NCBI GenBank assembly: GCA_041651115.1
Contig: JBAZJY010000002.1
Coordinates: 222,855 to 286,854, forward strand
Direction of reading: 5' to 3'
Length of the DNA stretch: 64,000 nt
Origin: Candidatus Omnitrophota bacterium
Lineage (GTDB): Bacteria; Omnitrophota; Gorgyraeia; Gygaellales; Profunditerraquicolaceae
Positions 1 through 64,000 of the stretch are shown here, piece by piece (within the stretch, counting starts at the first letter, position 1; each line of letters opens with the position of its first letter). Under the pieces are notes generated by a model. It was given only the letters and a program-made list of their open reading frames with translations, ran no database searches and was not told the DNA's origin. The position numbers were made by a program, and so were the translations under genes.

Positions 1-106
1 CACAAGGGCAACATTAATGTTGAAAGCGATTTAAGCAAGGGGACAACTTTCCGGATAAATTTACCAACGGCCTAGAATATTTATAAAAGGCAGGCAAGTT
101 TTAAAG

Positions 107-2536
107 ATGACCGAATATAATTTTAAGGTAAGTGAAGAAAAATGGCAAAAATACTGGAAGGATAAAGCCGTATTTAAGGCTGATCTTTCCGGGCGGCCTA
201 AATTTTATTGCCTTGAGATGTTCCCTTATCCTTCGGGCAAGATCCATATGGGGCATGTACGTAACTATACGATTGGCGACGTTTACAGCCGTTATAAATG
301 GATGTCCGGATTTAATGTATTGCATCCGATGGGCTTTGACGCCTTTGGCCAGCCGGCAGAGAACGCGGCGATCAAAAATAACACCAAGCCTGATATCTGG
401 ACGCATAAATGCATTGAGGAAATGAAGCTGGAATTGAACAAGATGGGCTTTGCTTATGATTGGGGCAGGGAGGTTTCTACCTGCGACAGCGATTATTACA
501 AATGGAATCAGTGGATCTTCCTGAAAATGTTTGAAAAAGGCCTGGCCTATAAAAAAGCTTCCAGTGTTAATTGGTGCCCTAGTTGCGCCACCACCCTCGC
601 CAACGAGGAAGTGGTTGACGGCGGATGCTGGCGCTGCCATACGGAGGTAGAGCAGAAGGACCTTGAGCAATGGTTCCTGCGCATTACCGATTACAAAGAG
701 CGGCTATTGGATGATTTGAGCCAGCTAAAAAAATGGCCGGAAAGGGTCATTGCCATGCAAAGCAACTGGATCGGTAAAAGCCAGGGCGTGGAAATATATT
801 TTAAATTAAAAGAAGGCGGAAAAACCATCCCGGTTTTTACGACTCGCGTTGATACGATCTTCGGCGCTACTTATATCGTGCTTGCCCCGGAGCATCCGCT
901 GGTAAAGGAGATCGTCAGGGGAAAATCCGAAGAAAAAAGCGCGCTTGCCTTTATTAAAAAAGTTTCTAAGGAAAGCAAAGTTGTGCGCCAGGCATCGGAC
1001 GTGAAAAAAGAAGGCGTATTCACCGGCGCGTATGCGATAAACCCGGTTAACAGCGAGGAAGTGCCGGTATGGATCGCGGATTATGTGCTGATGGAATACG
1101 GCAGCGGAGCGATCATGGCTGTGCCGACCCACGACCAGCGCGACTTTCTTTTTGCTAAAGAACATGGTTTAGCAATGCGGATAGTGATAGAAGATGCAAG
1201 ATTCAAAAACCATGATCCGAAGGATATGCAGGAAGCGTATGAGGGTGAGGGGGCCTTGGTAAATTCAGACAAATTCAACGGCATTCCGAATGAAGAAGCA
1301 AAGGCCGAGATCGCCGTATGGATGGAAAAAGAAGGGATTGGCAAAATTCAGACGCATTTCCGGCTGCGCGACTGGCTGGTTTCCCGCCAACGCTACTGGG
1401 GTACGCCTATCCCGGTGGTCTACTGCGAAAAATGCGGAGTTGTGGCTGTGCCGTATGAGGACTTGCCGGTTAAGCTTCCTGAGGATGCGCCGTTTACCGG
1501 CGAAGGCGGCAGCCCGCTGGCAAAAGTAAAAGAATTCGTGAATGTTAAGTGCCCGAAATGTAAAGGCAATGCCCGCCGGGAAACTGATACTATGGCCACG
1601 TTCTTTGATTCTTCCTGGTATTTCTTAAGGTATTGTTCGCCCCGTAATGACGTGGAACCTTTTGACAAAAAAGAGGCGAAATACTGGATGCCGGTTGACC
1701 AGTATATCGGCGGTATTGAGCACGCGGTGCTGCATCTTTTGTATTCGCGGTTTTTTACCAAATTTTTCAAAGATATTGGGTATGGGGAATTTTCCGCCGC
1801 AGGCGGATCCGCCTCCGGCGGAGACGAGCCGTTTATCAGCCTGCTTACGCAGGGCATGGTTTTAAAGGACGGAGAGGTAATGTCAAAATCCAAGGGTAAT
1901 ATCGTTGATCCGGATTCGATCATCGGTAAATACGGTGCAGATACCCTGCGGGTATTCATACTTTTTGCCGCGCCTCCTGAAACCGAACTGGAATGGGATG
2001 ACCGCGGTATTGAAGGCGCCCATAAATTCTTGAACCGCGTCTGGCGTATCGCGGATAACCTGAAAGAAAAAGCCGACCCTGCCTTAGTCCGGGCGATGCA
2101 CCGTTCGATCAAGCGGATTACGGAAGATATCGCCGGCTTTAAGTTTAATACTGCCATCGCCGCGATGATGGAATTCGTCAATGCGATATACCAGTCCGGA
2201 GCGGACAAGGAGGTTTTTTCCAATCTGTTGACCATGCTTGCGCCGATCGCCCCGCATTTTTGCGAAGAGCTCTGGCAGTCGCTGGGCAATAATGAAAGCA
2301 TCTTTAAGGCCAAGTGGCCGGCGTATGACCCGAAGATGCTTATTGATGAAAATGTGACGATCGTGGTGCAGGTAAACGGCAAAGTGCGCTTTAAGGTGGA
2401 AGTAGCGGCTGATATTGCGGAAGGCACGCTTAAAGAAATGGTCTTGTCCGATGAACGGCTTAAGCCGTGGCTGGGAGGCAAGCCGGTGAAGAATTTTATC
2501 CTCGTTCCAAAAAAACTCGCCAGTATCGTAGTCTAA
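107..2536 (+). CDS. leuS: Leucyl-tRNA synthetase
   Basis: 809 aa. Class I HIGH region is present ([24 protein letters not shown]). KMSKS-like motif VMSKSKGN and the LeuRS editing/anticodon-binding architecture are present. Confidence 0.97.
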
Positions 2537-2539
2537 TTA

Positions 2540-2917
2540 TTATTCCCCGATAATATCTTTAATAATGTAGAAGAGCCGCTGGTAGTCAATCGGTTTTTCC
2601 ACATAATCGGCGATCCCGCTGTGGGCGGCAATATGTTTGTCAATATCTTCCCGCTTTAATGAAATGGCAATAATCGGTATATATTTAGCCTCTGGCAAGG
2701 CCCTGATCTCTTGCGCGATCTTAAAACCGCTCTGGCCGGGCAGGACAAGGTCAAGGAGGAGAAGGTCGGGCTTAAGGTTCTTTATTTTTTCGATGCCTGA
2801 TGGGCCGTCTGATGCAAAGAAGACAGAATAGCCTTTTGGTTCAAGCATATCCTTGATCTCCCGGATGTTGTTCGGGTCATCGTCGATTATTATGATCCGC
2901 TTCTTATCTGCGCCCAT
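2540..2917 (-). CDS. Single-domain response regulator (CheY-like receiver)
   Basis: 125 aa with receiver-domain motifs IIIIDDD...LLLLDLVLP...IPIIAIS. No output domain. Confidence 0.8.
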   Translation of the reverse strand: MGADKKRIIIIDDDPNNIREIKDMLEPKGYSVFFASDGPSGIEKIKNLKPDLLLLDLVLPGQSGFKIAQEIRALPEAKYIPIIAISLKREDIDKHIAAHSGIADYVEKPIDYQRLFYIIKDIIGE

Positions 2918-2999
2918 ACCAATAAGTATACACCATATCCTGCGGTTTTCCAGTTAGATTTGGCGGCCTGTTTCGTCTATTAAGATATGAGGCAGAGCC

Positions 3000-3335
3000 A
3001 TGTTTAATCTGACAAAACAAGAACAAAGAGTGGCCTTATTCGTTTTCAGCATCGCGCTGGCCGGTTTAGGGACGGATTACTTTCTTAAGATCACGCGCCA
3101 GCCGCAGCTTTTGTCGTGTTTTGACAAAAATCTGGGCAAGCTTGAGCTCAACGAAGCAGACGCTTCCGGCCTGATGAAACTGCCGGGTATCGGCGAAACG
3201 CTGGCCAAGCGTATAATTGAGTATCGCATGCAGAACGCGGGTTTCCGGGAAACCGGTGAGTTAAGAAAAATCAAGGGAGTAACTGCTTCGCGGTTCGATA
3301 AATTAAAAAACCTGGTATTTGTGCGGGACTGGTAA
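3000..3335 (+). CDS. comEA: ComEA-like helix-hairpin-helix DNA-binding protein
   Basis: N-terminal TM segment followed by an HhH motif (LMKLPGIGETLAKRIIEYR...GFRETGELRKIKGV). Lies immediately upstream of comEC. Confidence 0.75.
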   Translation: MFNLTKQEQRVALFVFSIALAGLGTDYFLKITRQPQLLSCFDKNLGKLELNEADASGLMKLPGIGETLAKRIIEYRMQNAGFRETGELRKIKGVTASRFDKLKNLVFVRDW

Positions 3336-3337
3336 AA

Positions 3338-4726
3338 ATGAAAAGCCCTCTATGGGCCATGGCCCTGTTGTTTTGCCTGGGGGTCATTATCGCCGATTGG
3401 TTGCGTACCCCTTTTTTATATAGCTATTGCCTTGCGGCGCTATTGCTGGTTTTCAGCCTGCTGTTTTTTCGAAATACGCGCTTATCCGGCGCAATTACGT
3501 TCGGCCTGGCTTTTCTGCTGGGAATGGCTGCGCTCTCCGGTTCAGACAAAAAAGCCGCGGATTGCGTTGAAAAGTATCTTTATAAAGGCAGCGGCCCGCA
3601 TATTGCCCGAGGGGTAATATTAAATAACCCTTTAGTAACGGACGGCAAGACTACCTTTCTATTCCGTTTAAAAGAAATCGAATCCAATAGCCTGAAACAT
3701 TCCTGCAGCGGAGACATTCTAGTGGCCGCGGCATATGCGGACAGCCTGAATTACGGCGAAGAGCTGATCCTGGCCGGTAATATTTTTCGCAGCCGTTTCT
3801 GCGCGGAAGGCGCAAGCGCTATGATGCGCGTAAGGGCTCCGGTACAAGTTATAAAACTGGGCGGCAACAAAGGCCTAAAGATAAGGGCCCTGGCATTTTG
3901 GCTGAAAAAGAGGCTTACGAGGTTGATCTCCGAATACTTTAGCGCCATACCGGCGGGAGTGGTGGAGGCAATGGTATTGGGCGAAAAAAGAAATATCCCC
4001 CGGCCGATATATGATTCAATGATTAAATCCGGGACCGTGCATATCCTGGTGGTGAGCGGATTTAATACCGGCATTATTGCCGGGATAATCGTCCTGCTTT
4101 TAAAGGTCCTGCGGCTGCCGCGGCGCGTGCGCATCATCGCTGCCGGTTTCTTGTTGGTTATTTATTGTTTTATGGCCGGCGCATCTACTCCGGTTGTGCG
4201 CGCGACAGTAATGTCGTTGGTATTCATGTCGGCGTATTTCTTTAAACGGGACCCGGATATTTACAATTCTTTGGCGCTGGCGGCAATTTTTATCCTCGCG
4301 CTTAACCCGCGGCAGTTATTTAACATCGGTTTTCAGCTCTCTTTTATCAGCGTGTTTTCCATAGCCTGTTTTTACCCGCGCCTAAGCGCATTTTTGCGCA
4401 CGGAGGCGTTAAAAATCAGGCTGTTCAAGCTGGCAATAGAGGCGATGCTGGTTTCTTTTTCTGCGTGGCTGGGTACAGCCGGGATTATCGCTTACTATTT
4501 CAAGATTTTCAGCCCGGTGACCGTATTTGCCAATTTATTTATTGTGCCGTTGTCGTCCCTGGTCACTTTATGCGGCTTTAGCACGCTGATCGCCGCGAGC
4601 CTTTGTCCGGCAGCCGCCAGGCTATTCAGCATTACTACGGAATTGCTAGTGATGTTATTGCTTAGCATAAACAGCTGGCTGGTTAAGCTGCCTGCCGCGT
4701 ATTTTTACCTGCCGGGAAGAAGTTGA
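3338..4726 (+). CDS. comEC: ComEC/Rec2 competence channel protein (core domain only, no C-terminal metallo-beta-lactamase domain)
   Basis: 462 aa polytopic membrane protein with a ComEC-like N-terminal and 'Competence' region. Adjacent to comEA. Confidence 0.7.
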   Translation: MKSPLWAMALLFCLGVIIADWLRTPFLYSYCLAALLLVFSLLFFRNTRLSGAITFGLAFLLGMAALSGSDKKAADCVEKYLYKGSGPHIARGVILNNPLVTDGKTTFLFRLKEIESNSLKHSCSGDILVAAAYADSLNYGEELILAGNIFRSRFCAEGASAMMRVRAPVQVIKLGGNKGLKIRALAFWLKKRLTRLISEYFSAIPAGVVEAMVLGEKRNIPRPIYDSMIKSGTVHILVVSGFNTGIIAGIIVLLLKVLRLPRRVRIIAAGFLLVIYCFMAGASTPVVRATVMSLVFMSAYFFKRDPDIYNSLALAAIFILALNPRQLFNIGFQLSFISVFSIACFYPRLSAFLRTEALKIRLFKLAIEAMLVSFSAWLGTAGIIAYYFKIFSPVTVFANLFIVPLSSLVTLCGFSTLIAASLCPAAARLFSITTELLVMLLLSINSWLVKLPAAYFYLPGRS

Positions 4727-4771
4727 TACTACAATTGACAAAAGCCGGCATCTATGTTAAATTGTCATATT

Positions 4772-5725
4772 ATGAAACGCACAATTCTTCTCGCGGTGTT
4801 TATCTCCCTATGGCTTGCGGTAAGCCCGGCATATCCCTATTGGATCTGGACCCCTAAGACAGGTAAGTGGATCAACCCCAAAACAGCGGTCAGGCCTTCA
4901 CCCAAAGAGCAGTTTGAATTTTCCAAGCAGCTTTATGACGCTAAAAATTATGAAGACGCAAAGCGTGAATTCAAGAAGCTGTTAAAGAGTTATCCCAAAT
5001 CTGCCGAGGCAGCAGAAGGCCAGTATTATCTGGCGCTTATTGAAGAGGGCCAGGGCCACCTGTATGAGGCGTTTAAGGCCTATCAGAAAGTGATCGATAA
5101 ATATCCTTTTTCCGGCCGGATCCAGGAGATTATTGAGCGCGAATTCAAGATCGGCGAAGCATTCATGTCCGGAGAAAAGCGTAAGGCCATGGGCCTTGAG
5201 TTGCCGGTAGAGAATCCGTCAATAGAGATATTCAACAAGGTCATTGAAAATTCCACCTACGGCCCCTTGGCAGCCAAAGCGCAGTATAAGCTGGGTTTGG
5301 TCCTGAAAGGTCTGGCCCGCTATTATGAAGCGGAAGAAGCGTTCAGTAAGGTAATTTCAAATTATCCCGACAGCGAATGGGTTGACGCTTCCCAATTCCA
5401 GATCGCTTCCTGCCGTCAGGCAATGTCCCGCGGCCCGGCATACGATCAAGGCGCGTCCAAAGAAGCGCAGGAAAAATTTGAAGAATTTGTCCGGACACAC
5501 CCGGACGCTTTCCTTTCGGAAGAAGCAGAGAAAAATATTGAGCAGCTCAGGGATAAGGAAGCCGAAGGCAATTATAATATCGCCGTTTTCTATGAGAAGC
5601 AAAAAGATTATAACTCGGCGAGGATCTATTACGAAGACTTAATCAACAATAACCCTAACAGCAAATGGGCGGCTAAGGCAGCGGATAAGCTGCAGGTGCT
5701 GGAGAAGAAAAATGGGAAAAAATAA
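4772..5725 (+). CDS. TPR-repeat envelope protein, BamD/YbgF-like
   Basis: Signal peptide then TPR-like repeats (YEDAKREFKKLLKSYPKSAEAAEGQYYLALI...). No lipobox cysteine, so not a canonical BamD. The longer ORF begins at 4754. Confidence 0.45.
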   Translation: MKRTILLAVFISLWLAVSPAYPYWIWTPKTGKWINPKTAVRPSPKEQFEFSKQLYDAKNYEDAKREFKKLLKSYPKSAEAAEGQYYLALIEEGQGHLYEAFKAYQKVIDKYPFSGRIQEIIEREFKIGEAFMSGEKRKAMGLELPVENPSIEIFNKVIENSTYGPLAAKAQYKLGLVLKGLARYYEAEEAFSKVISNYPDSEWVDASQFQIASCRQAMSRGPAYDQGASKEAQEKFEEFVRTHPDAFLSEEAEKNIEQLRDKEAEGNYNIAVFYEKQKDYNSARIYYEDLINNNPNSKWAAKAADKLQVLEKKNGKK

Positions 5726-6266
5726 GCGTCAGGTCATACTGTTTTCCGTCTTTTGCTTTTTGTTTTCTGTCTTATCCGGCTGCGGTTATACCACCCGTTC
5801 GATGATTTCCACTAAATACCGTAAGATCTACGTGACCCCGTTCGTCAATAAAATAGACTTTACGCAGGAAAACGCGGTGGCGAACAGATATAAGGTATAC
5901 CGGCCGATGCTTGAACGCGAAGTGACCAAGGCAGTAGTGGATAAATATATATTTGACGGTAACTTACGACCCGTAGAAGAAGAGGCCGCGGACCTGGTAT
6001 TAGAGGGTGAATTGATCGATTTCCGGCGCGATCCCGTGCGCTACACGGAAGACGACGACATAGAGGAATATCGCCTTAATATCATAGTCAATATCAAGCT
6101 TATAGACAGAAAAACGGAAGAGCTGGTCTGGCAAGAGAACGGGTTTATCGGAGAGACGACGTATTTCACCATGGGCGCGCAAATAAAATCGGAAGACGTT
6201 GCCGTCAATGACGCGATAAAAGACCTTGCCCGCAGGATTGTTGAACGCACCGTGGAACAATGGTAA
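5712..6266 (+). CDS. lptE: LptE-like LPS-assembly lipoprotein
   Basis: 184 aa with lipoprotein signal and lipobox LSGC. The conserved leuS...lptE-holA synteny supports the call. Confidence 0.5.
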   Translation: MGKNKRQVILFSVFCFLFSVLSGCGYTTRSMISTKYRKIYVTPFVNKIDFTQENAVANRYKVYRPMLEREVTKAVVDKYIFDGNLRPVEEEAADLVLEGELIDFRRDPVRYTEDDDIEEYRLNIIVNIKLIDRKTEELVWQENGFIGETTYFTMGAQIKSEDVAVNDAIKDLARRIVERTVEQW

Positions 6267-6911
6267 ATGGTTTATCTGTTTATCGGAGACGACCCCCTTT
6301 CCAAAGACGCAAGACTCAATAAGATCAAAGAAGACCTCCTGCCTGTTGCTACGCGTGATTTCAATCTTGATCTAATGTACGGCCGGCAAACTTCGCTGCG
6401 CAGCCTTCAGGAAAAAATACTCACCCTGCCGGTCAAGGCAAAGGCAAGGATCATCGTTATCAAGGACGGTCAGCAATTAAAAGAAGACGTCCGCGAATTC
6501 ATCCTTGAATATGCCCGGCAAAAAACCCCTTCGGTAGTCCTCATAATTGATATCGTTCAGGCGGACCGCAAAGACGAATTCGTAAAAACTCTCAGCCGGT
6601 ATGCCGAAGCAGTCCGTTTTAAGGATGTTGTCAAGGCGGATACGTTTACGCTTTCGCGGCAGATCGAAATAAGGAGAATGGACCAGGCGCTAAGGGTCCT
6701 TAATCAGCTCCTGGAGGACGGCGAAAAGCCGGAGCGCATCATCGGCGGCTTGCGTTACGCGTGGGAAAGAGGCGATATTTATTCGTTGCAGGCAAAGAAA
6801 AAGCTGAAGGCGCTGGTTAATTGCGATATAGACATCAAGACCGGGAAATTGAGGCCGGATTTTGCGCTGGAAAAACTGGTGATCAGGTTATGCAGCCTTG
6901 GCAGGCCTTAG
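6267..6911 (+). CDS. holA: DNA polymerase III delta subunit, compact form
   Basis: N-terminal YLFIGDD...delta-like motif and a C-terminal delta domain-III-like segment (DIDIKTGKLRPDFALEKLVIRL). Only 214 aa against roughly 330 aa typical. Sits next to lptE as in the leuS-lptE-holA operon. Confidence 0.55.
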   Translation: MVYLFIGDDPLSKDARLNKIKEDLLPVATRDFNLDLMYGRQTSLRSLQEKILTLPVKAKARIIVIKDGQQLKEDVREFILEYARQKTPSVVLIIDIVQADRKDEFVKTLSRYAEAVRFKDVVKADTFTLSRQIEIRRMDQALRVLNQLLEDGEKPERIIGGLRYAWERGDIYSLQAKKKLKALVNCDIDIKTGKLRPDFALEKLVIRLCSLGRP

Positions 6912-7157
6912 CTGTTTGCTTAAGCGGGATTTTCTGCGGCTGGCCAGCCGGGAATGAATAACCTTTTTCTTAGCGGCCTTATCCAGCTGTGAAAACGCTT
7001 TTACGAGCAGCTTTTTGGCTTCTTCAAGATTCTTGGCGGAAATCAGCGCTTGGAATTTTTTTATCGTTTTCTTGATTTCCTGCCGTATTTTTAGATTTCT
7101 CGCGTGCTTTTTTTTCGATAAACGTGCGTGCATTACTGAACTTTTGCGTCTGGGCAT
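6888..7157 (-). CDS. rpsT: 30S ribosomal protein S20
   Basis: 89 aa basic protein with S20-like motifs KSS..HARLSKKKHARNLKIRQEIKKTIKK. GGAGA RBS upstream on the minus strand. Classic rpsT-murJ divergent neighbourhood. Confidence 0.85.
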   Translation of the reverse strand: MPRRKSSVMHARLSKKKHARNLKIRQEIKKTIKKFQALISAKNLEEAKKLLVKAFSQLDKAAKKKVIHSRLASRRKSRLSKQLRPAKAA

Positions 7158-7169
7158 ATTTTCTCCTTA

Positions 7170-7260
7170 AATGAGCACATAACTTATGGAGTCCGCAGGA
7201 CGACATAAGTTATAAGTGCGAATTAATCCCGCTGCTTTCTTACGAAAGCAAGAAGCGGGG
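7170..7260. promoter_or_regulatory. Inverted repeats in the rpsT/murJ divergent intergenic region
   Basis: CATAACTTATG...CATAAGTTATAAG inverted repeat with a 14-nt loop, and the hairpin CCCGCTGCTTTCTTacgaaagCAAGAAGCGGGG. Located in the rpsT 5' UTR/promoter region. Confidence 0.35.
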
Positions 7261-7307
7261 TAATTTTGATCCAATTGTGGCATTACTTATAACATATTTA
7301 GCCGCCG

Positions 7308-8864
7308 ATGTCAACAGACAAATTCGCTTATAGCCACCGTTCTGTAGCCAGATCCGCGGGGATAATCGGCCTTGCCACGCTTTGTTCCCGCATTTTGGGC
7401 CTGTTCCGGGATATAGTCATTGCCCGCCTCTTCGGGGTCTATTTATACGCGCAGGCATTTGTTATTGCTTTTAAGATCCCGAATTTGTTCCGTGACCTGC
7501 TGGGTGAAGGCGCGGCAAATGCCGCGATCGTGCCGGTCTTTAGCGAATACAGCGTAAAATCCGATCAAAAAGAATTCTGGCAGCTGGCCAACGTCATACT
7601 CAATCTGCTTTTGGCCGCGCTTACGCTGGTCACGCTGTTGGGCGTGTTATTCGCGCCTTTTATCGTGCGCATGATCGCTCCGGGTTTTAGCGCTGATCCC
7701 GGAAAGCTTGCGGCGACAGTAACGCTCACGCGTATAATCTTCCCGTATGTCCTGTTGATCTGCCTGGCTGCTTATGCCACAGCTATCCTGAATACGCTCA
7801 AACATTTTAGTGTGCCGGCATTCGCGCCCTGCCTGCTTAATATTTCAATAATTGCCTGCGCGATGATCTTCGGAGAGAGCATAACCGGCCTGGCTTCCGG
7901 AGTTTTAGCCGGAGGCCTGTTGCAGCTGGCGATCCAGGTGCCGGTTCTTTACAAAAAAGGTTTCCGGCTTGACCATTTCTTAAGGCGCTTCAGCCATCCG
8001 GCGGCAAAAACCATCCGCAGGCTGATGCTGCCGCGGCTGTTCAGTTCCTGCATTTATCAGTTGAATAACTTTGTGGATTCTATCTTTGGTTCTCTGGCGA
8101 TAGTCGTGGGTGAGGGCGGGGTTGCCGGGCTTTATTTTGCCTACCGGCTGATCCAGTTTCCCGTGGGTATTTTCAGCAACGCGCTTTCGCAGGCGATCCT
8201 GCCGGAATTTTCCCGGCAAGCGCTGGAAGATTCCGGCGAACGAATAAAACATACGCTTTCTTTCGGCCTGCGCTTGACTTTTTTCGTTATGCTTCCGGCA
8301 TCCGCGGGGTTCATGGTGCTGGCGCGTCCGCTGGTTTCGTTTTTATTCGGAGGAGGCAGGTTTGACGACTATTCCGCCGCAACCACTGCCAATGTCCTGT
8401 TTTTTTACAGCATCGGCCTGGTTGCCTACGGCGCAATAAAAATCATTCAATCCTGTTTTTTCGCGCTTAAGGATACAGTGACCCCGGCGAAAGTTTCCGC
8501 CCTGGCTTTATGCCTTAATGTCTTCTTTAACGGTATTTTAATATTCCCGATGAAACTGGCAGGAGTTGCCCTGGCTAATTCGCTTTCCGGGATAATCTCA
8601 TTTCTGGTTTTATTTTTTATGTTGAAGCGCAAACTTAAATTATTTGAGGCCGGGCCTGTAGTCATTTCTTTTCTGAAGATACTGGCGGCAAGCTTATTAA
8701 TGGCTGCGGTATGTTACTTTATCCGCGACAGGCTTCCGAACCTGATTTTGATCATTGTGACAAGTATTGTTTCTTATGCGGCATTTTGTTTTATACTGGG
8801 CGTAAAGGAAATACGCCAAGCATGGGAATGGATAATGTCAAGGAGGTTAAAAGAAGCGCAATGA
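7308..8864 (+). CDS. murJ: Lipid II flippase MurJ (MviN)
   Basis: 518 aa polytopic protein. N-terminal signature GLFRDIVIARLFG...AFKIPNLFRDLLGEGAANAAIVPVFSEY. Confidence 0.9.
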   Translation: MSTDKFAYSHRSVARSAGIIGLATLCSRILGLFRDIVIARLFGVYLYAQAFVIAFKIPNLFRDLLGEGAANAAIVPVFSEYSVKSDQKEFWQLANVILNLLLAALTLVTLLGVLFAPFIVRMIAPGFSADPGKLAATVTLTRIIFPYVLLICLAAYATAILNTLKHFSVPAFAPCLLNISIIACAMIFGESITGLASGVLAGGLLQLAIQVPVLYKKGFRLDHFLRRFSHPAAKTIRRLMLPRLFSSCIYQLNNFVDSIFGSLAIVVGEGGVAGLYFAYRLIQFPVGIFSNALSQAILPEFSRQALEDSGERIKHTLSFGLRLTFFVMLPASAGFMVLARPLVSFLFGGGRFDDYSAATTANVLFFYSIGLVAYGAIKIIQSCFFALKDTVTPAKVSALALCLNVFFNGILIFPMKLAGVALANSLSGIISFLVLFFMLKRKLKLFEAGPVVISFLKILAASLLMAAVCYFIRDRLPNLILIIVTSIVSYAAFCFILGVKEIRQAWEWIMSRRLKEAQ

Positions 8865-9262
8865 AAGCAGTATTTATCGCGGCGTTACTATCGCTGGTTT
8901 TATCCGGAAATTCATTTGCCGGGAATTCGCTCTATATCAATAATAATGAGCAGGCAGAATATAAGATCATTAATTTAAGCGCGGAAGATATTAAGAATCT
9001 TGCCGTAAAGGATGACCCTGTGCTGATCTTTAAAAAGAAAAGCGAAACGCTGAAAATGGTCTCCGGCGGAGATCTGCTGGTTGCCGGCGCCTGCAGGGAG
9101 ATCCCTAACGGTTTTATCCGGAAAGTCATCAGCGTAAAAGAAGACGGCAGCAGGATAGTGATAGAAACCATTGAGGCTGGATTTGAGGATATGCTTCGGG
9201 GCAAGGTTGCAGTTGTCGATATGGCCGCGGAAAACAAGTCCGCCGCGGATAAAAAGAGATAA
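8861..9262 (+). CDS. Secreted hypothetical protein
   Basis: Signal peptide MKAVFIAALLSLVLSGNSFA. ATGA overlap with the murJ stop. No recognisable domain. Confidence 0.45.
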   Translation: MKAVFIAALLSLVLSGNSFAGNSLYINNNEQAEYKIINLSAEDIKNLAVKDDPVLIFKKKSETLKMVSGGDLLVAGACREIPNGFIRKVISVKEDGSRIVIETIEAGFEDMLRGKVAVVDMAAENKSAADKKR

Positions 9263-9264
9263 TC

Positions 9265-10509
9265 GTGGAATATAAACTTAAGAAGAAAATTACCGGCCTG
9301 CCCGATGCAGCCGGCGTATATAAATTCAAGGATGCTGCCGGAAAGATTATTTATATCGGTAAGGCCAAGTCGCTTAAAAAACGGGTAAGTTCATACTTTA
9401 CGCGCCTGCTTTCCGCTAAAACGCAGGCGCTGGTGGCAAAGGTCGCTGACATAGAATACGCGCTTACGCCTTCGGAGGCGCAGGCCGAGATTTTGGAAGC
9501 CAGCCTGATAAAAGAGAAGCAGCCTTATTATAACATCAGCCTAAAGGACGATAAATCATTCCCTTTAATAAAGATCAGCGATGAGGAATTCCCCGGCGTT
9601 TCCATATGTAGAAGGAAGCAGCCGCAAAAAGGGGATAAATCGTTGTACTTCGGCCCGTACACCGATGCTGCTTCCCTGCGCCAGGCATTTAAAGTTATGC
9701 GCCGGATATTTGGCTTCCGTTCCTGTAAAACAATGCCTAAACAGGCCTGCTTATACTGCCGGCTGGGCCTTTGCCCGGCGCCTTGCGTCGGCAATATCAG
9801 CTGCGCCGAATACAGAGAATTGATCAGCCAGATTAAACTTTTCCTAGGTTCAAAATATGAAGAGCTGCTGGGCCGGCTTTCCGTAAACATGAAACAGGCG
9901 GCAAAAGAAAAAAAATTTGAAGAAGCAGGCCGCATCCGCGATCAGATCAACGCGCTCAGCGTTTTTCGGCAGGCCAGCCCCATGCAAGCCGTTTTTAGCG
10001 AATTGGAAGATTTAAAGAACGCGCTTAAGCTTGAGAAACTGCCGGAAAGGATTGAAGCATTCGACATATCTAATATTTCCGGCAGGCAGGCAACCGGCTC
10101 AATGGTGAGTTTCTTCCGGGGTAAGCCCGATAAAAATAATTACCGCCGTTTCCGGATAAAAACGGAAACCGGCATCGATGATTATGCGATGTTACGGGAA
10201 GTGGTCAGCCGCCGCTATAAAAGGGTCAAGGAGGAAAATTTAAGCCTGCCCGACCTTGTGCTTATTGATGGAGGCAAAGCGCATCTTTCGGTTGCCGAAG
10301 GCGAGATCAAGAAAATCGGGCTTGATCTGGCATTGGCAAGCATTGCTAAAGAAAAAGAGAATATATACGTCCGCGGCCGGGCAATGCCGATAAGATTTAA
10401 GCATGATACGCCTGCCTTGAACCTGATCCGCCGCGTGCGCGATGAGGCGCACAGGTTTGCCGTGGCTTACCACCATATATTAAGAAGAAAGAAGGTCCTT
10501 GGAAAATGA
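9265..10509 (+). CDS. uvrC: Excinuclease ABC subunit C (lacks C-terminal (HhH)2 domain)
   Basis: GTG start. GIY-YIG domain (GVYKFKDAAGKIIYIGKAKSLKKRVSSYF), a Cys-rich region, a UVR motif (EEAGRIRDQINAL) and an RNase H-like endonuclease domain. 414 aa against roughly 600 aa typical. Confidence 0.8.
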   Translation: MEYKLKKKITGLPDAAGVYKFKDAAGKIIYIGKAKSLKKRVSSYFTRLLSAKTQALVAKVADIEYALTPSEAQAEILEASLIKEKQPYYNISLKDDKSFPLIKISDEEFPGVSICRRKQPQKGDKSLYFGPYTDAASLRQAFKVMRRIFGFRSCKTMPKQACLYCRLGLCPAPCVGNISCAEYRELISQIKLFLGSKYEELLGRLSVNMKQAAKEKKFEEAGRIRDQINALSVFRQASPMQAVFSELEDLKNALKLEKLPERIEAFDISNISGRQATGSMVSFFRGKPDKNNYRRFRIKTETGIDDYAMLREVVSRRYKRVKEENLSLPDLVLIDGGKAHLSVAEGEIKKIGLDLALASIAKEKENIYVRGRAMPIRFKHDTPALNLIRRVRDEAHRFAVAYHHILRRKKVLGK

Positions 10510-10781
10510 AGTTCACGCCGTTTGCAAAAAAAGTTTATAAGGCCGTATCCGGCATTCCTCTTGGTGAGGTGCGCACTTATAAATGGATCGCCAGGAAGAT
10601 CGGCCATCCCAAGGCCTGCCGGGCAGTAGGGCAGGCGCTGAAGAATAATCCTTACCTGCTGATCATTCCCTGTCACCGCGTGGTTGAATCCAGCGGCAGG
10701 ATCGGCGGGTACCGCGGCGGGGTAAAAATGAAAAAACAGCTCTTGGAATTAGAGAAGCAAATCAAGAAACTTGTGATATAA
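10506..10781 (+). CDS. ogt: Methylated-DNA--protein-cysteine methyltransferase, DNA-binding/active-site domain
   Basis: 91 aa with the PCHRV active-site motif (LLIIPCHRVVESSGRIGGYRGG). Confidence 0.75.
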   Translation: MKFTPFAKKVYKAVSGIPLGEVRTYKWIARKIGHPKACRAVGQALKNNPYLLIIPCHRVVESSGRIGGYRGGVKMKKQLLELEKQIKKLVI

Positions 10782-10810
10782 TACCTGTATTATTGTTTGA
10801 AGGAGGCCAA

Positions 10811-11884
10811 ATGGAAATAAAAAAATACCTTAAATTGATGATTGAAAAAGACGCCTCGGACATGTTTTACCGCGCCGGAGCGAATGTGCGCATGCGCATT
10901 GATGGAAAAGTCGTGCCCGTGGGCGACCAAATCATCAGCCTTGACGAGATCAACGATTCTGTCAAAGAATTGACTTCCAGCGAACTAAAGGGTTTTTTCC
11001 AGAAGAACCTCGACGTAGATTTCGGCGTTTACCTGCCGGAACTTGATCACCGTTTCCGTATCAGTATCTTTATGCAGCGCAACTGGCCGGTAATGGTGGT
11101 GCGCAATATCCGTTCGCATATCCAGACTTTTGAAGAGCTTAATTTGCCGGTAGATATATTAAAGAAGCTCTGCATGGAAGCGCGCGGCCTGGTGCTTTTG
11201 ACCGGCAGTATGGGCAGCGGAAAATCCACTACGCTTGCCACGATGATCGACTATATCAATAAGAACTGTCAAAAACATATTCTGACCATAGAAGAGCCGA
11301 TCGAATTCACTTTCGCGGATAATAAAAGCGTGATCAACCAAAGGGAGCTTAATATTGACGTGATGTCTTATGACGCGGCGCTGCGCGGGTTTACTTTGCA
11401 GAGCTCGGACGTCATCTATATCGCCAATATCCGCGACCATGAGACCATGGCTGCTGCCCTTACTGCCGCGGAAACCGGGGTCCTGGTGCTGAGCACCCTG
11501 CATACGGTAAATGCGGCAAAGACCATTGAAAGGATCGTTAATTTTTTCCCGCCCTATCAGCACAGGGAAGTGAAAACGCAATTATCCACTTTGCTCAAAG
11601 GCGTAATTTCATTAAGATTGGTGCCGTTAAAAGACGGGCCTGGCCGCGTGCCTGCTTATGAATCCATGGTCCTTACTCCTACAATAAGCCGCCTGATCCG
11701 GGAAGACAGGCTGGGAGAAATAACTCCGTTTATTGAAGACGGAAGCGTCTTTGGCATGCAGTCGTTTACCCAGTCGCTGGTAAAGCTGGTAAAAGAAGGA
11801 AAGATAAACGAGGAAGACGCCGCTACGATTGCCGACAGCCGCGACGAATTTATCTTGGCGTTGAAAGGGATTAAGCAGGTATAA
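10811..11884 (+). CDS. pilT: Type IV pilus retraction ATPase PilT
   Basis: Walker A GLVLLTGSMGSGKSTT, Asp box and His box as in the PilT/GspE family. GGAGG RBS before the ATG at 10811. The ORF track starts earlier, at 10793. Confidence 0.85.
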   Translation: MEIKKYLKLMIEKDASDMFYRAGANVRMRIDGKVVPVGDQIISLDEINDSVKELTSSELKGFFQKNLDVDFGVYLPELDHRFRISIFMQRNWPVMVVRNIRSHIQTFEELNLPVDILKKLCMEARGLVLLTGSMGSGKSTTLATMIDYINKNCQKHILTIEEPIEFTFADNKSVINQRELNIDVMSYDAALRGFTLQSSDVIYIANIRDHETMAAALTAAETGVLVLSTLHTVNAAKTIERIVNFFPPYQHREVKTQLSTLLKGVISLRLVPLKDGPGRVPAYESMVLTPTISRLIREDRLGEITPFIEDGSVFGMQSFTQSLVKLVKEGKINEEDAATIADSRDEFILALKGIKQV

Positions 11885-11901
11885 TTTTAACGGAGGCAGC
11901 C

Positions 11902-13003
11902 ATGTTAGAGGAAATAAAATCAAAGTTATCGTTGATGGAGGCAGGGCTTGAACAGTTAAGAGGTTATCTTTGACATAGATAATAAGCAGAAACTGATCAA
12001 TGAATTTTCCCTGCGCATGTCCCAGCCTGGATTTTGGGATGACAGCGAAGGCTCCTCAAAGCTGGTAAAAGAATTAAAGATACTAAAATCAACGGTTGAG
12101 CCGTGGCAGGCGGCAGTAAAGAAATATCAGGAATTAAAAGAGCTGGCAGACATTCTAAAGGCTAACGATGAAGAGTTGATCGTCGATCTTAGCCGCAATG
12201 CCGAAGCGCTTTCAGGAGAAATAGAAAAACTGGAATTTGCCACGCTCCTCGGCGGAGAATTAGATGCAAACAGCGCGATTTTAAGCATTAATGCCGGCGC
12301 CGGCGGCACAGAGTCTTGTGATTGGGTAGGCATGCTTTTGAGGATGTACAGCCGTTGGGCAGAGGCCCGGGGATATAGCTTTAAAACCATAGACATACTC
12401 GAAGGCGAAGAGGCAGGCATAAAAAACATTACCGCCCTTATCGAAGGAGATTTTGCCTACGGCTATCTGAAGGCAGAACGGGGCGTGCACAGGCTGGTAC
12501 GCATTTCGCCGTTTGACTCTAATAAGCGCAGGCATACTTCTTTTGCTTCCGTGGATGTCATTCCCCAGATCGAAGGCGATACAGAAGTAAAGATCGAAGA
12601 TAAAGACTTGAATATCGAGACCTACCGCGCTTCCGGGCCGGGCGGCCAGCACATGCAGAAGACCGATTCGGCAGTGCGCATCACTCACCTGCCCACGGGT
12701 TTAGTTGCCCAATGCCAGAATGAGCGTTCCCAGTTTCAGAATAAACAGACCGCTCTCGGAATATTGCGCGCGAAGATCTTTGAGCTGGAGCGGCAGAAGC
12801 GCGAGGAAGAACTGCAAAAGCACTCTTCAGAAAAGAAAAAGATCGAATGGGGCAGCCAGATACGTTCTTATGTCATGCATCCCTATACGATGGTCAAAGA
12901 CCACCGCACGGATTTTGAGACCGGCGACGTTAACAGCGTGATGGACGGCAAGATAGACGCCTTTATTGAAGCGTACTTAAAATACCAGAAGCAAAACAAA
13001 TAA
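11902..13003 (+). CDS. prfB: Peptide chain release factor 2 with programmed +1 ribosomal frameshift
   Basis: The frame-0 ORF ATG 11902 to TGA 11971-11973 encodes [23 protein letters not shown]. The canonical shift site AGAGGT-TAT-CTT-TGA-C is present. The +1 frame continues DIDNKQ...through the GGQ motif ([19 protein letters not shown]) to the stop at 13003. Confidence 0.9.
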
Positions 13004-13008
13004 TTAAA

Positions 13009-15924
13009 ATGCTGAGTTTTATCAAAAAAACGATCCTTATAAACAGGCAGAACAAGATCAGCCGCAGGTTCCCCAAAGTCAATATCAGGCTGCACGCAGA
13101 GATGTCTGCGCCTTCCATGCAGAAAATGATCAGCGTGGCCCGGGCTGTGGATAAGGTCAATTCTTTTGAGCCCGGCCTTGTTGGGCTCTCCGACGCAGAG
13201 CTCAGCGCGAAAACAAACGCCTTTCGCGGGATTATTCTAAAGAAAGCCAAAGAGCTGGATCCGGAAATTCATGGCTTGGAAGAAGCGCTTGCCGAAGCAG
13301 CCATCCCCGAAGAAAAACAGAGGATAAAAGAGCGTATTAAGCTTACGCGCAATAAGATATTTGAAGACGTCCTGCCTGAAGCGTTTGCTGTGGTGCGCGA
13401 GGCATCCCGCCGCACCATCGGCCTGCGCCATTTTGACGTCCAGATCGCAGGCGGCATTGTGCTGCATGAAGGAAAAATTTCGGAAATGGCAACCGGCGAA
13501 GGAAAAACCCTTGTTGCCACTCTGCCGACTTATCTTAACGCCCTTCTGGGCAAAGGCGTGCATATTGTTACGGTCAATGATTATCTGGCGCGCAGGGACC
13601 GCGAATGGATGGGCCCGATCTACGAATTCCTGGGTTTAAGCGTTGGGGTAATCCAGCACGATATGTCTGACGAAGAGCGAAAGCTGGCATACGGCTGCGA
13701 TATTACCTACGGGACGAATAACGAATTCGGCTTTGACTACCTGCGCGATAATATGAAATATTCCATGGAAGACCTTGTGCAGCGGCCGTTCTATTTCGCG
13801 ATTGTTGATGAAGTAGATTCAATATTGATCGATGAAGCGCGCACCCCGTTGATCATTTCCGGCCCGGCGGAAGAATCCACGGATAAATATTATATCGTTG
13901 ATAAGCTCGTGCCCCGGCTCAAAGGAAGAAAGATCCTGGAAAGGGATGAGATCGCGGCAAAACACCGCGGCGAGGACCTCTCAAAGGGTTTTGATTATAT
14001 CGTGGATGAGAAATCGCACAGCGTATATTTAAGCGAGGAAGGCGAAACAAAGGTCTGCTCCATGCTCGGGGTTGCCAATCTTCACGATATTGAAACGATG
14101 GAGTGGCGGCATCATGTGATCCAGGCGCTGCGCGCGCATAACCTGTTTGAAAGAGACGTGGATTACGTAGTTAAAGAAGGCGAAGTGATCATTGTTGATG
14201 AATTTACCGGTAGGATGATGCCCGGCAGGCGCTGGTCAGACGGCCTGCATCAGGCGGTTGAAGCAAAAGAGGGGATGAAGATCGAGCGGGAAAACCAGAC
14301 GCTGGCCACGATCACCTTCCAGAATTATTTCCGAATGTATGAAAAATTAGCCGGCATGACCGGCACTGCCTTTACCGAAGCAAGCGAATTCAAGACTATT
14401 TATCAGTTGGACGTAGTAACTATCCCGACGAACAGGAAATTGATCCGTACCAACTATCCCGACAGGATCTACCGCACGGAAAAAGAAAAATTCAACGCCG
14501 TAGTTGAGGAAATTGCCGAGCTTTATAATTCCGGAAAACCCGTGCTGGTAGGCACAATTTCAATAGAACGGTCAGAGCGGCTTTCAGAAATGCTCAAGCG
14601 CCGCGGTATAGCGCATCAGGTATTAAACGCAAAATACCATGAGATGGAGGCGCAGATCGTTGCCCAGGCAGGCCGCTTCAGGGGAGTTACGATTGCCACA
14701 AATATGGCCGGCCGCGGGACAGATATCCTTTTAGGCGGCAACCCGGAATTTATGGCCCGCAGCCTGATCAAAGAAAAGCTTGATCCGGAAAGCCCGGATT
14801 ATCAGGAGGAATGCCGCAAGATCATAGATAAATACAAAAAAGAAACTTCAACAGAACACGATAAAGTAGTTTCTCTCGGCGGGTTGCATGTTCTGGGTAC
14901 AGAGCGTCATGAAGCGCGCAGGGTGGACAACCAGTTACGCGGCCGCTGCGGCCGTCAGGGCGACCCGGGTTCCTCAAGGTTTTATGTTTCACTGGAAGAC
15001 GAGCTGATGCGGCTGTTCGGTTCCGACAGGATGATCGGGTTGATGGATAAACTCGGCCTTGAGGAAGGCCAGGTGATTGAACACCCATGGGTAAGTAAAT
15101 CCATAGAGATTGCCCAGCGCCGCGTGGAGCAGCATAATTTTGAGATCAGGAAGCAGCTGCTTGATTATGATAACGTGATGAATAAACAAAGAGAAGTTGT
15201 CTATACCCAGCGCCGCGGCATATTAGAGGGAATTTCCCTGAAGGAAAACATATTAGGCATCATAGATAGGGCGGTTGAGGATATGCTTGCGTTGTATGCG
15301 CCGGCAAATCTTACTCCGCAGGAGTGGGATACCGCGGGTTTGATCAGCGCGGTAAAATTAAAGTCCGGCATTGAAGTTGATCCGGTTAAATTAGACGTTG
15401 CCGGAAAGGATATCAAGCAGAATCTCTCCGATATAATCTCCGCCGAATATGACGCCAAGGAAAGTGCAGTAGGCCAGGGCTTGATACGCCATCTTGAACG
15501 GATGGTATTTTTACAGATCATTGATGCGAAATGGAAAGACCATCTTTACGCGATGGATTCTTTACGCGAAGGCATTGGCTTACGCGCCTATGGCCAGCGC
15601 GATCCATTAGTTGAATATAAGCGCGAGGCATTTGATATGTTTTCCCAGATGATCGCCGCGATCGAAGACGAGGCAATCGAGGCGATCTTTAAGTTGCAGC
15701 CGGCAAAGCATGAGCGGTTCCGCGGGGTGTTCAGCCAGGTCTCCCAGAATTTAGTGCATCCGGAAGCTATAAAGTTCCAGGCCCCCCAGCAGCAAGAAGC
15801 AGGCCCGGCCCCGGAAGAAAAACATAAGCCTAATATCCCGCAGCAATCCCATCCTAAAGTCGGCCGCAATGATCCCTGCCCGTGCGGTTCGGGCAAAAAA
15901 TACAAAAAATGCTGCGGCAAATAA
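13009..15924 (+). CDS. secA: Preprotein translocase ATPase SecA
   Basis: 971 aa with DEAD-motor motifs ([29 protein letters not shown]). C-terminal zinc finger [14 protein letters not shown]. Confidence 0.97.
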
Positions 15925-15925
15925 G

Positions 15926-15957
15926 GTGTCAGGTGTCGGGTGTCAGGTGTCAGGTCG
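15926..15957 (+). repeat. Short tandem repeat (GGTGTCAG-like unit, about 4 copies)
   Basis: GGTGTCAGGTGTCGGGTGTCAGGTGTCAG lies directly between the secA stop and the lnt start region. Confidence 0.6.
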
Positions 15958-17474
15958 GCGGGAGAATCCCTCTTTTATTAGCCGTTCTTTCCGGTTTATT
16001 GTTAGCGATTCCCTTTAATTACGGTAGATTATGGATTTTTGCCTGGTTTGGATTTGTCCCGGTATTTTTTGCGTTGAACAACAAATCTCTTAAGCAGGCA
16101 TTTTTCCTTTTTTTCACTACCGGGATAATTTTTTGGGCAGGCACTATCTATTGGCTGGTGCATGTTACTTTAGCCGGGACCATTGTCCTTGTTTTATATT
16201 TATCCCTGTATTTCGCGCTCTTTGGCCTGATTATCCGTCCCTGCACTAAAAGTTCTACGCCATACGCCTTGATATTTATTCCTTCGGTTTGGGTATTGCT
16301 TGAATATGCCCGCGGCCACCTGATGACGGGTTTCCCTTGGGCAATCTTGGGCTATTCTCAGTATCTTAACCTTCCGGTGATCCAGGTCGCGGATATTACC
16401 GGCGCCTGGGGTATTTCATTTTTAATCATCATGGTAAATGTGGCGTTGGTTGAGGTGTTAGGTGCTAGGCGGCAGGTAGCAGTATTTTGTATTTTGTTTA
16501 TTGCTGCTGTTTTAGGGTATGGTTACTTTAAGCTTTACCTACCATCTAACACCTATCACCCAACGCCTGTTAAGATCTCCGTTATCCAGGGCAATATTCC
16601 CCAGGAATTAAAATGGGACCCTGATGCCAGAGTCCCCATCGTTGAAAAATATTCAGCTTTAACCAGGCAGGCATCCAGGGATAAGGCAGACCTGATTATT
16701 TGGCCGGAAGCAGCCCTACCGGTGATCCCGCAGGAAGAGCCGCAGTTATTTGAAGAGGTGCGCGGCCTTGCCAAAGATATAAATACCCCGTTATTGCTGG
16801 GCGCCGTTACTTACAGTAAAGGTAATTATTATAACGGCGGCATTTTAATTTCCGATAGCGGCGGGATATCGGGCCAGTATAATAAGATCCACCTCGTTCC
16901 TTTCGGCGAATATATCCCCTTAAGGAAGCTGCTACCGTTCCTGGAAACAGTTGTGCCGATCGGAGACGTGGCAGCGGGAAAGGAATATACCATATTCCAA
17001 ATTCCAAACTCCAAGTTCCGCCATAGGCGGACCAGCCTACGGCTGGCCCAAATTCCAAATTTTTCCGTGTTGATCTGTTTTGAGGACGTCTTTCCGGCAT
17101 TGGCGCGCAGGTTTGTCAGGCAGGGGGCGGATTTCCTGATAAACATAACCAATGACGGATGGTATAAAGAAACTCCGGCAGGGTATCAGCATCTTCAGGC
17201 ATCAGTGCTGCGCGCTGTGGAGAACCGCGTTTTTGTCGTACGCAGCGCCAATACAGGCGTATCGGCTTTTATCGAGCCGTCAGGCAGGATTATTTCTACG
17301 GTACGCGATGCTTCCGGGAAAGAGATATTTATCAGCGGTTATAAAACAGATGATATCCGTTTCGGCGCAAGGCGCTTGAGTCCTTATACGAAATCCGGCG
17401 ATATATTTATTTTAGGGTGTTTAATTTTTGTGATCTACGGTATAATAATGCCTAAAAAAGAAAAACATGTTTAA
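15933..17474 (+). CDS. lnt: Apolipoprotein N-acyltransferase
   Basis: N-terminal polytopic membrane domain plus a C-N hydrolase domain (DLIIWPEAALP, ICFEDVFP). Start is uncertain (GTG 15933 or ATG 15909). The ORF-track start at 15882 overlaps secA. Confidence 0.8.
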   Translation: MSGVRCQVGGRIPLLLAVLSGLLLAIPFNYGRLWIFAWFGFVPVFFALNNKSLKQAFFLFFTTGIIFWAGTIYWLVHVTLAGTIVLVLYLSLYFALFGLIIRPCTKSSTPYALIFIPSVWVLLEYARGHLMTGFPWAILGYSQYLNLPVIQVADITGAWGISFLIIMVNVALVEVLGARRQVAVFCILFIAAVLGYGYFKLYLPSNTYHPTPVKISVIQGNIPQELKWDPDARVPIVEKYSALTRQASRDKADLIIWPEAALPVIPQEEPQLFEEVRGLAKDINTPLLLGAVTYSKGNYYNGGILISDSGGISGQYNKIHLVPFGEYIPLRKLLPFLETVVPIGDVAAGKEYTIFQIPNSKFRHRRTSLRLAQIPNFSVLICFEDVFPALARRFVRQGADFLINITNDGWYKETPAGYQHLQASVLRAVENRVFVVRSANTGVSAFIEPSGRIISTVRDASGKEIFISGYKTDDIRFGARRLSPYTKSGDIFILGCLIFVIYGIIMPKKEKHV

Positions 17475-18621
17475 TATTATTCTGCTTGGGATTACCAGCC
17501 TGCTCACGGATATCTCCAGTGAAATGGTCTATCCGCTCCTGCCGGTTTATCTTGTTTCTGTGCTCGGGGCAAGCCCGGCAATACTGGGGTTGATCGAAGG
17601 CATTGCTGAAAGCTTAGCCAGCCTGCTGAAGGTATTTTCCGGATATTTTTCCGACCGGATAAAGTTACGCAAGCCTTTTACGATCTTTGGTTACGCCGCT
17701 TCGGGAGTCGGCAAACTCCTGCTTTATGTTTCCACAAGCTGGGGCTATGTCCTGTTCAGCCGCATAATTGACCGTTTTGGAAAAGGCATACGCACTGCTC
17801 CGCGCGACGCGCTGATTGCCGACAGCTCTAAAGAAGGAAAAAAGGGCGCGGCATTCGGCTTGCACCGGGCAATGGATACGCTGGGCGCGGTTATCGGAGT
17901 TACGATAGCGTACTTATTGCTGACAAATTTTAAAGGTAACCTGAAAAATGTTTTTTTTCTTTCCATTATCCCGGCAATTGCCGGCGTACTTTTTCTGTTT
18001 TTCGTAAAGGAAAAAAAATCCGCCCCGCGGGAAAAACAGCGGGAAATGCCGCAGTTGAAATGGGGTTCGCTGGATAAGCGGCTTAAACTGTTCCTGGTTT
18101 TTACTTTCGTATTCACGCTGGGTAATTCTTCCAATCAGTTCCTGCTCTTACGCGCAAAAGAAGCAGGCAATCCTTTGCCGACAGTGATCCTGCTCTACCT
18201 TGTTTATAACCTTGTTTTTTCCCTGGTAAGCTATCCCGCGGGAAAGCTTTCGGACAAGATCGGCCGGAGGAAGCTTCTGGTATTAGGATATCTTTTTTAC
18301 GGCTTGGTATACCTGGGTTTCGCGTTGAATCATTCTCCGGCGATGTTCTGGTTTTTATTCGGCATTTACGGTATCTATACCGGGTTTACCGAAGGCGTGG
18401 AGAAAGCATTGGTCACGGATATTGCGCCGCAGAACCTGCGCGCTACGGCCATTGGTTTACACGCCACGCTTGTGGGAATAGGCCTGCTTCCGGCATCTTT
18501 ATTCGCCGGATTGCTTTGGAAATACATCGGGCCGCAGGCAACGTTTTATTTCGGCAGTTTTATGGGGATAGCGGCAAGCATCGGCCTTTGGTTTATCCTC
18601 TCGGAGAAAAAGCATGCGTAG
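17467..18621 (+). CDS. MFS transporter
   Basis: 384 aa with 12 predicted TM segments and an MFS N-terminal signature. Confidence 0.7.
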   Translation: MFNIILLGITSLLTDISSEMVYPLLPVYLVSVLGASPAILGLIEGIAESLASLLKVFSGYFSDRIKLRKPFTIFGYAASGVGKLLLYVSTSWGYVLFSRIIDRFGKGIRTAPRDALIADSSKEGKKGAAFGLHRAMDTLGAVIGVTIAYLLLTNFKGNLKNVFFLSIIPAIAGVLFLFFVKEKKSAPREKQREMPQLKWGSLDKRLKLFLVFTFVFTLGNSSNQFLLLRAKEAGNPLPTVILLYLVYNLVFSLVSYPAGKLSDKIGRRKLLVLGYLFYGLVYLGFALNHSPAMFWFLFGIYGIYTGFTEGVEKALVTDIAPQNLRATAIGLHATLVGIGLLPASLFAGLLWKYIGPQATFYFGSFMGIAASIGLWFILSEKKHA

Positions 18622-20083
18622 AAAAATATTTTTTGCTTTAGTTTATACGGCATTGCTATTGACCTGTGCCTTTGCCGCGGAGGATACGCAGTCGCCGCTA
18701 GCGTTGAATACCCGGCTTTCCATTATCAGGAATATCGAGCCGATCAGGAGCAGCGACCGTATCCTTATTCTTGCCCCGCATCCGGATGATGAAGCAATAG
18801 GCTGTGCCGGGATCATCCAGGCTGCAGCGGCAGTTGGCGCGGACACGCATGTGCTGTATCTTACCAACGGCGATAATAATGAATTTGCTTTTATAGTTTA
18901 CGATAAAAGAATACCGGTCATGCCAAGCGAATTGGTCCGCTTAGGAGAGGTGCGGCGCAGCGAAGCAATAAAGGCGATGAAAACGTTTGGGGTTGACGAA
19001 TATAACCTTATTTTTCTGGGCTATCCGGATTTTGGCACTTTTCAGATCTTCAAGGATTTCTGGGAAGAAGGCAAGCCGTATAAGAGTATGCTCACGAGGA
19101 AGCGCAGTGTTCCTTATAAGAATGACCCGTCTTTCGGCGCTCCTTACATAGGTCAAAGTATTTTAATGGATTTAAAAAATACGCTGTTGCGCTATAAGCC
19201 GAATAAAGTTTTCGTCTCGCATCCGGCGGATTTAAACCGCGACCACAAAACCCTTTACCTTTTCCTGGAAATAGCGCTTGCCGATCTAACCGCTGAACTG
19301 CCGCGGCCAAGGGTATACCACTATTTAGTCCATTGGAGGGCCTGGCCAATGCCAAGGCATTATCACCCTGAACTCCCCCTTCTGCCGCCGGACCAGTTCC
19401 GGCCTACGGCTTCGGATATCCGTTGGTTAAAGTACAGGCTTACGCAGCAGCAGGTGAATAATAAATATAAGGCTATCCTTGTTTATAAAAGCCAAACCCA
19501 AGTCAGCGCATTTTATCTTTTAGCTTTTGGCCGTAAAAATGAATTATTTTCCATTTATCCCGATATAAACGTTGATATAGCGCCGCAAGCCGCGGAGAAA
19601 AAGAAAGTCTCGCTGAAAGACAGGATTGGAGAAAAGATCAGCGCGTTTTTCGGCTTAAGCGGAAATTTTGAGCAAGCAGGCCAGAAAGTCGCTGTTGTGC
19701 AAAGGCAGTGCCCGGTTGTTTACGGCAGTGAGGATAACTGCCTGTTGATCAGGATGTATAAAAGGAAAGATATCGGCCGCACGTTAAAAACCGTGATTTA
19801 TCTGTTTGGCTACAGCAGTAAAACTCCGTTTGGCCAAATGCCAAAGATACTTATACTTACCAAACACACTCGCTTTAAAATGCTCGACGGTAAAAAGGTG
19901 ATCGTTCCGGAAGGCATTGATATACAGATAAGCCCGGAAGAACTGACTGTTAAGATCCCCTTCAGCGTGCTGGGCGATCCGGATTTTATCCTCGCTTCTG
20001 TCCATGGCAATGGCGGGGTTTCCTGCCCGGATACGGTTAGTTTCCGGAAGATTAACATAAGGAGAAAAATCGATGGAATTTAA
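18614..20083 (+). CDS. PIG-L/LmbE-family N-acetylglucosaminyl deacetylase with about 220-aa C-terminal extension of unknown function
   Basis: Signal peptide, then LILAPHPDDEAIGCAGII...HPADLNRDH (PIG-L motifs). The C-terminal half has no recognisable domain. Confidence 0.6.
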   Translation: MRRKIFFALVYTALLLTCAFAAEDTQSPLALNTRLSIIRNIEPIRSSDRILILAPHPDDEAIGCAGIIQAAAAVGADTHVLYLTNGDNNEFAFIVYDKRIPVMPSELVRLGEVRRSEAIKAMKTFGVDEYNLIFLGYPDFGTFQIFKDFWEEGKPYKSMLTRKRSVPYKNDPSFGAPYIGQSILMDLKNTLLRYKPNKVFVSHPADLNRDHKTLYLFLEIALADLTAELPRPRVYHYLVHWRAWPMPRHYHPELPLLPPDQFRPTASDIRWLKYRLTQQQVNNKYKAILVYKSQTQVSAFYLLAFGRKNELFSIYPDINVDIAPQAAEKKKVSLKDRIGEKISAFFGLSGNFEQAGQKVAVVQRQCPVVYGSEDNCLLIRMYKRKDIGRTLKTVIYLFGYSSKTPFGQMPKILILTKHTRFKMLDGKKVIVPEGIDIQISPEELTVKIPFSVLGDPDFILASVHGNGGVSCPDTVSFRKINIRRKIDGI

Positions 20084-20555
20084 AAGCGTTAAGATCAAAA
20101 AACCCGAAGATGTAAATTTTATTTTTGGCCAGAGCCATTTTATCAAGACGGTGGAAGACCTGCACGAGGCGCTTGTCGCCAGTATGCCGGAAATAAAATT
20201 CGGTTTTGCTTTTGTGGAATCATCCGGCGCCTGTAAGATCAGGTCCGAGGGCAATGACCCGGAATTGAAAAAAATGGCGCAAGAGAATGCCATGGAAATC
20301 GGATGCGGCCACAGTTTTATCATATTTTTAAGGCAGGCATATCCAATCAACGTATTGAACGCGATCAAGGCGATCCCGGAAGTATGCGCGATCTATTGCG
20401 CCACTGCTAATGCCGTTGAAGTGGTTATCGCAGAATCTGATACGGGCCGCGGAGTAATGGGTGTCATTGACGGCTTAAAGCCTAAAGGCATTGAGTCTGA
20501 AGCGGATATAGCCTGGCGCAAGGGCCTATTGCGCAAGATCGGGTATAAATTATAA
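20073..20555 (+). CDS. Adenosine-specific kinase family protein (PF04008-like)
   Basis: 160 aa. N-terminus MEFKSVKIKKPEDVNFIFGQSHFIKTVEDLHEAL resembles this archaeal-type family as I recall it. Confidence 0.45.
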   Translation: MEFKSVKIKKPEDVNFIFGQSHFIKTVEDLHEALVASMPEIKFGFAFVESSGACKIRSEGNDPELKKMAQENAMEIGCGHSFIIFLRQAYPINVLNAIKAIPEVCAIYCATANAVEVVIAESDTGRGVMGVIDGLKPKGIESEADIAWRKGLLRKIGYKL

Positions 20556-20594
20556 TTCCTTGTAAATCTTAGGCGATTTGTTAGAATAGCGAAG

Positions 20595-21509
20595 ATGGAT
20601 GCCAAGAAAATACGTAAAAGCATATCGAGATTTTTCGCCTTTTTGGGCTTGAGCCTGTGTTCTTTGATGATCAAGGCTGTGCCAGGAAAGCTGATCTACG
20701 GGTTTGCCCGCAAGATCGCCAGCCTCGGCTATCGCTTTGCCGGCAAACACAGGCGTATTGCCATGGACAGCCTTTCCATTGCTTTTGGGAAAGAAAAAAC
20801 GCAGCAGGAAATAGAGCAGATTGCCCGCGACTGCTTTACGTTAATGGCAAAGTCCGCGATTGAGTTGATGTATCTTATGGATAAGCCGGAGTTATTAAAG
20901 CAGCGGGTATCAATAGAAGGCAAGAAAAACCTCGACGCGGTCCTGGCTAAGGGCAGGGGGGCAATCCTTGTCAGCGCGCATTTCGGAAATTTCCCGCTGC
21001 TTCTGGCGCGTTTTAGCCAGGAAGGATATAAGGCCAGCGGCATAATGCGTCCGATGCGCGACGCCAGAGTAGAAAAAATATTTTTAAATAAACGGGAAAA
21101 ATTCAAAGTAAAGACAATATACAGCCAGCCGCGCAAGGAGTGCGTTGATTCTACGATCCGGGCGCTGCGTAACAATGAGGTCGTTTTTATCCCGATAGAC
21201 CAGAATTTCGGCACTGCCGGGGTTTTTGTGGATTTCTTCGGCCAAAAGGCAGCGACTGCTACCGGCCCGGTGATATTTGCCGAAAGGACAGGGGCAGGCA
21301 TTGTGCCTTGTTTTATTGTCAGGCAGAAAGACGATACCCACAAAATAATCTGCGAGCCGGCGATAGACCTGGAAGAAGGCCGCGACCACCAGGAAACGAT
21401 AACCATAAATATACAAAAACTGACCAATGTAATTGAGGCCTATATACGTAAGTATCCCGCCGAATGGGGCTGGATACACCGTAGATGGAAAAGCAGGCCG
21501 AACAGCTAA
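20595..21509 (+). CDS. Lipid A biosynthesis acyltransferase (LpxL/HtrB-like, LPLAT superfamily)
   Basis: N-terminal TM segment and an acyltransferase core containing SAHFGNFPLL. Confidence 0.7.
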   Translation: MDAKKIRKSISRFFAFLGLSLCSLMIKAVPGKLIYGFARKIASLGYRFAGKHRRIAMDSLSIAFGKEKTQQEIEQIARDCFTLMAKSAIELMYLMDKPELLKQRVSIEGKKNLDAVLAKGRGAILVSAHFGNFPLLLARFSQEGYKASGIMRPMRDARVEKIFLNKREKFKVKTIYSQPRKECVDSTIRALRNNEVVFIPIDQNFGTAGVFVDFFGQKAATATGPVIFAERTGAGIVPCFIVRQKDDTHKIICEPAIDLEEGRDHQETITINIQKLTNVIEAYIRKYPAEWGWIHRRWKSRPNS

Positions 21510-21523
21510 AAAGGGAGGCAGGC

Positions 21524-21685
21524 ATGGGAGCTTTGTTAAAATCAGTTTTAGGGCTTATATTTTTGGCTTTAGGCATTTGGGCAATTATTGCTTTTCGCAG
21601 CGAACTTCTCGTGTTGATCAAAGGCTGCGTCGGCCCGCTCCTGATCCTCGCGGGCATTATTACCCTGGCGATCGCTAAAGACTAA
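21524..21685 (+). CDS. Small two-TM membrane protein
   Basis: MGALLKSVLGLIFLALGIWAIIAF...LLILAGIITLAIAKD. The ORF-track start at 21485 overlaps the upstream gene. Confidence 0.4.
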   Translation: MGALLKSVLGLIFLALGIWAIIAFRSELLVLIKGCVGPLLILAGIITLAIAKD

Positions 21686-21711
21686 GTAGATTACCGAGAC
21701 AGCTGGTTTGG

Positions 21712-23400
21712 ATGAATAATAAAATTATTCCTGCCGCACTGCTTATCCTCATCGGTTTCTTCGTTTTTTCCAATTATATATTTTTACAGCGCGTTGACTG
21801 GTTCCCCGATAAAGACGAGGCCTATCATGCGGCAATCAGCGCGGATATTTTCCAAAGCATAGCCAACGGCAGGGGCTTTAGCCAGCATTTATTAGACGCT
21901 AATTGGCCGCGCGGGTATCATTTAATATCGGTTTTGGTAAGGGCGGTTTTCGGCGACCGCCTTATTTTTATGACACCGACCCTGTTCCTTGTCATATTAT
22001 TATGCGCTACCTATAAGATCGGAGAGGCGGTTAAAGATAAAATGGCCGGCCTGCTTAGCGCATTGGTCGTTTCTCTTTATCCCGGGATATATGTTTCCTC
22101 CCGCCATTTTGATTATGAATTGGCGCAAACGGCAATGGCGGCGGTAATAATATACCTTCTAATGAAAAATGAACGCTTTATTGGGATAAGATATTCATTA
22201 TTATTCGGGACATTATTGGCAATCGGCCTTGTAATCAAACAAAGCATAATATTTTTTATTGCCGGGCCGTTTATCATAGCCTTCTATTATTTATTAAAGC
22301 CGTTTCCTAATAATAGGGTAAGGATAAGGAATTTATTGATCGCATTCTCTTTATGTTTTATCCTGGCCTTTTTTGGCTATTACCGCATATATTTCAGCCA
22401 TCCGGAATATATAGACCAGTGGGGCGTGCAGCGTTTATTTGTAAAAAACATATACGGAATTCGTCATGCCGGCCACTATCGTATAGGAGAGTTATTGTCT
22501 TCCGTAACTTTCTTAAAGGATTTTCATATCGGCATCCCGGGTATAATCATATTTCTTATCAGCCTGCCGGCCTTTTTATTCAAAAACAAAAACCTTAAAT
22601 ATAAATTGTTTCTTACTTCCTGGCTGGCCATTCCATTTTGTATTTTCAGCCTCTCAACAATGAAGTTACCGCATTATTCCATCGGATACTTGCCTGCCTT
22701 TGCGGTCATTACGGCTGTGGGGATAACTTATCTCCGGCCCAAAGCCATAGCCATATGGCTGGTAGCCGGTTTTTTCAGCATAAATTTTATTTTCTATACA
22801 TGTTACACGTTTAATATATTCCCCGGATTAGAGAATCGTTTGATATCAAAAATGCTATCCGCAAATTGGGGAACCTGGGCAATGGGGGCTGCCAGGGATA
22901 CCAATCCCGCCTATGAAGCCGCTGATTACCTGAGCAAGATTGCCGGAAATAAACGCGCCGTATTCGGTACGGTGCATTATCCCCAGATAGATCCGGATTC
23001 CCGGGATGATGCGTGGTTTGCGGTATGCTTTAATTCTCTAATGCGGCTGCGCAGTAGTAAATACGAAGCCGTAGACCTCGTTGTTTACGGCAATCCCAAA
23101 TTGACCCGTAAGTGCGATTTTTTCGTCTGTTTTTCTTCCGTTCCCGGCCGCAACTGGCTGGATTACGCTACTTTTTCCCGGTGTTTGCTGGAAGGGATGA
23201 AATACGCCGCAGAATTTCCTTATATGGGAACATACCTTCTGGGCGATGATGATACCCCGGCTTATGTAGAAGGCCGGATCTATATATCCCGGAAGACAAT
23301 AGAGGACCTGGAAAATTATTTTCCTAATCTGACGCTGCTGAAAGAAATAAAGATCGGCGAGGTAACCGCCTCTATTTACAAAAATAAGCGGATAGAATAA
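21712..23400 (+). CDS. GT-C glycosyltransferase, ArnT/PMT_2 family (polyprenyl-phosphate-sugar dependent)
   Basis: 562 aa polytopic protein. First periplasmic loop carries DKDEAYHA, matching the DE(x)RY motif of ArnT/PMT. Confidence 0.75.
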   Translation: MNNKIIPAALLILIGFFVFSNYIFLQRVDWFPDKDEAYHAAISADIFQSIANGRGFSQHLLDANWPRGYHLISVLVRAVFGDRLIFMTPTLFLVILLCATYKIGEAVKDKMAGLLSALVVSLYPGIYVSSRHFDYELAQTAMAAVIIYLLMKNERFIGIRYSLLFGTLLAIGLVIKQSIIFFIAGPFIIAFYYLLKPFPNNRVRIRNLLIAFSLCFILAFFGYYRIYFSHPEYIDQWGVQRLFVKNIYGIRHAGHYRIGELLSSVTFLKDFHIGIPGIIIFLISLPAFLFKNKNLKYKLFLTSWLAIPFCIFSLSTMKLPHYSIGYLPAFAVITAVGITYLRPKAIAIWLVAGFFSINFIFYTCYTFNIFPGLENRLISKMLSANWGTWAMGAARDTNPAYEAADYLSKIAGNKRAVFGTVHYPQIDPDSRDDAWFAVCFNSLMRLRSSKYEAVDLVVYGNPKLTRKCDFFVCFSSVPGRNWLDYATFSRCLLEGMKYAAEFPYMGTYLLGDDDTPAYVEGRIYISRKTIEDLENYFPNLTLLKEIKIGEVTASIYKNKRIE

Positions 23401-23419
23401 GAAGCAAGAGAAGGCCTTT

Positions 23420-25108
23420 ATGAATAAAAAATACGCTCCGCTATTGCTTGTTTTCATCATCGTTTTTTTTATTGCCTCCAATTATACGTTCACTCAGAAT
23501 AGCGATTGCCTTTTTGATAAGGACGCGACTTACCACGCGGAAAGCGGCGCGTATATTTTCCAAAGCCTGGCCAACGGTAAAGATTTTTTCAACGCCTTAA
23601 CGGAGGATTACCATTGGCCGCCCCTCTACCATGTAATCGCGGCATTATTACGGATCGTCTTCGGCGTTAATTTCGTTTTTATGACTTCTACGCTTTTTCT
23701 CGTTATATTGCTATATGCCACCTATAAGATCGGTGAACTCCTTAAAGATAAAACGGCCGGTTTATTAAGCGCGTTAATAATTTCTTTTTATCCATCCATT
23801 TATATCAGCTCGCGCTGCTACTATCTGGAATTAGCCCAGGCGGCAATGACCGCTTTAATATTATATTTTTTAATGCGGCTGGATAATTTTACCGGCCTTA
23901 AATATTCATTGGCATTCGGCTTGTTATTGGCGGCAGGCTTGCTTATAAAGCAGAATATAATTATTTTTCTCATCGGCCCGTTTTTTGTGGCTTTATACTA
24001 TTTATCAAGGCATCCTCTGCAGAATAAGATCAAGGCGCGCAACCTGGCGCTTTCGCTTTTTATTTGTTTCTTCCTGGCGTTTTTGATCTATTATAAGATA
24101 TATCTTTTTGAGCCGTTAAACATTACTTCCCGCGGCTTAGCCAGGTTTTTAACTAATAATGTAGACGGTACTCCCTGCACCGACTGCTATCAGCCGCGGG
24201 TGTTATTATTCCATTTGATCGCCTTAAAGAAATTCCACATCGGCATCCCGGGGCTAGTCCTGTTTTTCATCGGCCTGCCTTATTTTCTGAAAAAAAACGA
24301 AAAACATGAATATAAGATATTCCTTCTTTATTGGTTTCTTGTGCCTTTCTGCATTCTGACCGCTACGACTGCAAAGTTCCGCCAGTATTCCTTTTCATAC
24401 CTGCCTGTTTTTGCGATAGTCGCGGCCGTAGGCATAACTTATATCCGGCCAAAGTTTATAAAACAGGCCCTGGTAGCTGCTTTTCTGATCTTCAGCTTTC
24501 TGCCGTATGCCTGTTTTACTTTTGACGTATTGCCGAAACTTAAATTAGCCCTGATGCCCACCAATCCCGATAAATGCTTTTATCTATATTGGGGAACTAC
24601 CAATAGCAGGGCGTCAAACCCCGCTTATCAGGCTGCGGAATATTTGGGTAAAATAATCGGGCCAAGGCCGGCAACAATCGGCGTAGTCTTTTATCCCACT
24701 GATGAGCAGCCGCCGCAATATACCTCTTATTTGAATGCGCTGCTGCGTTTTCGTCACGGGGGATATAAAGTAATTGATTTCATCCGCCTCGGTAAAGAGA
24801 GGCAGCTTGCCGCGTGCGATTATTTCATATTTATCCATTCTCTTGACCGCGGCGATAAATGGCTGGACTACGAAACGTTCGTGTATGACCTGGCGCAGGC
24901 AAACGAACTTGGAAGCATTAAAAATGGCTGGCAGGATAAATATGTATTGACCCAGCAAGACAGGCCGCCGGGCAGGGAAGGATTTTTATACATACCAAGG
25001 AGCAAAATTGAGGCCATCGCCGGATATTTTCCCAATTTAAGGTTAGTCAAGAGGATAGGGACGGAAACCAGGGAATTCCTGATTTATAAAAATGAACGCC
25101 AAAGATAA
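23420..25108 (+). CDS. GT-C glycosyltransferase paralog, ArnT/PMT_2 family
   Basis: 562 aa tandem paralog of the preceding gene. The motif here reads DKDATYHA (E replaced by A). Confidence 0.75.
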   Translation: MNKKYAPLLLVFIIVFFIASNYTFTQNSDCLFDKDATYHAESGAYIFQSLANGKDFFNALTEDYHWPPLYHVIAALLRIVFGVNFVFMTSTLFLVILLYATYKIGELLKDKTAGLLSALIISFYPSIYISSRCYYLELAQAAMTALILYFLMRLDNFTGLKYSLAFGLLLAAGLLIKQNIIIFLIGPFFVALYYLSRHPLQNKIKARNLALSLFICFFLAFLIYYKIYLFEPLNITSRGLARFLTNNVDGTPCTDCYQPRVLLFHLIALKKFHIGIPGLVLFFIGLPYFLKKNEKHEYKIFLLYWFLVPFCILTATTAKFRQYSFSYLPVFAIVAAVGITYIRPKFIKQALVAAFLIFSFLPYACFTFDVLPKLKLALMPTNPDKCFYLYWGTTNSRASNPAYQAAEYLGKIIGPRPATIGVVFYPTDEQPPQYTSYLNALLRFRHGGYKVIDFIRLGKERQLAACDYFIFIHSLDRGDKWLDYETFVYDLAQANELGSIKNGWQDKYVLTQQDRPPGREGFLYIPRSKIEAIAGYFPNLRLVKRIGTETREFLIYKNERQR

Positions 25109-26138
25109 AAAACCGGCTGTATATTGGCTGGTTTATTTTTTATTCATTTGGCTTCTGCTTGAGTTTGGCTGCCGGATTATTTTATTCCGGATTTTTCCGG
25201 AAAACATCCCGGGCTTTGAATCCTCATCCGGCTGGCGTATCGCATGGTTGCGCAACCATTCCGGCCATAAAAATAATCCGAAAGCCCTGGCTGCTTTTTT
25301 ACCGCCTGCGGCTTACGATGCTACCAAGGGGTGGGCATTGAGGCCGGGTTTGAAAAATTATGCGTGGGGCGGGAAGTTTACGACCAACTCAAAAGGCCTG
25401 CGCGGAGAAAAAGAATATGCCTATGGTAAGGATGCGGCCAGGAAGCGCATCATTATCATCGGCGATTCTTATGTTATGGGCGCGGAAAATAACGATGACC
25501 AGATATTCCCGTTTTTTTTAAGCCGGATGCTGCCGGAATACGATATATTGAATTTCGGGGTCGGAGGATACGGCCATGACCAGATGTTGATCAAACTTAA
25601 AGAGGAGGCAGCGGGTTATCATCCGGATATGGTCATCCTGCTGTATCTTCCAGACGACAACTCCAGAAACCTTCTGGAGTTCCGCGATTATGCCAAACCG
25701 CGCTATATCTTTAAGGATGATAAGCTCAGGCTTACTAATGTGCCTGTTCCTCCACCCGAGGAAATTATCCGCCAGGACTATCGCCACTCTTATTTTCTTG
25801 ACCTTTTAGGATTTATACTATATCGGATCAAGTTTAATTCCGGGGCAATGCACGGAGAAACGACGCGGATCACCAGAGCCATTATAAAAGAAATGGGGCA
25901 GGCCTGTTCGCAAGTAAAGGCGCAGTTTGTTATTGCAGCCTTGGATAATGACCCGGAAAATGCGAAAATCATCCCGTCAAAAATAAACAACGGCTATGTC
26001 CCGTGCATATTTTTAAATATCAACGGCTATCCTGAAAAATATTTTGCGGGGCATTGGAGCCCTGAAGGACATCGGATAGTAGCGCAACAGATAGCTGAAG
26101 GGCTTAGCAAGCATGGCTTGCTTAACCGCGAAGAATAA
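25092..26138 (+). CDS. Membrane-anchored SGNH/GDSL-like hydrolase or acyl-esterase family protein
   Basis: N-terminal TM segment, then IIIIGDSYVMG (GDS motif) and GVGGYGHDQMLIKLKEE. Confidence 0.55.
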   Translation: MNAKDKKPAVYWLVYFLFIWLLLEFGCRIILFRIFPENIPGFESSSGWRIAWLRNHSGHKNNPKALAAFLPPAAYDATKGWALRPGLKNYAWGGKFTTNSKGLRGEKEYAYGKDAARKRIIIIGDSYVMGAENNDDQIFPFFLSRMLPEYDILNFGVGGYGHDQMLIKLKEEAAGYHPDMVILLYLPDDNSRNLLEFRDYAKPRYIFKDDKLRLTNVPVPPPEEIIRQDYRHSYFLDLLGFILYRIKFNSGAMHGETTRITRAIIKEMGQACSQVKAQFVIAALDNDPENAKIIPSKINNGYVPCIFLNINGYPEKYFAGHWSPEGHRIVAQQIAEGLSKHGLLNREE

Positions 26139-26178
26139 ATATTGTATAAAATTCCCATTAGTGCGTTATAATTAAGCA

Positions 26179-27171
26179 ATGCAGAAAAAAGCAAAGATCT
26201 TGATCACTGGCATCGGTTCTTCAAACGCGCTCACTTTTCTTTGCGGGCTGCGCAAGGAAAAAAGGAAAAGTTTTCAGATCTGCGGCGCGGACATTTACGA
26301 GCGGGATTTTTGCGCAGGCGCGCAATTTTGCGATAAATTTTTTAGGGTGCCGGCATGTAATAAGCCTTCTTTTATCGGTGTTTTACTGGGGATCTGCCGC
26401 AGGAATGCAATTGATGTTTTGGTCCCCATGTTGGACGAAGAAATGTTATTGATATCCGGCCAGCACAAGGACTTCCTTGAATGCGGCACGCGTGTGCTGC
26501 TACCCGAAGAAGAAATAATCAAAACCTGCTTAAATAAGCTTAAGCTGTATGGATTCCTTGGGCGTAATGGTTTTCCTGTCCCGCGCATTTATACCAGTGA
26601 TCAAGTGCCTCAAAGTTTTCCGGTTATCCAAAAGCCGGTTATTGGCAGGGGATCGCACGACATAACTATTATCCACGATCGGCAGGAGTTTAAAAAAGCC
26701 AGAGGCAAAACCGGCTATCTGATCCAAAAGTATATAGAAGGCCGGGAATTCACCGTTGATACCTTGTCAAATTTAAACGGTAAAACGCTGGCTGCGGTTC
26801 CGCGTTTAAGGCTGGAGATAAGAGACGGTAAGTCCATTAAAGCGCAGACCGTGCGCCATAAGGCGATCGAAGGCCTGGCCAGGGAAATATGTAATGCCTT
26901 AAAAATGACTGGCCCGGCATGCCTGCAATGCAGGTTAGGCCGGAACAACAGGCCTTATTTTTTTGACGTCAATCCCCGCATAGGCTCTGCTTCCATTTTA
27001 ACCATTGAAGCAGGAGTTAATATCCCGTTATTGGCCGTGCAAAACATCCTGGGCAGGAACATAGATAAAGCTCCCGCTAAATTCATGGCGAATGTGGTTA
27101 TGCTGCGTTATTGGGGTAATATTTTTACATATCCGAAGAGGCAAATGGATATGTCCGGAGGAATAGCCTAA
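26179..27171 (+). CDS. ATP-grasp domain protein (CarB/PylC-like)
   Basis: 330 aa with an ATP-grasp fold (VIQKPVIGRGSHDITII...YLIQKYIEGREFTVDTL...FFDVNPRIGSAS). Confidence 0.7.
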   Translation: MQKKAKILITGIGSSNALTFLCGLRKEKRKSFQICGADIYERDFCAGAQFCDKFFRVPACNKPSFIGVLLGICRRNAIDVLVPMLDEEMLLISGQHKDFLECGTRVLLPEEEIIKTCLNKLKLYGFLGRNGFPVPRIYTSDQVPQSFPVIQKPVIGRGSHDITIIHDRQEFKKARGKTGYLIQKYIEGREFTVDTLSNLNGKTLAAVPRLRLEIRDGKSIKAQTVRHKAIEGLAREICNALKMTGPACLQCRLGRNNRPYFFDVNPRIGSASILTIEAGVNIPLLAVQNILGRNIDKAPAKFMANVVMLRYWGNIFTYPKRQMDMSGGIA

Positions 27172-27172
27172 A

Positions 27173-28114
27173 ATGAAACTAGCCACCGTTATCATTCCCG
27201 TATTTTATAATGCCGAAAGCCTGCCTGCGCTTTATGAACAAACCAACGCCGCCATAAAGGATATCCCGGATGTACGTTTTGAGTTAATCTTTGTAGATGA
27301 TGGTTCAGGCGATAATTCCTTTGATGTGCTCTCCGGCATTGCCCGCAATGACAGCCGGGTGCGCATAATAAAGCTAACCCGTAATTTCGGCGCTTTTGCC
27401 GCTTGCTTTGCAGGATTAAGCTATGCCAAGGGCGATTGCGCTATTTTTATGGCGGCAGACCTGCAGGATCCTCCGGAAATATTATCCAAGCTTATTGAAA
27501 AATGGAAAAACGGCAGTGAAATAGTTTACGCGGCCAGGCAAAAGCGGGAAGAGGCGAAGTTAAAGATCTTCTTTTCCAATATCTTTTACTTTATATTCCG
27601 GAAAATTGCCTTAAAAGACATGCCGCCCACAGGTTTTGATTTTGTCTTGATCGGCAGGAAGGTTATTGATGTCCTGCTTTCCGCCAAGGAAAAAAATTCT
27701 TCCTTGATCGGGCAGATACTCTGGACCGGTTTTAAAGCGGATTCCGTCCCCTGCATAAAAAAGAAACGTTACTTTGGCCGTTCCCGTTGGGTATTAAGCA
27801 AAAAGATCAAGTACTTGATTGATTCGTTGCTTTCGTTCAGTTATTTCCCTATAAGGGCAATATCCCTGATCGGCATTACAATGGCCATGTTAAGTTTTAT
27901 TTTCGGGTTATATATTATTTCCCAGAAGATTTTTCTGGGGATCCCGGTCCCGGGCTTTGCGTCTATATTGGTCATAATCCTTTTTACTTCCGGCATCCAG
28001 ATGTTGATGCTGGGAGTGCTTGGTGAATACCTTTGGCGTAACCTTGAAGAAACAAGGGGCAGGCCGATGTTCGTGGTTGAGAGGCTGGCCGGGTTTGATC
28101 ACGCGCAAAAATGA
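27173..28114 (+). CDS. GT2 polyprenyl-phosphate sugar transferase (ArnC/GtrB/DPM1-like)
   Basis: ATVIIPVFYNAESLP...LIFVDDGSGDNS...FMAADLQDPPE followed by two C-terminal TM segments. Confidence 0.8.
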   Translation: MKLATVIIPVFYNAESLPALYEQTNAAIKDIPDVRFELIFVDDGSGDNSFDVLSGIARNDSRVRIIKLTRNFGAFAACFAGLSYAKGDCAIFMAADLQDPPEILSKLIEKWKNGSEIVYAARQKREEAKLKIFFSNIFYFIFRKIALKDMPPTGFDFVLIGRKVIDVLLSAKEKNSSLIGQILWTGFKADSVPCIKKKRYFGRSRWVLSKKIKYLIDSLLSFSYFPIRAISLIGITMAMLSFIFGLYIISQKIFLGIPVPGFASILVIILFTSGIQMLMLGVLGEYLWRNLEETRGRPMFVVERLAGFDHAQK

Positions 28115-29532
28115 AAGTCTTGCTTATTGAGCCTCCGCCATTAGGCCGCTACGGCAACCAAAGATCAAAAGGGGCGTTCGGCAACCTTAAGGCCGATATA
28201 CGCTGGCCACCGATTGACCTGGTGGTGATCGCGGGCCATTTAAGAAAAAATAATATTGAGGCTGCGATCATTGACGCAGGCGGAGAAAGGCTGTCTGCGG
28301 ATGCGTTATTGGGCAGGGTATCTGCGGTTAAAGCCGGTTTAACGCTGATCAATACTTCAACTACGACGATCTATCAAGACTTAGAAATTGCGCGGCTGGT
28401 CAAACAGGCATCCGGCCGGAGCTTATTGGGCGTAATCGGCGTGCATATTATGGCATTACCGAAAGAGACTTTGGCTCTTTGCCCTGAATTGGATTTTGCT
28501 GTTTTCTCCGAGCCGGAAATCCCGATCCTTAACCTTTGCAAGGCAATGGATATGGCATTGGTAAACGGCATCTGTTTTCGCAAAGGCAAAGATATATTGA
28601 TGAATCCCGCTCAGGAGCCGGTTAATGATCTTGATGAATTAGGCATTCCTGCTCATGACCTTCTGCCTTTGGGCGTTTATAAAGAGCCGCAGATGAAAAG
28701 AAAGCCGTTGGCCGTTACCATGGTGTCCCGGGGCTGCATTAACCGCTGCGTGTTCTGCAGCGCTGCCTTTTACGGGGCCTACCGCCTGCGTTCGGTAGAA
28801 GATGTCATGGAAGAGCTGCGCTGGATCACGAGAGCGCTGGGGGTCAGGGAGCTTAAGTTTTATGATGACGGGATCACTTATAACCGCAGTTGGGCAGAGC
28901 AGCTTTTTATGGCCATGGCCAACGAAGGCATAGATCTGACATGGAACGCCAATATCCGCGCAGATTCCATTGATTATCAACTGGCGTTGTTGATGAAGCA
29001 AGCCGGCTGCCATACGGTTAATATTGGCTTAGAGAGCGGCAGCCAAAAGATCCTGAATAATGTCCGTAAAAATGTTACCATTGAAACCATGCGCCGCGCG
29101 GTTTTAGATTGTAAAAAGGCAGGGCTTGAGGTGTGCGGATATTTTGTATTTGGCCTGCCCGGGGAGACCCGGCAGAGCATCAAGATGAGCATTGAGCTGG
29201 CAAAAGAGCTTGACCTTGACCTGGTTACTTTTAATACGGCAACTCCCCATCCGGGAACGGATTTTTTCACGTATCTGGAAGGCAACGGGTTTTTGCGCAG
29301 TAATGATTGGTCGCAATATGATACTAACGGCCTGCCGGTTTTTGATTACCCGGGCCTATCAGCAAGCGCAATGTATGATCAGGCCATGGCTGCTTATAGG
29401 AAATTCTATCTGCGGCCGCGTTTCTTTTTTAAAAGGTTCAAAAGGATAAGCTCTTTGAACGAGTTAAAGAATACGGCTGGAAATTTCATTGCTTTTATGA
29501 ACAATTTTTTATTTAAAAATGCGCGGCCGTAA
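28111..29532 (+). CDS. B12-binding (class B) radical SAM enzyme
   Basis: N-terminal cobalamin-binding domain and a radical SAM core with CINRCVFCSA (CxxxCxxC). Confidence 0.8.
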   Translation: MKVLLIEPPPLGRYGNQRSKGAFGNLKADIRWPPIDLVVIAGHLRKNNIEAAIIDAGGERLSADALLGRVSAVKAGLTLINTSTTTIYQDLEIARLVKQASGRSLLGVIGVHIMALPKETLALCPELDFAVFSEPEIPILNLCKAMDMALVNGICFRKGKDILMNPAQEPVNDLDELGIPAHDLLPLGVYKEPQMKRKPLAVTMVSRGCINRCVFCSAAFYGAYRLRSVEDVMEELRWITRALGVRELKFYDDGITYNRSWAEQLFMAMANEGIDLTWNANIRADSIDYQLALLMKQAGCHTVNIGLESGSQKILNNVRKNVTIETMRRAVLDCKKAGLEVCGYFVFGLPGETRQSIKMSIELAKELDLDLVTFNTATPHPGTDFFTYLEGNGFLRSNDWSQYDTNGLPVFDYPGLSASAMYDQAMAAYRKFYLRPRFFFKRFKRISSLNELKNTAGNFIAFMNNFLFKNARP

Positions 29533-30187
29533 ATACTTTAAGCCGTCTTACTGGTGTGATGCTTACTTTGATCCCGGCCATCCGGCGCATTGGTTCTACC
29601 GCCGGAAGATGGACGCGATCATTTCCCTGATCCCGGCAGGCGTAAAAGAGATATTAGATTGCGCTACGGCAGCCGGGCTATTGCCGCACCTTCTGGAAAA
29701 CAAAGGCTACAGTGTTGACGGTTTTGATATTATGGAAGAATTTGTGGATTATGGCAGGCAAAAGGTCAAAAGCGGCTTGATCTATGTAGATGACATCACC
29801 AATTTTTCCGCCCCGAGAAAAAAATATGACCTTATCTTATGCATTGATATCTTACAAAGATTCCCCAGAGAAACAAGGGAAGTGATCTATCAGGGGATTG
29901 CTAATCACCTAAGGCCGGGAGGGTATCTCTTATTGTGCAATCCTTCAAGGCTATGGTTCAGGCTTAATATTTTTTGGCGTTTTTTCAGAAAGCTTATCTT
30001 TGCCGGAATGATCTTTCAGGACGAAGTTTGCGGGCGCAATGTAGACGCGGCAAAAAAAGTAAAATATTTTGATGTTGACAAAAATTTAAACCTGGAGATC
30101 CCGGCGCGCCTCTTTAACGGCACGGCAGGTAAAAAAATCGTTTTTAATCTTTTAAATGTAGCGGTCGCGCAAAGAAAAGATGGCTAA
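29519..30187 (+). CDS. Class I SAM-dependent methyltransferase
   Basis: Rossmann-type MTase motif ILDCATAAGLLPHLL...DGFDI. The true start may be the internal Met near 29609. Confidence 0.65.
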   Translation: MRGRKYFKPSYWCDAYFDPGHPAHWFYRRKMDAIISLIPAGVKEILDCATAAGLLPHLLENKGYSVDGFDIMEEFVDYGRQKVKSGLIYVDDITNFSAPRKKYDLILCIDILQRFPRETREVIYQGIANHLRPGGYLLLCNPSRLWFRLNIFWRFFRKLIFAGMIFQDEVCGRNVDAAKKVKYFDVDKNLNLEIPARLFNGTAGKKIVFNLLNVAVAQRKDG

Positions 30188-30608
30188 GAAAATAAGCGGT
30201 TGCAAATTACTGCGTTTACCAAAGATTTATGATGTGAGGGGAAATTTGACGTTCATTGAATCCAAGAGGCATGTTCCTTTTGATATCAAGCGCGTCTACT
30301 ATATATACGATATACCCGGTGGGGCATACCGGGGGGCGCACGCGCATAAAAATTCCTTGGAATTGATAATTCCGCTTGCCGGATCTTTTGATATCATGCT
30401 TGATGATGGCCGCAGCCAGAAAGTAATCACATTGAACATGGCCTATTACGGCCTCTATGTGCCGAATTTGATCTGGCGGGAGTTGTTTAATTTTTCATCG
30501 GGCGCTACTTGTCTTGTGCTTGCTTCCGCCCCATTCTCCGAAAAAGATTATATACGTAACTATGACGATTTTATCAAGTGGCAATCGCGCATACCGAGGA
30601 GGAAATAA
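30180..30608 (+). CDS. FdtA/QdtA-like dTDP-4-keto-6-deoxyhexose 3,4-ketoisomerase (WxcM-like cupin)
   Basis: 142 aa. GCKLLRLPKIYDVRGNLTFIE...PFDIKRVYYIYDIPGGAYRGAHAHK closely matches the FdtA family. Confidence 0.7.
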   Translation: MAKKISGCKLLRLPKIYDVRGNLTFIESKRHVPFDIKRVYYIYDIPGGAYRGAHAHKNSLELIIPLAGSFDIMLDDGRSQKVITLNMAYYGLYVPNLIWRELFNFSSGATCLVLASAPFSEKDYIRNYDDFIKWQSRIPRRK

Positions 30609-32632
30609 TGAAACCATACAAAAGGGGAGAGATTCTGATCAACAGCAGGTTGCGGGGAGCTGTCCTAAAAGATGCTGATTTTCGCGAAGCGCGGCTGATT
30701 ACGGTTGATCTGAAAAACGCCGTGCTTGACAATGCGGTTATGGAAAACGCCAAGCTTCTGCGGGTAGATATGGATAATGCTTCGCTGGCAAGCGTTAATC
30801 TGGAGGCCGCAGAATTTTACGGGGTAAGTATGCGCAGCGCGAATTTACGCAGCGCGAATTTGAACAACATAAAGTCGCGGGGGACGAACCTGGAAAGGGC
30901 CGATCTCTCTGGTGCTTCTGCCCGGAAAGCCGACCTTAAAGGGGTTATACTACGTTCCGCCTGCCTTAACGGAATCAACGCTCATGGGGCGAATTTTTCC
31001 GGAGGAAATTTATCGGAAGCAACCATAAAAAAGGCAGATCTGACAGGATGTGATTTTTCCGGGGCAGACCTGTCTGACGCTGACCTGACCGGCGCAATTG
31101 TGGCAGGAGCAGATTTTTCCGGGGCGAATCTCTCGGACGCGGTGATTAAAGGCGTTGATTTCAGGAAAGCGAAAGTAGAAGGGGCAATATTCTTCCGCGC
31201 CTTATGGTTGACGCAGGAGCAGGCGCAATACCTGGAGGCAAATAACAGCCTGGTTTTTACCCCGTTCAAAAGAAAATGGGACAGGGCCGTGCAAAGCATT
31301 GCTGCCAGCCGCCGGCTGCAGGCACTTTTGTTGATTCTTGCGATTGCATTTGTCTGGCTTAATATTTCCTATTTTTCCGATCCACGGCATAGAAACAGTG
31401 ATGTTGTTCGGAAGATGGCGCAAAAAAAGCGCGCGCAAGGTAAACTCAAGAAAGCAAAGGAGCTATATGGAATATTAGCTGAACGTAATATTATCAGCGA
31501 AGCAGACGATCCTTTTCCTCAATTTGAGATCGCCGCGATATGCCGGCAAGAAGGCGATTTTAAGGCAGCATTAGCCGTATTAAAAAGCCTTTTACAGCTG
31601 CCGGACCTGTCTGTTTATTCTCTTTCTTGTATATATGGAGAGTTGGGGCAGACTTACCGCGAAATGAATGACCTGGAACAGGCCAGAAAAGCATTTCAAC
31701 TTTGTATTGAAAAGGATTCCACCGACCAGGACAGGCTATACTGGGCAAAGGTGAGCTTAGCAGATATATTGCGCCAGGAAAACAAGCGGGAAGAGGCAAT
31801 CAAAGGATACGAGGCTATTATTAATGAATACAAGGGTTCAAGCCCGAAAGTCGGCAGCGCCTATGCTTCTATCGGACATATTTATCGTGAATTAAATAAA
31901 TCCGATCAAGCCAAAAAAGCATTTCAGACCAGCCTCGAGAATGATCTTACTAACCGCGAACAGGTATATTGGGTAAAGATGAGCTTAGCGGATATATTGC
32001 GCCAGGAAAACAAGCGGGAAGAGGCAATCAAAGGATACGAGGCTATTATTAATGAATATAAAGAATCCCGCGACAAGGCAGCCAATACTTATGCTGCTGT
32101 GGGCCATACTTACCTTGAATTAAGCGAGCTTGAACAAGCAAGAAAAGCATTTCAACTCAGCCTTGAAAAAGACCCCATCGGCGCTGCTGATCCGGAGCGG
32201 GTATACTGGGTAAAGATGAGCCTGGCCGATATCCTGCGCCAGGAAAATAAATACCCGGAAGCAGCTAAGGCGTATGAAAATATCATCAATGAATACAAAG
32301 AATCAAATTCGAAGGCCAGTAATGCTTATTCTGCTATTGGCTACATATATCGGGAAACGAATAATCCCGATCAAGCTAAAAAAGCATTCCAGCTCAGCCT
32401 TGAGAAGGATACCACTGATCCGGAGCGCACATATTGGGCAAAGATGAGCCTGGTTGATATTATGCGTCAGCAAGGCGCGCATGATGAGGCGCTTAAGGCA
32501 TACGAAAAATTGCTTGATGAATATAAAGATTCGCAGGATAAGGTCTCTCATATTTATACGAACATTGCCCAGGCATACCGGGAAATGGGCAGAGAAGCAG
32601 ACGCGGAAGCGATCATGGAAAAACACGGTTAG
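30608..32632 (+). CDS. Pentapeptide-repeat / single-TM / TPR-repeat protein with near-identical internal repeats
   Basis: About 200 aa of pentapeptide repeats (ADLSGA, ANLSDA...), then a TM helix (LQALLLILAIAFVWL), then five 68-aa repeats of type YWAKVSLADILRQENKREEAIKGYEAIINEYK. Two copies are about 95% identical at the DNA level. Confidence 0.7.
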   Translation: MKPYKRGEILINSRLRGAVLKDADFREARLITVDLKNAVLDNAVMENAKLLRVDMDNASLASVNLEAAEFYGVSMRSANLRSANLNNIKSRGTNLERADLSGASARKADLKGVILRSACLNGINAHGANFSGGNLSEATIKKADLTGCDFSGADLSDADLTGAIVAGADFSGANLSDAVIKGVDFRKAKVEGAIFFRALWLTQEQAQYLEANNSLVFTPFKRKWDRAVQSIAASRRLQALLLILAIAFVWLNISYFSDPRHRNSDVVRKMAQKKRAQGKLKKAKELYGILAERNIISEADDPFPQFEIAAICRQEGDFKAALAVLKSLLQLPDLSVYSLSCIYGELGQTYREMNDLEQARKAFQLCIEKDSTDQDRLYWAKVSLADILRQENKREEAIKGYEAIINEYKGSSPKVGSAYASIGHIYRELNKSDQAKKAFQTSLENDLTNREQVYWVKMSLADILRQENKREEAIKGYEAIINEYKESRDKAANTYAAVGHTYLELSELEQARKAFQLSLEKDPIGAADPERVYWVKMSLADILRQENKYPEAAKAYENIINEYKESNSKASNAYSAIGYIYRETNNPDQAKKAFQLSLEKDTTDPERTYWAKMSLVDIMRQQGAHDEALKAYEKLLDEYKDSQDKVSHIYTNIAQAYREMGREADAEAIMEKHG

Positions 32633-32694
32633 CGCTGCGGGCTTTACTATTATTCAATTTTTGGTATAATACACTTCAAAAGGAGATATGTAGA

Positions 32695-33261
32695 ATGGAA
32701 GCAATTTTTAAGAAAGATGTTGTTTTGAATAAAACCGCCTGCCGGGTGATCGGCGTAGGCGTATTCATGACCCTTACTGCCCTGGGCGCTTTTGTGCGCA
32801 TACCTTTACCCTTTACTCCTGTGCCGCTTACCATGCAGACAATGTTTGTGTTATTGGCAGGGGCATTTTTAGGCAGCAAACTTGGGGCTGCGTCGCAGTT
32901 AGGCTATATTTTACTTGGACTATCAGGGTTACCTATATTCACCGGCGCAGGCAGCGGGATGTTGTATATCCTGGGCCCTACCGGAGGATATTTGTTAGGT
33001 TTTGTCCTTGCCGGATTATTCATCGGCAGGGCCGTAAAATTATGCCCTGCAAGTCCGGCAGCCGTATTCGCGGTTTTTTGCCTGGCAGACCTGGTGCTGC
33101 TTATGAGCGGAGCGCTCTGGCTTAAGTTCAGCCTTGGTTTAACCATGAATAAAGCATTGTTGGCCGGAGTTGTGCCGTTTATTGCCGGCGATATAATTAA
33201 AGCATTTACCGCAACACTCATCTATTTAAAATCAAGAGAACGGATAGCCGAAGTTTTCTAA
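32695..33261 (+). CDS. bioY: Biotin transporter BioY
   Basis: 188 aa BioY family (MQTMFVLLAGAFLG...GPTGGYLLGF). Confidence 0.85.
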   Translation: MEAIFKKDVVLNKTACRVIGVGVFMTLTALGAFVRIPLPFTPVPLTMQTMFVLLAGAFLGSKLGAASQLGYILLGLSGLPIFTGAGSGMLYILGPTGGYLLGFVLAGLFIGRAVKLCPASPAAVFAVFCLADLVLLMSGALWLKFSLGLTMNKALLAGVVPFIAGDIIKAFTATLIYLKSRERIAEVF

Positions 33262-33281
33262 TCCCTCCAAAAGAGATAAAA

Positions 33282-34367
33282 ATGCGCAGATGGAAGAAGA
33301 AAATATTGTTTTTTATTCTTTACTGCGTTTTTTTGCTTGTCTGCTGCGAAGCGGCAATACGATTGCTGATCTACGTGGATAGCCCTTTTAAGAAAAGATT
33401 GCTTTTTCTCGATAGTAATGACTCTTCGCGCCGGCTGCGTTTCATAGAAAGGCGGACAAGATACGGCAGGCCGGAACGCAGTTATAATAAGTATGACCCT
33501 CTCAGGGGATGGGCATTAAGGCCTGATCTTAGGGGTTTGGTTGTGTCGTACACAGAAGTGATTAATACTAATTCAAAAGGCATTAGGGGTATTGTTGAAT
33601 ATGACTACGAAAAGCCGGAAGGCAAAAAGCGGATACTGGTATTGGGGGATTCGTTTACCTTCGGCGTAGGAGTGAAGGATAATGAAACCTATCCCTATTT
33701 TTTGCAGGAAATGCTCCCCGGTGCCGAAGTGATAAATTTCGGCGTACCCGGTTATGGCCATGACCAGATGTTGATATATTTAAAGGAAGAAGGGATAAAA
33801 TACAAGCCCGATATAGTTATTTTGGGGTTTTTAACCGGAGATATGCCGCGGAATATATGGGCTTTTATAGATTACGCAAAGCCCAATTTTAAAGTCATTA
33901 ACGGCAGATTAACCCTGATGAATTCTCCGGTGCCATCAGTTGAAGTAATGTTAAAAAAAGAATTTTATAGGCTGAAAGTGCTGGATATATTGAATGCGAT
34001 ATATAAAGAATCAAGATGGAAAAGGGGCTTGGACGCCGATGAAATGTATAAGGTCACGCAGGCGATGCTGGTAGAGATGGTTAAAACAATCAAAGCTATG
34101 GGCGCTCTGCCCGTATTTGTCTATCTGCCTGATGGGTTAGATACAGAAGATGAAACCCGTGATGATTTCTTTTCAACATTCTGTTTATCGCAGAAAGTGG
34201 ATTGCTTAAGCCTGCGGAGCGTTTTTAATGAGCGCCTGGGCAAGGGAGAGACCTTGCGCGCAGGGCCAGGCAGCCATTATAGCATCTGGGGAAATCAGGT
34301 CATAGCCGGTGAGATCAAGGGTTATTTGGCTGAAAAGACTTTGCTTGACAACCCGGCAGGGCTATGA
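33282..34367 (+). CDS. Membrane-anchored SGNH/GDSL-like protein (paralog of the 25092..26138 gene)
   Basis: ILVLGDSFTFGVG...GVPGYGHDQMLIYLKEE, the same architecture as the 25092 gene. Confidence 0.55.
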   Translation: MRRWKKKILFFILYCVFLLVCCEAAIRLLIYVDSPFKKRLLFLDSNDSSRRLRFIERRTRYGRPERSYNKYDPLRGWALRPDLRGLVVSYTEVINTNSKGIRGIVEYDYEKPEGKKRILVLGDSFTFGVGVKDNETYPYFLQEMLPGAEVINFGVPGYGHDQMLIYLKEEGIKYKPDIVILGFLTGDMPRNIWAFIDYAKPNFKVINGRLTLMNSPVPSVEVMLKKEFYRLKVLDILNAIYKESRWKRGLDADEMYKVTQAMLVEMVKTIKAMGALPVFVYLPDGLDTEDETRDDFFSTFCLSQKVDCLSLRSVFNERLGKGETLRAGPGSHYSIWGNQVIAGEIKGYLAEKTLLDNPAGL

Positions 34368-34394
34368 TAGATTTGTCTAAAAGGAGGCAAAAAA

Positions 34395-34892
34395 ATGAAG
34401 CCTATGAGGTTTTTTGTCTTTTTAGCAGTGATCTTATCACTGGTTGTATTTGCCGCAGGAACGGGGTTTGCCGAAGATAATGCTCCGGCTGAAGCCGCGC
34501 CTGTCCAGGAAACCGTTCAAGCTCCGGTATCCGAGGCAATGCCGATCAAGCCTATGGGCGCAGAAACTGCCGTTTCTCCTGCCGCGGTTGAATTTGAGAC
34601 TCAATGGGTATGGGGCGAGGTCATTTCTTTAGACCCCCAGAATAACCAGCTGGCGATCAACTATTTTGATTATGAAACGGACATGGAAAAAGAATTAAAA
34701 CTGGCCGTAGACGATAAGACCAAATACGAAAATACCAATGCGCTCGCTGACCTGAAGCTCCATGATACTATCAGTGTGGATTATATTTTAACCAGCGACG
34801 GGAGATATACCGTGCGTAATATCAGCGTGGAAAAACCCGAAGAATCGGTTGTTGCTACAGAAGAAACAACAGCCATGCCGGTAACGCCGTAA
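34395..34892 (+). CDS. Secreted hypothetical protein
   Basis: Signal peptide and an acidic, Ala/Pro-rich N-terminus. No recognisable domain. Confidence 0.4.
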   Translation: MKPMRFFVFLAVILSLVVFAAGTGFAEDNAPAEAAPVQETVQAPVSEAMPIKPMGAETAVSPAAVEFETQWVWGEVISLDPQNNQLAINYFDYETDMEKELKLAVDDKTKYENTNALADLKLHDTISVDYILTSDGRYTVRNISVEKPEESVVATEETTAMPVTP

Positions 34893-34920
34893 TTACTCAA
34901 AGGCCGGTTTATTAAATCTA

Positions 34921-34955
34921 AAAAAGGCAGGGAAAATAACCCCTGCCTTTTTCTT
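34921..34955 (+). terminator. Rho-independent terminator
   Basis: AAAAAGGCAGGGaaaataaCCCCTGCCTTTTTCTT hairpin with a T-run. Confidence 0.6.
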
Positions 34956-34979
34956 AAATGGGGGCCCGGACTGAAAAAT

Positions 34980-35609
34980 ATAAAACTTGTTATTTTTGAT
35001 TTAGACGGCACGCTGGTTGACGCCTATGAAGCGATAAGCCGCAGCTTTAATTTTACGATGGAAAAATGCGGCTATGACAGGCAGCCTCCGGTAACTATAC
35101 GCAGGGCAGTAGGCTGGGGCGACCGTAACCTTCTTAAGCCCTTTGTGAAAAAATCCGATTTGGATAAGGCGTTGGCAATATACCGCAGGCATCATAGAGA
35201 AGCGCTGCTTAAGCATTGTCGGATACTCAAGACTGGCCGCGCAATCCTCTCCTACCTGAAAGATAGGGGTTATCTATTGGCAGTTGCCAGTAACCGGCCT
35301 ACGGTTTTTTCGCGGCTAATAATCAAACAGCTTAAGCTGGGAAAATATTTTTCCTATATGCTTTGCGGAGATAAATTAAAAAAAGGCAAGCCGCACCCGG
35401 AGATACTACAAAAGATCATGCAGCGGCTTAAAGCAGGGCCGCAACAAACGCTTTATGTAGGCGATATGCCCATAGATGCTCAGGCAGCAAGGCGGGCAGG
35501 GGTAAAGTCTGTTGTTGTTGCCACCGGCTCAGCGTCAATAAGGCAGTTACGGCTGGAAAAGCCCTATTTAGTGTTAAGGGACCTCCGTGGTTTAAAAGCG
35601 ATATTATAA
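34980..35609 (+). CDS. HAD-family phosphatase (phosphoglycolate phosphatase-like), start uncertain
   Basis: HAD motif I KLVIFDLDGTLVD lies upstream of the first ATG at 35058. Motif II (VASNRP), the motif III lysine and motif IV (VGDMPIDAQAARRAG) are present. A non-ATG start upstream is likely. Confidence 0.6.
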   Translation: MKLVIFDLDGTLVDAYEAISRSFNFTMEKCGYDRQPPVTIRRAVGWGDRNLLKPFVKKSDLDKALAIYRRHHREALLKHCRILKTGRAILSYLKDRGYLLAVASNRPTVFSRLIIKQLKLGKYFSYMLCGDKLKKGKPHPEILQKIMQRLKAGPQQTLYVGDMPIDAQAARRAGVKSVVVATGSASIRQLRLEKPYLVLRDLRGLKAIL

Positions 35610-35671
35610 ATACGCTTGACCGGCATATCTTTGTATTATAAAATGAATGAAAATCAGGCGGGAAAGCCGGG

Positions 35672-36265
35672 ATGAAAGAGAGGTTTTTGATGAGAAAACT
35701 GATAGTTATTATTTTTGCACTGTTTTTATCCGTTAGCCTATGTTATGCAGAGAGCGCAAAACCCAAGATCGTCCTGCTTATTTCAGAACAGAACATTGAG
35801 GGGCCGCAAAAAGCATGGTGGGCAAGTGAAATTGATCTGTCTACAACCGAAGCATCCATAGCCTCCAGGCTTATTTCTACAGGATACGAGGTGATCGAGC
35901 CATCCAGCCTGACAAAGATAATCCAACAGAAGCCGGCATTCCGCATGGTTAACCTGTCGGAAGGCGATTCCATAAAGTTAGCCAGCCTTTCAAAGGCGGA
36001 TTATGTTGTTTTAGGCAAGGCCGTTGCTTCTACCGGCGGTAACGTGCCGCAGTCAGCCATGCTTTCCTGTTTTGCCAATATCACAGCCAAGCTGATCAGC
36101 GTTAAAGACGGCAAAGTCATAGATTACCTGGATGCTTCCGGCAATTCCGTGCATATGGACGCGATTACCGGCGGCAGGGAGGCTTTAGCAAGCGCCGCGG
36201 GGAATTTAGCAGCTAAGTTAATAAATACTTTGAGAAGCAGGGAGGAGGTAAAACAGGAAAAATGA
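35672..36265 (+). CDS. Secreted protein, CsgG/LpoB-like fold
   Basis: Signal peptide. KIVLLISEQN...ADYVVLGKAVAS pattern resembles the CsgG-family N-region. Confidence 0.4.
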   Translation: MKERFLMRKLIVIIFALFLSVSLCYAESAKPKIVLLISEQNIEGPQKAWWASEIDLSTTEASIASRLISTGYEVIEPSSLTKIIQQKPAFRMVNLSEGDSIKLASLSKADYVVLGKAVASTGGNVPQSAMLSCFANITAKLISVKDGKVIDYLDASGNSVHMDAITGGREALASAAGNLAAKLINTLRSREEVKQEK

Positions 36266-37011
36266 AAAAACTATTTTTAATTTTTATCATAGGATTAGTT
36301 GGGGTAAGCTTATCCGGCTGCGCGAGCCTGCAGCAAATGACACAGCCGACAGCGCAGGTTGATAATAGCGCCGGCGCAGCGCCTCTTCCGCCGTATTCCG
36401 GGCCAAAGGCGCGCGTTGCCGTAGCTGATTTTGACGTTAAAGCAGCCAAAGCCAGTAATCAGATCGGCTCAGGCTTGCGTGAAATGCTGGTTACCGCGCT
36501 GGTAAACAGCAGCCGTTTCTCCGTACTGGAAAGACAGCAGTTAAAAGCGCTGATGCAGGAACAGGAATTATCGGTTTCCGGAGCGGCACAGCAGGGAGCA
36601 GGCGGCCCGCAACGCGGCCAGATCAGGACCGCGGAATTAATCATTACCGCGGCAGTTACGGAATTTGAACCGCAGGCATCCGGAGGTTCAGCAGGCATTG
36701 GCGGCGGCGGCGGAATCGGCAGCGGCATACTAGGCGGCCTTTTAGGCGGCTCGTTAAACAAGGCGCATATGGCACTGGATATCCGCATTGTTGATGCTTC
36801 AACATCCGAAGTCTTGTCGGCAACGCGCGTGCAGGGCCAGGCAACAGATATCGCAGGCGGCGCATTAGCAGGTTTTTTCGGCAGCTGGGGCCTAGGCGCC
36901 GGATTGTCAGGTTACGCAAATACTCCGATGGAGAAAGCGATCAGGATTTGCATTATTGAAGCCGTGCGCTATATCGCGCAGACGATCCCGGCGAATTATT
37001 ATAAATATTAA
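36262..37011 (+). CDS. CsgG-family lipoprotein (curli-transport-like)
   Basis: Lipobox LSGC. RVAVADFDVK...LREMLVTALVNSSRFSVLERQQLKALMQEQEL...AELIITAAVTEF is a CsgG signature, with a Gly-rich loop. Confidence 0.6.
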   Translation: MKKLFLIFIIGLVGVSLSGCASLQQMTQPTAQVDNSAGAAPLPPYSGPKARVAVADFDVKAAKASNQIGSGLREMLVTALVNSSRFSVLERQQLKALMQEQELSVSGAAQQGAGGPQRGQIRTAELIITAAVTEFEPQASGGSAGIGGGGGIGSGILGGLLGGSLNKAHMALDIRIVDASTSEVLSATRVQGQATDIAGGALAGFFGSWGLGAGLSGYANTPMEKAIRICIIEAVRYIAQTIPANYYKY

Positions 37012-37037
37012 CTGAGTAATTAATAAAGGAGCTATTA

Positions 37038-37118
37038 ATGGGCAAGCGTAAAAGAAGAGGCAAGCTTAACTGGCGTTCAAAGAAAGCCAATAAAGGCAAG
37101 AAGCCCAACCTGGGTTAA
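37038..37118 (+). CDS. Ribosomal protein bTHX-like small basic peptide
   Basis: 26-aa ORF MGKRKRRGKLNWRSKKANKGKKPNLG with an AAGGAG RBS. Resembles Thermus THX (GKGDRRTRRGKIWRG...). Missed by the ORF track because of its size. Confidence 0.55.
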   Translation: MGKRKRRGKLNWRSKKANKGKKPNLG

Positions 37119-37122
37119 GTAA

Positions 37123-37842
37123 ATGGAGATCAGGGTAAGGGCCAGCGATAATATAATCATTCTGGATATTTCCGGCCAGATCGACGTGAATTCGGCGAAT
37201 TTAGTGGAAACTATCGGCCAATGTATCCGCGACGGATATTCCGACATCCTCTGTAATTTTGAAGAAGTCAGTTCCATTGATTATATGGGTTTGTCGGTGA
37301 TCGCTATTGCCTATAAAGAAGTGCTTAATAACGAAGGCCGGATGAAATTCGTCAATGTGCCGGCGCACCTCAAGAACCTGCTTTCCGTTACCGGCTTAAA
37401 CCGCACCATTGAGTCCTACGCTACCGAAGAAATGGCAATAAACAGCTTCCGGGAAGACAAGGCCATTGAGAACATTAAGAAGATGCAGCTTAGGCGCAGG
37501 TTCAAGCGCCTGCCGGTTGACCTTAAGGCAGAGGTCAGGCTTAAATACGGCGGACTGGTTTGTTCCGATATTGAGATCCTGAATTTAAGCGCTGTCGGTG
37601 CCTACATCTTTGGCTGCGATAAATTTAAGCTCGGCGACGAAGTTATCCTGAAGTTTAATATTCCCCCCAAGGCTGAAGTAATGGAGCTGGACGCGAAAGT
37701 TGTCTGGTTCTGCGACCGGCAGATCCAACCGCAACTTTACCCCGGGGTGGGAGTATCTTTTTATAATATTGAGACCAGCGTGCAGGAAAAGCTCCTTGGC
37801 TTCATTGAAAGAAACCTTTCGCTCCTTTCTCCCGAAGACTAG
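37123..37842 (+). CDS. STAS (anti-sigma-factor antagonist) - PilZ fusion protein
   Basis: N-terminal STAS domain (IIILDISGQIDVNSANLVE...LSVTGLNRTIESY). C-terminal PilZ domain with RRRFKR (RxxxR) and NLSAVGA ((D/N)xSxxG) c-di-GMP motifs. Confidence 0.7.
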   Translation: MEIRVRASDNIIILDISGQIDVNSANLVETIGQCIRDGYSDILCNFEEVSSIDYMGLSVIAIAYKEVLNNEGRMKFVNVPAHLKNLLSVTGLNRTIESYATEEMAINSFREDKAIENIKKMQLRRRFKRLPVDLKAEVRLKYGGLVCSDIEILNLSAVGAYIFGCDKFKLGDEVILKFNIPPKAEVMELDAKVVWFCDRQIQPQLYPGVGVSFYNIETSVQEKLLGFIERNLSLLSPED

Positions 37843-37862
37843 CACCCAATATATAAAAAAAC

Positions 37863-37915
37863 TTGACAAAAAGGGCAGCATAGTGTATATTAATAATGGA
37901 AACCATTTTCATTAA
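37863..37915 (+). promoter_or_regulatory. Sigma70-like promoter with overlapping operator palindrome upstream of the Fur-family gene
   Basis: TTGACA (37863-68), 17-bp spacer, TATATT (37886-91). Palindrome AATGGAAACCATT (37895-37907) lies immediately downstream of the -10. Confidence 0.55.
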
Positions 37916-37946
37916 TTCCAGTTACCGGCAGGCAGGGGGAGGATAA

Positions 37947-38420
37947 ATGCCAAGAGGCAATTGTCAGAGGCAGGGATGGTGGCACGGAAAATTCAGGGGA
38001 TGCGGATACAGGCTCACCGTAGGCAGGGAGGCCATCCTTGATATCCTTTCTGGATCAGAAGGCCACTTAAGCGCCGAAGATATCTATATGAAAGTCCATC
38101 CTAAATATCCCAATGTCGGGCTTACCACGATTTACAGGACATTAGATGTATTGTCTAATCTGGGTATGGTTTCTAAGCTTGATTTTGGGGACGGCCGGGC
38201 GCGCTACGAGTTAGCCGAAGGGCCTAAGGGCGCGCATCATCACCATCATTTAGTTTGCACAAGCTGCAATAAGGTAATTGATTATACGGACTTCATAGAT
38301 GAAGAAGTAGAACTCTTAAGGGAAACCGAAAAAGGCCTGGGTGCTAAATATAATTTCAAGATCACCAATCATATGATCCAGTTTTACGGTCTGTGCGGAA
38401 AATGCGGCGGTAAAAAATAA
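37947..38420 (+). CDS. Fur-family metalloregulator (Fur/Zur/PerR type)
   Basis: Winged-helix DNA-binding region (AEDIYMKVHPKYPNVGLTTIYRTLDVL). His-rich HHHHH metal site and two CxxC pairs (CTSCN, CGKCG). Confidence 0.8.
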   Translation: MPRGNCQRQGWWHGKFRGCGYRLTVGREAILDILSGSEGHLSAEDIYMKVHPKYPNVGLTTIYRTLDVLSNLGMVSKLDFGDGRARYELAEGPKGAHHHHHLVCTSCNKVIDYTDFIDEEVELLRETEKGLGAKYNFKITNHMIQFYGLCGKCGGKK

Positions 38421-38435
38421 CCGCTATATTTTTTT

Positions 38436-38460
38436 TCTCTTATAATGGAAATGGTTTTCA
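38436..38460 (+). promoter_or_regulatory. Second copy of the operator-like motif, overlapping a TATAAT box upstream of the DUF5320 operon
   Basis: TTATAATGGAAATGGTTTTCA shares ATAATGGAAA...TTTTCA with the site upstream of the Fur-family gene. A weak hairpin with a T-run (fur terminator) sits just upstream. Confidence 0.4.
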
Positions 38461-38480
38461 CTAACAAAAGGAGGTATGTT

Positions 38481-38816
38481 ATGCCGGGATTTGACGGAAC
38501 AGGCCCGATGGGGCAAAGCCCGATGACGGGCGGAGGAAGAGGGTATTGTGCGATAGCTTTAAAAGGCGCAGGGGTAAGGCCAATAGGCAGAGGCGGTTTT
38601 TATGGCAGAGGCAGAGGCCGCGGGTATAGAAATCGTTTTTATGCGACCGGGCTCCCGGGTTGGGTAAGGGCGCAGAAAGGTATGCAGGCATTTGGCGATT
38701 TCAGCACTGCTATGTCAAAAGATGAAGAATTGTCGATGCTTAAAGACCAGGCCGGTTATCTTAAGGGCGAGCTTGATGCTATTGAGGCGCGCATTCACGA
38801 CTTAGAAAACAAGTAA
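38481..38816 (+). CDS. DUF5320-family protein
   Basis: MPGFDGTGPMGQSPMTGGGRGYC, a Gly/Arg-rich middle region and a C-terminal coiled coil. GGAGG RBS. Confidence 0.55.
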   Translation: MPGFDGTGPMGQSPMTGGGRGYCAIALKGAGVRPIGRGGFYGRGRGRGYRNRFYATGLPGWVRAQKGMQAFGDFSTAMSKDEELSMLKDQAGYLKGELDAIEARIHDLENK

Positions 38817-38834
38817 GAAAGGAGATTGTCAAAC

Positions 38835-39212
38835 ATGAGAGTAGGAGTTGTTTTGGAAGATGAAAATGGAGTGCACGGTAACGTCTGCGCGCATTTTGGC
38901 CAGTGTAAGTTTTTCTTCTTGGCGGATATCGATAAAAATAAGAAAAAAATTATAAGCACTCGCATTGTGCCGAATACGACAGTGCATGGCGGGGGCGGGT
39001 GTGTTGCGGTTGATGAGATATTAAAGTATAAAATAACTCATGTTATTGCCGGCGGGATGGGTATGGGCGCTCAAGCTAAATTCGCGCAGGCAGGTGTCCA
39101 GGTATTCGGCTATTCCGGCAATGTGCAAAAAGCGCTCAATGATTTTATGAATAATGCTTTGGGCGGGCTCGACGCTTGCCGGGAGCACGGCGAAGACGGA
39201 AGTTGCCATTAA
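38835..39212 (+). CDS. NifX/NafY/NifB-C-terminal-like dinitrogenase FeMo-cofactor-binding family protein
   Basis: About 125 aa with the Nitro_FeMo-Co fold pattern (VGVVLEDENGVHGNVCAHFGQCKFF...ITHVIAGGMGMGA). Confidence 0.65.
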   Translation: MRVGVVLEDENGVHGNVCAHFGQCKFFFLADIDKNKKKIISTRIVPNTTVHGGGGCVAVDEILKYKITHVIAGGMGMGAQAKFAQAGVQVFGYSGNVQKALNDFMNNALGGLDACREHGEDGSCH

Positions 39213-39226
39213 GAAAGAAGGTGAAA

Positions 39227-39595
39227 ATGCAAATATGCATAACCTCAGAAGGAAAAACTTTGGATTCCAGGGTTGACCAGCGTTTCGGCCGGTGCCAGAA
39301 TTTTATTTTCTTTGACACCGATAGCGGTAATTTTGAAGCGCAGGAAAATGTCAGTTTCCAGCTCCAGGGAGGAGCCGGTATCCAATCAGCACAGTTTGTG
39401 GCTTCTAAAGGCGCAAAGGCGGTTTTGACCGGCAATGTCGGCCCGAATGCCTTTCAGACACTCAATGCCGGAGGGATCGATATTTATACGGGAGTTAGCG
39501 GAAGCATAAGAGAGGCAATAGAAGCGTATAAATCGGGGAAGCTTAAGAAAATCCAATCTCCCAGCGTTGGTTCTAAATTCGGGATGGGCAAATAA
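39227..39595 (+). CDS. NifX/NafY-like FeMo-cofactor-binding family protein (second copy)
   Basis: MQICITSEGKTLDSRVDQRFGRCQNFIFFD...AVLTGNVGPNA. Confidence 0.65.
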   Translation: MQICITSEGKTLDSRVDQRFGRCQNFIFFDTDSGNFEAQENVSFQLQGGAGIQSAQFVASKGAKAVLTGNVGPNAFQTLNAGGIDIYTGVSGSIREAIEAYKSGKLKKIQSPSVGSKFGMGK

Positions 39596-39610
39596 AATTT
39601 TGGAGGCGCC

Positions 39611-39781
39611 ATGGCGGTAAAGGTAGATGCGGAAAAATGCATTGGTTGCGGCGTTTGTATTGATATATGCCCGGTGCAGGCAATAAAGATCGAGAGAGAA
39701 AAAGTAATCATAAAAGATGATTGCGTTGAATGTGGAGCTTGCATTAATGAGTGCCCGCGAGAAGCAATCTCGTTACATTAA
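39611..39781 (+). CDS. 2[4Fe-4S] ferredoxin
   Basis: 56 aa with two motifs (CIGCGVCIDICP and CVECGACINECP). Not in the ORF track because it is shorter than 60 aa. Confidence 0.8.
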   Translation: MAVKVDAEKCIGCGVCIDICPVQAIKIEREKVIIKDDCVECGACINECPREAISLH

Positions 39782-39798
39782 AAAAGGGGGTAACTCTA

Positions 39799-40050
39799 AT
39801 GCCGTTTTTTGAGCCGTTAGAAAAGATGGATCCCAAGCATGTTGACTTGGAAAGGGCAAGAAAATCTTTGCGTGAAGAGCTTGAGGCAGTCGATTTCTAT
39901 CAGGAAAGGATAGACGCTACGGACGATGAGTCGCTTAAAAAGTTGCTTGCGCATAATATGAACGAAGAAAAAGAACATGCGGCAATGCTTATAGAGTGGA
40001 TCAGAAAGAATGATCCGGTGCAGGATAAGATGTTTGAAGAGCACGATTAG
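39799..40050 (+). CDS. Encapsulated-ferritin-like (EncFtn) protein
   Basis: ELEAVDFYQERIDATDDESLKKLLAHNMNEEKEHAAMLIEWIRKND closely matches EncFtn (compare the R. rubrum EncFtn, EELEAVDWYDQRVDAS...AHNRDEEKEHAAM). Confidence 0.7.
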   Translation: MPFFEPLEKMDPKHVDLERARKSLREELEAVDFYQERIDATDDESLKKLLAHNMNEEKEHAAMLIEWIRKNDPVQDKMFEEHD

Positions 40051-40053
40051 GAG

Positions 40054-40269
40054 GTGGTTAGTATGCCAGGAAAAGACGGAACAGGCCCTTTAGGCCGAGG
40101 CCCGGGAATGGGAAGGGGTATGGGCAGGGGCGGTGGGAATCGTCAAGGAGCAGGGCCGGGAGGGAATTGCGTCTGTCCAGGCTGCGGGATTAAAGTTACG
40201 CATCCGGCAGGCACTCCTTGCGCTTCGATGAATTGTCCTAAGTGCGGGATGAGGATGGTAAGGGAATAA
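40054..40269 (+). CDS. DUF5320-like protein with C-terminal Cys4 zinc-ribbon-like motif
   Basis: MPGKDGTGPLGRGPGMGRGMGRG N-terminus like the 38481 gene. C-terminus CVCPGCG...CPKCG. Confidence 0.5.
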   Translation: MVSMPGKDGTGPLGRGPGMGRGMGRGGGNRQGAGPGGNCVCPGCGIKVTHPAGTPCASMNCPKCGMRMVRE

Positions 40270-40279
40270 GGACTATATT

Positions 40280-40885
40280 TTGAGGAAAAAAGTTCTTGAG
40301 AATCATAAAAAGTATTTAGAAAGAGTAAATTTTTACCGAAGCCACGACTACGATTTAGAAAAAGAAAGAGATTTTATCCTTGATAAATCCCTGCCTATTT
40401 CTGGAAAAATCCTGGAGATCGGGACCGGTAAGGGGCATTTTACGCTTGCCCTGGCAAAGCGCGGCTTTAGTTTTATCAGCGTAGATATCTCTCGTCAGGA
40501 ACAAGAGATAGCCAGGCTGAACTTACGATATTTTAGATTAAAAAATCATGTGCTTTTCAGAATAGAAAATGCAGAACACCTGAGCTTTGCGGATCAAGAC
40601 TTCGGAACAATATTTTCTATTAACGTGTTTCACCACCTTAAAGATCCACAGGTAGTTTTAAATGAAATAGTCCGCTTGCTGCATCCTGCCGGAAAAGTAG
40701 TCTTAAGCGATTTTAGCGAAAAAGGGCTTGAGGTTATCAATATGTGCCATACGCTTGAAGGGCGAACGCACGATTATTTCAAAAACCACTTAGACAAAGC
40801 GAAGGATTACTTTATTAACAAAGGATTTAAGGTTAAGGAATCTCAAAGCGCAGTCCAGAGGGTAATCATCGCCGAATATAAATAA
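40280..40885 (+). CDS. Class I SAM-dependent methyltransferase
   Basis: ILEIGTGKGHFTLALAKRGFSFISVDIS motif I. Confidence 0.7.
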   Translation: MRKKVLENHKKYLERVNFYRSHDYDLEKERDFILDKSLPISGKILEIGTGKGHFTLALAKRGFSFISVDISRQEQEIARLNLRYFRLKNHVLFRIENAEHLSFADQDFGTIFSINVFHHLKDPQVVLNEIVRLLHPAGKVVLSDFSEKGLEVINMCHTLEGRTHDYFKNHLDKAKDYFINKGFKVKESQSAVQRVIIAEYK

Positions 40886-40898
40886 AGACGGAAACGAT

Positions 40899-41750
40899 AT
40901 GATTATTTCAGTTGCAAGCGGTAAGGGGGGCACGGGTAAAACTACGGTTGCGGTTAATCTAGCTTTATCTATTGATAATGTGCAATTCCTGGATTGTGAC
41001 GTTGAAGAACCCAATGCCCATATCTTCCTGAAACCGGCAATTAAAGAACAAACGAAGGCTTATATTCCCGTTCCCGGGATCGATGAATCTAAATGTATAT
41101 ATTGCGGAAAATGTGCTGAAATCTGCGTTTATAATGCACTAGCGGTACTTCCGGGACAGGAAGGTAAGAAAGGCACAACTTTGGTGTTTGCGCATCTTTG
41201 CCATGGCTGCGGCGCCTGCAGCGCCTTATGCCCTGAAAAGGCAATAAAAGAAATAAACAGGGAAATTGGCTTAGTGGAATTCGGTAATTGTGGCCGGATA
41301 GAATTTATTCATGGAAAACTCAATATCGGCGAAGCAATGTCCCCGCCTTTAATCCGCCAGGTTAAAGAACATATTGATTTTAAAAAAACCGTTATCATTG
41401 ACGCTCCTCCGGGCACATCCTGTCCTGTAGTCGCTTCAGTTAAGGACAGCGATTTTTGCGTATTAGTTACTGAACCCACGCCTTTTGGTTTAAATGACCT
41501 GATTTTAGCGGTGGAGGTATTGAGAAAATTAAAGATACCTTTCGGGGTGGTAATTAACCGTGCGGATTTAGGAAACAATAAAACCGATGAATACTGCAGG
41601 CAAGAAGATATCGCGGTATTGATGAGAATACCGTTTAAAAAAGAAATTGCGATGGCTTATTCAAAGGGAGAGCCTATGATTAAGGCGTTCCCGGAGTATA
41701 AAAAAGATTTTCAAGGCCTTTTTAATGCAATCAAAATGGAAATTTCATAA
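40899..41750 (+). CDS. MinD/ParA-superfamily P-loop ATPase with inserted 2x[4Fe-4S] ferredoxin domain
   Basis: SGKGGTGKTT P-loop. CIYCGKCAEIC and CHGCGACSALCP cluster motifs. IIDAPPGTSCP. Confidence 0.8.
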   Translation: MIISVASGKGGTGKTTVAVNLALSIDNVQFLDCDVEEPNAHIFLKPAIKEQTKAYIPVPGIDESKCIYCGKCAEICVYNALAVLPGQEGKKGTTLVFAHLCHGCGACSALCPEKAIKEINREIGLVEFGNCGRIEFIHGKLNIGEAMSPPLIRQVKEHIDFKKTVIIDAPPGTSCPVVASVKDSDFCVLVTEPTPFGLNDLILAVEVLRKLKIPFGVVINRADLGNNKTDEYCRQEDIAVLMRIPFKKEIAMAYSKGEPMIKAFPEYKKDFQGLFNAIKMEIS

Positions 41751-41781
41751 AAGAGATAGGTATCGTTAAGCGATAGACAAA

Positions 41782-42633
41782 ATGAAACAAATTGTAATTA
41801 TCAGCGGAAAAGGCGGCACCGGTAAGACCGTGATTACGGGGGCATTTGCCGCTTTAGCTAAGAATAAAGTTATGGCTGACTGCGATGTGGATGCCGCGGA
41901 TTTGCATTTATTATTACAGCCAAAAATTAAAGAACGCCATGATTTTAGAAGCGGATTAAGCGCTTCAATTGACAAAAGAATCTGTCAGCAATGCGGAAAG
42001 TGCATAGCAGCCTGCAGATTTAATGCTATAAGTGACGATTTTGTGGTTGATCATGTTTCCTGCGAAGGGTGCGGTTTTTGCAGTCATATTTGCCCGGTTC
42101 AGGCTATAAAGATGAACGAGAATCTTGCGGGAGAGTGGTTTATTTCCGAAACACGCTTTGGCCCTATGGTACATGCGAAACTCGGGATTGCCGAAGAGAA
42201 TTCCGGTAAACTCGTTTCTTTGGTAAGAAAACAGGCAAAAGAGTTAGCAGAAAAAAATAATTGCGATTGGGTCATTATTGACGGCGCTCCCGGTATAGGG
42301 TGTCCTGTTATCGCGTCTCTTTCCGGTATCGATTGCGCGGTAGTGGTGACTGAACCTACGTTATCCGGCCTGCATGACGCATCGAGGGTCATAGAAGTAG
42401 CCCGGCATTTTAATGTGCCTTCGCGGCTGGTGATTAATAAGTACGATTTAAATCCGGATATGTCAAAAAAAATAGAAGAATATTGCGCAAAAAATAAGAT
42501 TTTATTAATAGGTAAAGTTGGATTTGATAAAACGGTTGTGGAGGCCATGGTAGATGGTAAGACCATAATGGAATATAAGGATACGGCAATTAAGGGTGAA
42601 ATTGCTGAAATATGGGAAAAACTACAGGGTTAA
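41782..42633 (+). CDS. MinD/ParA-superfamily P-loop ATPase with 2x[4Fe-4S] ferredoxin domain (paralog)
   Basis: SGKGGTGKTV. CQQCGKCIAAC and CEGCGFCSHICP. IIDGAPGIGCP. Confidence 0.8.
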   Translation: MKQIVIISGKGGTGKTVITGAFAALAKNKVMADCDVDAADLHLLLQPKIKERHDFRSGLSASIDKRICQQCGKCIAACRFNAISDDFVVDHVSCEGCGFCSHICPVQAIKMNENLAGEWFISETRFGPMVHAKLGIAEENSGKLVSLVRKQAKELAEKNNCDWVIIDGAPGIGCPVIASLSGIDCAVVVTEPTLSGLHDASRVIEVARHFNVPSRLVINKYDLNPDMSKKIEEYCAKNKILLIGKVGFDKTVVEAMVDGKTIMEYKDTAIKGEIAEIWEKLQG

Positions 42634-43010
42634 AAAAAGAAACACTCGGCTATCCTGAAAAGGTTATCAGGCTTTTAAATAACCCGAAATTCTTCGGCAG
42701 GATGAACGATCCCGCGAGTTCGGCGTATTTAAAAGGGCCTTGCGGGGATTCTATGGAGTTTTATTTGGTGATAGAAGGCGGCAAGATTACCGAGATCAAA
42801 TATTATACGGATGGATGCGGCGCCACAAGGGCATGCGCGGCAATGGTTACGTATTTGGCTCATGGTAAAAGCATCAAGGAAGCATTGGCTATCTCAGCGG
42901 GAGAGGTAATTAAACAATTGAAAGGCCTGCCGGAAAACCACCTGCACTGTTCGATACTTTCTGTAAGTACGCTATATCGGGCGATAGCGGATTATTTATT
43001 AAGAAAGTAA
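42612..43010 (+). CDS. IscU/NifU N-terminal-domain-like Fe-S scaffold protein
   Basis: GPCGDSMEFYL...YTDGCGATRACAAM...LHCSILSV, the three conserved Cys and His of the IscU type. Confidence 0.7.
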   Translation: MGKTTGLKKETLGYPEKVIRLLNNPKFFGRMNDPASSAYLKGPCGDSMEFYLVIEGGKITEIKYYTDGCGATRACAAMVTYLAHGKSIKEALAISAGEVIKQLKGLPENHLHCSILSVSTLYRAIADYLLRK

Positions 43011-43025
43011 GAAAAGGATATCTAA

Positions 43026-43856
43026 ATGCAGCAAATGAATGAAGATGATCTTTTGAAGCAGGAAAAACGCCTTAAGGATAATATGGGGAAGGTCAAATAC
43101 ACGCTTATCGTTATGAGCGGCAAGGGCGGGGTGGGTAAGACATCTGTCGCGGTAAACCTTGCGTATGCCTTATCTTTAGCAGGCAAAAGCGTTGGAATTA
43201 TGGATGTTGATATCCACGGCCCGAATATTGCCAAGATGCTTGGTATTGAGAAGCGCTCCTTATGTGGTTTTGAATCTGGAATCCGGCCGGTTGAGGTATC
43301 CGGCAATCTTAAGGCAGTAAGCGTTGCGCTGGCCGGGTATGATGCAGATCAACCGATGATCTGGCGGGGGCCAATGAAAGCGGCGCTGATCAGGCAATTC
43401 CTGGCTGATGTAAATTGGGGGAAACTCGATTATCTTATTATAGATTCTCCTCCGGGAACCGGTGATGAGCCGTTAAGTGTCTGCCAGCTTATTACTAATG
43501 TTACGGGGGCGATTATCGTTACTACTCCTCAAGATGTAGCGGTCCTAGACGCGCGTAAGAGCATTCAGTTTGCTAAAGAATTAAAGATTCCCATAGTTGG
43601 GATAATTGAAAACATGAGCGGTTTTACTTGTACGCATTGCGGGAAAGAGATAGATATTTTTAAGCGAGGAGGCGGGGAAAAAGCTGCGCAAGAATTAAAA
43701 GTCCCCTTTTTAGGAAGGGTACCGTTTCAACCGGAGTTTGTTGAATTCGCGGATAGGGGAACGCCGTTCGTTTCGTTCAAAGAAAAATCAAAATCTGCCG
43801 AAGCTTTTATGGGCATAGTGAGCAAAATAAAGGAATTTATTGGGGATAGAGGATGA
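43026..43856 (+). CDS. apbC: Mrp/NBP35 (ApbC) Fe-S cluster carrier ATPase
   Basis: MSGKGGVGKTSVAVNLA deviant Walker A, IIDSPPGTGDE, and the CTHCG cluster-binding CxxC. Confidence 0.85.
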   Translation: MQQMNEDDLLKQEKRLKDNMGKVKYTLIVMSGKGGVGKTSVAVNLAYALSLAGKSVGIMDVDIHGPNIAKMLGIEKRSLCGFESGIRPVEVSGNLKAVSVALAGYDADQPMIWRGPMKAALIRQFLADVNWGKLDYLIIDSPPGTGDEPLSVCQLITNVTGAIIVTTPQDVAVLDARKSIQFAKELKIPIVGIIENMSGFTCTHCGKEIDIFKRGGGEKAAQELKVPFLGRVPFQPEFVEFADRGTPFVSFKEKSKSAEAFMGIVSKIKEFIGDRG

Positions 43857-43997
43857 AGCCCGCAGAAGAGAACCTGCCCTTGCAGCCAATTTAGGAGAGG
43901 CAATAAAAGCAGCAAGGGCGCTCCGTCCATGATGAAAGGCAGGCGGTGAATATTTCTTCAATAAGCGATGAGGACACATTAAAAAGAAGAGGAAAGG

Positions 43998-44897
43998 TTG
44001 AGTGAGGTGAAGACTTATTTAGATTGTATCCCGTGTTTTTTTCGCCAGGCGCTTGAGGGAGCGCGGATTGTCCGCGCATCCCCAAAGCAGCAAAAGCAGA
44101 TTATAGATGCATTTGCCAGGAAAATACCGAATATCTCGCTTGAAGCCAGTCCGCCTGAGATAGCCAGGATCGGATATGCTCTTTTAAAAAAGGTAAGCCA
44201 TCAGAAAGATCCTTATAAGGGTATAAAACAAAAGAGTAACCGCATTGCCCTAGGGTTGCTGGGGAGGCTGAAGAATAAAGTAGATCGCGCAAAGGATAGG
44301 TTTTTAACAGCATTAGAATTAGCGATTGCCGGAAACATCATTGATTTTGGCGTAAAGAATAATTTAAATATAAAAACAGAATTAAAAAATATCCTCGCAG
44401 AAGAAAACAGGGCCATTCACAAAAAATCCATATTTCATTATTCCGAGTTCAAAAGGACATTAAAAGGCGCAAAAAATATTTTGTATCTGGCTGATAATGC
44501 GGGCGAAGTGGTATTTGACCGGGTTTTAATTGAAGAAATAAAAAAAGTCTATCCCGATAAAAATATTTATTATGCTGTTAAGGCAGAGCCTATTATAAAT
44601 GACGCCTTGCTTGAAGATGCTAAAGTTTGCGGAATTGATAAGCTTGTCCGGGTAATTCCTAACGGCACGGACGCACCGGGAACAATACTTTCTCTATGTT
44701 CAAATGAATTTAAGCGGATTTATAACAGCGTAGATATGATCATCAGTAAGGGGCAAGGGAATTTTGAGTCTTTATCGCAGAAAAAACGGCCTATTTTCTT
44801 TTTATTTATGGTGAAATGTCCGGTTGTAGCTAAGGAGACCGGATGTAAAATGGGGAGCATAGTATTACTTTACAATTTAAAGAAAAAATGCGGATAA
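43998..44897 (+). CDS. DUF89 (ARMT1-like damage-control phosphatase) family protein
   Basis: LADNAGEVVFD and ISKGQGNFESL motifs typical of DUF89. Confidence 0.55.
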   Translation: MSEVKTYLDCIPCFFRQALEGARIVRASPKQQKQIIDAFARKIPNISLEASPPEIARIGYALLKKVSHQKDPYKGIKQKSNRIALGLLGRLKNKVDRAKDRFLTALELAIAGNIIDFGVKNNLNIKTELKNILAEENRAIHKKSIFHYSEFKRTLKGAKNILYLADNAGEVVFDRVLIEEIKKVYPDKNIYYAVKAEPIINDALLEDAKVCGIDKLVRVIPNGTDAPGTILSLCSNEFKRIYNSVDMIISKGQGNFESLSQKKRPIFFLFMVKCPVVAKETGCKMGSIVLLYNLKKKCG

Positions 44898-45601
44898 GGG
44901 TAATTTTTGATAAAAGTTCTTTAGACGAAAAACTCCGTATCGGCTGGGGCGTTTCATTCATGATCGACAATAAAATCTTATTCGATACCGGCGAAAAAGG
45001 TCCATGGCTTATTGAGAATATGGACTATCTGGGGGTGGATATTGCGGGGATTGAAGCAGCGGTAATTTCTCATGATCATTGGGATCATACGGGAGGGCTG
45101 TGGGAGATACTGAAAGAAAGAAAGGGGCTTAAGGTATTTTCCTGCCCAGGCTTTAACAAAGAATTTAAGGATAAGGTAAAAGAAGCGCAAGCCGAATTAA
45201 TCGGAGCCGAAAAGTTTATGGAAATTTCGAAAGATATCTTTATTACAGGAGAAATACCCGGCGCCTATCACGGCAAATATATGCCTGAACAGGCAGTTGT
45301 ATTAAAAACAAAAAACGGCCTTACCATAATTACAGGATGCGCTCATCCCGGGATTTTAAAAATAATAGAGAAGGTTAAGACGAGGTTTCCCGCCGAGCCT
45401 GTTTACCTTGTAATGGGCGGGTTTCATTTTAAGGAGTCGGACAGGCGGGCAATAGAGATAGCAGCCGAAAATTTTAAAAAAATGGGAATAATGAAAGCCG
45501 GGCCCACGCATTGCTCCGGAGAGGTGGCGGAAGATATTTTTAAAAAATGCTATGAGGAAAATTTTGTGCCGATTAAAGTAGGACAAGAGTTAGAGGTTTG
45601 A
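44888..45601 (+). CDS. MBL-fold metallo-hydrolase
   Basis: AAVISHDHWDHTGG (HxHxDH). Confidence 0.7.
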   Translation: MRIRVIFDKSSLDEKLRIGWGVSFMIDNKILFDTGEKGPWLIENMDYLGVDIAGIEAAVISHDHWDHTGGLWEILKERKGLKVFSCPGFNKEFKDKVKEAQAELIGAEKFMEISKDIFITGEIPGAYHGKYMPEQAVVLKTKNGLTIITGCAHPGILKIIEKVKTRFPAEPVYLVMGGFHFKESDRRAIEIAAENFKKMGIMKAGPTHCSGEVAEDIFKKCYEENFVPIKVGQELEV

Positions 45602-45604
45602 TAA

Positions 45605-46237
45605 ATGGCAGGGCAGATTTTAAAGGAATTAAAGGCGCACGCCCCATTTACTGTATTTGGGGCAATCACGGGGATAGCCATCATGGCATTTTCGTTAAAT
45701 TTGCCTTATAAGGTTTCATATAATATCTTTTATGTGCTTCATCCGTTACATGTGTTTTTAAGCGCGTTGGTTACCGCAGCAATGTATAAACTTCATACCT
45801 GCTCCGGCATAGGCGCCAATTGTATCAAGGGAAAGTGTAATTTTTGGGCTTTAACTATAATCGGCTATATTGGTTCTGTGGGTATTGCTACTGTGAGCGA
45901 TTCATTGATTCCCTATATAGCTGAAACCATGCTTGGTATGCCTAATAGAGGAATACACCTTGGTTTCATTGAGAAGTGGTGGTTGGTTAATCCGTTGGCT
46001 ATTCTAGGCATAATTATTGCCTATCGGAGACCAAAGACAAAATTTCCCCATGCCGGACACGTATTGTTAAGCACCTGGGCGTCGTTATTCCATATAATTA
46101 TGGCTAATGTGGGGGTCTTAAGCTGGTTTTCGTACGCCACTATTTGTATATTCTTGTTCTTGGCGGTTTGGATCCCCTGCTGTGTAAGCGATATAGTTTT
46201 CCCGTTATTATTTGTAGACAATAACAGAATAAAATAA
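45605..46237 (+). CDS. Polytopic membrane protein of unknown function with conserved His residues
   Basis: About 6 TM segments. HPLH and PHAGH motifs. A role as a metal transporter is speculative. Confidence 0.35.
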   Translation: MAGQILKELKAHAPFTVFGAITGIAIMAFSLNLPYKVSYNIFYVLHPLHVFLSALVTAAMYKLHTCSGIGANCIKGKCNFWALTIIGYIGSVGIATVSDSLIPYIAETMLGMPNRGIHLGFIEKWWLVNPLAILGIIIAYRRPKTKFPHAGHVLLSTWASLFHIIMANVGVLSWFSYATICIFLFLAVWIPCCVSDIVFPLLFVDNNRIK

Positions 46238-46248
46238 AAACTAGAGAC

Positions 46249-46593
46249 ATGCATGAGACGAGGTTTATTAACGAGATATTTACGGTTTTAAGGCAGAAGC
46301 TGGGTAAAGAAAGGGCCGTGCAACAGGTCATAGTTAATGCCCGTTTAAGCCCTTTTAGCCATGTTTCTGCCGAAAGCCTCCAGGGATCTTTTAAGGAGTT
46401 GATCAAGGGGGAGAGTTTTAAGAATGTGCGGCTTAAAATCCTGCCCCTTGAGGTCTTATTAGAGTGTAAAGATTGCAAGCGCGCAAGCCGTATTACTAAA
46501 AGAGTATTCGCCTGTCCTTTTTGCAACAGCGCGGATCTTAATATTCAAATGGACAGAGAGTTTTTCGTTGAATCAATGGAAATCGTAAGTTAA
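46249..46593 (+). CDS. hypA: Hydrogenase/urease nickel-insertion protein HypA
   Basis: MHE N-terminus plus the zinc-site CKDC...CPFC. 114 aa. Confidence 0.8.
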   Translation: MHETRFINEIFTVLRQKLGKERAVQQVIVNARLSPFSHVSAESLQGSFKELIKGESFKNVRLKILPLEVLLECKDCKRASRITKRVFACPFCNSADLNIQMDREFFVESMEIVS

Positions 46594-46609
46594 GATAAGG
46601 AGGCAAAAG

Positions 46610-46927
46610 ATGGGGATTAATATAAATGACGATAATTTTAAACAAGAGGTGCTGGAAGAAGGTCTGCCCGTATTAGTGGATTTTTGGGCCGTATGGTGCG
46701 GGCCTTGTCTTAGGTTTGCGCCGGTAATCGAAGAGATTGCCAGGGAGTATGAAGGAAAGTTAAAGGTTTGCAAATTAAACGTGGATGAAGCGCCTAAGAC
46801 AGCTTCCGGATATGATATCATGAGCATACCGACATTAGCGATTTTTAAAAATGGGAAGGTAATGGATAAAATGGTAGGCGCGCCTTCTAAGATAGAACTT
46901 GAGGCCGCCATTAAATCTTATATATGA
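46610..46927 (+). CDS. trxA: Thioredoxin
   Basis: WAVWCGPC active site. 105 aa. Confidence 0.85.
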   Translation: MGININDDNFKQEVLEEGLPVLVDFWAVWCGPCLRFAPVIEEIAREYEGKLKVCKLNVDEAPKTASGYDIMSIPTLAIFKNGKVMDKMVGAPSKIELEAAIKSYI

Positions 46928-46934
46928 TTACAGC

Positions 46935-47252
46935 ATGACAAATTTTAAGCAGATTGATGAAGCAAGAAAGATCCTAGGGTTGGGCGAAGAGGCCAGCATA
47001 GAGGAAATTAAAGAAGCCTTTAGGCGCCTGGCCCTTAAGTATCACCCCGACAGATGCAGCGAGAAAGATAAGAAATACTACGAAGAAATATTTAAAAAGG
47101 TAAGCCACGCAAAAGATATTATCGGGAGTTACTGTGCGAATTACCGCTATTCTTTTAAAGAGAAAGAAGTTAAGAAGAATGCCATGCCAAAAGAGGAATA
47201 TGAGCATCTTAAAAGATTTTATGACGGCTGGTTCGGAGATTTAGGGTTATGA
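46935..47252 (+). CDS. J-domain (DnaJ-like) protein
   Basis: IEEIKEAFRRLALKYHPDR. No DnaJ zinc-finger or C-terminal domains. Confidence 0.7.
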   Translation: MTNFKQIDEARKILGLGEEASIEEIKEAFRRLALKYHPDRCSEKDKKYYEEIFKKVSHAKDIIGSYCANYRYSFKEKEVKKNAMPKEEYEHLKRFYDGWFGDLGL

Positions 47253-47869
47253 ACGATGTCTTTGATAAGTATTATAAGGAATATGACGTATGGTATGACA
47301 AGCATAAGTTTGCTTTTTTATCTGAGATCGAAGCGATAAAAAAAGTTTTTCCGCGCCATGCAAGAGGGTTGGAAATTGGCGTAGGTACAGGCAGGTTTGC
47401 CGCGAGCTTAGGTATTACAATGGGGATAGACCCTTCGGGCAAAATGCTTAAGATCGCCCAGGAGAGGGGAGTGAACGTCCGTTTAGGTTTTGGCGAAGAT
47501 ATCCCTTTCCCGAACGGGGTTTTTGACTGCGTGGTAATCGTTATTACTTTATGTTTCGTAAAAGATCCCGAGAGAGTTCTCAAAGAAGCGTCCAGGATAT
47601 TGGAGAAAAACGGCAAAATAATAATCGGCATAGTAGACAAACAAAGCTTTCTGGGTAAATATTACCGAAAGAAGAAAAGCGCATTTTATAAGCAGGCAAA
47701 ATTCTTGAGCGTGAAAGAAATAACGGACCTGCTTAAGGCGGCGGGTTTCGGCCGCTTTTCTTATTATCAGACAATATCAATTTTACCTGATAAGATGGAT
47801 TCCATAGAAAAGCCCAGGAAAGGCTTTGGCAAGGGCGGATTTGTGGTTATATCGGCAAAAAAGCAATAA
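47249..47869 (+). CDS. Class I SAM-dependent methyltransferase (UbiE/COQ5-like)
   Basis: GLEIGVGTGRFAASLG motif I. Confidence 0.7.
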   Translation: MNDVFDKYYKEYDVWYDKHKFAFLSEIEAIKKVFPRHARGLEIGVGTGRFAASLGITMGIDPSGKMLKIAQERGVNVRLGFGEDIPFPNGVFDCVVIVITLCFVKDPERVLKEASRILEKNGKIIIGIVDKQSFLGKYYRKKKSAFYKQAKFLSVKEITDLLKAAGFGRFSYYQTISILPDKMDSIEKPRKGFGKGGFVVISAKKQ

Positions 47870-47884
47870 GAAATAAAAAAATCC

Positions 47885-47935
47885 TTGACAATTATTGCCT
47901 TAGTGTTACGATATTTAAAATCGTAGCACTAAGGA
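47885..47935 (+). promoter_or_regulatory. Promoter plus 15-bp-arm palindromic operator upstream of nikR
   Basis: TTGACA (47885-90), 16-nt spacer, TACGAT. CCTTAGTGTTACGAT-atttaaa-ATCGTAGCACTAAGG inverted repeat (one mismatch) spans the -10 to the RBS. Confidence 0.5.
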
Positions 47936-47940
47936 GAGTT

Positions 47941-48357
47941 ATGGCCCAATTAGTCAGATTCGGAGTTTCCCTGGAGCAAGACCTGCTTGTAAAATTCGAC
48001 ACCCGCATCAAAAATAATAATTATACCAACCGTTCCGAAGCGATCCGCGACCTGATCCGCGAGGACTTAGTTAAAGAAGAATGGCAGAAAGGCAAAGAAG
48101 TCGCCGGTTCGATCACGCTTGTTTATGACCACCATAGGCGCGAGCTTGTGAACAAGCTTCTGGATATCCAGCATGATTTCGGGCACTGTATTATTTCCTC
48201 GCAGCATATCCATATTGACCATAATAATTGCCTTGAGATAATTGCCGTAAAGGGCTCGCCGGAAAAGGTTCAGCGCCTGTCGGAAAGCCTAAGGTCGATA
48301 AAAGGCATGAAGCATTCGGCGTTGGGTATGTCTACTACGGGCAAAGGCATACTATAA
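47941..48357 (+). CDS. nikR: Nickel-responsive regulator NikR
   Basis: Ribbon-helix-helix N-terminus (LVRFGVSLEQDLLVKFD...SEAIRDLIRE) and a C-terminal nickel-binding domain with His residues (HHRRE...HIHIDH). Confidence 0.85.
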   Translation: MAQLVRFGVSLEQDLLVKFDTRIKNNNYTNRSEAIRDLIREDLVKEEWQKGKEVAGSITLVYDHHRRELVNKLLDIQHDFGHCIISSQHIHIDHNNCLEIIAVKGSPEKVQRLSESLRSIKGMKHSALGMSTTGKGIL

Positions 48358-48387
48358 ACATAAAATACCAAAAAGAAGGAGGGGGAT

Positions 48388-49755
48388 ATGTTGACGGTAA
48401 TCTTCAGGAAAACAATTTTACTTGTTATCTGTTTTTGTTTAATGAACGGCGTTTCATTTGCCGAAGAGACATCCATCAAGGAAGAAATAAACCAGCTTAA
48501 GGCGCGCATCCAGGCATTGGAAGACAAAGTTGCCAACCATGAGAAATGTATCTATGATCAGAACAAATGTATTTTAGACCAGAACAAGAAGATCGCTGAA
48601 TATGAATCACAGCTGGCAAAGTTTGATACGGTTTTACATCGCCAGGTAGGAGCCCCGATTAGTATCGGCGAAGGCCTGGAGATCTCCGTTGGAGGCACAA
48701 TGATCGCGCAGGGAGCAACTAACGTGAATAACGCGGCTTCCGATGTTGAGAAAAAGGCTTCCCGTACAGATGCCTCATACTCGGCAGATATAACATTAGG
48801 AAAAGAATTTGAGGATATCGGCGGCAAGGCATTTCTGCACCTTGAGGCAGGTAACGGCGAGGGCTTAAATGACGACCTAACCCTTTACAGCGCTGTAAAT
48901 AACGATGCCGATAATGAACAGAACGTGCATCTTACTGAACTCTGGTATGAGCAGGCCTTATTCAAAGACCGGGTTGTCCTGACTTTTGGTAAGCTTGATC
49001 CTACTATTTATTTTGATAATAATGATATTGCCAATGACGAGACTACCCAATTCTTAAGCAGCATGCTTGTTAATTCTCCGACAATTGAATTCCCAGGCTA
49101 TGCCGCAGGCATCCGTCTGGCATATATGCCGGTTGAATGGTTGGAATTAGGTTACGGAGTGCTTGACGGAAACAGCGACTGGGAAAAGATAGGCGACAAC
49201 CTCTTTAATATCGGCCAGGTTACATTCAAAACAAAATTCTTCCAACTTCCCGGTAATTATCGCATCCTCGGTTGGAACAGTAATGTTTATCATACCAAGT
49301 GGCTGGACACAGAGAGGACCAAAGAGGCTAATTATGGTTTTGGCCTGAGCTTTGACCAAAAGCTAAATGATAGTATAACTCTTTTTTGCCGCTATGGCTG
49401 GCAGGATCCGGAAGTTTATAATCCCGATACCATGGCCACAGGCGATCTTAATTATTCGCTTGAACAGTCATGGAGCGCGGGCCTGCAGATAGAAGGAAAG
49501 CCCTGGGGCAGGGAAAATGACGTGTTTGGTTTTGCCGTAGGCCAGGTAATACCGTCGAATGATTACAAGAAAGCCGATGAAACAAGAAATGCAAGAAACG
49601 AAGGCCACATTGAAACCTATTACAGGATATACGTAAACAAGCATCTTTCCGTTAGCCCGGATTTCCAATATATTTGGAATCCTTTTGGCGGCGATATTGC
49701 CGATGATCCCGATAATATCTTTATAGGCGGGATGCGTGCGCAAGTTGATTTCTAA
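48388..49755 (+). CDS. Outer-membrane porin, OprB/carbohydrate-porin-like, with N-terminal coiled coil
   Basis: Signal peptide, coiled coil (EEINQLKARIQALEDKV...), and a beta-barrel-like alternating pattern ending in a C-terminal Phe (VDF). Confidence 0.55.
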   Translation: MLTVIFRKTILLVICFCLMNGVSFAEETSIKEEINQLKARIQALEDKVANHEKCIYDQNKCILDQNKKIAEYESQLAKFDTVLHRQVGAPISIGEGLEISVGGTMIAQGATNVNNAASDVEKKASRTDASYSADITLGKEFEDIGGKAFLHLEAGNGEGLNDDLTLYSAVNNDADNEQNVHLTELWYEQALFKDRVVLTFGKLDPTIYFDNNDIANDETTQFLSSMLVNSPTIEFPGYAAGIRLAYMPVEWLELGYGVLDGNSDWEKIGDNLFNIGQVTFKTKFFQLPGNYRILGWNSNVYHTKWLDTERTKEANYGFGLSFDQKLNDSITLFCRYGWQDPEVYNPDTMATGDLNYSLEQSWSAGLQIEGKPWGRENDVFGFAVGQVIPSNDYKKADETRNARNEGHIETYYRIYVNKHLSVSPDFQYIWNPFGGDIADDPDNIFIGGMRAQVDF

Positions 49756-49776
49756 AATTTAAAGGAGGATAGGATT

Positions 49777-50466
49777 ATGCATATACCTGACGGCTATTTA
49801 GGCCCGGTGACCAGCGCCGGCTTATATGCGGTAATGATACCGATATGGATAGCCGCATCAAATATCGTTAAGAAGACGCTTAAAGCTACGCAGGTGCCGC
49901 TTTTAGCGATTGGTGCGGCATTCAGTTTTGTGATTATGATGTTTAATGTCCCTATTCCCGGCGGCACAACCGGACATGCAGTCGGAGGCACGCTGGCGGC
50001 AATACTTCTGGGGCCATGGGCAGCGTGCATTGTTATTACCGTAGCGCTGGTAATACAGGCGCTGCTATTCGGTGACGGCGGGATTACCGCGATAGGCGCT
50101 AATTGTTTTAATATGGCGTTTATCCTGCCGTTCGTCAGTTTCTACGTATATAAAGCGATCAGCGCGGGTTCAACAATAACTTCCGGCAGGCGGGTGATTG
50201 CTGCAGGGGTTGCCGCCTATTCGGGGCTTAATGCGGCAGCCTTGTTTGCTGCTGTGCAATTCGGCTTACAACCTTTATTGCATCATACTCCTGACGGCCA
50301 GGCGCTTTACTGCCCATATGGCCTGAAGCCGGCCATTATGGCAATGCTCGGTGAGCATTTATTAGTATTCGGCTGGGTTGAAGTTTTAGTCACCGTGCTT
50401 GTAGTGAAATATCTGCAGAAACAGGATCCGTCTCTTCTGAAAGCGGGAGAAGGGAGCAATCTATGA
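49777..50466 (+). CDS. cbiM: ECF-type Ni/Co transporter substrate component CbiM/NikM
   Basis: MHIPDGYL N-terminus (metal-coordinating) and the CbiM fold. Confidence 0.9.
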   Translation: MHIPDGYLGPVTSAGLYAVMIPIWIAASNIVKKTLKATQVPLLAIGAAFSFVIMMFNVPIPGGTTGHAVGGTLAAILLGPWAACIVITVALVIQALLFGDGGITAIGANCFNMAFILPFVSFYVYKAISAGSTITSGRRVIAAGVAAYSGLNAAALFAAVQFGLQPLLHHTPDGQALYCPYGLKPAIMAMLGEHLLVFGWVEVLVTVLVVKYLQKQDPSLLKAGEGSNL

Positions 50467-50798
50467 AAACAATCACAAAGCTATGGATCGGTTTGGTCGT
50501 GCTTATTGCGCTCTCTCCTCTTGGGTTATTTTTACCCGAGCATTTTAGAGCCGGTGATGCCTGGGGCGAGTGGGGCAGCGATACGGTTGGAAAATTGGCA
50601 GGTTATATCCCCCGGGGGCTTGAGAAACTTTCGTCATTGTGGAGCGCCCCCATTCCTGACTACGCATTCAGGGGATGGGAAGAAAAGGGATTGGCTCCTT
50701 TAAGTTTTGCCTATATAATATCTGCTGCGTTAGGTATCGCGGTTACAGTGGCCATAGTGCTGATTATAGGAAAATTGCTGGTAAAGAAAGGCGATTGA
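50463..50798 (+). CDS. PDGLE-domain small membrane component (CbiN/NikL-equivalent)
   Basis: Two TM segments flanking a periplasmic loop with PIPDYAF. Lies directly after cbiM. Confidence 0.5.
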   Translation: MKTITKLWIGLVVLIALSPLGLFLPEHFRAGDAWGEWGSDTVGKLAGYIPRGLEKLSSLWSAPIPDYAFRGWEEKGLAPLSFAYIISAALGIAVTVAIVLIIGKLLVKKGD

Positions 50799-50801
50799 TC
50801 G

Positions 50802-51629
50802 GTGTTAAAATCCGGTAATTTCATTGAGCGCTCGATCATGGGCGCTTTTTCTTTCTTGAAGGAATCGGTCTTCGCCGAGGAATACGCGCTGAAAAAGGGG
50901 TTCTTGCAGTCGCTTGATCCCCGCGTAAAAAGCATAAGCTTCTGTTTATTTATTATTCAGATACTGCTAACAAAAAATATTCTCACTCTTTTGTGCCTTT
51001 ATGGCATTTGTATCAGTCTTGCGCTGTTTTCCCGGGTAAGCCTATGGTTCTTTTTGAAACGCACATGGGTATTTATCCCGTTATTCTCGTTATTTATTGC
51101 CCTGCCTGCGCTTTTTAGCATTTTTACGCCCGGAGAAGCGCTAGGTGTTTTACATATCGGCCATTGGCAATTAACCGTTACGCGCCAGGGTTTAGCCGGA
51201 GCAACCTTGTTTTTTACGCGGGTGCTTACGTCCGTTTCCTTTGTTATACTTTTAAGCCTGACTACGAGGCATTTTGCATTCCTTAAGGTGCTGCGTATCT
51301 TCGGCATACCCCAGGTTTTTGTGATGACCATGGGAATGTGCTACCGTTACATTTTTCTTTTCATCGAGCTGATTGAAAATACTTATCTTGCCGTAAAAAG
51401 CCGCGTGGGGATAAGGGTTAAGCCTAAGAGCGGCAGGAATATCGCGGCCTGGAATATTGCCGCTTTATGGCTGCGTTCCTGCCGGCTTAACGAAGACGTA
51501 TATATGGCGATGCTCTCCCGCGGATATAGGGGCGAGCCGGTTACCCTGAATGAACTCAAAACAAAGCCGCGGGATTGGCTGTGGCTGGCTGCTGCAGCCG
51601 CGATTATCAGCGCAATAGGTTGCTTATGA
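50802..51629 (+). CDS. cbiQ: ECF transporter transmembrane component CbiQ/EcfT
   Basis: Polytopic EcfT-like protein. The start may be the Met at 50838. Confidence 0.8.
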   Translation: MLKSGNFIERSIMGAFSFLKESVFAEEYALKKGFLQSLDPRVKSISFCLFIIQILLTKNILTLLCLYGICISLALFSRVSLWFFLKRTWVFIPLFSLFIALPALFSIFTPGEALGVLHIGHWQLTVTRQGLAGATLFFTRVLTSVSFVILLSLTTRHFAFLKVLRIFGIPQVFVMTMGMCYRYIFLFIELIENTYLAVKSRVGIRVKPKSGRNIAAWNIAALWLRSCRLNEDVYMAMLSRGYRGEPVTLNELKTKPRDWLWLAAAAAIISAIGCL

Positions 51630-52435
51630 ATGAAATAATCTTTGAATTAAGGGATATTGATTTTTCTTATCTTGGAAAGTTCCCCGCGCTTTCTAATATT
51701 AACGTGAGCATAGGGCAGGGCGAGAAGATCGCGGTGATCGGGGCCAACGGCTCCGGAAAGTCTACGCTGATGCATCTTTTAGACAGCCTCATCTTTCCGG
51801 ACCGCGGCACGTTCAAGGCCTTTGGCAGGGAAATAAAGGAAGATTTGTTTAACGACGCGGATTTCTCAAGAGATTTCCGGCGCAGAGTGGGACTGGTGTT
51901 TCAGAATCCCGATGTCCAGCTGTTCTGCCCGACGGTAAAAGAAGATATCCTCTTCGGCCCGCTGCAGCTTGGCCTTGATAAAAATGAAACCAAAAAACGC
52001 TTTGATGAACTGGTAGAAATTTTAGCTATCGGCAGTTTGCTGGACCGGTCGCCGCACCAGCTAAGTATCGGCGAAAAACGTAAAGCAGCCATTGCTTCAA
52101 CGTTGGTGATCGGTCCGGAAGTGCTGATCCTGGATGAGCCGACAGCAGGCCTTGACCCGGCAACCACAAGGCGCATTATTGACCTGCTTATTAAGGCGCA
52201 TGATTCGGGAAAAACTATTATTACCTCCACGCATGACTTGCATATTCTAAGCGAGATCTCCGATAGTATCTGCGTGTTCAGCCCCGATAAGACGATCATA
52301 AGGTCAGGCAGCACAGAGGCAATATTAAATGACGAGCAGCTGCTTAAGGACAATAATCTCGTGCATATACACGTTCATAAACATAAAGGTCAGGTACATA
52401 CGCATCTTCACCGGCATTTAGACCACCATCATTAA
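51626..52435 (+). CDS. cbiO: ECF transporter ATPase CbiO with His-rich C-terminal tail
   Basis: Walker A GANGSGKST, signature LSIGEKRK, Walker B ILILDEP. C-terminal HIHVHKHKGQVHTHLHRHLDHHH. Confidence 0.85.
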   Translation: MNEIIFELRDIDFSYLGKFPALSNINVSIGQGEKIAVIGANGSGKSTLMHLLDSLIFPDRGTFKAFGREIKEDLFNDADFSRDFRRRVGLVFQNPDVQLFCPTVKEDILFGPLQLGLDKNETKKRFDELVEILAIGSLLDRSPHQLSIGEKRKAAIASTLVIGPEVLILDEPTAGLDPATTRRIIDLLIKAHDSGKTIITSTHDLHILSEISDSICVFSPDKTIIRSGSTEAILNDEQLLKDNNLVHIHVHKHKGQVHTHLHRHLDHHH

Positions 52436-52436
52436 T

Positions 52437-52760
52437 ATGGAAGAGAAAAAACCATTAGTCATAAAATTAGAATCCGAAGATAAATACCTCAGGCTTCTCG
52501 AGGGGCAGCCGCAGACAGCAGGTATGCGTTCCGGCTTGGTGCTCCTTAAGCCCGGCGAAGAGATTGGAGAACATTCCACCGGAAACCGCGAGGAGTCACT
52601 GGTCATCTTAAGCGGCGAAGCGCAAATCTACTGCGCCGGCTACCCTGTTTTTACTGCTTCAGCAGCATCGCTTGTCTATATCCCGCCGCATACTACGCAT
52701 AATGTTAAAAACGCCGGAAAAAGTCCGGTAAAATACGTTTACATAGTTTCGCCTGTGTGA
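52437..52760 (+). CDS. Cupin-domain protein
   Basis: 107 aa cupin pattern (GEHSTGNREESLVILSG...PPHTTHNVKN). Confidence 0.65.
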   Translation: MEEKKPLVIKLESEDKYLRLLEGQPQTAGMRSGLVLLKPGEEIGEHSTGNREESLVILSGEAQIYCAGYPVFTASAASLVYIPPHTTHNVKNAGKSPVKYVYIVSPV

Positions 52761-52790
52761 TAATATTAAAGTCACAGAGCGAGGAGCGTA

Positions 52791-53534
52791 ATGGAAAATT
52801 TCCTTTGGGCGATCGGCGCAAGCATTGCCGTAAGCCTGATATCTTTGATCGGTATTTTCGTCCTTATCCTTAATGATAAGTTGATCAATAAAGTATTGTT
52901 TTTATTGATTGCTTTTTCCGCGGGCGGCCTGATCGGCGGCGCATTCCTGCACCTCTTACCGGAAGTGGTAGAGCAAAATCCCCAAGGCAGTATTTTCTTT
53001 TATGTCATTGTCGGCTTTGTCGCCTTCTTTATTATGGAGAAATATTTTCACTGGCGGCATTGCCATAAAGGGGTCTGCGACATTCACGCCTTTACCTACC
53101 TTAATCTTATCGGTGATTCCATACATAATTTTACCGACGGCCTTGTTATCGGAGCGAGCTTTGCGATCAGCGTGAAATTCGGCATTGTTACAACGATGGT
53201 GATTATTTTCCATGAGATCCCGCAGGAGATCGGAGATTTCGGGGTTCTGGTTTACGGCGGGTTTAAAAAATCCAAGGCGCTGATTTGTAACTTTATTACC
53301 GCGCTTACCTGCGTTGTGGGCGCTGCTATCGGCTTGCCTTTGTCCGAGCACGTGGAAAAATTCTCGCTGTATATACTGCCTATTGTTGCCGGCGGTTTTA
53401 TTTACGTGGCTGCCTGCGATCTCATTCCGGAAGTGCATAAGCAAACCAGTTTAAAACGCAGCACTTTTTCACTCGCGGCTTTCCTCTGCGGAATATTATT
53501 TATTATTTTAGCAAGGTTGGTTGACCCGCATTAA
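52791..53534 (+). CDS. zupT: ZIP-family divalent metal transporter (ZupT-like)
   Basis: IIFHEIPQEIGDFGVL signature. His/Cys-rich loop HWRHCHKGVCDIH. Confidence 0.8.
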   Translation: MENFLWAIGASIAVSLISLIGIFVLILNDKLINKVLFLLIAFSAGGLIGGAFLHLLPEVVEQNPQGSIFFYVIVGFVAFFIMEKYFHWRHCHKGVCDIHAFTYLNLIGDSIHNFTDGLVIGASFAISVKFGIVTTMVIIFHEIPQEIGDFGVLVYGGFKKSKALICNFITALTCVVGAAIGLPLSEHVEKFSLYILPIVAGGFIYVAACDLIPEVHKQTSLKRSTFSLAAFLCGILFIILARLVDPH

Positions 53535-53558
53535 AGCGGCCACTATCATATATAAAAG

Positions 53559-55793
53559 ATGAAAAGAATACTTTTATTTATCCTTCCGATCTTGATCATT
53601 GTCGCGGGCGCATTTACCGTCTTTGGGGTCATCCAAGTGAGTTTTGAAGAAGAAAAACTGATGGATGATTTAAAAAGAAAAGCCCGTACTGTAGCGGAAA
53701 GCGTTGAATTGTCGGCAAAACACATATTGCTCAACAATGACCTGAAGTCCGCTAATCGCCTGGTAGAGATCTTTCAGAAAAGGGAACGGCTGCAGGGCTG
53801 CGTTCTCTATAACAAAGAAGGGCAGGTCATCGCCATTACGGAAAGGATAGCGGACTGGAAGGAAAAAGACCGGCCTTATACCGGTAATATTATTTTAACC
53901 AAATCAGCCCGCGGGGCAGTAGAGAGTTTCCGCGAATATTCCGTATATAGCTATATCCTGCCGGTTTTAGACGATGAAGACAACATCTTGGGGCTGGTAG
54001 AAGTCGTCTATGATACGTCATATATGTTCACGATGCTCGCCCAGCTATGGCGCAGGATCAGTATCACCCTGATAATCCTGGTATCTTTGATCACCATGAT
54101 CACCCTTTTAATTCAGCGTCAGACATTTGTTTTGCCTGTGCGCCGGCTTACGCAGTGGTTTGCGCATTTCCAAAGAGGTGATACGGATAAGCTCAGGCCT
54201 TTCCAGGAAAAGGGCGAATTTGGAAAACTTGTCAGCGAGGTGGAGCAGGTAGCTTTGGGTTTAAGGGTGGCGCGCAGAGCCGTATCTGACGAAGCCAGCG
54301 TCCGTGTCCAGAAAGAGGAACTCTGGACAGAAGCAAAGTTGCGCGATCTGATCCACGCGAAATTGGGCGGGAATTCATTCTTTGTAGTCTCTAACCGCGA
54401 GCCTTATATGCACATCAGGGATGAAATAACCGGAGTGCCGCGCTGCGTGCGCCCGGCAAGCGGAGTAGTTACTGCTATTGATCCTATATTGCGCGCTTGC
54501 GGCGGAACCTGGGTCGCCCACGGCAGCGCAGACGCGGACCGGGAATTCGTAAATTCCAAAAATAAGCTCGGGGTCCCTCCTGAAGACAATCGCTATATAT
54601 TAAAAAGGGTCTGGCTGACAAAAGAAGAGGAGGAAGGCTACTATTACGGTTTTGCCAATGAAGGCTTGTGGCCGCTCTGTCATGTTACGCATACGCGGCC
54701 CGTATTCCGCGAAAAAGACTGGCAGATGTATAAAGCGGTGAATCTTAAATTTGCCGAGAGCATTTTAGAAGACCTGCCGGTAAAAAACCCGTTCATTTTT
54801 ATCCAGGATTACCATTTTACACTCCTGCCAAAAATAATAAAAGACAAGCGGCCGGATGCAACTATCGCGTTATTTTGGCATATCCCCTGGCCCAACCCCG
54901 AGGTTTTCGCGATCTGCCCTTATCAGCAGGAAATACTTGACGGCATGCTTGCCTGCGACCTGATCGGCTTTCACGTGCAATTCCATTGCAATAATTTTCT
55001 TGATACTGCCAACCGGCTGACCGAGTGCCGCGTAGATACGGAAAAATTCAGCATTGTGCGGGCAAATAAAGAGACCGCTATCCGGGCATTTCCGATCAGC
55101 ATAAATGGATTTCATTCCCCTGCACCGGCTACGCTTTCCGCGGAGGTAGAAAAGATACGCGACGAATACAATTTGAGAGGGAAAATAGTCGCCATAGGAG
55201 TGGACAGGATAGATTATACAAAAGGGATCATTGAACGGATACTGGCCATTGACAGGTTCCTGGAGAAATATCCGCAATATAAAAACAAATTCGTTTTTAT
55301 TCAGTTGGCTTCGCCAAGCCGCACGCACATAAAACGCTACCATGAGCTTATCGGCGAGATTGACGAGCTGGTAGAAAAAAAGAACTGGAAGTATTCCGAC
55401 GGCACCTGGCGGCCGGTAATTTATCTAAAGCGGCATTTTTCTCCTGAAGAGATAAAGCCGTATTACACCTTGGCCGACCTCTGTATCGTAAGCTCCCTTC
55501 ATGACGGAATGAACCTTGTAGCAAAAGAATACGTTGCGTCTAAGGATAACTTTAAAGGAGCCCTGATCCTTAGCCGTTTTACCGGCGCTGCGCGCGAATT
55601 GACGGATGCGGTGCAGATAAACCCGTATTCGATCGAAGAGTTTGCCGACGCGATAAAATTCGCCCTGGAAATTCCCGAAGAGGAAAGAAAAAGGCGCATG
55701 GAGAATATGTATAAGGCTGTCCGGCAAAATAATATCTATAAATGGGCAGGCGATATCATCGCCGAGCTGACAGCGCTTAAGAAAAGCTTGTAA
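53559..55793 (+). CDS. otsA: Trehalose-6-phosphate synthase (GT20) fused to N-terminal membrane sensor module
   Basis: TM1, a periplasmic segment of about 150 aa, TM2 and a HAMP-like amphipathic linker. The OtsA core then starts at FFVVSNREPY...and spans about 480 aa. Confidence 0.8.
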   Translation: MKRILLFILPILIIVAGAFTVFGVIQVSFEEEKLMDDLKRKARTVAESVELSAKHILLNNDLKSANRLVEIFQKRERLQGCVLYNKEGQVIAITERIADWKEKDRPYTGNIILTKSARGAVESFREYSVYSYILPVLDDEDNILGLVEVVYDTSYMFTMLAQLWRRISITLIILVSLITMITLLIQRQTFVLPVRRLTQWFAHFQRGDTDKLRPFQEKGEFGKLVSEVEQVALGLRVARRAVSDEASVRVQKEELWTEAKLRDLIHAKLGGNSFFVVSNREPYMHIRDEITGVPRCVRPASGVVTAIDPILRACGGTWVAHGSADADREFVNSKNKLGVPPEDNRYILKRVWLTKEEEEGYYYGFANEGLWPLCHVTHTRPVFREKDWQMYKAVNLKFAESILEDLPVKNPFIFIQDYHFTLLPKIIKDKRPDATIALFWHIPWPNPEVFAICPYQQEILDGMLACDLIGFHVQFHCNNFLDTANRLTECRVDTEKFSIVRANKETAIRAFPISINGFHSPAPATLSAEVEKIRDEYNLRGKIVAIGVDRIDYTKGIIERILAIDRFLEKYPQYKNKFVFIQLASPSRTHIKRYHELIGEIDELVEKKNWKYSDGTWRPVIYLKRHFSPEEIKPYYTLADLCIVSSLHDGMNLVAKEYVASKDNFKGALILSRFTGAARELTDAVQINPYSIEEFADAIKFALEIPEEERKRRMENMYKAVRQNNIYKWAGDIIAELTALKKSL

Positions 55794-55803
55794 GCGGTTA
55801 ATT

Positions 55804-56622
55804 ATGGACTACTTGCTTGATCGCAGCGCGGATATTTTAAAAAAAGTAACTGCCAGATATCTGTTTGTGTTCCTTGATTTTGACGGTACGCTTGCGCCGA
55901 TCGCGCAAACTCCTTCGGAAGCCGCGATACCCGAACAGGCAAAGCAGGTAATCAAAGAGCTTTCAGAGTTAGCGCATTGCAAGGTCGCGGTTATCAGCGG
56001 TCGCGCTTTGGAGGATATAAAAAGCAAGGTAGGGTTGAATAACATCATTTATGCCGGCAATCACGGTTTAGAGCTGGAAGGCCCAAAGATAAAGTTTAAA
56101 AGCCCGGTTACCAGTCGTTATAAGGATATGCTGGGAAAGATAAAGGATGAGTTACAGGAGAAGCTGTCAGGCATTAAGGGAGTGTTCTTTGAGGATAAAA
56201 GGGTATCTTTTGCACTGCATTATCGCCTGGCAGAGCCGAAAGACGTTCTACGCATAAAGTCGGCTTTCCATGAGACGGTAATAGTTTATCTTGCGGGGAA
56301 TAAAATTACGATCAAGGAAGGCAAGATGGTCTTTGAGGTAAGGCCGCCTGTTGAATGGGACAAGGGCAAGATAATTATGTGGCTATTGGCAAGACAGCGT
56401 TTCGGCTGGAAGCGCGAAGAGATTTTTCCCATTTATATCGGAGACGACCTTACGGATGAGGACGCTTTTAAGGCGATCGGCAGGAAAGGTTTGACCATAT
56501 TCGTGGGAACGGCCGGCAGATCATGCGCGCAATACTATTTACGCGATGTCGGCGAAGTATCCGATTTTTTAAAGATGATCCTTTGCGATATAAAAAGAGG
56601 TAATTCATGCCCGAAGCATTAA
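55804..56622 (+). CDS. otsB: Trehalose-6-phosphate phosphatase (HAD)
   Basis: LFVFLDFDGTLAPI motif I, and GDDLTDEDAF. Confidence 0.8.
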   Translation: MDYLLDRSADILKKVTARYLFVFLDFDGTLAPIAQTPSEAAIPEQAKQVIKELSELAHCKVAVISGRALEDIKSKVGLNNIIYAGNHGLELEGPKIKFKSPVTSRYKDMLGKIKDELQEKLSGIKGVFFEDKRVSFALHYRLAEPKDVLRIKSAFHETVIVYLAGNKITIKEGKMVFEVRPPVEWDKGKIIMWLLARQRFGWKREEIFPIYIGDDLTDEDAFKAIGRKGLTIFVGTAGRSCAQYYLRDVGEVSDFLKMILCDIKRGNSCPKH

Positions 56623-57278
56623 GAGCCAAAGAGGCGTTCAGATTCTATACAAGGCTGCATTTGCCGGAATTGACCGGTTTGCGCGCGACCACATTGAACC
56701 AGCTGCTTGATGTGATTAAACAGGTGCCGGATTCCTGTATTTATTATCATACGCACAGATTCCTGCAGCAACACCTTTATTTTTCCCCCGAGCCTCCGAA
56801 TGATTTTGCTTACTGGGTAAGCGGTGTGCTGGGCGAGGATGAATTAAGCGAACAGTTAGCCAGCATTGACGTCGTGCAATATTCAACGATAAGGGCGCTG
56901 CGGGAAAATATAATCATTGTCATCACGGAGTATCTTGAAAATAATCCGCTGGCTAAGCTGAAATTCGCGCGAGAGGGCGAAGAATTCTATTTTATGAAAT
57001 CAGTCAGTTTCATTATGCCTACCGGGCAATCCGCATACAGCTTAAGGGAATTTGTCGAGCTGCTAAAAATAATAACTTTTGATTCGTTATACTTCCATAT
57101 CTTTGAAGCCCGCCTAAGGCTGGAAAAAAGCACTAATGATTTTTCCAATTGGATAGAAAATTCTTTCGGCAATAAAGAGTTGGCTGAAGAGATTTCTAAG
57201 CTTGACCCGTATACTTATACCCTTGATGACCTTAGAAAAACCCTGATCAGGCTCGTGGAAAGAAGGATATACGACTAA
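56607..57278 (+). CDS. Hypothetical protein with internal tandem duplication, in trehalose cluster
   Basis: Two repeats of about 45 aa (FAYWVSGVLGEDELSEQLASID.../FSNWIENSFGNKELAEEISKLD...). No known catalytic motif. Confidence 0.4.
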   Translation: MPEALRAKEAFRFYTRLHLPELTGLRATTLNQLLDVIKQVPDSCIYYHTHRFLQQHLYFSPEPPNDFAYWVSGVLGEDELSEQLASIDVVQYSTIRALRENIIIVITEYLENNPLAKLKFAREGEEFYFMKSVSFIMPTGQSAYSLREFVELLKIITFDSLYFHIFEARLRLEKSTNDFSNWIENSFGNKELAEEISKLDPYTYTLDDLRKTLIRLVERRIYD

Positions 57279-58490
57279 ATGGCAAAGATAGAAGATTATG
57301 CCCCGGTCGTGGGACAGCCGGTTATTGATAATCTGCGGCTATTGGCGGAACGGTTGAAGGGAAAAGTCGTGCAGCAGATAAATTCCACGTCTGTCGGAGG
57401 CGGAGTGGCGGAAATATTAAACCGCATGATCCCGCTTTTAAACGAACTGGGCGTAAATACAAAATGGGACCTGATAAAAGGCGGAACGCAGTTTTTTGAG
57501 GTCACTAAGAGATTCCATAACTCGCTGCACGGCAGGAAAGAGGAGATCAGCCAGCGCGACTTTGACATATTCCGGGAAATAAGCCAACAGAACATTGACA
57601 GTATAGATATATACGGCGACATTGTATTCATTCACGATCCGCAGCCGATCGCTCTGGTGCAGAAGAAAGCCGATAATAAATGGATCTGGCGCTGCCATGT
57701 TGACGTATCCGATCCGGACTCGCGGGTATGGAATTTTTTGGTGGAATATATCGCAAAATATGACGCGGCTGTCTTTTCCGCGCCAAGCTTTTCACAGCGG
57801 TTGCCGGTAAGGCAATTCCTCATTGCGCCCTCCATAGACCCGTTAAGCGATAAGAACAAGGAGTTATCGCAGCGGACAATAGACGCGGTCCTGAAAAAAT
57901 ACGGTATTCCTCAAAATAAGCCTATAATTACGCAGATCTCCCGTTTTGACCGGCTAAAAGACCCGGTAGGCGTTATTGAAGCTTTTCTGCGGGTAAAAAA
58001 ATATATTGATTGCCGGCTGGTCCTTGCCGGAGGCGGCGCTTCAGATGACCCTGAAGGCTTGAAAGTGCTTGAGGAAGTCAGGGAAAAGGCCAAAAAAGAC
58101 CTGGATATTCACATCCTTTTGCTGCCGCAGAATGACATAGAGGTAAACGCGTTGCAGAGGGCTTCTACGGTAATAGTACAAAAATCCCTGAAAGAAGGAT
58201 TCGGCCTGACGGTTGCCGAAGCGCTTTGGAAGGCAAAGCCCGTGGTTGCCTCAAACGTCGGCGGCATACCTCTTCAGATAAAACATAAACATTCAGGCCT
58301 GCTCTGCCATTCCATAGACGGAGCAGCGTTTGCCATAAAACAGCTCTTAAATAGCCCGGACTACGCGAAGAAACTGGGGCAAAACGGCCGGGAACACATA
58401 AAGAATAATTTCCTCCTCACCCGCCACCTGAAGGATTACATGCTGCTGTTTATCGCCCTCTACCATTCGGAAGATATAATTTATTTGTAA
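57279..58490 (+). CDS. treT: Trehalose glycosyltransferring synthase TreT-like (GT4)
   Basis: N-terminus KIEDYAPVVGQPVIDNLRLLAERLKGKVVQQINSTSVGGGVAEIL closely parallels Thermococcus/Pyrococcus TreT. C-terminal GT4 EX7E region. Confidence 0.7.
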   Translation: MAKIEDYAPVVGQPVIDNLRLLAERLKGKVVQQINSTSVGGGVAEILNRMIPLLNELGVNTKWDLIKGGTQFFEVTKRFHNSLHGRKEEISQRDFDIFREISQQNIDSIDIYGDIVFIHDPQPIALVQKKADNKWIWRCHVDVSDPDSRVWNFLVEYIAKYDAAVFSAPSFSQRLPVRQFLIAPSIDPLSDKNKELSQRTIDAVLKKYGIPQNKPIITQISRFDRLKDPVGVIEAFLRVKKYIDCRLVLAGGGASDDPEGLKVLEEVREKAKKDLDIHILLLPQNDIEVNALQRASTVIVQKSLKEGFGLTVAEALWKAKPVVASNVGGIPLQIKHKHSGLLCHSIDGAAFAIKQLLNSPDYAKKLGQNGREHIKNNFLLTRHLKDYMLLFIALYHSEDIIYL

Positions 58491-58565
58491 ACATTTTTTC
58501 GCGCTTGCCCGCGGCATTTTTCATTTATTGATTTACCCGCATATTTAATATAGAATATATCTACA

Positions 58566-58799
58566 ATGAAAAAAATATCTTTGATCCATATGAAGGCAGG
58601 GCAAAAAGGAAAAGTCGCGGAGGTCCGCGGCGGCCCAACCCTACAGCATCGGCTGATGGGCATGGGTGTATATTTAGGTAAAGACATTACCAAGCTCAGC
58701 CAGTTTGTTTTACGGGGGCCGATAGCAATCAAAGCCGGCAGGACAATTGTCGCCCTTGGCCATTCCATGGCTGTAAAAGTTATTGTGGAAGTAGAATGA
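58566..58799 (+). CDS. feoA: Ferrous iron transport protein A
   Basis: 77 aa SH3-like FeoA (GQKGKVAEV...GMGVYLGKDITKL). Confidence 0.8.
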   Translation: MKKISLIHMKAGQKGKVAEVRGGPTLQHRLMGMGVYLGKDITKLSQFVLRGPIAIKAGRTIVALGHSMAVKVIVEVE

Positions 58800-60532
58800 T
58801 AAAAAAGATTTTTTTGATCGGCAACCCCAATGTCGGAAAGAGCGTGGTGTTTTCGCGCCTGACCGGCGTCCAGGTGATCTCTTCTAATTATCCCGGGACT
58901 ACCGTCGAGATCTCCCGGGGGTATTTGAGCGTACGGGGAGAAAAATTGGAAGTAGTTGATTTACCCGGCACGTATTCTCTTGAGCCTACCTCTAAGGCGG
59001 AAGAAGTGGCGGTTATCCTGCTAAAAGAACAATCCAAAGATGAGATCGCGATTATCAATATTATTGATTCTACCAACCTTGAACGGAATTTATACCTTAC
59101 CTTACAGCTTATTGAAGCGGGCTATCCTTTGATTGTCTGCCTGAATATGTGCGATGATACTGCTCACCGGGGCATCAACATAGACGTACCGAAGCTTGAG
59201 GCGCGGCTGGGAGTTCCGGTGATTTCTACCTGCGCCGTGACCGGCGTGGGGATAAAAATGCTCATTGAGCGTATCGAGCAGGCAAAAACCGGCGTGCTGC
59301 CGCGCGTAGCTGCCCACTATCAACAGCGCTGGCAGGAGATCGGCGAGATTATCGAAGACGTGCAACGGCTTACCCACCGCCATCATACGCTCAGGGAAAT
59401 GCTGGAAGATGCTTCTATCCGGCCGTTTTCCGGCCTGTTTATCGGCGCGGCAGTGATTTATGCGAGCTTTAAGATCGTGCGTTTTCTTGGAGAGTCCCTG
59501 ATCACTAACGTCTTTGATCCTTTGTTTGCGAAGTTGTACCAGCCGGTAGTGGAAAGTTTAAGCGCGGCATTGGGAGGTGGCGGGTTTATCCACCATTTAC
59601 TTATCGGCGACCTTGTCGCAGGAAAGATCGACTTTAAGCAGTCCATGGGCCTGTTTACAACCGCCCCTTACATAGAATTAGTTATGGTGCTGCCGTATGT
59701 AATCTCGTTCTATTTTGTGCTTAGCCTCCTGGAAGATATCGGCTATTTACCGCGGCTGGCGATATTGCTGGATAATCTGCTGCATCGTATCGGCCTGCAT
59801 GGTTACGCGATCATCCCCGTGCTTTTGGGTTTTGGCTGCAATGTGCCGGGGATCTTGGCAACCCGCGTATTGGAATCAAAACGGGAAAGGTTTATTGCCG
59901 CGACCATCATTTCCATCGGCGTGCCCTGTGTGCCGCTTCAGGCAATGATCTTCGGGCTCCTGGGAAAATTTTCCGGTTTTTACGTTGCCGGAGTGTATCT
60001 CGTATTGTTTTCTATAATAATATTGTTAGGGATGGTTTTAAACCGCATTATGCCCGGATATAGCCCGGAGTTTTTATTGGAGATCCCTCCCTACAGGTTC
60101 CCGCCGCTGGCGATCCTGGCGAAAAAATTGGCCTTTCGTATCAAATGGTTTTTGGTTGAGGCCGTGCCGGTAGTATTGCTAGGCGTGCTTCTGGTAAACT
60201 TGATGATATACGGTAACGTATTTGATCTTATTACCGGAATATTCTCTCCGGTGATACAAGGCTTATTCGGCCTGCCTAAAGAAGCAGTGGTATCGCTGGT
60301 AATCGGCTTTTTAAGGAAAGATATAGCTGTAGGGATGCTTGTGCCGCTTGCGCTTTCGGCAAAGCAGTTTTTTATTGCCGCTACGCTTTTAGCAATATCT
60401 TTTCCCTGCATCGCGACATTCGCAGTGATGTTCAAAGAACTGGGTTTTAAGGATACGGTGAAGGCGACAATGATCATGGCCGGCGTCAGTTTGCTCGTCG
60501 GCACGCTGTTAAATTTTGCGATCATACGTTAA
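58796..60532 (+). CDS. feoB: Ferrous iron transporter FeoB
   Basis: N-terminal G domain (GNPNVGKSVVFSRLTG, DLPGTYSL) and a polytopic permease. 578 aa. Confidence 0.9.
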   Translation: MIKKIFLIGNPNVGKSVVFSRLTGVQVISSNYPGTTVEISRGYLSVRGEKLEVVDLPGTYSLEPTSKAEEVAVILLKEQSKDEIAIINIIDSTNLERNLYLTLQLIEAGYPLIVCLNMCDDTAHRGINIDVPKLEARLGVPVISTCAVTGVGIKMLIERIEQAKTGVLPRVAAHYQQRWQEIGEIIEDVQRLTHRHHTLREMLEDASIRPFSGLFIGAAVIYASFKIVRFLGESLITNVFDPLFAKLYQPVVESLSAALGGGGFIHHLLIGDLVAGKIDFKQSMGLFTTAPYIELVMVLPYVISFYFVLSLLEDIGYLPRLAILLDNLLHRIGLHGYAIIPVLLGFGCNVPGILATRVLESKRERFIAATIISIGVPCVPLQAMIFGLLGKFSGFYVAGVYLVLFSIIILLGMVLNRIMPGYSPEFLLEIPPYRFPPLAILAKKLAFRIKWFLVEAVPVVLLGVLLVNLMIYGNVFDLITGIFSPVIQGLFGLPKEAVVSLVIGFLRKDIAVGMLVPLALSAKQFFIAATLLAISFPCIATFAVMFKELGFKDTVKATMIMAGVSLLVGTLLNFAIIR

Positions 60533-60556
60533 AAAACAACCAGGAGAGACAACAAG

Positions 60557-61555
60557 GTGAAGGCAGTTGCGTTAATTTCCGGAGGGTTGGACAGCATGCT
60601 TGCTGCCCGCGTGGTCAAGGATCAGGGGATTGAGGTCATTGGTCTGCATTTTGATATTTCTTTCGGCAGGCATAAAAAAAGGCTCTTAGGCCTGCACGAT
60701 GAGCCGATACACTGGGTAGAAGACAATCTCGGCATTGAGTTAAGGACTGTGGATATCGCCTATGAATTTCTTGAGGTGCTTAAAAGCCCCAAACACGGCT
60801 ACGGCGCCAATATGAATCCCTGTATTGATTGTAAAATACTGATGCTAAAAAAGAGCAAGGAGATCATGCATGATTTGGGTGCGTCATTTGTGATCACCGG
60901 AGAAGTCCTTGGCCAGCGGCCGATGTCTCAGCACAGGCAAGCCTTGATGAGTATTGAAAAGGAAAGCGGCCTGGAGGGGCTTTTGTTGCGTCCGTTATCG
61001 GCAAAACTGTTACCTCTTACCACGCCTGAGGTTTTAGGCTGGATTGACCGGGCGCAGCTTTTAAGGATCAACGGCAGGAGCCGTAAGGACCAGAAAGAGT
61101 TGATCAGCCGTTATGACATTAAGGATTATCCCAATGCTGCAGGCGGCTGTTTATTGACTGACCCGGAATTTTCCCGCCGGCTGCAGGATTTGATGAAACG
61201 CGCCGAATTGAACGTTGAGAATGTGGAACTGATAAAGGTAGGCAGGTACCTTAAGATTTCAGAAAACAGCCGTTTAATCGTGGGTAGAGACGAAAAAGAA
61301 AACGAATTTTTAACCAGCATTGCCAAAGACGGCGATTATCTATTCATGCCTGCCAACGTAATGGGGCCGGCTGCCCTTGGCCGGGGGGATTTTGACGAAA
61401 ACCTGATCAATCTGGCCTGCCGTATAGTCTGCCGTTATTGTGACTTGAATTCCAGCGTTGCCGCGGATATTATATATAAGAAGAAAAACAGTAAAGAAGA
61501 AAGCATGAACGTTACGCCTGCCCAGGAGAGTGAGATAGAGCGTTTACGGATATGA
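60557..61555 (+). CDS. ThiI-like PP-loop ATPase/sulfurtransferase lacking THUMP domain
   Basis: PP-loop ALISGGLDS at the N-terminus. ThiI-like CIDCK...TGEVLGQRPMSQ region. No THUMP domain. Confidence 0.55.
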   Translation: MKAVALISGGLDSMLAARVVKDQGIEVIGLHFDISFGRHKKRLLGLHDEPIHWVEDNLGIELRTVDIAYEFLEVLKSPKHGYGANMNPCIDCKILMLKKSKEIMHDLGASFVITGEVLGQRPMSQHRQALMSIEKESGLEGLLLRPLSAKLLPLTTPEVLGWIDRAQLLRINGRSRKDQKELISRYDIKDYPNAAGGCLLTDPEFSRRLQDLMKRAELNVENVELIKVGRYLKISENSRLIVGRDEKENEFLTSIAKDGDYLFMPANVMGPAALGRGDFDENLINLACRIVCRYCDLNSSVAADIIYKKKNSKEESMNVTPAQESEIERLRI

Positions 61556-62562
61556 AAGAAGCTTTACTGTACGAGAAGCTGGAAAATAAACTCGTCCGCT
61601 GCTTCCTTTGCGCGCACCAATGCCGCATCCCTGACACTAAATACGGTTTCTGCGGAGTCAGGCAGAATTTAGACGGCACGCTTTATACCCACGTTTACGG
61701 CAAGCCGATCACCCTGCATATTGATCCGATTGAGAAGAAGCCGTTGTATCATTTCCTGCCCGGGACTTTCAGTTTTTCTTTAGCCACTGTCGGATGTAAT
61801 TTTCACTGCGGGTTTTGCCAGAATTGGGAGATCTCGCAAACCACTGCCCGCGACGGAGTGCGCTTTCCGGAGGAAGACGTCTTTCCCGGAGAAATAGTGG
61901 AAAACGCGCTGAAGAATGAATGCCGCAGTATTTCTTATACTTACACCGAGCCGACGATATTCTTTGAATACGCGCTGGATATCGCCAAGCTTGCCAAAGA
62001 AAAAGGCCTGTATAACGTTTTTGTCACTAACGGCTATATGACTAAAGATGCGTTGGAAATGATCCGCCCTTTCCTTGACGCGGCAAACGTTGACCTTAAA
62101 TTTTTCCGCGAAGATTCTTACAGGAGGGTTTGTACTGCAAGCCTTGAACCGGTAAAAGACACGATCCGGCTGATGCGCGAACTGGGTATATGGGTTGAAG
62201 TAACAACGTTGGTTGTGCCGGGTGAAAACGATTCCAAAGAAGAGCTCGGCGATATTGCAAATTTCCTCGCTTCTGTGGATAAGGGTATGCCGTGGCATAT
62301 TTCGCGTTTCCATCCCGATTATAAATTTACCGACCACAAAGCCACTCCCGAAGAAACCCTAAAAATGGCGCAAGGCTTAGGCAAGGCCGCGGGGATAAAA
62401 TATATTTACGCTGGTAATGTCTCCGGATGGGGAAACGATACTTATTGCCCGGCATGCGGTAAAGCTCTAATCAAGAGAGAAGGTTTTGAGGTCTTGATGA
62501 ATAAGGTTAAGCAGGGTAAATGTGGATTCTGTCAGGTGCAGATTGCCGGAGTATTTGATTAA
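61552..62562 (+). CDS. AmmeMemoRadiSam-system radical SAM enzyme (PflA-like)
   Basis: VRCFLCAHQCRIPDTKYGFCGVRQN...DPIEKKPLYHF...GCNFHCGFCQNWEISQ matches that family's pattern. Confidence 0.7.
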   Translation: MKEALLYEKLENKLVRCFLCAHQCRIPDTKYGFCGVRQNLDGTLYTHVYGKPITLHIDPIEKKPLYHFLPGTFSFSLATVGCNFHCGFCQNWEISQTTARDGVRFPEEDVFPGEIVENALKNECRSISYTYTEPTIFFEYALDIAKLAKEKGLYNVFVTNGYMTKDALEMIRPFLDAANVDLKFFREDSYRRVCTASLEPVKDTIRLMRELGIWVEVTTLVVPGENDSKEELGDIANFLASVDKGMPWHISRFHPDYKFTDHKATPEETLKMAQGLGKAAGIKYIYAGNVSGWGNDTYCPACGKALIKREGFEVLMNKVKQGKCGFCQVQIAGVFD

Positions 62563-62563
62563 T

Positions 62564-63019
62564 ATGATCGTTGATTATATTGAAAATATCGCTTCATATA
62601 AGAATATTTCTCCGCAACTATCCGCGGGTTTAGATTTTATTGCCGCGATGGATAAAGATATCAGCGCAGGTACGCATCAAATCCAAGACGGCGTAAAGGC
62701 GGTGGTCAGTGAATACCGGACTAGACCTGCCGAGGGTCAGCGCTATGAAACTCACGAAAAGGCGATTGATATCCAGTGTTTAATAAGGGGAAGAGAGATC
62801 ATCCGCTGGCTGCCGGTTGAGGATTTGTCCCCGGTTACTGGATATGACAACGAAAAAGATATCCGTTTTTATTCCGCGTCAGCCAAAGGTACTGATGTCA
62901 TATTAAGCCCTGGCTTATTCGTGATTTTCTTTCCCGAAGACGGGCATTGCCCCGGCCTGTGCGTTGAAACCGGCCCTGAACCGGTGAAAAAGGTTGTGGT
63001 CAAAGTCTGTTCCTTTTAG
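62564..63019 (+). CDS. YhcH/YjgK/YiaL (DUF386) family protein
   Basis: About 150 aa beta-sandwich family pattern (IENIASYKNIS...GTHQIQDGVKAVVSEY...FFPEDGHCPG). Confidence 0.55.
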   Translation: MIVDYIENIASYKNISPQLSAGLDFIAAMDKDISAGTHQIQDGVKAVVSEYRTRPAEGQRYETHEKAIDIQCLIRGREIIRWLPVEDLSPVTGYDNEKDIRFYSASAKGTDVILSPGLFVIFFPEDGHCPGLCVETGPEPVKKVVVKVCSF

Positions 63020-63057
63020 CATTGACAAGCCGCGGGTATTAAGTTAAGATAATTTTA

Positions 63058-63205
63058 GATAACGGGGAGGCTGTTGGGCAGCCTGAGAGTTCTGCGCGTA
63101 AGCAGATTACCCGATGAACCTGAACTGGATAATGCCAGCGTAGGGAAGGCTGCTACACGCGTTTTATTTTCCCTCCCTATGCTTGGCGCATAGGGATTTT
63201 TAATT
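63058..63205 (+). ncRNA. TPP (THI-box) riboswitch with intrinsic-terminator expression platform
   Basis: GGGGAGGCTG...CTGAGA...ACCCGATGAACCTGAACTGGATAATGCCAGCGTAGGGAA matches the THI-box consensus. Followed by hairpin CCCTATGC-ttggc-GCATAGGG plus a T-run. A TTGACA/TAAGAT promoter lies at 63022-63050. Confidence 0.85.
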
Positions 63206-63228
63206 TAAACCAAGAGAGGGAGGGAAAA

Positions 63229-64000
63229 ATGCAGCTGGATGAGATCAAGATTTCAAAAGCGATCATTGAAGCTTACAAGGAAAAGCTGATTGCCGCTTTG
63301 GATGTGGATGTGGCAATCGCCGGCGCAGGCCCGGCAGGTATGGTCTGTGCTTATTATTTGGCAAGGGCGGGGAAAAAGGTCGCGATCTTTGAGCGCAAAT
63401 TATCCGTCGGAGGCGGGATGTGGGGCGGCGGCATAATGTTCAATGAGATCGTGGTCCAGGCGGCAGCAAAAAAAATCCTTGATGAATTCGGAATTAAAGC
63501 GAGAATATATGAGAAGGGTTATTATCTGGCCGACTCCATAGAGGCAGTATCAACATTATGTTCTAAAGCGGTCAAGGCGGGCGCTAAGATTTTCAATCTG
63601 ATCAGCGCCGAAGACGTGATGGTCAGGCAAAAACGCGTTTGCGGCCTTGTCCTGAATTGGACCTCGGTTGAAATGGCGCATTTGCACGTTGACCCGATCA
63701 CCATGCGGGCAAAATTTGTAGTTGATTCCACCGGCCATCCGGCGGAAGTCGTACGTATTGTGGAAAGAAAATCCGGCATAAGGCTTAATACCAGGACCGG
63801 AAAAATGATGGGCGAACAGTCAATGTGGGCGGATGTGGGCGAGGAAACAATCGTAAAAAATTCTAAAGAAGTCTGCCCGGGAATGTATGTCTGCGGCATG
63901 TGCGCAAACGCAGTATTCGGCGGCCCGCGCATGGGCCCGGTATTCGGCGGTATGCTCCTTTCAGGAGAAAAGGTCGCCAAAGACCTGATCAGGAGGTTAA
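63229..64000 (+). CDS. thi4: Thiamine thiazole synthase Thi4-family protein (3' partial, runs off window)
   Basis: [45 protein letters not shown] (FAD/NAD GxGxxG). Directly downstream of the TPP riboswitch. No stop within the window. Confidence 0.85.

Follow-up and report, generated by a model that had tools for sequence, protein, structure and literature searches.

An accessory gene cassette for putative lipid-carrier-dependent periplasmic glycosylation in an uncultivated Omnitrophota bacterium

Gene content and insertion site

An accessory cassette of approximately 11 kb (21712-32632), accompanied by an SGNH gene (SGNH2) at 33282-34367, was delimited in the DNA of an uncultivated Omnitrophota bacterium, within a 64-kb stretch here called the window. 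The nine genes of the 11-kb segment encode, in order, two GT-C glycosyltransferases (A and B), a membrane-anchored SGNH/GDSL protein (SGNH1), an ATP-grasp ligase, a GT2 glycosyltransferase, a B12-binding radical SAM protein, a class I methyltransferase, an FdtA-type 3,4-ketoisomerase, and a pentapeptide-repeat and TPR protein (PentaTPR). All genes listed in an earlier sequence-only reading were confirmed as real, in position and on the + strand, and their family assignments, computed by domain and profile annotation, were upheld.

The cassette entered a conserved Omnitrophota envelope-gene backbone where LpxL and the small ORF border on BioY, and this insertion is directly observed. On related Omnitrophota contigs PIG-L, AdoK, LpxL, the small ORF, BioY, a DUF5666-like gene, (HAD) and CsgG are contiguous in this order, and for this reason LpxL, the 53-aa protein of the small ORF and BioY are regarded as conserved backbone. 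The nine genes are jointly missing from relatives with the backbone: L019 and L020 contain PIG-L to CsgG but lack every cassette gene, and here the small ORF is followed by BioY with gaps of 170-175 nt and no called gene between. In L017, where LpxL is 93% identical, a GT-C A orthologue is placed after the small ORF. The GC content of the cassette is 0.452 vs. 0.48 for the backbone, with 0.427 in GT-C A.

The LpxL-like acyltransferase (20595-21509, +; PF03279, 171 bits) lies outside the cassette at its left junction and is a core Omnitrophota gene, with 2078 homologues at E<1e-40 and about 70% identity across Omnitrophota. Since LpxL is at the same place in relatives without the cassette (L018, L019 and L020), its adjacency is an effect of the insertion site, and the island does not begin at LpxL, where its left edge had been set. 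The previously noted small membrane protein of the left junction does exist and has two TM helices, the real ORF being 21524-21685 (+, 53 aa, RBS AAGGGAGG); it is kept 3′ of LpxL in L017 and L018 (77%), L019 (55%) and L020 (56%). The right junction is formed by the BioY biotin transporter component (32695-33261, +; PF02632, 129 bits), with a promoter-like site upstream at 32643-32670. The genes had been described as contiguous and co-directional, which is right as to the strand, but BioY lies unmentioned inside the interval. Co-directionality carries little weight, because essentially all genes of the window are on the + strand with short gaps throughout, in a tight array that begins upstream of the cassette at SecA/Lnt. 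SGNH2, which represents a second small insertion, has no counterpart in L019 or L020 in the interval from BioY to the DUF5666-like gene; the HAD gene at 35058 belongs to the backbone, outside the cassette.

A conserved ATP-grasp, GT2 and radical SAM module

The ATP-grasp ligase (330 aa; 26179-27171, +) is PRK12767-like, with ATPgrasp_Ter, ATP-grasp_3 and PylC-like_N domains. It is followed by a GtrB/ArnC-family polyprenyl-phosphate GT2 (313 aa; 27173-28114, +) with a full-length GtrB match, a C-terminal TM hairpin (residues 225-285), and a signature of its subfamily, AADLQDPP, which replaces DADLQ[DN]PP. By score the GT2 is nearer to GtrB (sll0501, 215 bits, full length) than to ArnC (144 bits), and it reached 167 bits against the ArnC equivalog model (cut-off 529). 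Its best NCBIfam match was PgfS (212 bits, cut-off 500), of a system that includes two membrane GT-C-like proteins. The third gene encodes a B12-binding class B radical SAM protein (473 aa; 28111-29532, +), with Radical_SAM and B12-binding domains and the motif CINRCVFC at residue 209. Its best family was HpnJ, matched nearly end to end with 246 bits (cut-off 577.6), BchE was the next, and AprD4 the best PDB match. HpnJ and BchE both belong to the class B enzymes that do not methylate, and the HpnJ substrate is a lipid-linked amino sugar (PMC9204698).

Unrelated lineages share these three genes as a conserved module with translational coupling, and both the coupling and the conserved neighbourhoods are directly observed. 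The radical SAM start and the GT2 stop share 4 nt, and the gaps from ATP-grasp through PentaTPR are 1, -4, -14, -8 and -1 nt in order. Radical SAM orthologues had 60-67% identity. A GT2 orthologue (56-63%) was located upstream of the radical SAM orthologue (63-67%) in all six distinct loci, among them one of a Thermodesulfovibrionales genome, the comparative samples being small (6 and 7 distinct loci). In four of the six (L001, L003, L004 and L014), an ATP-grasp orthologue (46-51%) was present upstream of the GT2 orthologue, with HAD and usually also DegT in between. The module (46-67% identity) recurs in Omnitrophota, Thermodesulfovibrionales and metagenome contigs, usually in company with a 4,6-dehydratase-like SDR, HAD, a sugar aminotransferase and a PMT_2 GT-C. 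The SDR of the related loci scored most like 4,6-dehydratase and the DegT protein as a PseC/ArnB-like sugar 4-aminotransferase. These loci would draw on a 4-keto-6-deoxy intermediate, which is also the FdtA substrate.

Methyltransferase and FdtA-type ketoisomerase

The class I SAM methyltransferase (222 aa; 29519-30187, +) contains Methyltransf_25/11/23 domains and had no specific match among solved structures; in L014 its orthologue (41%) lies between GT2 and radical SAM. The FdtA-type NDP-hexose 3,4-ketoisomerase (142 aa; 30180-30608, +; PF05523, 174 bits) matched WlaRB (5tpu, 128 bits), FdtA (2pa7) and QdtA, and its HxH motif AHAHKN aligns with these relatives. No FdtA orthologue was present in the related loci compared. 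Neither the cassette nor the 64-kb window contains an aminotransferase, FdtB/QdtB, FdtC, RmlA/B, a nucleotidyltransferase or a 4,6-dehydratase, so that the FdtA substrate, and whichever amine or carboxylate the ATP-grasp enzyme joins, must come from elsewhere. The mismatch with the Fuc3NAc and Qui3NAc routes, pointed out in the sequence-only reading, thus holds across the window. The unusually tailored sugar that it proposed is in turn supported by the conserved, coupled ATP-grasp/GT2/radical SAM genes and by the methyltransferase orthologue of L014.

GT-C transferases, PentaTPR and SGNH proteins

The cassette begins with GT-C A (562 aa; 21712-23400, +) and GT-C B (562 aa; 23420-25108, +), which are 45% identical and match PMT_2 with 26.7 and 34.1 bits, respectively, both marginal to the cut-off of 26.1. 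A D-x-x-x-H loop-1 motif is conserved (DKDEAYHA in GT-C A). GT-C A orthologues were found in L017 (59%), L011 (50%) and L012 (46%). The subfamily of GT-C B is rare: only 16 representative clusters among 1.84 billion were obtained at E<1e-30, most of them aligning over most of the length. The AF2 model of GT-C B (pLDDT 91.6) has the STT3/ArnT/PglB fold, which confirms the GT-C assignment; Foldseek computed matches to STT3, ArnT, PglB, ALG9/12 and Pmt4. The best E-values were those of STT3/OST and the best global superposition that of ArnT (TM 0.56/0.57), which was also the sole significant PDB match of the GT-C profile (E = 2e-4). The likeness to ArnT is at fold level only, with 13-14% identity. 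Neither GT-C matched any ArnT model in NCBIfam, and the domain search identified no PF02366 PMT or MIR domain in them.

The PentaTPR ORF opens at a GTG at 30578, whereas the likely start is the ATG at 30608 (30608-32632, +), preceded by the RBS GAGGAGG and overlapping the FdtA stop as TAATG. The gene has four internal 228-nt tandem repeats, and the product matches Pentapeptide (132 bits) and TPR families on the two sides of a single TM helix (residues 241-268), with the TPR domain predicted periplasmic and the pentapeptide-repeat domain cytoplasmic; we know of no precedent for the latter on a TPR partner of a GT-C. PentaTPR orthologues (43-45%) are directly 3′ of a GT-C in L009/L010 and L015, where the GT-Cs of L009 (41%) and L015 (38%) are nearer to GT-C B than to GT-C A. 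Among distant GT-C homologues, GT-C-TPR fusions were found (P0224, P0263).

SGNH1 (348 aa; 25092-26138, +), which has an N-terminal TM helix, begins within the last 17 nt of GT-C B and gave weak Lipase_GDSL_2 and AlgX matches below the Pfam cut-off, whereas the membrane-anchored SGNH2 (361 aa; +) matched Lipase_GDSL_2 with 35.8 bits, above the cut-off. The two are 32% identical and both have the GDS motif. In L012 an SGNH2 orthologue (45%) heads an overlapping array of SGNH, B12 radical SAM and GT-C. A GT-C relative also follows a B12 radical SAM gene in L006 (250-nt gap) and L011, and GT-Cs occur in tandem in L011 and L016. Elsewhere, the GT-Cs that adjoin radical SAM orthologues have just 14-18% identity to those of the window; therefore the link between the two sub-modules is one of analogous architecture, and orthology does not extend to all parts. 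Sub-modules of the island recur in other loci, but the full gene set was present in no other locus compared.

Comparison with known systems

In Gtr O-antigen glycosylation, GtrA is the flippase, GtrB the Und-P-glucose synthase and GtrC the GT-C transferase, with CsbB/YfhO and GacI/GacL as Gram-positive analogues. The cassette resembles these systems in the full-length GtrB match including the TM hairpin, in the pairing with GT-C-fold transferases, in being accessory and variably present, and in the fast evolution of the transferase (59% identity between GT-C A and the orthologue in L017, against 93% for LpxL). It differs in having a pair of GT-Cs from a rare subfamily, the altered DAD motif, and additional ATP-grasp, B12 radical SAM, methyltransferase, FdtA, TPR and SGNH proteins, and in that neither a GtrA-like or other candidate flippase in the cassette nor phage association was found.

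The Arn pathway, which places L-Ara4N on lipid A, proceeds through nucleotide-sugar tailoring, GT2 loading onto Und-P, ArnD action on the lipid-linked sugar, and GT-C transfer. The logic of steps is the same, and the related loci have an ArnB-like aminotransferase and SDR; however, the SDR is 4,6-dehydratase-like and not a UDP-GlcA decarboxylase, and the cassette GT2 and GT-Cs stay below the ArnC and ArnT family thresholds. The HpnI/HpnK/HpnJ pathway builds the hopanoid head group, and its B12 radical SAM enzyme, HpnJ, turns lipid-linked glucosamine into a cyclitol by contraction. The cassette radical SAM gene likewise adjoins the gene of a glycosyltransferase making a lipid-linked sugar, but falls far below the HpnJ cut-off; the lipid would be polyprenyl phosphate, and no hopanoid genes were found in the window. 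Compared with the FdtA/QdtA/WlaRB routes to Fuc3NAc and Qui3NAc, the ketoisomerase match is strong and the catalytic HxH motif retained, whereas its partners are a methyltransferase and a radical SAM protein.

GT-C-TPR fusion is the architecture of the eukaryotic TMTC O-mannosyltransferases. As in TMTC1-4 and uncharacterised bacterial PMT_2-TPR proteins, the cassette pairs a PMT_2-type GT-C with a non-cytoplasmic TPR domain, but here the domain belongs to a separate single-pass protein that also has a pentapeptide-repeat domain. The capsule amidation set of C. jejuni HS:2 comprises the PLP transaminase Cj1437, the ATP-dependent amidoligase Cj1438C and the HAD phosphatase Cj1435 (PMC11800397). 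By enzyme type, the related loci with ATP-grasp, HAD and PLP aminotransferase beside GT2 are similar, although their DegT proteins score as sugar 4-aminotransferases; of this trio the window has ATP-grasp alone, its HAD being backbone.

Proposed function

As judged from the sequence, the cassette probably encodes a lipid-carrier-dependent periplasmic glycosylation system, which would transfer a tailored, probably 6-deoxyhexose-derived sugar onto an acceptor outside the inner membrane. The core architecture of a polyprenyl-phosphate sugar GT2 with GT-C transferases, recognised already in the sequence-only reading, was retained.

A possible but rather unlikely alternative is protein O-glycosylation of PMT/TMTC or Pgf type, in which the GT-Cs would act on envelope proteins, with the TPR protein as substrate-binding subunit or itself the substrate. 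The PMT_2 matches, the STT3/OST E-values together with PglB and Pmt4, the PgfS match, the protein-binding nature of TPR domains, the existing GT-C-TPR fusions and the GT-C/PentaTPR adjacency in two further distinct loci point this way, whereas the marginal PMT_2 scores, the lack of PMT and MIR domains, the PgfS score below its cut-off and the weak AlgX-type match of SGNH1 argue against it. Moreover, the TPR proteins AlgK, PelB and BcsC act on polysaccharides in periplasmic export or modification machines.

ArnC/ArnT-like modification of lipid A, in which a cationic or unusual sugar on the lipid A phosphates would alter resistance to cationic antimicrobial peptides, is improbable. It is favoured by the ArnT superposition and profile match, the Arn-like logic of the related loci, and the adjacency to LpxL. 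Against it, the last is an insertion-site effect, the GT2 resembles GtrB more than ArnC, neither GT-C is recognised by an ArnT model, and equivalents of ArnA, ArnB, ArnD, ArnE and ArnF are absent from the window; to our knowledge, a TPR partner and SGNH proteins occur in no lipid A modification system. The earlier lipid A and polymyxin-resistance framing thus obtained no direct support.

A mosaic of genes together by chance, or of two or three modules (GT-C/TPR, GT2/radical SAM, FdtA/methyltransferase), is also doubtful: the uniform strand and short gaps of the window, BioY between PentaTPR and SGNH2, the lack of the complete set elsewhere with FdtA unique to the window, and the non-orthologous GT-Cs agree with it, but the nine genes are missing together, the pairs GT2/radical SAM, ATP-grasp/GT2, methyltransferase/radical SAM, radical SAM/GT-C and GT-C/PentaTPR and the trio SGNH/radical SAM/GT-C recur independently in other loci, and we know of no role for a GtrB-type GT2 without a downstream GT-C-type transferase.

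In the lipid-carrier-dependent glycosylation preferred here, the sugar would probably derive from an NDP-4-keto-6-deoxyhexose made by genes elsewhere in the genome, and would be tailored in the cytoplasm by the ketoisomerase, the methyltransferase and the ATP-grasp ligase, the last possibly contributing an amide- or ester-linked acyl or aminoacyl group. The GT2 would then load the sugar onto undecaprenyl phosphate, and the radical SAM enzyme would modify it, plausibly while lipid-linked by analogy to HpnJ on hopanoid-linked glucosamine, by C-methylation, or by rearrangement or deoxygenation. After flipping, one or both GT-Cs would pass the sugar to a periplasmic-side acceptor, selected or presented by the TPR domain of PentaTPR, and the two SGNH proteins may add or remove an O-acyl group. 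A surface glycan or the outer part of LPS is the leading, still tentative, candidate for the acceptor; an envelope protein is a reasonable candidate, though held with less conviction, lipid A is unlikely, and any other acceptor very unlikely. The scheme, in which a sugar is built on a lipid carrier and transferred outside the inner membrane, is already familiar, and the variant that this cassette would represent is new.

Gene content of the cassette

An ORF listing of the window recovered every gene that the sequence-only reading had placed in an envelope-modification island between 20595 and 34367, on the plus strand and with the same boundaries, and profile searches upheld its family calls. 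The window belongs to a metagenome-assembled genome of Candidatus Omnitrophota, and its radical SAM, GT-C and LpxL proteins each have a 100% identical NCBI counterpart on a 579-kb contig. The listed genes encode an LpxL-like acyltransferase, a pair of 562-aa PMT_2-type GT-C membrane proteins (A and B) that share 45% identity, a pair of SGNH/GDSL proteins with N-terminal anchors that share 32%, an ATP-grasp enzyme, a GT2 glycosyltransferase (27173-28114) with a predicted transmembrane (TM) hairpin near its C-terminus, a radical SAM protein with a B12-binding domain and an intact CxxxCxxC motif (28111-29532), a class I methyltransferase, an FdtA-type cupin (30180-30608), and a single protein with a pentapeptide-repeat domain, a lone TM helix and a long stretch of TPRs (30608-32632). 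The small membrane protein of the same reading also exists (53 aa, 21524-21685, with a good ribosome-binding site), but it is a gene of the conserved backbone and not of the cassette, and BioY at 32695-33261 had been overlooked.

Co-directionality, noted for the island in the sequence-only reading, carries no weight as evidence here because every substantial gene of the window lies on the plus strand, and the run of overlapping or close-set genes starts far upstream, at SecA/Lnt. The cassette genes are very tightly coupled all the same: from the ATP-grasp gene to the pentapeptide-TPR gene the successive gaps are 1, -4, -14, -8 and -1 nt, the last if translation starts, as is likely, from the ATG at 30608. 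Searches of the 64-kb window found no sugar aminotransferase, acyltransferase, nucleotidyltransferase or 4,6-dehydratase.

Insertion into a conserved backbone

LpxL is a core gene of the Omnitrophota phylum, with 2078 homologues at E<1e-40 that are typically ~70% identical. In two comparison loci, L019 (LpxL 74%, SecA 72%) and L020 (LpxL 70%), the gene order is PIG-L, adenosine kinase, LpxL, small ORF, BioY, DUF5666-like, (HAD) and CsgG, and none of the cassette genes is present at either backbone. Locus L018 (LpxL 88%) follows this order as far as its contig reaches, which is the small ORF. In the closest relative, L017, compared over window 20073-22224 (LpxL 93%, adenosine kinase 83%, small ORF 77%), an orthologue of GT-C A directly follows the small ORF, with only 59% identity over its N-terminus. 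The gene orders of L017-L020 thus delimit the accessory DNA to 21712-32632, comprising nine genes, while the second SGNH gene (33282-34367) was inserted separately, downstream of BioY and upstream of the DUF5666-like gene. The backbone includes LpxL, the small ORF, BioY and the HAD gene at 35058. The inclusion of LpxL in the island could not be maintained, and the small ORF and BioY were likewise ruled out as members, since the three genes are contiguous in relatives without the cassette.

Identity with L017 is strongly uneven, in that the N-terminus of GT-C A is so much less conserved than the adjacent LpxL, which suggests fast divergence or replacement of this transferase. The GC content of the cassette is 0.452, against 0.48 in the backbone, and is lowest in the GT-C genes. 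Signs of a mobile element were not seen (no noteworthy flanking direct or inverted repeats, no integrase), and the viral contigs searched contained no relatives. The Rfam scan of the cassette returned no riboswitch or other family, a consensus promoter scan remained at background level, and the excess of terminator-like sites lay mostly within genes. A defence-system reading was discarded, as the PADLOC scan gave only weak matches to generic folds.

Two neighbouring genes were considered as parts of the cassette and rejected. The HAD protein at 35058-35609 is 58% identical to the backbone HAD of L020 and only 25-27% identical to the HAD proteins of the radical SAM loci described below, and the upstream PIG-L protein, a candidate HpnK-like deacetylase partner, is kept in relatives without the cassette. 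This 489-aa PIG-L-family protein, which has an N-terminal signal or anchor, and the adenosine-specific kinase (PF04008) occupy 18614-20555 (plus strand) and neighbour Lnt and LpxL across Omnitrophota, the kinase being an odd member of an envelope-lipid array. The 53-aa protein with two TM segments at 21524-21685 directly follows LpxL in every Omnitrophota relative examined (55-77% identity), and is a possible LpxL partner.

Rearrangement or insertion has also affected a second block, at 37100-60500. In L019 and L020, CsgG is directly followed by ThiI-NFACT and a 336-aa radical SAM gene (window counterparts at 60557-62562), whereas in the window about 23.5 kb separates CsgG from ThiI-NFACT. The block holds STAS-PilZ, Fur, NifX/Mrp-like Fe-S genes, NikR, an OprB porin, CbiMQO, ZIP, OtsA-OtsB-DUF5752-TreT and FeoB; the trehalose genes of L020 are instead located upstream of PIG-L. 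The stretch at 38-48 kb has a GC content of 0.40-0.45 and a GC skew of >0.2. Further downstream, the sole Rfam family of the window is a TPP riboswitch (RF00059) at 63053-63163 on the plus strand, with 62.6 bits, above the gathering score.

Enzymes of the donor side

The GT2 protein aligned end to end with the Synechocystis GtrB sll0501 (215 bits, residues 5-310 on 29-334) and more poorly with ArnC (144 bits). Its TM segments at residues 225-285 give the GtrB-type architecture of a GT-A domain, a juxtamembrane region and two C-terminal TM helices. Scores against the NCBIfam equivalogs were 166.6 bits for ArnC (cut-off 529) and 212.4 bits for PgfS (cut-off 500), so that the protein falls far short of both, PgfS being the equivalog of the Pgf protein glycosylation system (PgfS/PgfM1/PgfE/PgfM2). 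The canonical DAD (DXD) motif is altered: where GtrB and ArnC have DADLQ[DN]PP, the window GT2 (27440-27465, residues about 90-100) and all six radical-SAM-linked orthologues (L001, L003, L004, L007, L013, L014) have AADLQDPP, in which Ala uniformly replaces the first Asp, with the second Asp and the Gln retained. This signature may reflect a different donor.

By its domains and motif the radical SAM protein is assigned to class B (B12-binding): PF02310 scored 34.2 bits (cut-off 32.1) and PF04055 88.8 bits, and the motif reads CINRCVFC, with C209, C213 and C216 invariant in 19 homologues. It matched the HpnJ model over nearly its full length with 246 bits against a cut-off of 577.6, BchE coming next, and no hpn or shc genes were found within the 64-kb window, so that both the HpnJ equivalog and its gene context are lacking. 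Among solved structures its best relative is AprD4, a diol dehydratase. HpnJ and BchE belong to class B but do not methylate, and the substrate of HpnJ is a hopanoid-linked glucosamine (PMC9204698).

The cupin matched PF05523 with 174.4 bits and, being of the WxcM C-terminal type, retains the catalytic His pair of FdtA/QdtA. Its AHAHKN stretch coincides with identical residues in WlaRB (5tpu), the sole catalytically characterised homologue for which an alignment was given; matches to FdtA (2pa7) and QdtA were also strong.

Related radical SAM loci

Orthologues of the radical SAM protein with 60-67% identity formed about 16 clusters. Scans of the collections were of low yield (two genome loci and three metagenome loci), and six contexts were examined, namely an Omnitrophota genome (L001, with L008 on the same contig), a Thermodesulfovibrionales genome (L007) and metagenome contigs L003, L004/L005, L013 and L014. 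A GT2 orthologue (56-63% identity) was located a few kb upstream of the radical SAM gene in all six, an ATP-grasp orthologue (46-51%) was present in four, SDR and HAD genes in all six, a DegT aminotransferase in five, and a PMT_2 GT-C within 10 kb in four. The ATP-grasp/GT2/radical SAM trio occurred in Omnitrophota, in Thermodesulfovibrionales and in metagenome contigs of no assigned lineage, and at about 30% identity the radical SAM family reaches uncultivated lineages such as Elusimicrobia, CPR and DPANN.

The three SDR proteins scored (one from L014, two from L007) were best matched by NDP-hexose 4,6-dehydratase, and the DegT proteins scored as 4-aminotransferases of the PseC/LegC/ArnB type. 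The route encoded by these loci would therefore run via an NDP-4-keto-6-deoxyhexose, the class of compound on which FdtA acts. FdtA itself was found in none of the related loci examined, and the window cassette resembles a version of these loci with FdtA and the methyltransferase in place of the dehydratase, HAD and aminotransferase. In L014, a 41%-identical orthologue of the window methyltransferase is located between GT2 and radical SAM. By sequence this is better evidence of a link than two radical SAM-methyltransferase fusions (P0017, P0027), which were considered as a Rosetta-stone connection and downgraded, their fused methyltransferase domains being not detectably or only remotely like that of the window.

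A DUF386 (YhcH/YjgK/YiaL) gene is located at 62522-63019 (plus strand) of the window, and in L004, L005 and L007 a DUF386 gene follows the PMT_2 GT-C at a distance of a few genes; this sharing may be a coincidence.

Transfer side

The GT-C subfamily is rare. An exhaustive search of 1.84 billion representatives, required because a word-indexed search with GT-C B returned only five proteins, gave 16 matches at E<1e-30, most of them over most of the protein, and about 1000 weaker matches, mostly to the TM core only. With a 60-sequence alignment the AF2 model of GT-C B reached a pLDDT of 91.6, whereas a five-sequence alignment had given an unusable 54. Foldseek matched the model to STT3/OST, ArnT, PglB, ALG9/12 and Pmt4 at 12-16% identity, with the best TM-score (0.56/0.57) for ArnT 5f15, and the model places GT-C B in the GT-C_A fold. 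The first-loop motif is DKD(E/A)xYHA, with D35 nearly invariant and H39 invariant (D-x-x-x-H). Fold and loop motif are common to all GT-C_A enzymes and thus not specific to ArnT.

At the level of sequence neither GT-C belongs to the ArnT (GT83) family: identity to ArnT is 13-14%, NCBIfam gave no ArnT match for either protein, phmmer against the PDB found nothing, and the 60-sequence profile found in the PDB only ArnT 5ezm (E = 2e-4), over the TM core. PMT_2 scores were just above the cut-off of 26.1 (26.7 and 34.1), no PF02366 match or MIR domain was present, and Pmt4 and Pmt1/2 were weaker structural matches to the GT-C B model than ArnT or STT3.

A B12 radical SAM gene is located immediately upstream of the GT-C in L006, L011 and L012, tandem GT-C pairs occur in L011 and L016, and L012 has overlapping genes for an orthologue of the second SGNH protein (45%), radical SAM and GT-C. 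In L009/L010 and L015 the GT-C gene is directly followed by a pentapeptide-TPR orthologue (43-45% identity, 560-640 residues), and GT-C and TPR domains are fused in two of nine long, distantly related homologues. From the positive-inside rule and the position of the TPRs after the last TM helix in these fusions, the pentapeptide domain is predicted to be cytoplasmic and the TPR domain periplasmic. Where a PMT_2 protein accompanies a radical SAM orthologue, its identity to the window GT-Cs is only 14-18%, and the donor and transfer halves are thus joined by a shared architecture, not as one co-inherited block.

Within the pentapeptide-TPR gene, four tandem 228-nt repeats were identified at 31646-32566, each encoding a 76-aa double-TPR unit, with 61-74% DNA identity, which suggests repeat expansion within the gene.

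Comparison with known systems

The combination of an Und-P-sugar synthase with a GT-C is already well known, the most familiar cases being O-antigen glucosylation and lipid A aminoarabinosylation. The Arn pathway would call for the ArnC equivalog, ArnA, ArnB, ArnD and ArnE/F, none of which is present in the window (no formyltransferase/decarboxylase, aminotransferase, deformylase or SMR-like flippase). The three-component Gtr system has a small GtrA-like flippase, whereas the cassette is without one, the 53-aa ORF with two TM segments being part of the backbone. The mismatch with the Fuc3NAc/Qui3NAc pathway pointed out in the sequence-only reading was confirmed, as RmlA, RmlB, FdtB/QdtB and FdtC/QdtC were not found in the 64-kb window and an FdtA-type enzyme only is present. 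Amidation of the Campylobacter jejuni capsule involves an aminotransferase, an ATP-dependent amidoligase and a HAD phosphatase (PMC11800397). This precedent suits the related loci better than the window. Cj1438C is presumably an ATP-grasp enzyme.

No description of the gene combination of the cassette was found in the literature. New are the ATP-grasp, AAD-type GT2 and B12 radical SAM enzymes as conserved partners of one another, the rare GT-C subfamily and the pentapeptide-TPR partner.

Proposed course and acceptor

None of the other loci examined has the whole cassette set, and each pairwise link recurs independently. Beyond the family and fold assignments, gene coupling, neighbourhood conservation and insertion demonstrated here, a lipid-carrier glycosylation mechanism overall is somewhat probable, all chemical steps of which we infer. 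The GT2 would load a tailored sugar on undecaprenyl phosphate, and the coupled radical SAM enzyme would modify the sugar further, possibly on the lipid, with flipping to follow. One or both GT-Cs would then transfer the sugar to a periplasmic acceptor selected by the TPR protein, and the SGNH proteins would handle an O-acyl group. The window contains neither a source of the FdtA substrate nor an amine source for the ATP-grasp enzyme within its 64 kb, and no flippase was found among the cassette genes when GtrA, Wzx and SMR types were looked for.

Two kinds of acceptor are plausible. The PMT/OST-like fold, the TPR partner and the GT-C-TPR fusions argue for a protein, and a surface glycan is consistent with the Gtr-like logic, with a transferase that is fast-evolving and variably present, with the faint resemblance of the SGNH proteins to AlgX and with the occurrence of TPR proteins in polysaccharide machines. 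Lipid A, one of the targets proposed from the pairing of ArnC-like and ArnT-like genes, is an unlikely acceptor, as membership in both the ArnC and ArnT families fails and the one contextual hint, the adjacency to LpxL, is accounted for by the insertion site.

For the lipid-carrier course itself, a more specific version is possible, though we hold it doubtful. The trio of ATP-grasp enzyme, AAD-variant GtrB-like GT2 and B12 radical SAM enzyme from the HpnJ/BchE neighbourhood might constitute an undescribed envelope-sugar route, in which the radical SAM enzyme would remodel a polyprenyl-phosphate-linked sugar, whether by contracting its ring to a carbocycle, by removing oxygen or by C-methylation. 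In this organism the rare GT-C pair would deliver the product, with the transmembrane pentapeptide-TPR partner linking the cytoplasmic and periplasmic steps.

Significance

If true, the Und-P-sugar and GT-C scheme would have a widespread, unstudied elaboration in which tailoring of the carrier-linked sugar falls to a cobalamin radical SAM enzyme and an ATP-grasp ligase; it would mean new chemistry for bacterial surface glycans and a new type of substrate for class B radical SAM enzymology. In annotation, the locus should not on present evidence be labelled a lipid A or polymyxin-resistance determinant.

Omnitrophota are ultra-small, possibly host-associated bacteria, for which no cultured model is known. 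The cassette is a clean example of a variable surface-decoration locus in this phylum, with credible new sugar chemistry, and as its transferase diverges far faster than its neighbours (59% vs 93%), the locus may bear on cell-cell or phage interactions.

Follow-up and report, generated by a model that had tools for sequence, protein, structure and literature searches.

A predicted Fur-controlled variant of the orange protein (ORP) cluster in a Candidatus Omnitrophota bacterium

The window analysed here is a 64,000-nucleotide stretch of DNA from a Candidatus Omnitrophota bacterium (GCA_041651115.1, JBAZJY010000002.1:222855-286854). An earlier note had described positions 37863-45601 as a Fur-headed candidate locus for metallocluster assembly or storage. 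Pfam profile searches, which that note had proposed, found each of its named genes on the + strand at the position given and bore out its domain calls, with matches for DUF5320, Nitro_FeMo-Co and EncFtn (PF17253, PF02579 and PF22277). Thirteen genes follow fur in this range, where fourteen had been counted. The features are as follows.

37863..37891, +, sigma-70-like promoter of fur (TTGACA-17-TATATT; 11/12 match, top site within 37000-50000)
37894..37914, strand., predicted Fur box 1 (TAATGGAAACCATTTTCATTA), lying 3' of the -10 hexamer and 5' of the fur RBS
37947..38420, +, Fur-family regulator with N-terminal extension, cluster-head subfamily (PF01475, 1.6e-32)
38397..38436, +, hairpin and T-run at the fur stop codon, possible attenuator/terminator (fold -13.2 kcal/mol, z = -3.0)
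38443..38463, strand., predicted Fur box 2 (TAATGGAAATGGTTTTCACTA), immediately 5' of the DUF5320 RBS
38481..38816, +, DUF5320 long form, DUF5320L (PF17253, 7.7e-22)
38826..39212, +, NifX-like protein A, Nitro_FeMo-Co, putative free Di-Nase domain (PF02579, 5.8e-18)
39227..39595, +, NifX-like protein B, orange protein (Orp8) homologue, MTH1175/IssA-like group (Nitro_FeMo-Co, 2.8e-25)
39611..39781, +, 2x[4Fe-4S] ferredoxin, 56 aa (Fer4 families)
39799..40050, +, EncFtn-like ferritin-like protein, lineage-specific insertion (PF22277, 2.1e-31)
40063..40269, +, short Cys-rich DUF5320-like protein, DUF5320S, candidate Orp5 counterpart (Pfam 0.0041, under the gathering score)
40280..40885, +, class I SAM methyltransferase (accessory)
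40899..41750, +, MinD-type ATPase (CbiA/ParA+Fer4) with inserted 2x[4Fe-4S] domain, paralogue 1, Orp3/Orp4 type
41782..42633, +, MinD-type ATPase (CbiA/ParA+Fer4) with inserted 2x[4Fe-4S] domain, paralogue 2
42612..43010, +, divergent U-type (IscU/NifU_N) Fe-S scaffold with three ligand cysteines (PF01592, 3.8e-26)
43026..43856, +, Mrp/NBP35 carrier of MrpORP type, without Di-Nase domain (PF10609, 6.9e-96)
43998..44897, +, DUF89/ARMT1-like metal-dependent phosphatase (accessory; PF01937, 2.3e-68; PDB 2G8L, 1e-40)
44888..45601, +, MBL-fold hydrolase (accessory; PDB 7DCK, 2e-36, and TM1679, 9e-26, both uncharacterised)
45605..46237, +, 210-aa Cys/His-rich membrane protein
46249..46593, +, HypA nickel metallochaperone, N-terminal MHE and two CxxC pairs (PF01155, 1.8e-18)
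46610..47869, +, thioredoxin, J-domain protein and second methyltransferase, forming the operon tail (gaps 7 and -4 nt)
47941..48357, +, NikR, start of a neighbouring nickel-uptake unit outside the system proper (NF003381, 177 bits, above cut-off)

Intergenic gaps lie between -22 and +31 nt, with the exceptions of 60 nt 3' of fur and 141 nt 5' of DUF89; the latter gap was searched for a promoter, a terminator, a Fur box and an Rfam element, and none was found. The extent given earlier is right in that the genes are co-directional and tightly spaced, but its end is not, as the packed run goes on to at least 47869 through the membrane protein, HypA, thioredoxin, J-domain protein and second methyltransferase genes. 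This extended order is kept through the second methyltransferase in the closest relatives, loci L098 and L001. The first position, 37863, is the -35 hexamer of the fur promoter, and most related loci likewise have a TTGACA/TATAAT layout ahead of fur. NikR has its own promoter-like site (47885-47912), with a porin and then a CbiMNQO-type transporter downstream. As the earlier note had stated, nitrogenase genes and NifB are absent, and this holds for the whole 64-kb window.

A comparison set of 163 related loci, drawn from many phyla of bacteria and archaea, was surveyed with the window's proteins, and neighbourhood conservation across it is far above chance. The two ATPase paralogues neighbour each other in 150/163 loci. 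NifX-like B co-occurs in 126, DUF5320S in 72, NifX-like A in 68, Mrp in 65, DUF5320L in 62 and, within the cluster, the IscU-like protein in 48. Natural fusions join NifX to DUF5320, NifX to ferredoxin, ferredoxin to DUF5320, Mrp to NifX, and IscU to Mrp (the last in L071). Judged by sequence, these fusions link all five proteins to one another, and with the ATPase adjacency and the co-occurrence counts they argue for a single system. Recurrence of a NifX-like, MinD-Fer4 and DUF5320 neighbourhood in anaerobes, which the earlier note had put forward, is thus upheld, and the proposed neighbourhood analysis found the gene order conserved in other loci.

Paralogue 1 of the ATPases shares 45-61% identity across phyla, archaea included, and has a signature-lysine Walker A motif, SGKGGTGKT. 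All eight ferredoxin cysteines of the ATPases are 100% conserved (255 sequences), as is the switch II Cys174 of paralogue 2; in paralogue 1, the switch II Cys175 is conserved at 99% and Cys33 at 98%. The Walker A motif and the conserved ferredoxin and switch II cysteines suggest that the ATPases act as metallochaperones. A conserved switch II cysteine recalls the metal sites of CooC, HypB and NifH. In Desulfobacterota, orange-protein genes are flanked by orthologues of both paralogue lineages.

PDB matches of NifX-like B include the D. gigas orange protein (2WFB, 6e-19), 1RDU and 1EO1 (both 9e-23), and the protein is 46-55% identical to ORP-position proteins from other phyla. It has a pI of 9.0, 2 Cys and 17.5% Gly over the last 40 residues. 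The sole NCBIfam match of NifX-like A is to positions 273-364 of the MrpORP model, the Di-Nase part (4e-13). Its CAHFGQC motif near the N-terminus and its C-terminal Cys/His resemble the CXHFGHCE/CDH motifs published for the MrpORP system (PMC6345978). Mrp itself, with GKGGVGKT and CTHC motifs, aligns to positions 2-249 of 365 of the same model at 360 bits, versus 233 bits for ApbC. Hence, MrpORP appears to be encoded here as two separate genes, Mrp and the free Di-Nase domain of NifX-like A. The IscU-like protein scores 97 bits on TIGR03419, below the cut-off of 188. DUF5320L consists of an N-motif, a cationic region rich in Gly, Arg and aromatic residues, and a C-terminal coiled coil; its residues 1-75 have a pI of 11.2 with 21 Gly, 9 Arg, 10 aromatic residues, 5 Pro and 1 Cys. 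DUF5320S is placed in the same family because of a shared N-terminal motif and its 72 homologues in related loci, which usually lie immediately 5' of the ATPase pair and share the motif CxCPxCG-x4-H-x4-PC-x4-CPxCG. The small ferredoxin is found in 34/163 related loci, in some of which it is fused to NifX or DUF5320.

Taken together, the 2WFB match, the higher MrpORP than ApbC score, the Di-Nase-only match, the ATPase orthology and the gene order identify the locus, at the level of sequence, as an Omnitrophota variant of the ORP cluster, which is widespread in anaerobes and partly characterised. Besides the orange-protein homologue, the shared core comprises another NifX-like protein, the pair of MinD-Fer4 ATPases, a MrpORP-type Mrp and DUF5320 proteins. 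As this core is that of the published ORP cluster of Desulfovibrio, DVU2103-2109 (PMC6345978, PMC8359166, PMC4641369), the pathway is not undescribed, as had been claimed; "uncharacterised" is fair for its function but not for its existence. The Desulfovibrio complex has been purified, with Orp3, Orp4 and Orp8 co-purifying; MrpORP passes Fe-S clusters to Orp3/Orp4, and its Di-Nase domain binds a [3Fe-4S] cluster (PMC6345978). The D. gigas orange protein carries [S2MoS2CuS2MoS2]3- (PMC6345978 and references therein), a native Mo-Cu rather than Fe-S cluster, which counts against an Fe-S function. In gene order, DUF5320S-ATPase-ATPase mirrors DVU2105-2103 and DUF5320L-NifX-Mrp mirrors DVU2107-2109 (PMC4641369). 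By position and composition alone, DUF5320S and DUF5320L are candidate counterparts of Orp5 and DVU2107, respectively; in Desulfobacterota loci, a small Zn-ribbon protein of another type is an alternative candidate for Orp5. Compared with the known ORP cluster, the locus adds Fe-S scaffold/carrier genes and a dedicated, putative iron-type Fur repressor.

This regulator is nearest to iron Fur (134 bits on the NCBIfam Bacillus-type Fur model, 88 on PerR and 40 on Zur) and its best PDB matches are Fur. Boxes 1 and 2 are the only two Fur-box matches in the 64 kb (0.3-0.4 expected), and the box consensus is near the canonical Fur box. The position of box 1 is kept in related loci, and that of box 2 holds a box in many, some of them without a neighbouring fur gene; the layout of one box at the fur promoter and one 5' of DUF5320 is retained across phyla. 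In 1.87 Mb of loci the box matched 65 times, versus 12 in reversed-sequence controls; 19 of the 65 adjoin fur and 18 adjoin DUF5320L, including loci without an adjacent fur. Fur stands at the cluster head in 24 of the 102 clusters with a judgeable 5' end, and in 19 of these DUF5320L comes next. A "ATATTTTTTT" tract 3' of fur is likewise kept in related loci. The Fur control suggested earlier thus gains from two predicted sites that are unique in the window and conserved in related loci. As feoAB, also in the 64-kb window, has no full Fur box, the metal sensed could differ.

EncFtn, DUF89, the MBL-fold protein, the methyltransferases, HypA, thioredoxin and the J-domain protein would be lineage-variable accessories. 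The EncFtn-like protein aligns to positions 1-80 of 114 of TIGR04535 only. The earlier note had taken this ferritin as support for an iron pathway; it carries little weight because it occurs in 6/163 loci only, has no targeting tail and has no encapsulin in the 64-kb window. ATPases in those six loci, which have no taxonomic labels, are 61-75% identical to the window's. The first methyltransferase is found at its position in 27/163 loci, with Omnitrophota, Planctomycetales, Dehalococcoidia and Leptospirales MAGs among the labelled ones, DUF89 in 22/163 and the MBL-fold gene in 43/163. The 210-aa membrane protein has no match in Pfam or NCBIfam; its homologues in six loci (L001, L004, L007, L063, L089 and L098; Omnitrophota and Phycisphaerales MAGs where labelled) lie 3' of MBL or DUF89 in five and 5' of the ATPase pair in L063. 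HypA stands at its position in the window, L098 and one further locus only, and the thioredoxin/J-domain/methyltransferase trio also follows the cluster in L001 and L098.

The most likely function of the system is the iron-responsive, ATP-driven assembly, carriage or buffering of Fe-S clusters; the iron or Fe-S theme put forward earlier is plausible. It is reasonably probable that an ORP variant with scaffold/carrier genes, in one long operon under a dedicated Fur, works as follows. The IscU-like scaffold would make Fe-S clusters, and a dimer of the MrpORP-type Mrp would hold a bridging [4Fe-4S] cluster and pass it onward. An ATPase heterodimer, each subunit with two [4Fe-4S] clusters and a switch II cysteine, would be the ATP-driven engine that loads, reduces or releases metal-sulfide clusters, which the orange-protein homologue and the free Di-Nase domain, as the two NifX-like carriers, would hold non-covalently. 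Partner or adaptor roles may fall to the DUF5320 proteins, which are cationic and Gly/Arg-rich, and to the small ferredoxin. Fur on both operators would repress its own gene and the operon, tying the system to iron status; in the simplest case the operon would be derepressed at low iron, like suf in E. coli. This logic would be inverted if apo-Fur were the repressor or if Fur acted by activation. A ferritin-like gene inside a low-iron-induced operon is unusual and counts against this explanation, as does the lack of a cysteine desulfurase within the 64 kb for Fe-S assembly. The hairpin and T-run at the end of fur and the 141-nt gap before DUF89 may also break up the unit.

Fe-S storage rather than assembly is possible but unlikely. 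NifX-like B and a cationic DUF5320 would be a split IssA holding an anionic thioferrate-like polymer, mobilised by the ATPases, Mrp and the IscU-like protein, with ferric iron from EncFtn. NifX-like B is as near MTH1175 (9e-23), a member of the IssA clade, as it is to ORP, and its pI, Cys and Gly values satisfy the looser 'IssX' criteria (PMC5524996). DUF5320L residues 1-75 fit the IssA tail as described in publication, NifX+DUF5320 fusions in L009, L150 and L060 recreate the IssA architecture, and the IssA-clade Mvol_0689 and Mvol_0693 are up on FeS2 in M. voltae (PMC9431491). However, a NifX fusion is absent among the top 150 of the 2373 DUF5320 family representatives, and IssA acts alone, without partner proteins (PMC5524996). 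Classical Fur repression would moreover turn the store on at low iron, whereas IssA is produced under plentiful iron and sulfide. A Mo/W-Cu-S alternative is the storage or detoxification of thiomolybdate or thiotungstate with copper in sulfidic habitats, which homology to the Mo-Cu-bearing D. gigas orange protein (PMC6345978) and the non-covalent holding of anionic metal-sulfide clusters by NifX-like domains would favour. It has only a slim chance, given that molybdate/tungstate transport, molybdopterin and copper genes are absent in or beside the locus, the regulator and operators are iron-Fur-like and the genes found alongside encode IscU-like and Mrp proteins.

A MinD-like positioning or cell-division system with the clusters as redox sensors only, first proposed for the Desulfovibrio ORP complex, draws on the MinD/ParA family of the ATPases, the morphological defects upon OrpR loss and the polar MrpORP of D. 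vulgaris (PMC6345978, PMC8359166). It is improbable here: MinC, MinE, FtsZ and other division genes are absent from the window and the 163 surveyed loci, the ATPases are constantly accompanied by cluster-carrier, scaffold and Fe-S proteins, control through iron-type Fur boxes suits metal handling better, and the cluster is equally conserved in archaea with other division machineries. Little credence is likewise given to a machine dedicated to maturing a single complex metalloenzyme (e.g. a Ni-Fe-S or other hetero-metal cluster enzyme), with ATPases like CooC, HypB or NifH-type insertases. HypA within the operon, NikR and a Ni/Co ECF transporter directly downstream, the conserved switch II cysteine and radical SAM and DUF2099 genes inside the L001 cluster point that way, but HypA and NikR co-occur in 2-3/163 loci only, no conserved candidate client enzyme lies beside the cluster, and its wide distribution implies a general function. 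The minority occurrence of DUF89, MBL, the methyltransferases, thioredoxin, the J-domain protein, HypA and EncFtn, the 141-nt gap and the other genes inserted at the same places in L001 could also mean a metal-homeostasis island, in which unrelated genes stand co-directional with a Fur-regulated ORP core by chance. This is very improbable in view of the short remaining gaps, the gap's lack of promoter-like, terminator-like and Rfam elements, the recurrence of MBL, DUF89 and IscU/Mrp within clusters of distant phyla and the order retained in L001 and L098.

With the ORP variant as the preferred reading, what is new is a Fur subfamily heading clusters, two near-canonical predicted boxes, an apparently split MrpORP and the natural fusions. 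Fur and its two conserved predicted operator sites offer a testable link from an ORP-type cluster to iron status.

The window derives from a MAG of Candidatus Omnitrophota, and all real genes between 37863 and 47869 lie on its + strand. The earlier note's observation of a Fur-family regulator followed by metallocluster genes was confirmed, and Pfam and NCBIfam profile searches back all of its domain calls; the fourteen genes it placed after fur number thirteen up to 45601. The domains run in the order Fur, long DUF5320, two Nitro_FeMo-Co, a 56-aa 2x[4Fe-4S] ferredoxin, EncFtn-like, a short Cys-rich DUF5320-like protein whose Pfam score is below threshold, methyltransferase, two CbiA/ParA with 2x[4Fe-4S], NifU_N, Mrp, DUF89, and MBL-fold. 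Past 45601 the run continues unbroken to 47869 with a 210-aa membrane protein, HypA, a thioredoxin, a J-domain protein, and a second methyltransferase. No recognisable signal lies in the 141-nt gap 5′ of DUF89, and an Rfam search of this gap and the leader returned no riboswitch or RNA element at E ≤ 0.1.

Main features of the locus (window coordinates)
37863-37891, + strand, sigma-70-like promoter, 11/12 match
37894-37914, palindrome TAATGGAAACCATTTTCATTA (Fur box 1), directly 3′ of the promoter
38443-38463, palindrome TAATGGAAATGGTTTTCACTA (Fur box 2), a near copy of box 1, just 5′ of the DUF5320 RBS
38481-38816, + strand, long DUF5320 protein (DUF5320L)
38826-39212, + strand, NifX-like A
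39227-39595, + strand, NifX-like B
40063-40269, + strand, short DUF5320 protein (DUF5320S)
40899-41750, + strand, MinD-type ATPase paralogue 1
41782-42633, + strand, MinD-type ATPase paralogue 2
42612-43010, + strand, IscU-like scaffold
45605-46237, + strand, membrane protein
46249-46593, + strand, HypA

The earlier note read the locus as an undescribed metallocluster system. Its iron or Fe-S theme stands, as does Fur control in the form of predicted boxes, but the system is not undescribed, as its core is the known orange protein (ORP) system. NifX-like B consists of a single PF02579 domain and is a homologue of the orange protein itself, Orp8. It matches the D. gigas orange protein structure 2WFB at 6e-19, with TM1290 and MTH1175 matching equally well, and shares 46% identity with the protein in the ORP position of one Desulfobacterota locus. 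The adjacent MinD-like ATPase paralogues carry two [4Fe-4S] motifs apiece, as do the paired ATPases Orp3 and Orp4, and each matches a distinct paralogue of the Desulfobacterota ORP loci with 45–50% identity. This pairing with different ATPases of the ORP-homologue loci indicates two old paralogue lineages. Orp3, Orp4, and Orp8 co-purify and receive Fe-S clusters from MrpORP, the Di-Nase domain of which binds a [3Fe-4S] cluster, while the role of the ORP complex is still unclear (PMC6345978, PMC8359166).

MrpORP (Orp9) in its fused form of Mrp and Di-Nase is absent from the locus; both parts are present on separate genes. The Walker A and CxxC motifs are intact in Mrp, which scores 360 bits on the NCBIfam MrpORP model over positions 2-249 of 365, below the 450 cut-off, and 233 bits on ApbC, scores that place it in the MrpORP subgroup. 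NifX-like A matches only the C-terminal Di-Nase part of the same model (positions 273-364), and its CAHFGQC motif and C-terminal Cys/His resemble the published description of that domain (PMC6345978). As one protein fits the front of MrpORP and the other its end, Orp9 is split in two genes here, and fused Mrp-NifX forms occur in two related loci, L057 and L143. Mrp/NBP35/ApbC carriers (Nbp35-Cfd1, Ind1, ApbC) share the deviant Walker A GKGGVGKT and the dimer-bridging [4Fe-4S] CxxC; unlike these, the window Mrp gene sits within a cluster of its presumed clients.

The orp operons of Desulfovibrio vulgaris Hildenborough (DVU2103-DVU2109) were reportedly described by Fievet in 2011. They comprise DVU2105-2103 and DVU2107-2109 (PMC4641369), laid out as a small protein with two ATPases and a small protein with ORP and MrpORP, respectively. 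The commonest orders in our survey, DUF5320S-ATPase-ATPase and DUF5320L-NifX-Mrp, are the same. DUF5320S (68 aa, 6 Cys) lies ahead of the ATPase pair with a methyltransferase gene between them, and is directly adjacent in many related loci. Its position parallels that of DVU2105 before DVU2104-2103 (PMC4641369), making it a candidate Orp5/Dde_3197 counterpart by position and composition. On the same two grounds, we infer that the DUF5320 proteins correspond to DVU2105 and DVU2107. Desulfobacterota loci have a Zn_ribbon_8 protein in place of DUF5320S, and in some of them this could be an alternative Orp5.

Loci found via D. gigas ORP homologues have the order ORP, ATPase, ATPase, NifX-like, and two carry a Desulfobacterota label. 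The homologues P0138, P0203, P0124, P0122, and P0200 lie in Desulfobacterota-type loci, and the divergent OrpR arrangement seen in D. vulgaris occurs in none of these. At the end of four loci found in this way (L002, L164, L165, L166) lies a small protein of the Zn_ribbon_8 family (PF09723); in all but L165, which has DUF134 upstream, a receiver-domain protein comes next. These neighbours point to other regulatory set-ups and another Orp5 candidate.

The locus shares with the D. vulgaris ORP system an orange-protein homologue, two MinD-type 2x[4Fe-4S] ATPases, an MrpORP-type Mrp, a Di-Nase domain with its Cys/His motif, a Cys-rich small protein before the ATPase pair, another small protein before the orange protein, and restriction to anaerobes. 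However, D. vulgaris has two divergent operons under the sigma-54 activator OrpR and a single MrpORP protein, whereas here a single long operon is associated with Fur and Fur boxes and encodes Mrp and a free NifX-like protein. The IscU-like scaffold, ferredoxin, EncFtn, methyltransferases, DUF89, MBL, membrane protein, HypA, thioredoxin, and J-domain protein are additional. The ORP system is also characterised by a physical complex and a Mo-Cu cluster on the orange protein. Regulation by OrpR and sigma-54 was rejected, as sigma-54 motif matches are not enriched and none is intergenic, no EBP gene was found, and the sole match to the OrpR palindrome is unrelated. The novel elements are the conserved link to a Fur regulon, the split MrpORP, a network of gene fusions, and the association with an IscU-like scaffold.

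The survey comprised 163 loci: 80 of those in GTDB species genomes, retrieved with an ATPase alignment as query, 80 of those in metagenomes, and three earlier ones. Six-frame ORFs of all loci were searched with the window proteins using phmmer at E < 1e-5. Contig ends often break loci, hence the counts per gene are lower bounds. Gene-neighbourhood conservation is borne out, most strongly for the adjacent ATPase pair and NifX-like B.

Occurrence of window genes among the 163 loci
ATPase pair, adjacent: at least 150
NifX-like B: at least 126
DUF5320S: at least 72
NifX-like A: at least 68
Mrp: at least 65
DUF5320L: at least 62
IscU-like: at least 48
MBL: at least 43
Ferredoxin: at least 34
Fur: at least 28
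Methyltransferase 1: at least 27
DUF89: at least 22
EncFtn: at least 6

Hosts of the GTDB loci include Omnitrophota, Planctomycetota, WOR-3, Clostridia, Chloroflexota, Desulfobacterota, Ignavibacteria, and Leptospirales, and the archaeal Bathyarchaeia, Methanocellaceae, Altiarchaeota, and Thorarchaeota, with ATPase identities of 45–61% across bacterial phyla and archaea. The ATPase family is much larger than the 163 loci gathered. Among the closest relatives, gene order is kept through HypA, thioredoxin, J-domain protein, methyltransferase, and NikR in L098, and through thioredoxin, J-domain protein, and methyltransferase in L001. The latter, from Omnitrophota (GCA_028714715.1), lacks Mrp and EncFtn and has DUF2099, radical SAM, peptide deformylase, Rrf2 regulator, and AdoMet decarboxylase-like genes inserted in the same operon frame (11713-15750). 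The Desulfobacteraceae MAG CAYMQN01 contains two separate MinD-Fer4 clusters (L038 and L167), one ORP-type and one Mrp-type, so paralogous systems can coexist in one genome.

Several components that are separate in the window occur as fusions in stop-free ORFs of related loci. An apparent NifX-IscU fusion in L050 was dropped because its ORF crosses a masked X run.

Fusions in stop-free ORFs of related loci
NifX-B with DUF5320S: L009
NifX-B with DUF5320L: L150
NifX-B with a Gly/Arg region, coiled coil, and ferredoxin: L060, L077
Ferredoxin with DUF5320L: L140, L033
Mrp with NifX: L143, L057
IscU with Mrp: L071

The Fur protein (PF01475, 1.6e-32) has an HHHHH His-rich stretch and two CxxC pairs. 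It scores 134 bits on iron Fur, 88 on PerR, and 40 on Zur, below the equivalog cut-offs, and its best PDB matches are also iron Fur. By both measures it is closest to iron-type Fur. The two boxes are the only full Fur-box matches in 64 kb, where 0.3–0.4 are expected, and the observed count of the consensus pattern was reached by 0 of 100 shuffles. The consensus TAATGAAAATSATTWTCAWTAA agrees with the canonical Fur box GATAATGATAATCATTATC at 15 of 16 core positions. A hairpin and T-run with a fold z of -3.0 separate the fur stop codon from box 2. With metal-site residues in the protein and palindromic boxes at promoters, the locus has the features of a predicted iron-type Fur regulon.

The same succession of promoter, box, fur, T-run, box, and DUF5320 is seen in loci of Omnitrophota, WOR-3, and Syntrophaceae and on many metagenome contigs without assignment; Clostridia loci have a box 5′ of fur only. 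Fur heads 24 of the 102 clusters with an assessable 5′ end, with DUF5320L next in 19 of the 24. The 1.87 Mb of loci contain 65 consensus matches against 12 in reversed-sequence controls; 19 of the 65 are next to fur and 18 next to DUF5320L, some of them in loci that have no adjacent fur, such as L041, L042, and L051. Like suf, the E. coli operon for Fe-S assembly under stress or low iron, which Fur represses, the locus has genes for Fe-S scaffold and carrier proteins behind a promoter with a Fur operator. The proteins, however, are wholly different, with no SufBCD or SufSE in the locus, and unlike in suf the locus includes the fur gene and has its operator in duplicate.

The Furs at cluster heads make up a subfamily whose N-terminal extension (MPxxxGxGPxWWHG+FRGCGYR; 37947-38020 in the window) is conserved. 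It is missing in ordinary Fur proteins and bears a faint likeness to the N-motif of DUF5320, which we treat as tentative, as a single Fur reached E = 3.6e-3 against a motif HMM. Through this extension the regulator might respond to whatever partner or cluster DUF5320 senses. The N-motif itself (MPGxDGTGPxGxGPMTGRGxGYC) is a separate module of ~24 residues, found in tandem copies in several family members (P0253, P0256, P0263, P0268, P0343, P0374, P0386), each copy running from Met-Pro to a conserved Cys. Genes for the ferrous iron transporter FeoA/FeoB lie 10 kb downstream (58567-60532). A Fur box 5′ of feoAB (58480-58566) was rejected as a half-site only, hence the cluster-linked Fur may not be a general iron-uptake regulator.

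Neither ATPase has lost the signature-lysine Walker A or any of the eight ferredoxin cysteines. A switch II cysteine (PGxxCP) is 99–100% conserved in both paralogues across 255 sequences (141 and 114 homologues), and paralogue 1 alone has an extra DCD-motif cysteine, 98% conserved. The nucleotide-dependent SIMIBI metallocluster ATPases NifH, CooC, HypB, and Get3 share the dimer-dependent deviant Walker A and a switch II cysteine near the presumed interface; unlike these, the window ATPases have an inserted 2x[4Fe-4S] ferredoxin domain and would act as a paralogue pair. NifH, CooC, HypB, and Mrp serve as analogues for a metal or cluster site at a dimer interface. This analogy suggests that the window ATPases may have such a site coupled to nucleotide state, with the switch II and DCD cysteines as candidates, and we infer the role of the former on this basis. 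Given the published transfer from MrpORP to Orp3/Orp4 and the co-purification of these with Orp8, the simplest chain would run from the IscU-like scaffold to Mrp, the ATPase heterodimer, and the NifX-like carriers. The DUF5320 proteins and ferredoxin would act as partners, and the scaffold is tentatively placed upstream of Mrp.

An attractive variant has the NifX-like and DUF5320 proteins storing iron and sulfide in the manner of IssA, the thioferrate Fe-S storage protein of Pyrococcus furiosus. The NifX-type domain of IssA belongs to the same broad clade as MTH1175, which has been assigned to the IssA clade (PMC5524996). Residues 1-75 of DUF5320L (pI 11.2, 21 Gly, 9 Arg, 10 aromatic, 1 Cys) agree with what has been published on the IssA tail, and natural NifX-DUF5320 fusions have the IssA architecture. 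However, this cationic, Gly/Arg/aromatic, mostly disordered, single-Cys segment is a separate protein here, fused to NifX in some relatives, whereas IssA carries the tail on its own protein. IssA is defined by a pI of ≥9, <5 Cys, and ≥20% Gly in the last 40 residues (PMC5524996). NifX-like B has the IPR003731/PF02579 globular domain, matches MTH1175 at 9e-23, and has a pI of 9.0 and 2 Cys, but with 7 Gly in 40 (17.5%) and a 12-residue tail it falls outside IssA and within the looser 'IssX'. As for the link between DUF5320 and the IssA tail, the best 150 family representatives are stand-alone or N-motif-duplicated with 0 NifX fusions; any sequence homology would be hypothetical, and the link draws on composition and three or four fusions in the loci. 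Classical Fur repression would moreover express the store at low iron, a logic probably opposite to that of IssA. IssA also works alone and forms Fe-S (thioferrate) nanoparticles, whereas the NifX-like proteins here always accompany two ATPases. Literature searches on DUF5320, COG1149/COG1433, and Fur with NifX-like genes returned nothing functional except the ORP and IssA papers. A broader proposal joins the MinD-Fer4 pair, NifX-like, DUF5320, Mrp, and IscU-like proteins in a distinct ancient ATP-driven pathway of bacteria and archaea with a dedicated Fur switch. Iron and sulfide would be buffered as protein-bound Fe-S polymer or clusters and fed to [4Fe-4S] proteins apart from ISC, SUF, and NIF, with DUF5320 as a detached IssA tail and the ATPase heterodimer as loading and unloading motor; we consider this unlikely.

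NifX, NafY, and NifB-C carriers of FeMo-co belong to the same PF02579 fold family and bind complex metal-sulfide clusters non-covalently, but the window sequences group with ORP, MTH1175, and TM1290 rather than NifX or NafY, and there is no NifEN. A nitrogenase or FeMo-co role was rejected: as the earlier note held, no nitrogenase genes or NifB occur among all large ORFs of the window, with nifHDK, nifEN, and nifB absent from the 64 kb and none detected in related loci. The lone B12-radical SAM gene of the window (28111-29532) lies within a glycan cluster. The EncFtn-like protein (PF22277, 2.1e-31) shares the four-helix ferroxidase domain and Glu/ExxH residues of encapsulated EncFtn, and aligns to TIGR04535 over positions 1-80 of 114 only. 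Unlike encapsulated EncFtn, it lacks a C-terminal targeting peptide; no encapsulin family was found in any scanned ORF of the window, the next gene being DUF5320S, and a nanocompartment was rejected. It is a rare insertion limited to a few related loci, the six being metagenome contigs with ATPases 61–75% identical to those of the window. The IscU-like scaffold (PF01592, 3.8e-26) keeps three ligand cysteines in the motifs GPCGD, DGCG, and HCS. Searches for a cysteine desulfurase (IscS/NifS) and HscAB found no aminotransferase class V in the window ORFs, and only the small J-domain protein downstream.

Among the accessory genes, DUF89 is structurally closest to PH1575 and MBL to uncharacterised proteins, and both occur in a minority of clusters. 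The multi-pass membrane protein (6 Cys, 8 His) has no Pfam or NCBIfam match and may be a metal permease. Its homologues occur in at least six related clusters (those labelled being Omnitrophota and Phycisphaerales MAGs), in five after MBL or DUF89. HypA, with an N-terminal MHE motif, adjoins a nickel module (47941-53534) of NikR with its own promoter-like site, an OprB-type porin, a CbiM/PDGLE/CbiQ/CbiO ECF transporter, and a ZIP transporter; the HypA-to-NikR order is kept in L098. Genes for hydrogenase, urease, and CODH are absent from the window. Upstream, a STAS (anti-sigma antagonist) and PilZ-like fusion protein (37123-37842) and a CsgG-like lipoprotein gene with a companion lipoprotein (35672-37011) appear unrelated to the operon. 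A trehalose synthesis cluster (53559-58490) encodes a GT20 trehalose-6-phosphate synthase-like fusion, trehalose phosphatase, DUF5752, and a TreT-type synthase.

Among anaerobe gene sets of unsolved function, few are as widespread and well conserved as the ORP-type clusters, whose two ATPases share 50–60% identity between Omnitrophota, Clostridia, Chloroflexota, Desulfobacterota, and several archaeal phyla. The locus touches on the open question of iron and sulfide storage and traffic in strict anaerobes. The analysis turns the idea of a role in cell division into a specific, testable iron/Fe-S hypothesis, without thereby settling the function. As MrpORP can be split, the Di-Nase domain functions as a protein of its own, and the fusions join DUF5320, NifX-like, ferredoxin, IscU, and Mrp proteins in a single functional network. 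Evidence from across phyla places a large subset of these clusters in a predicted Fur regulon with a defined two-operator layout.
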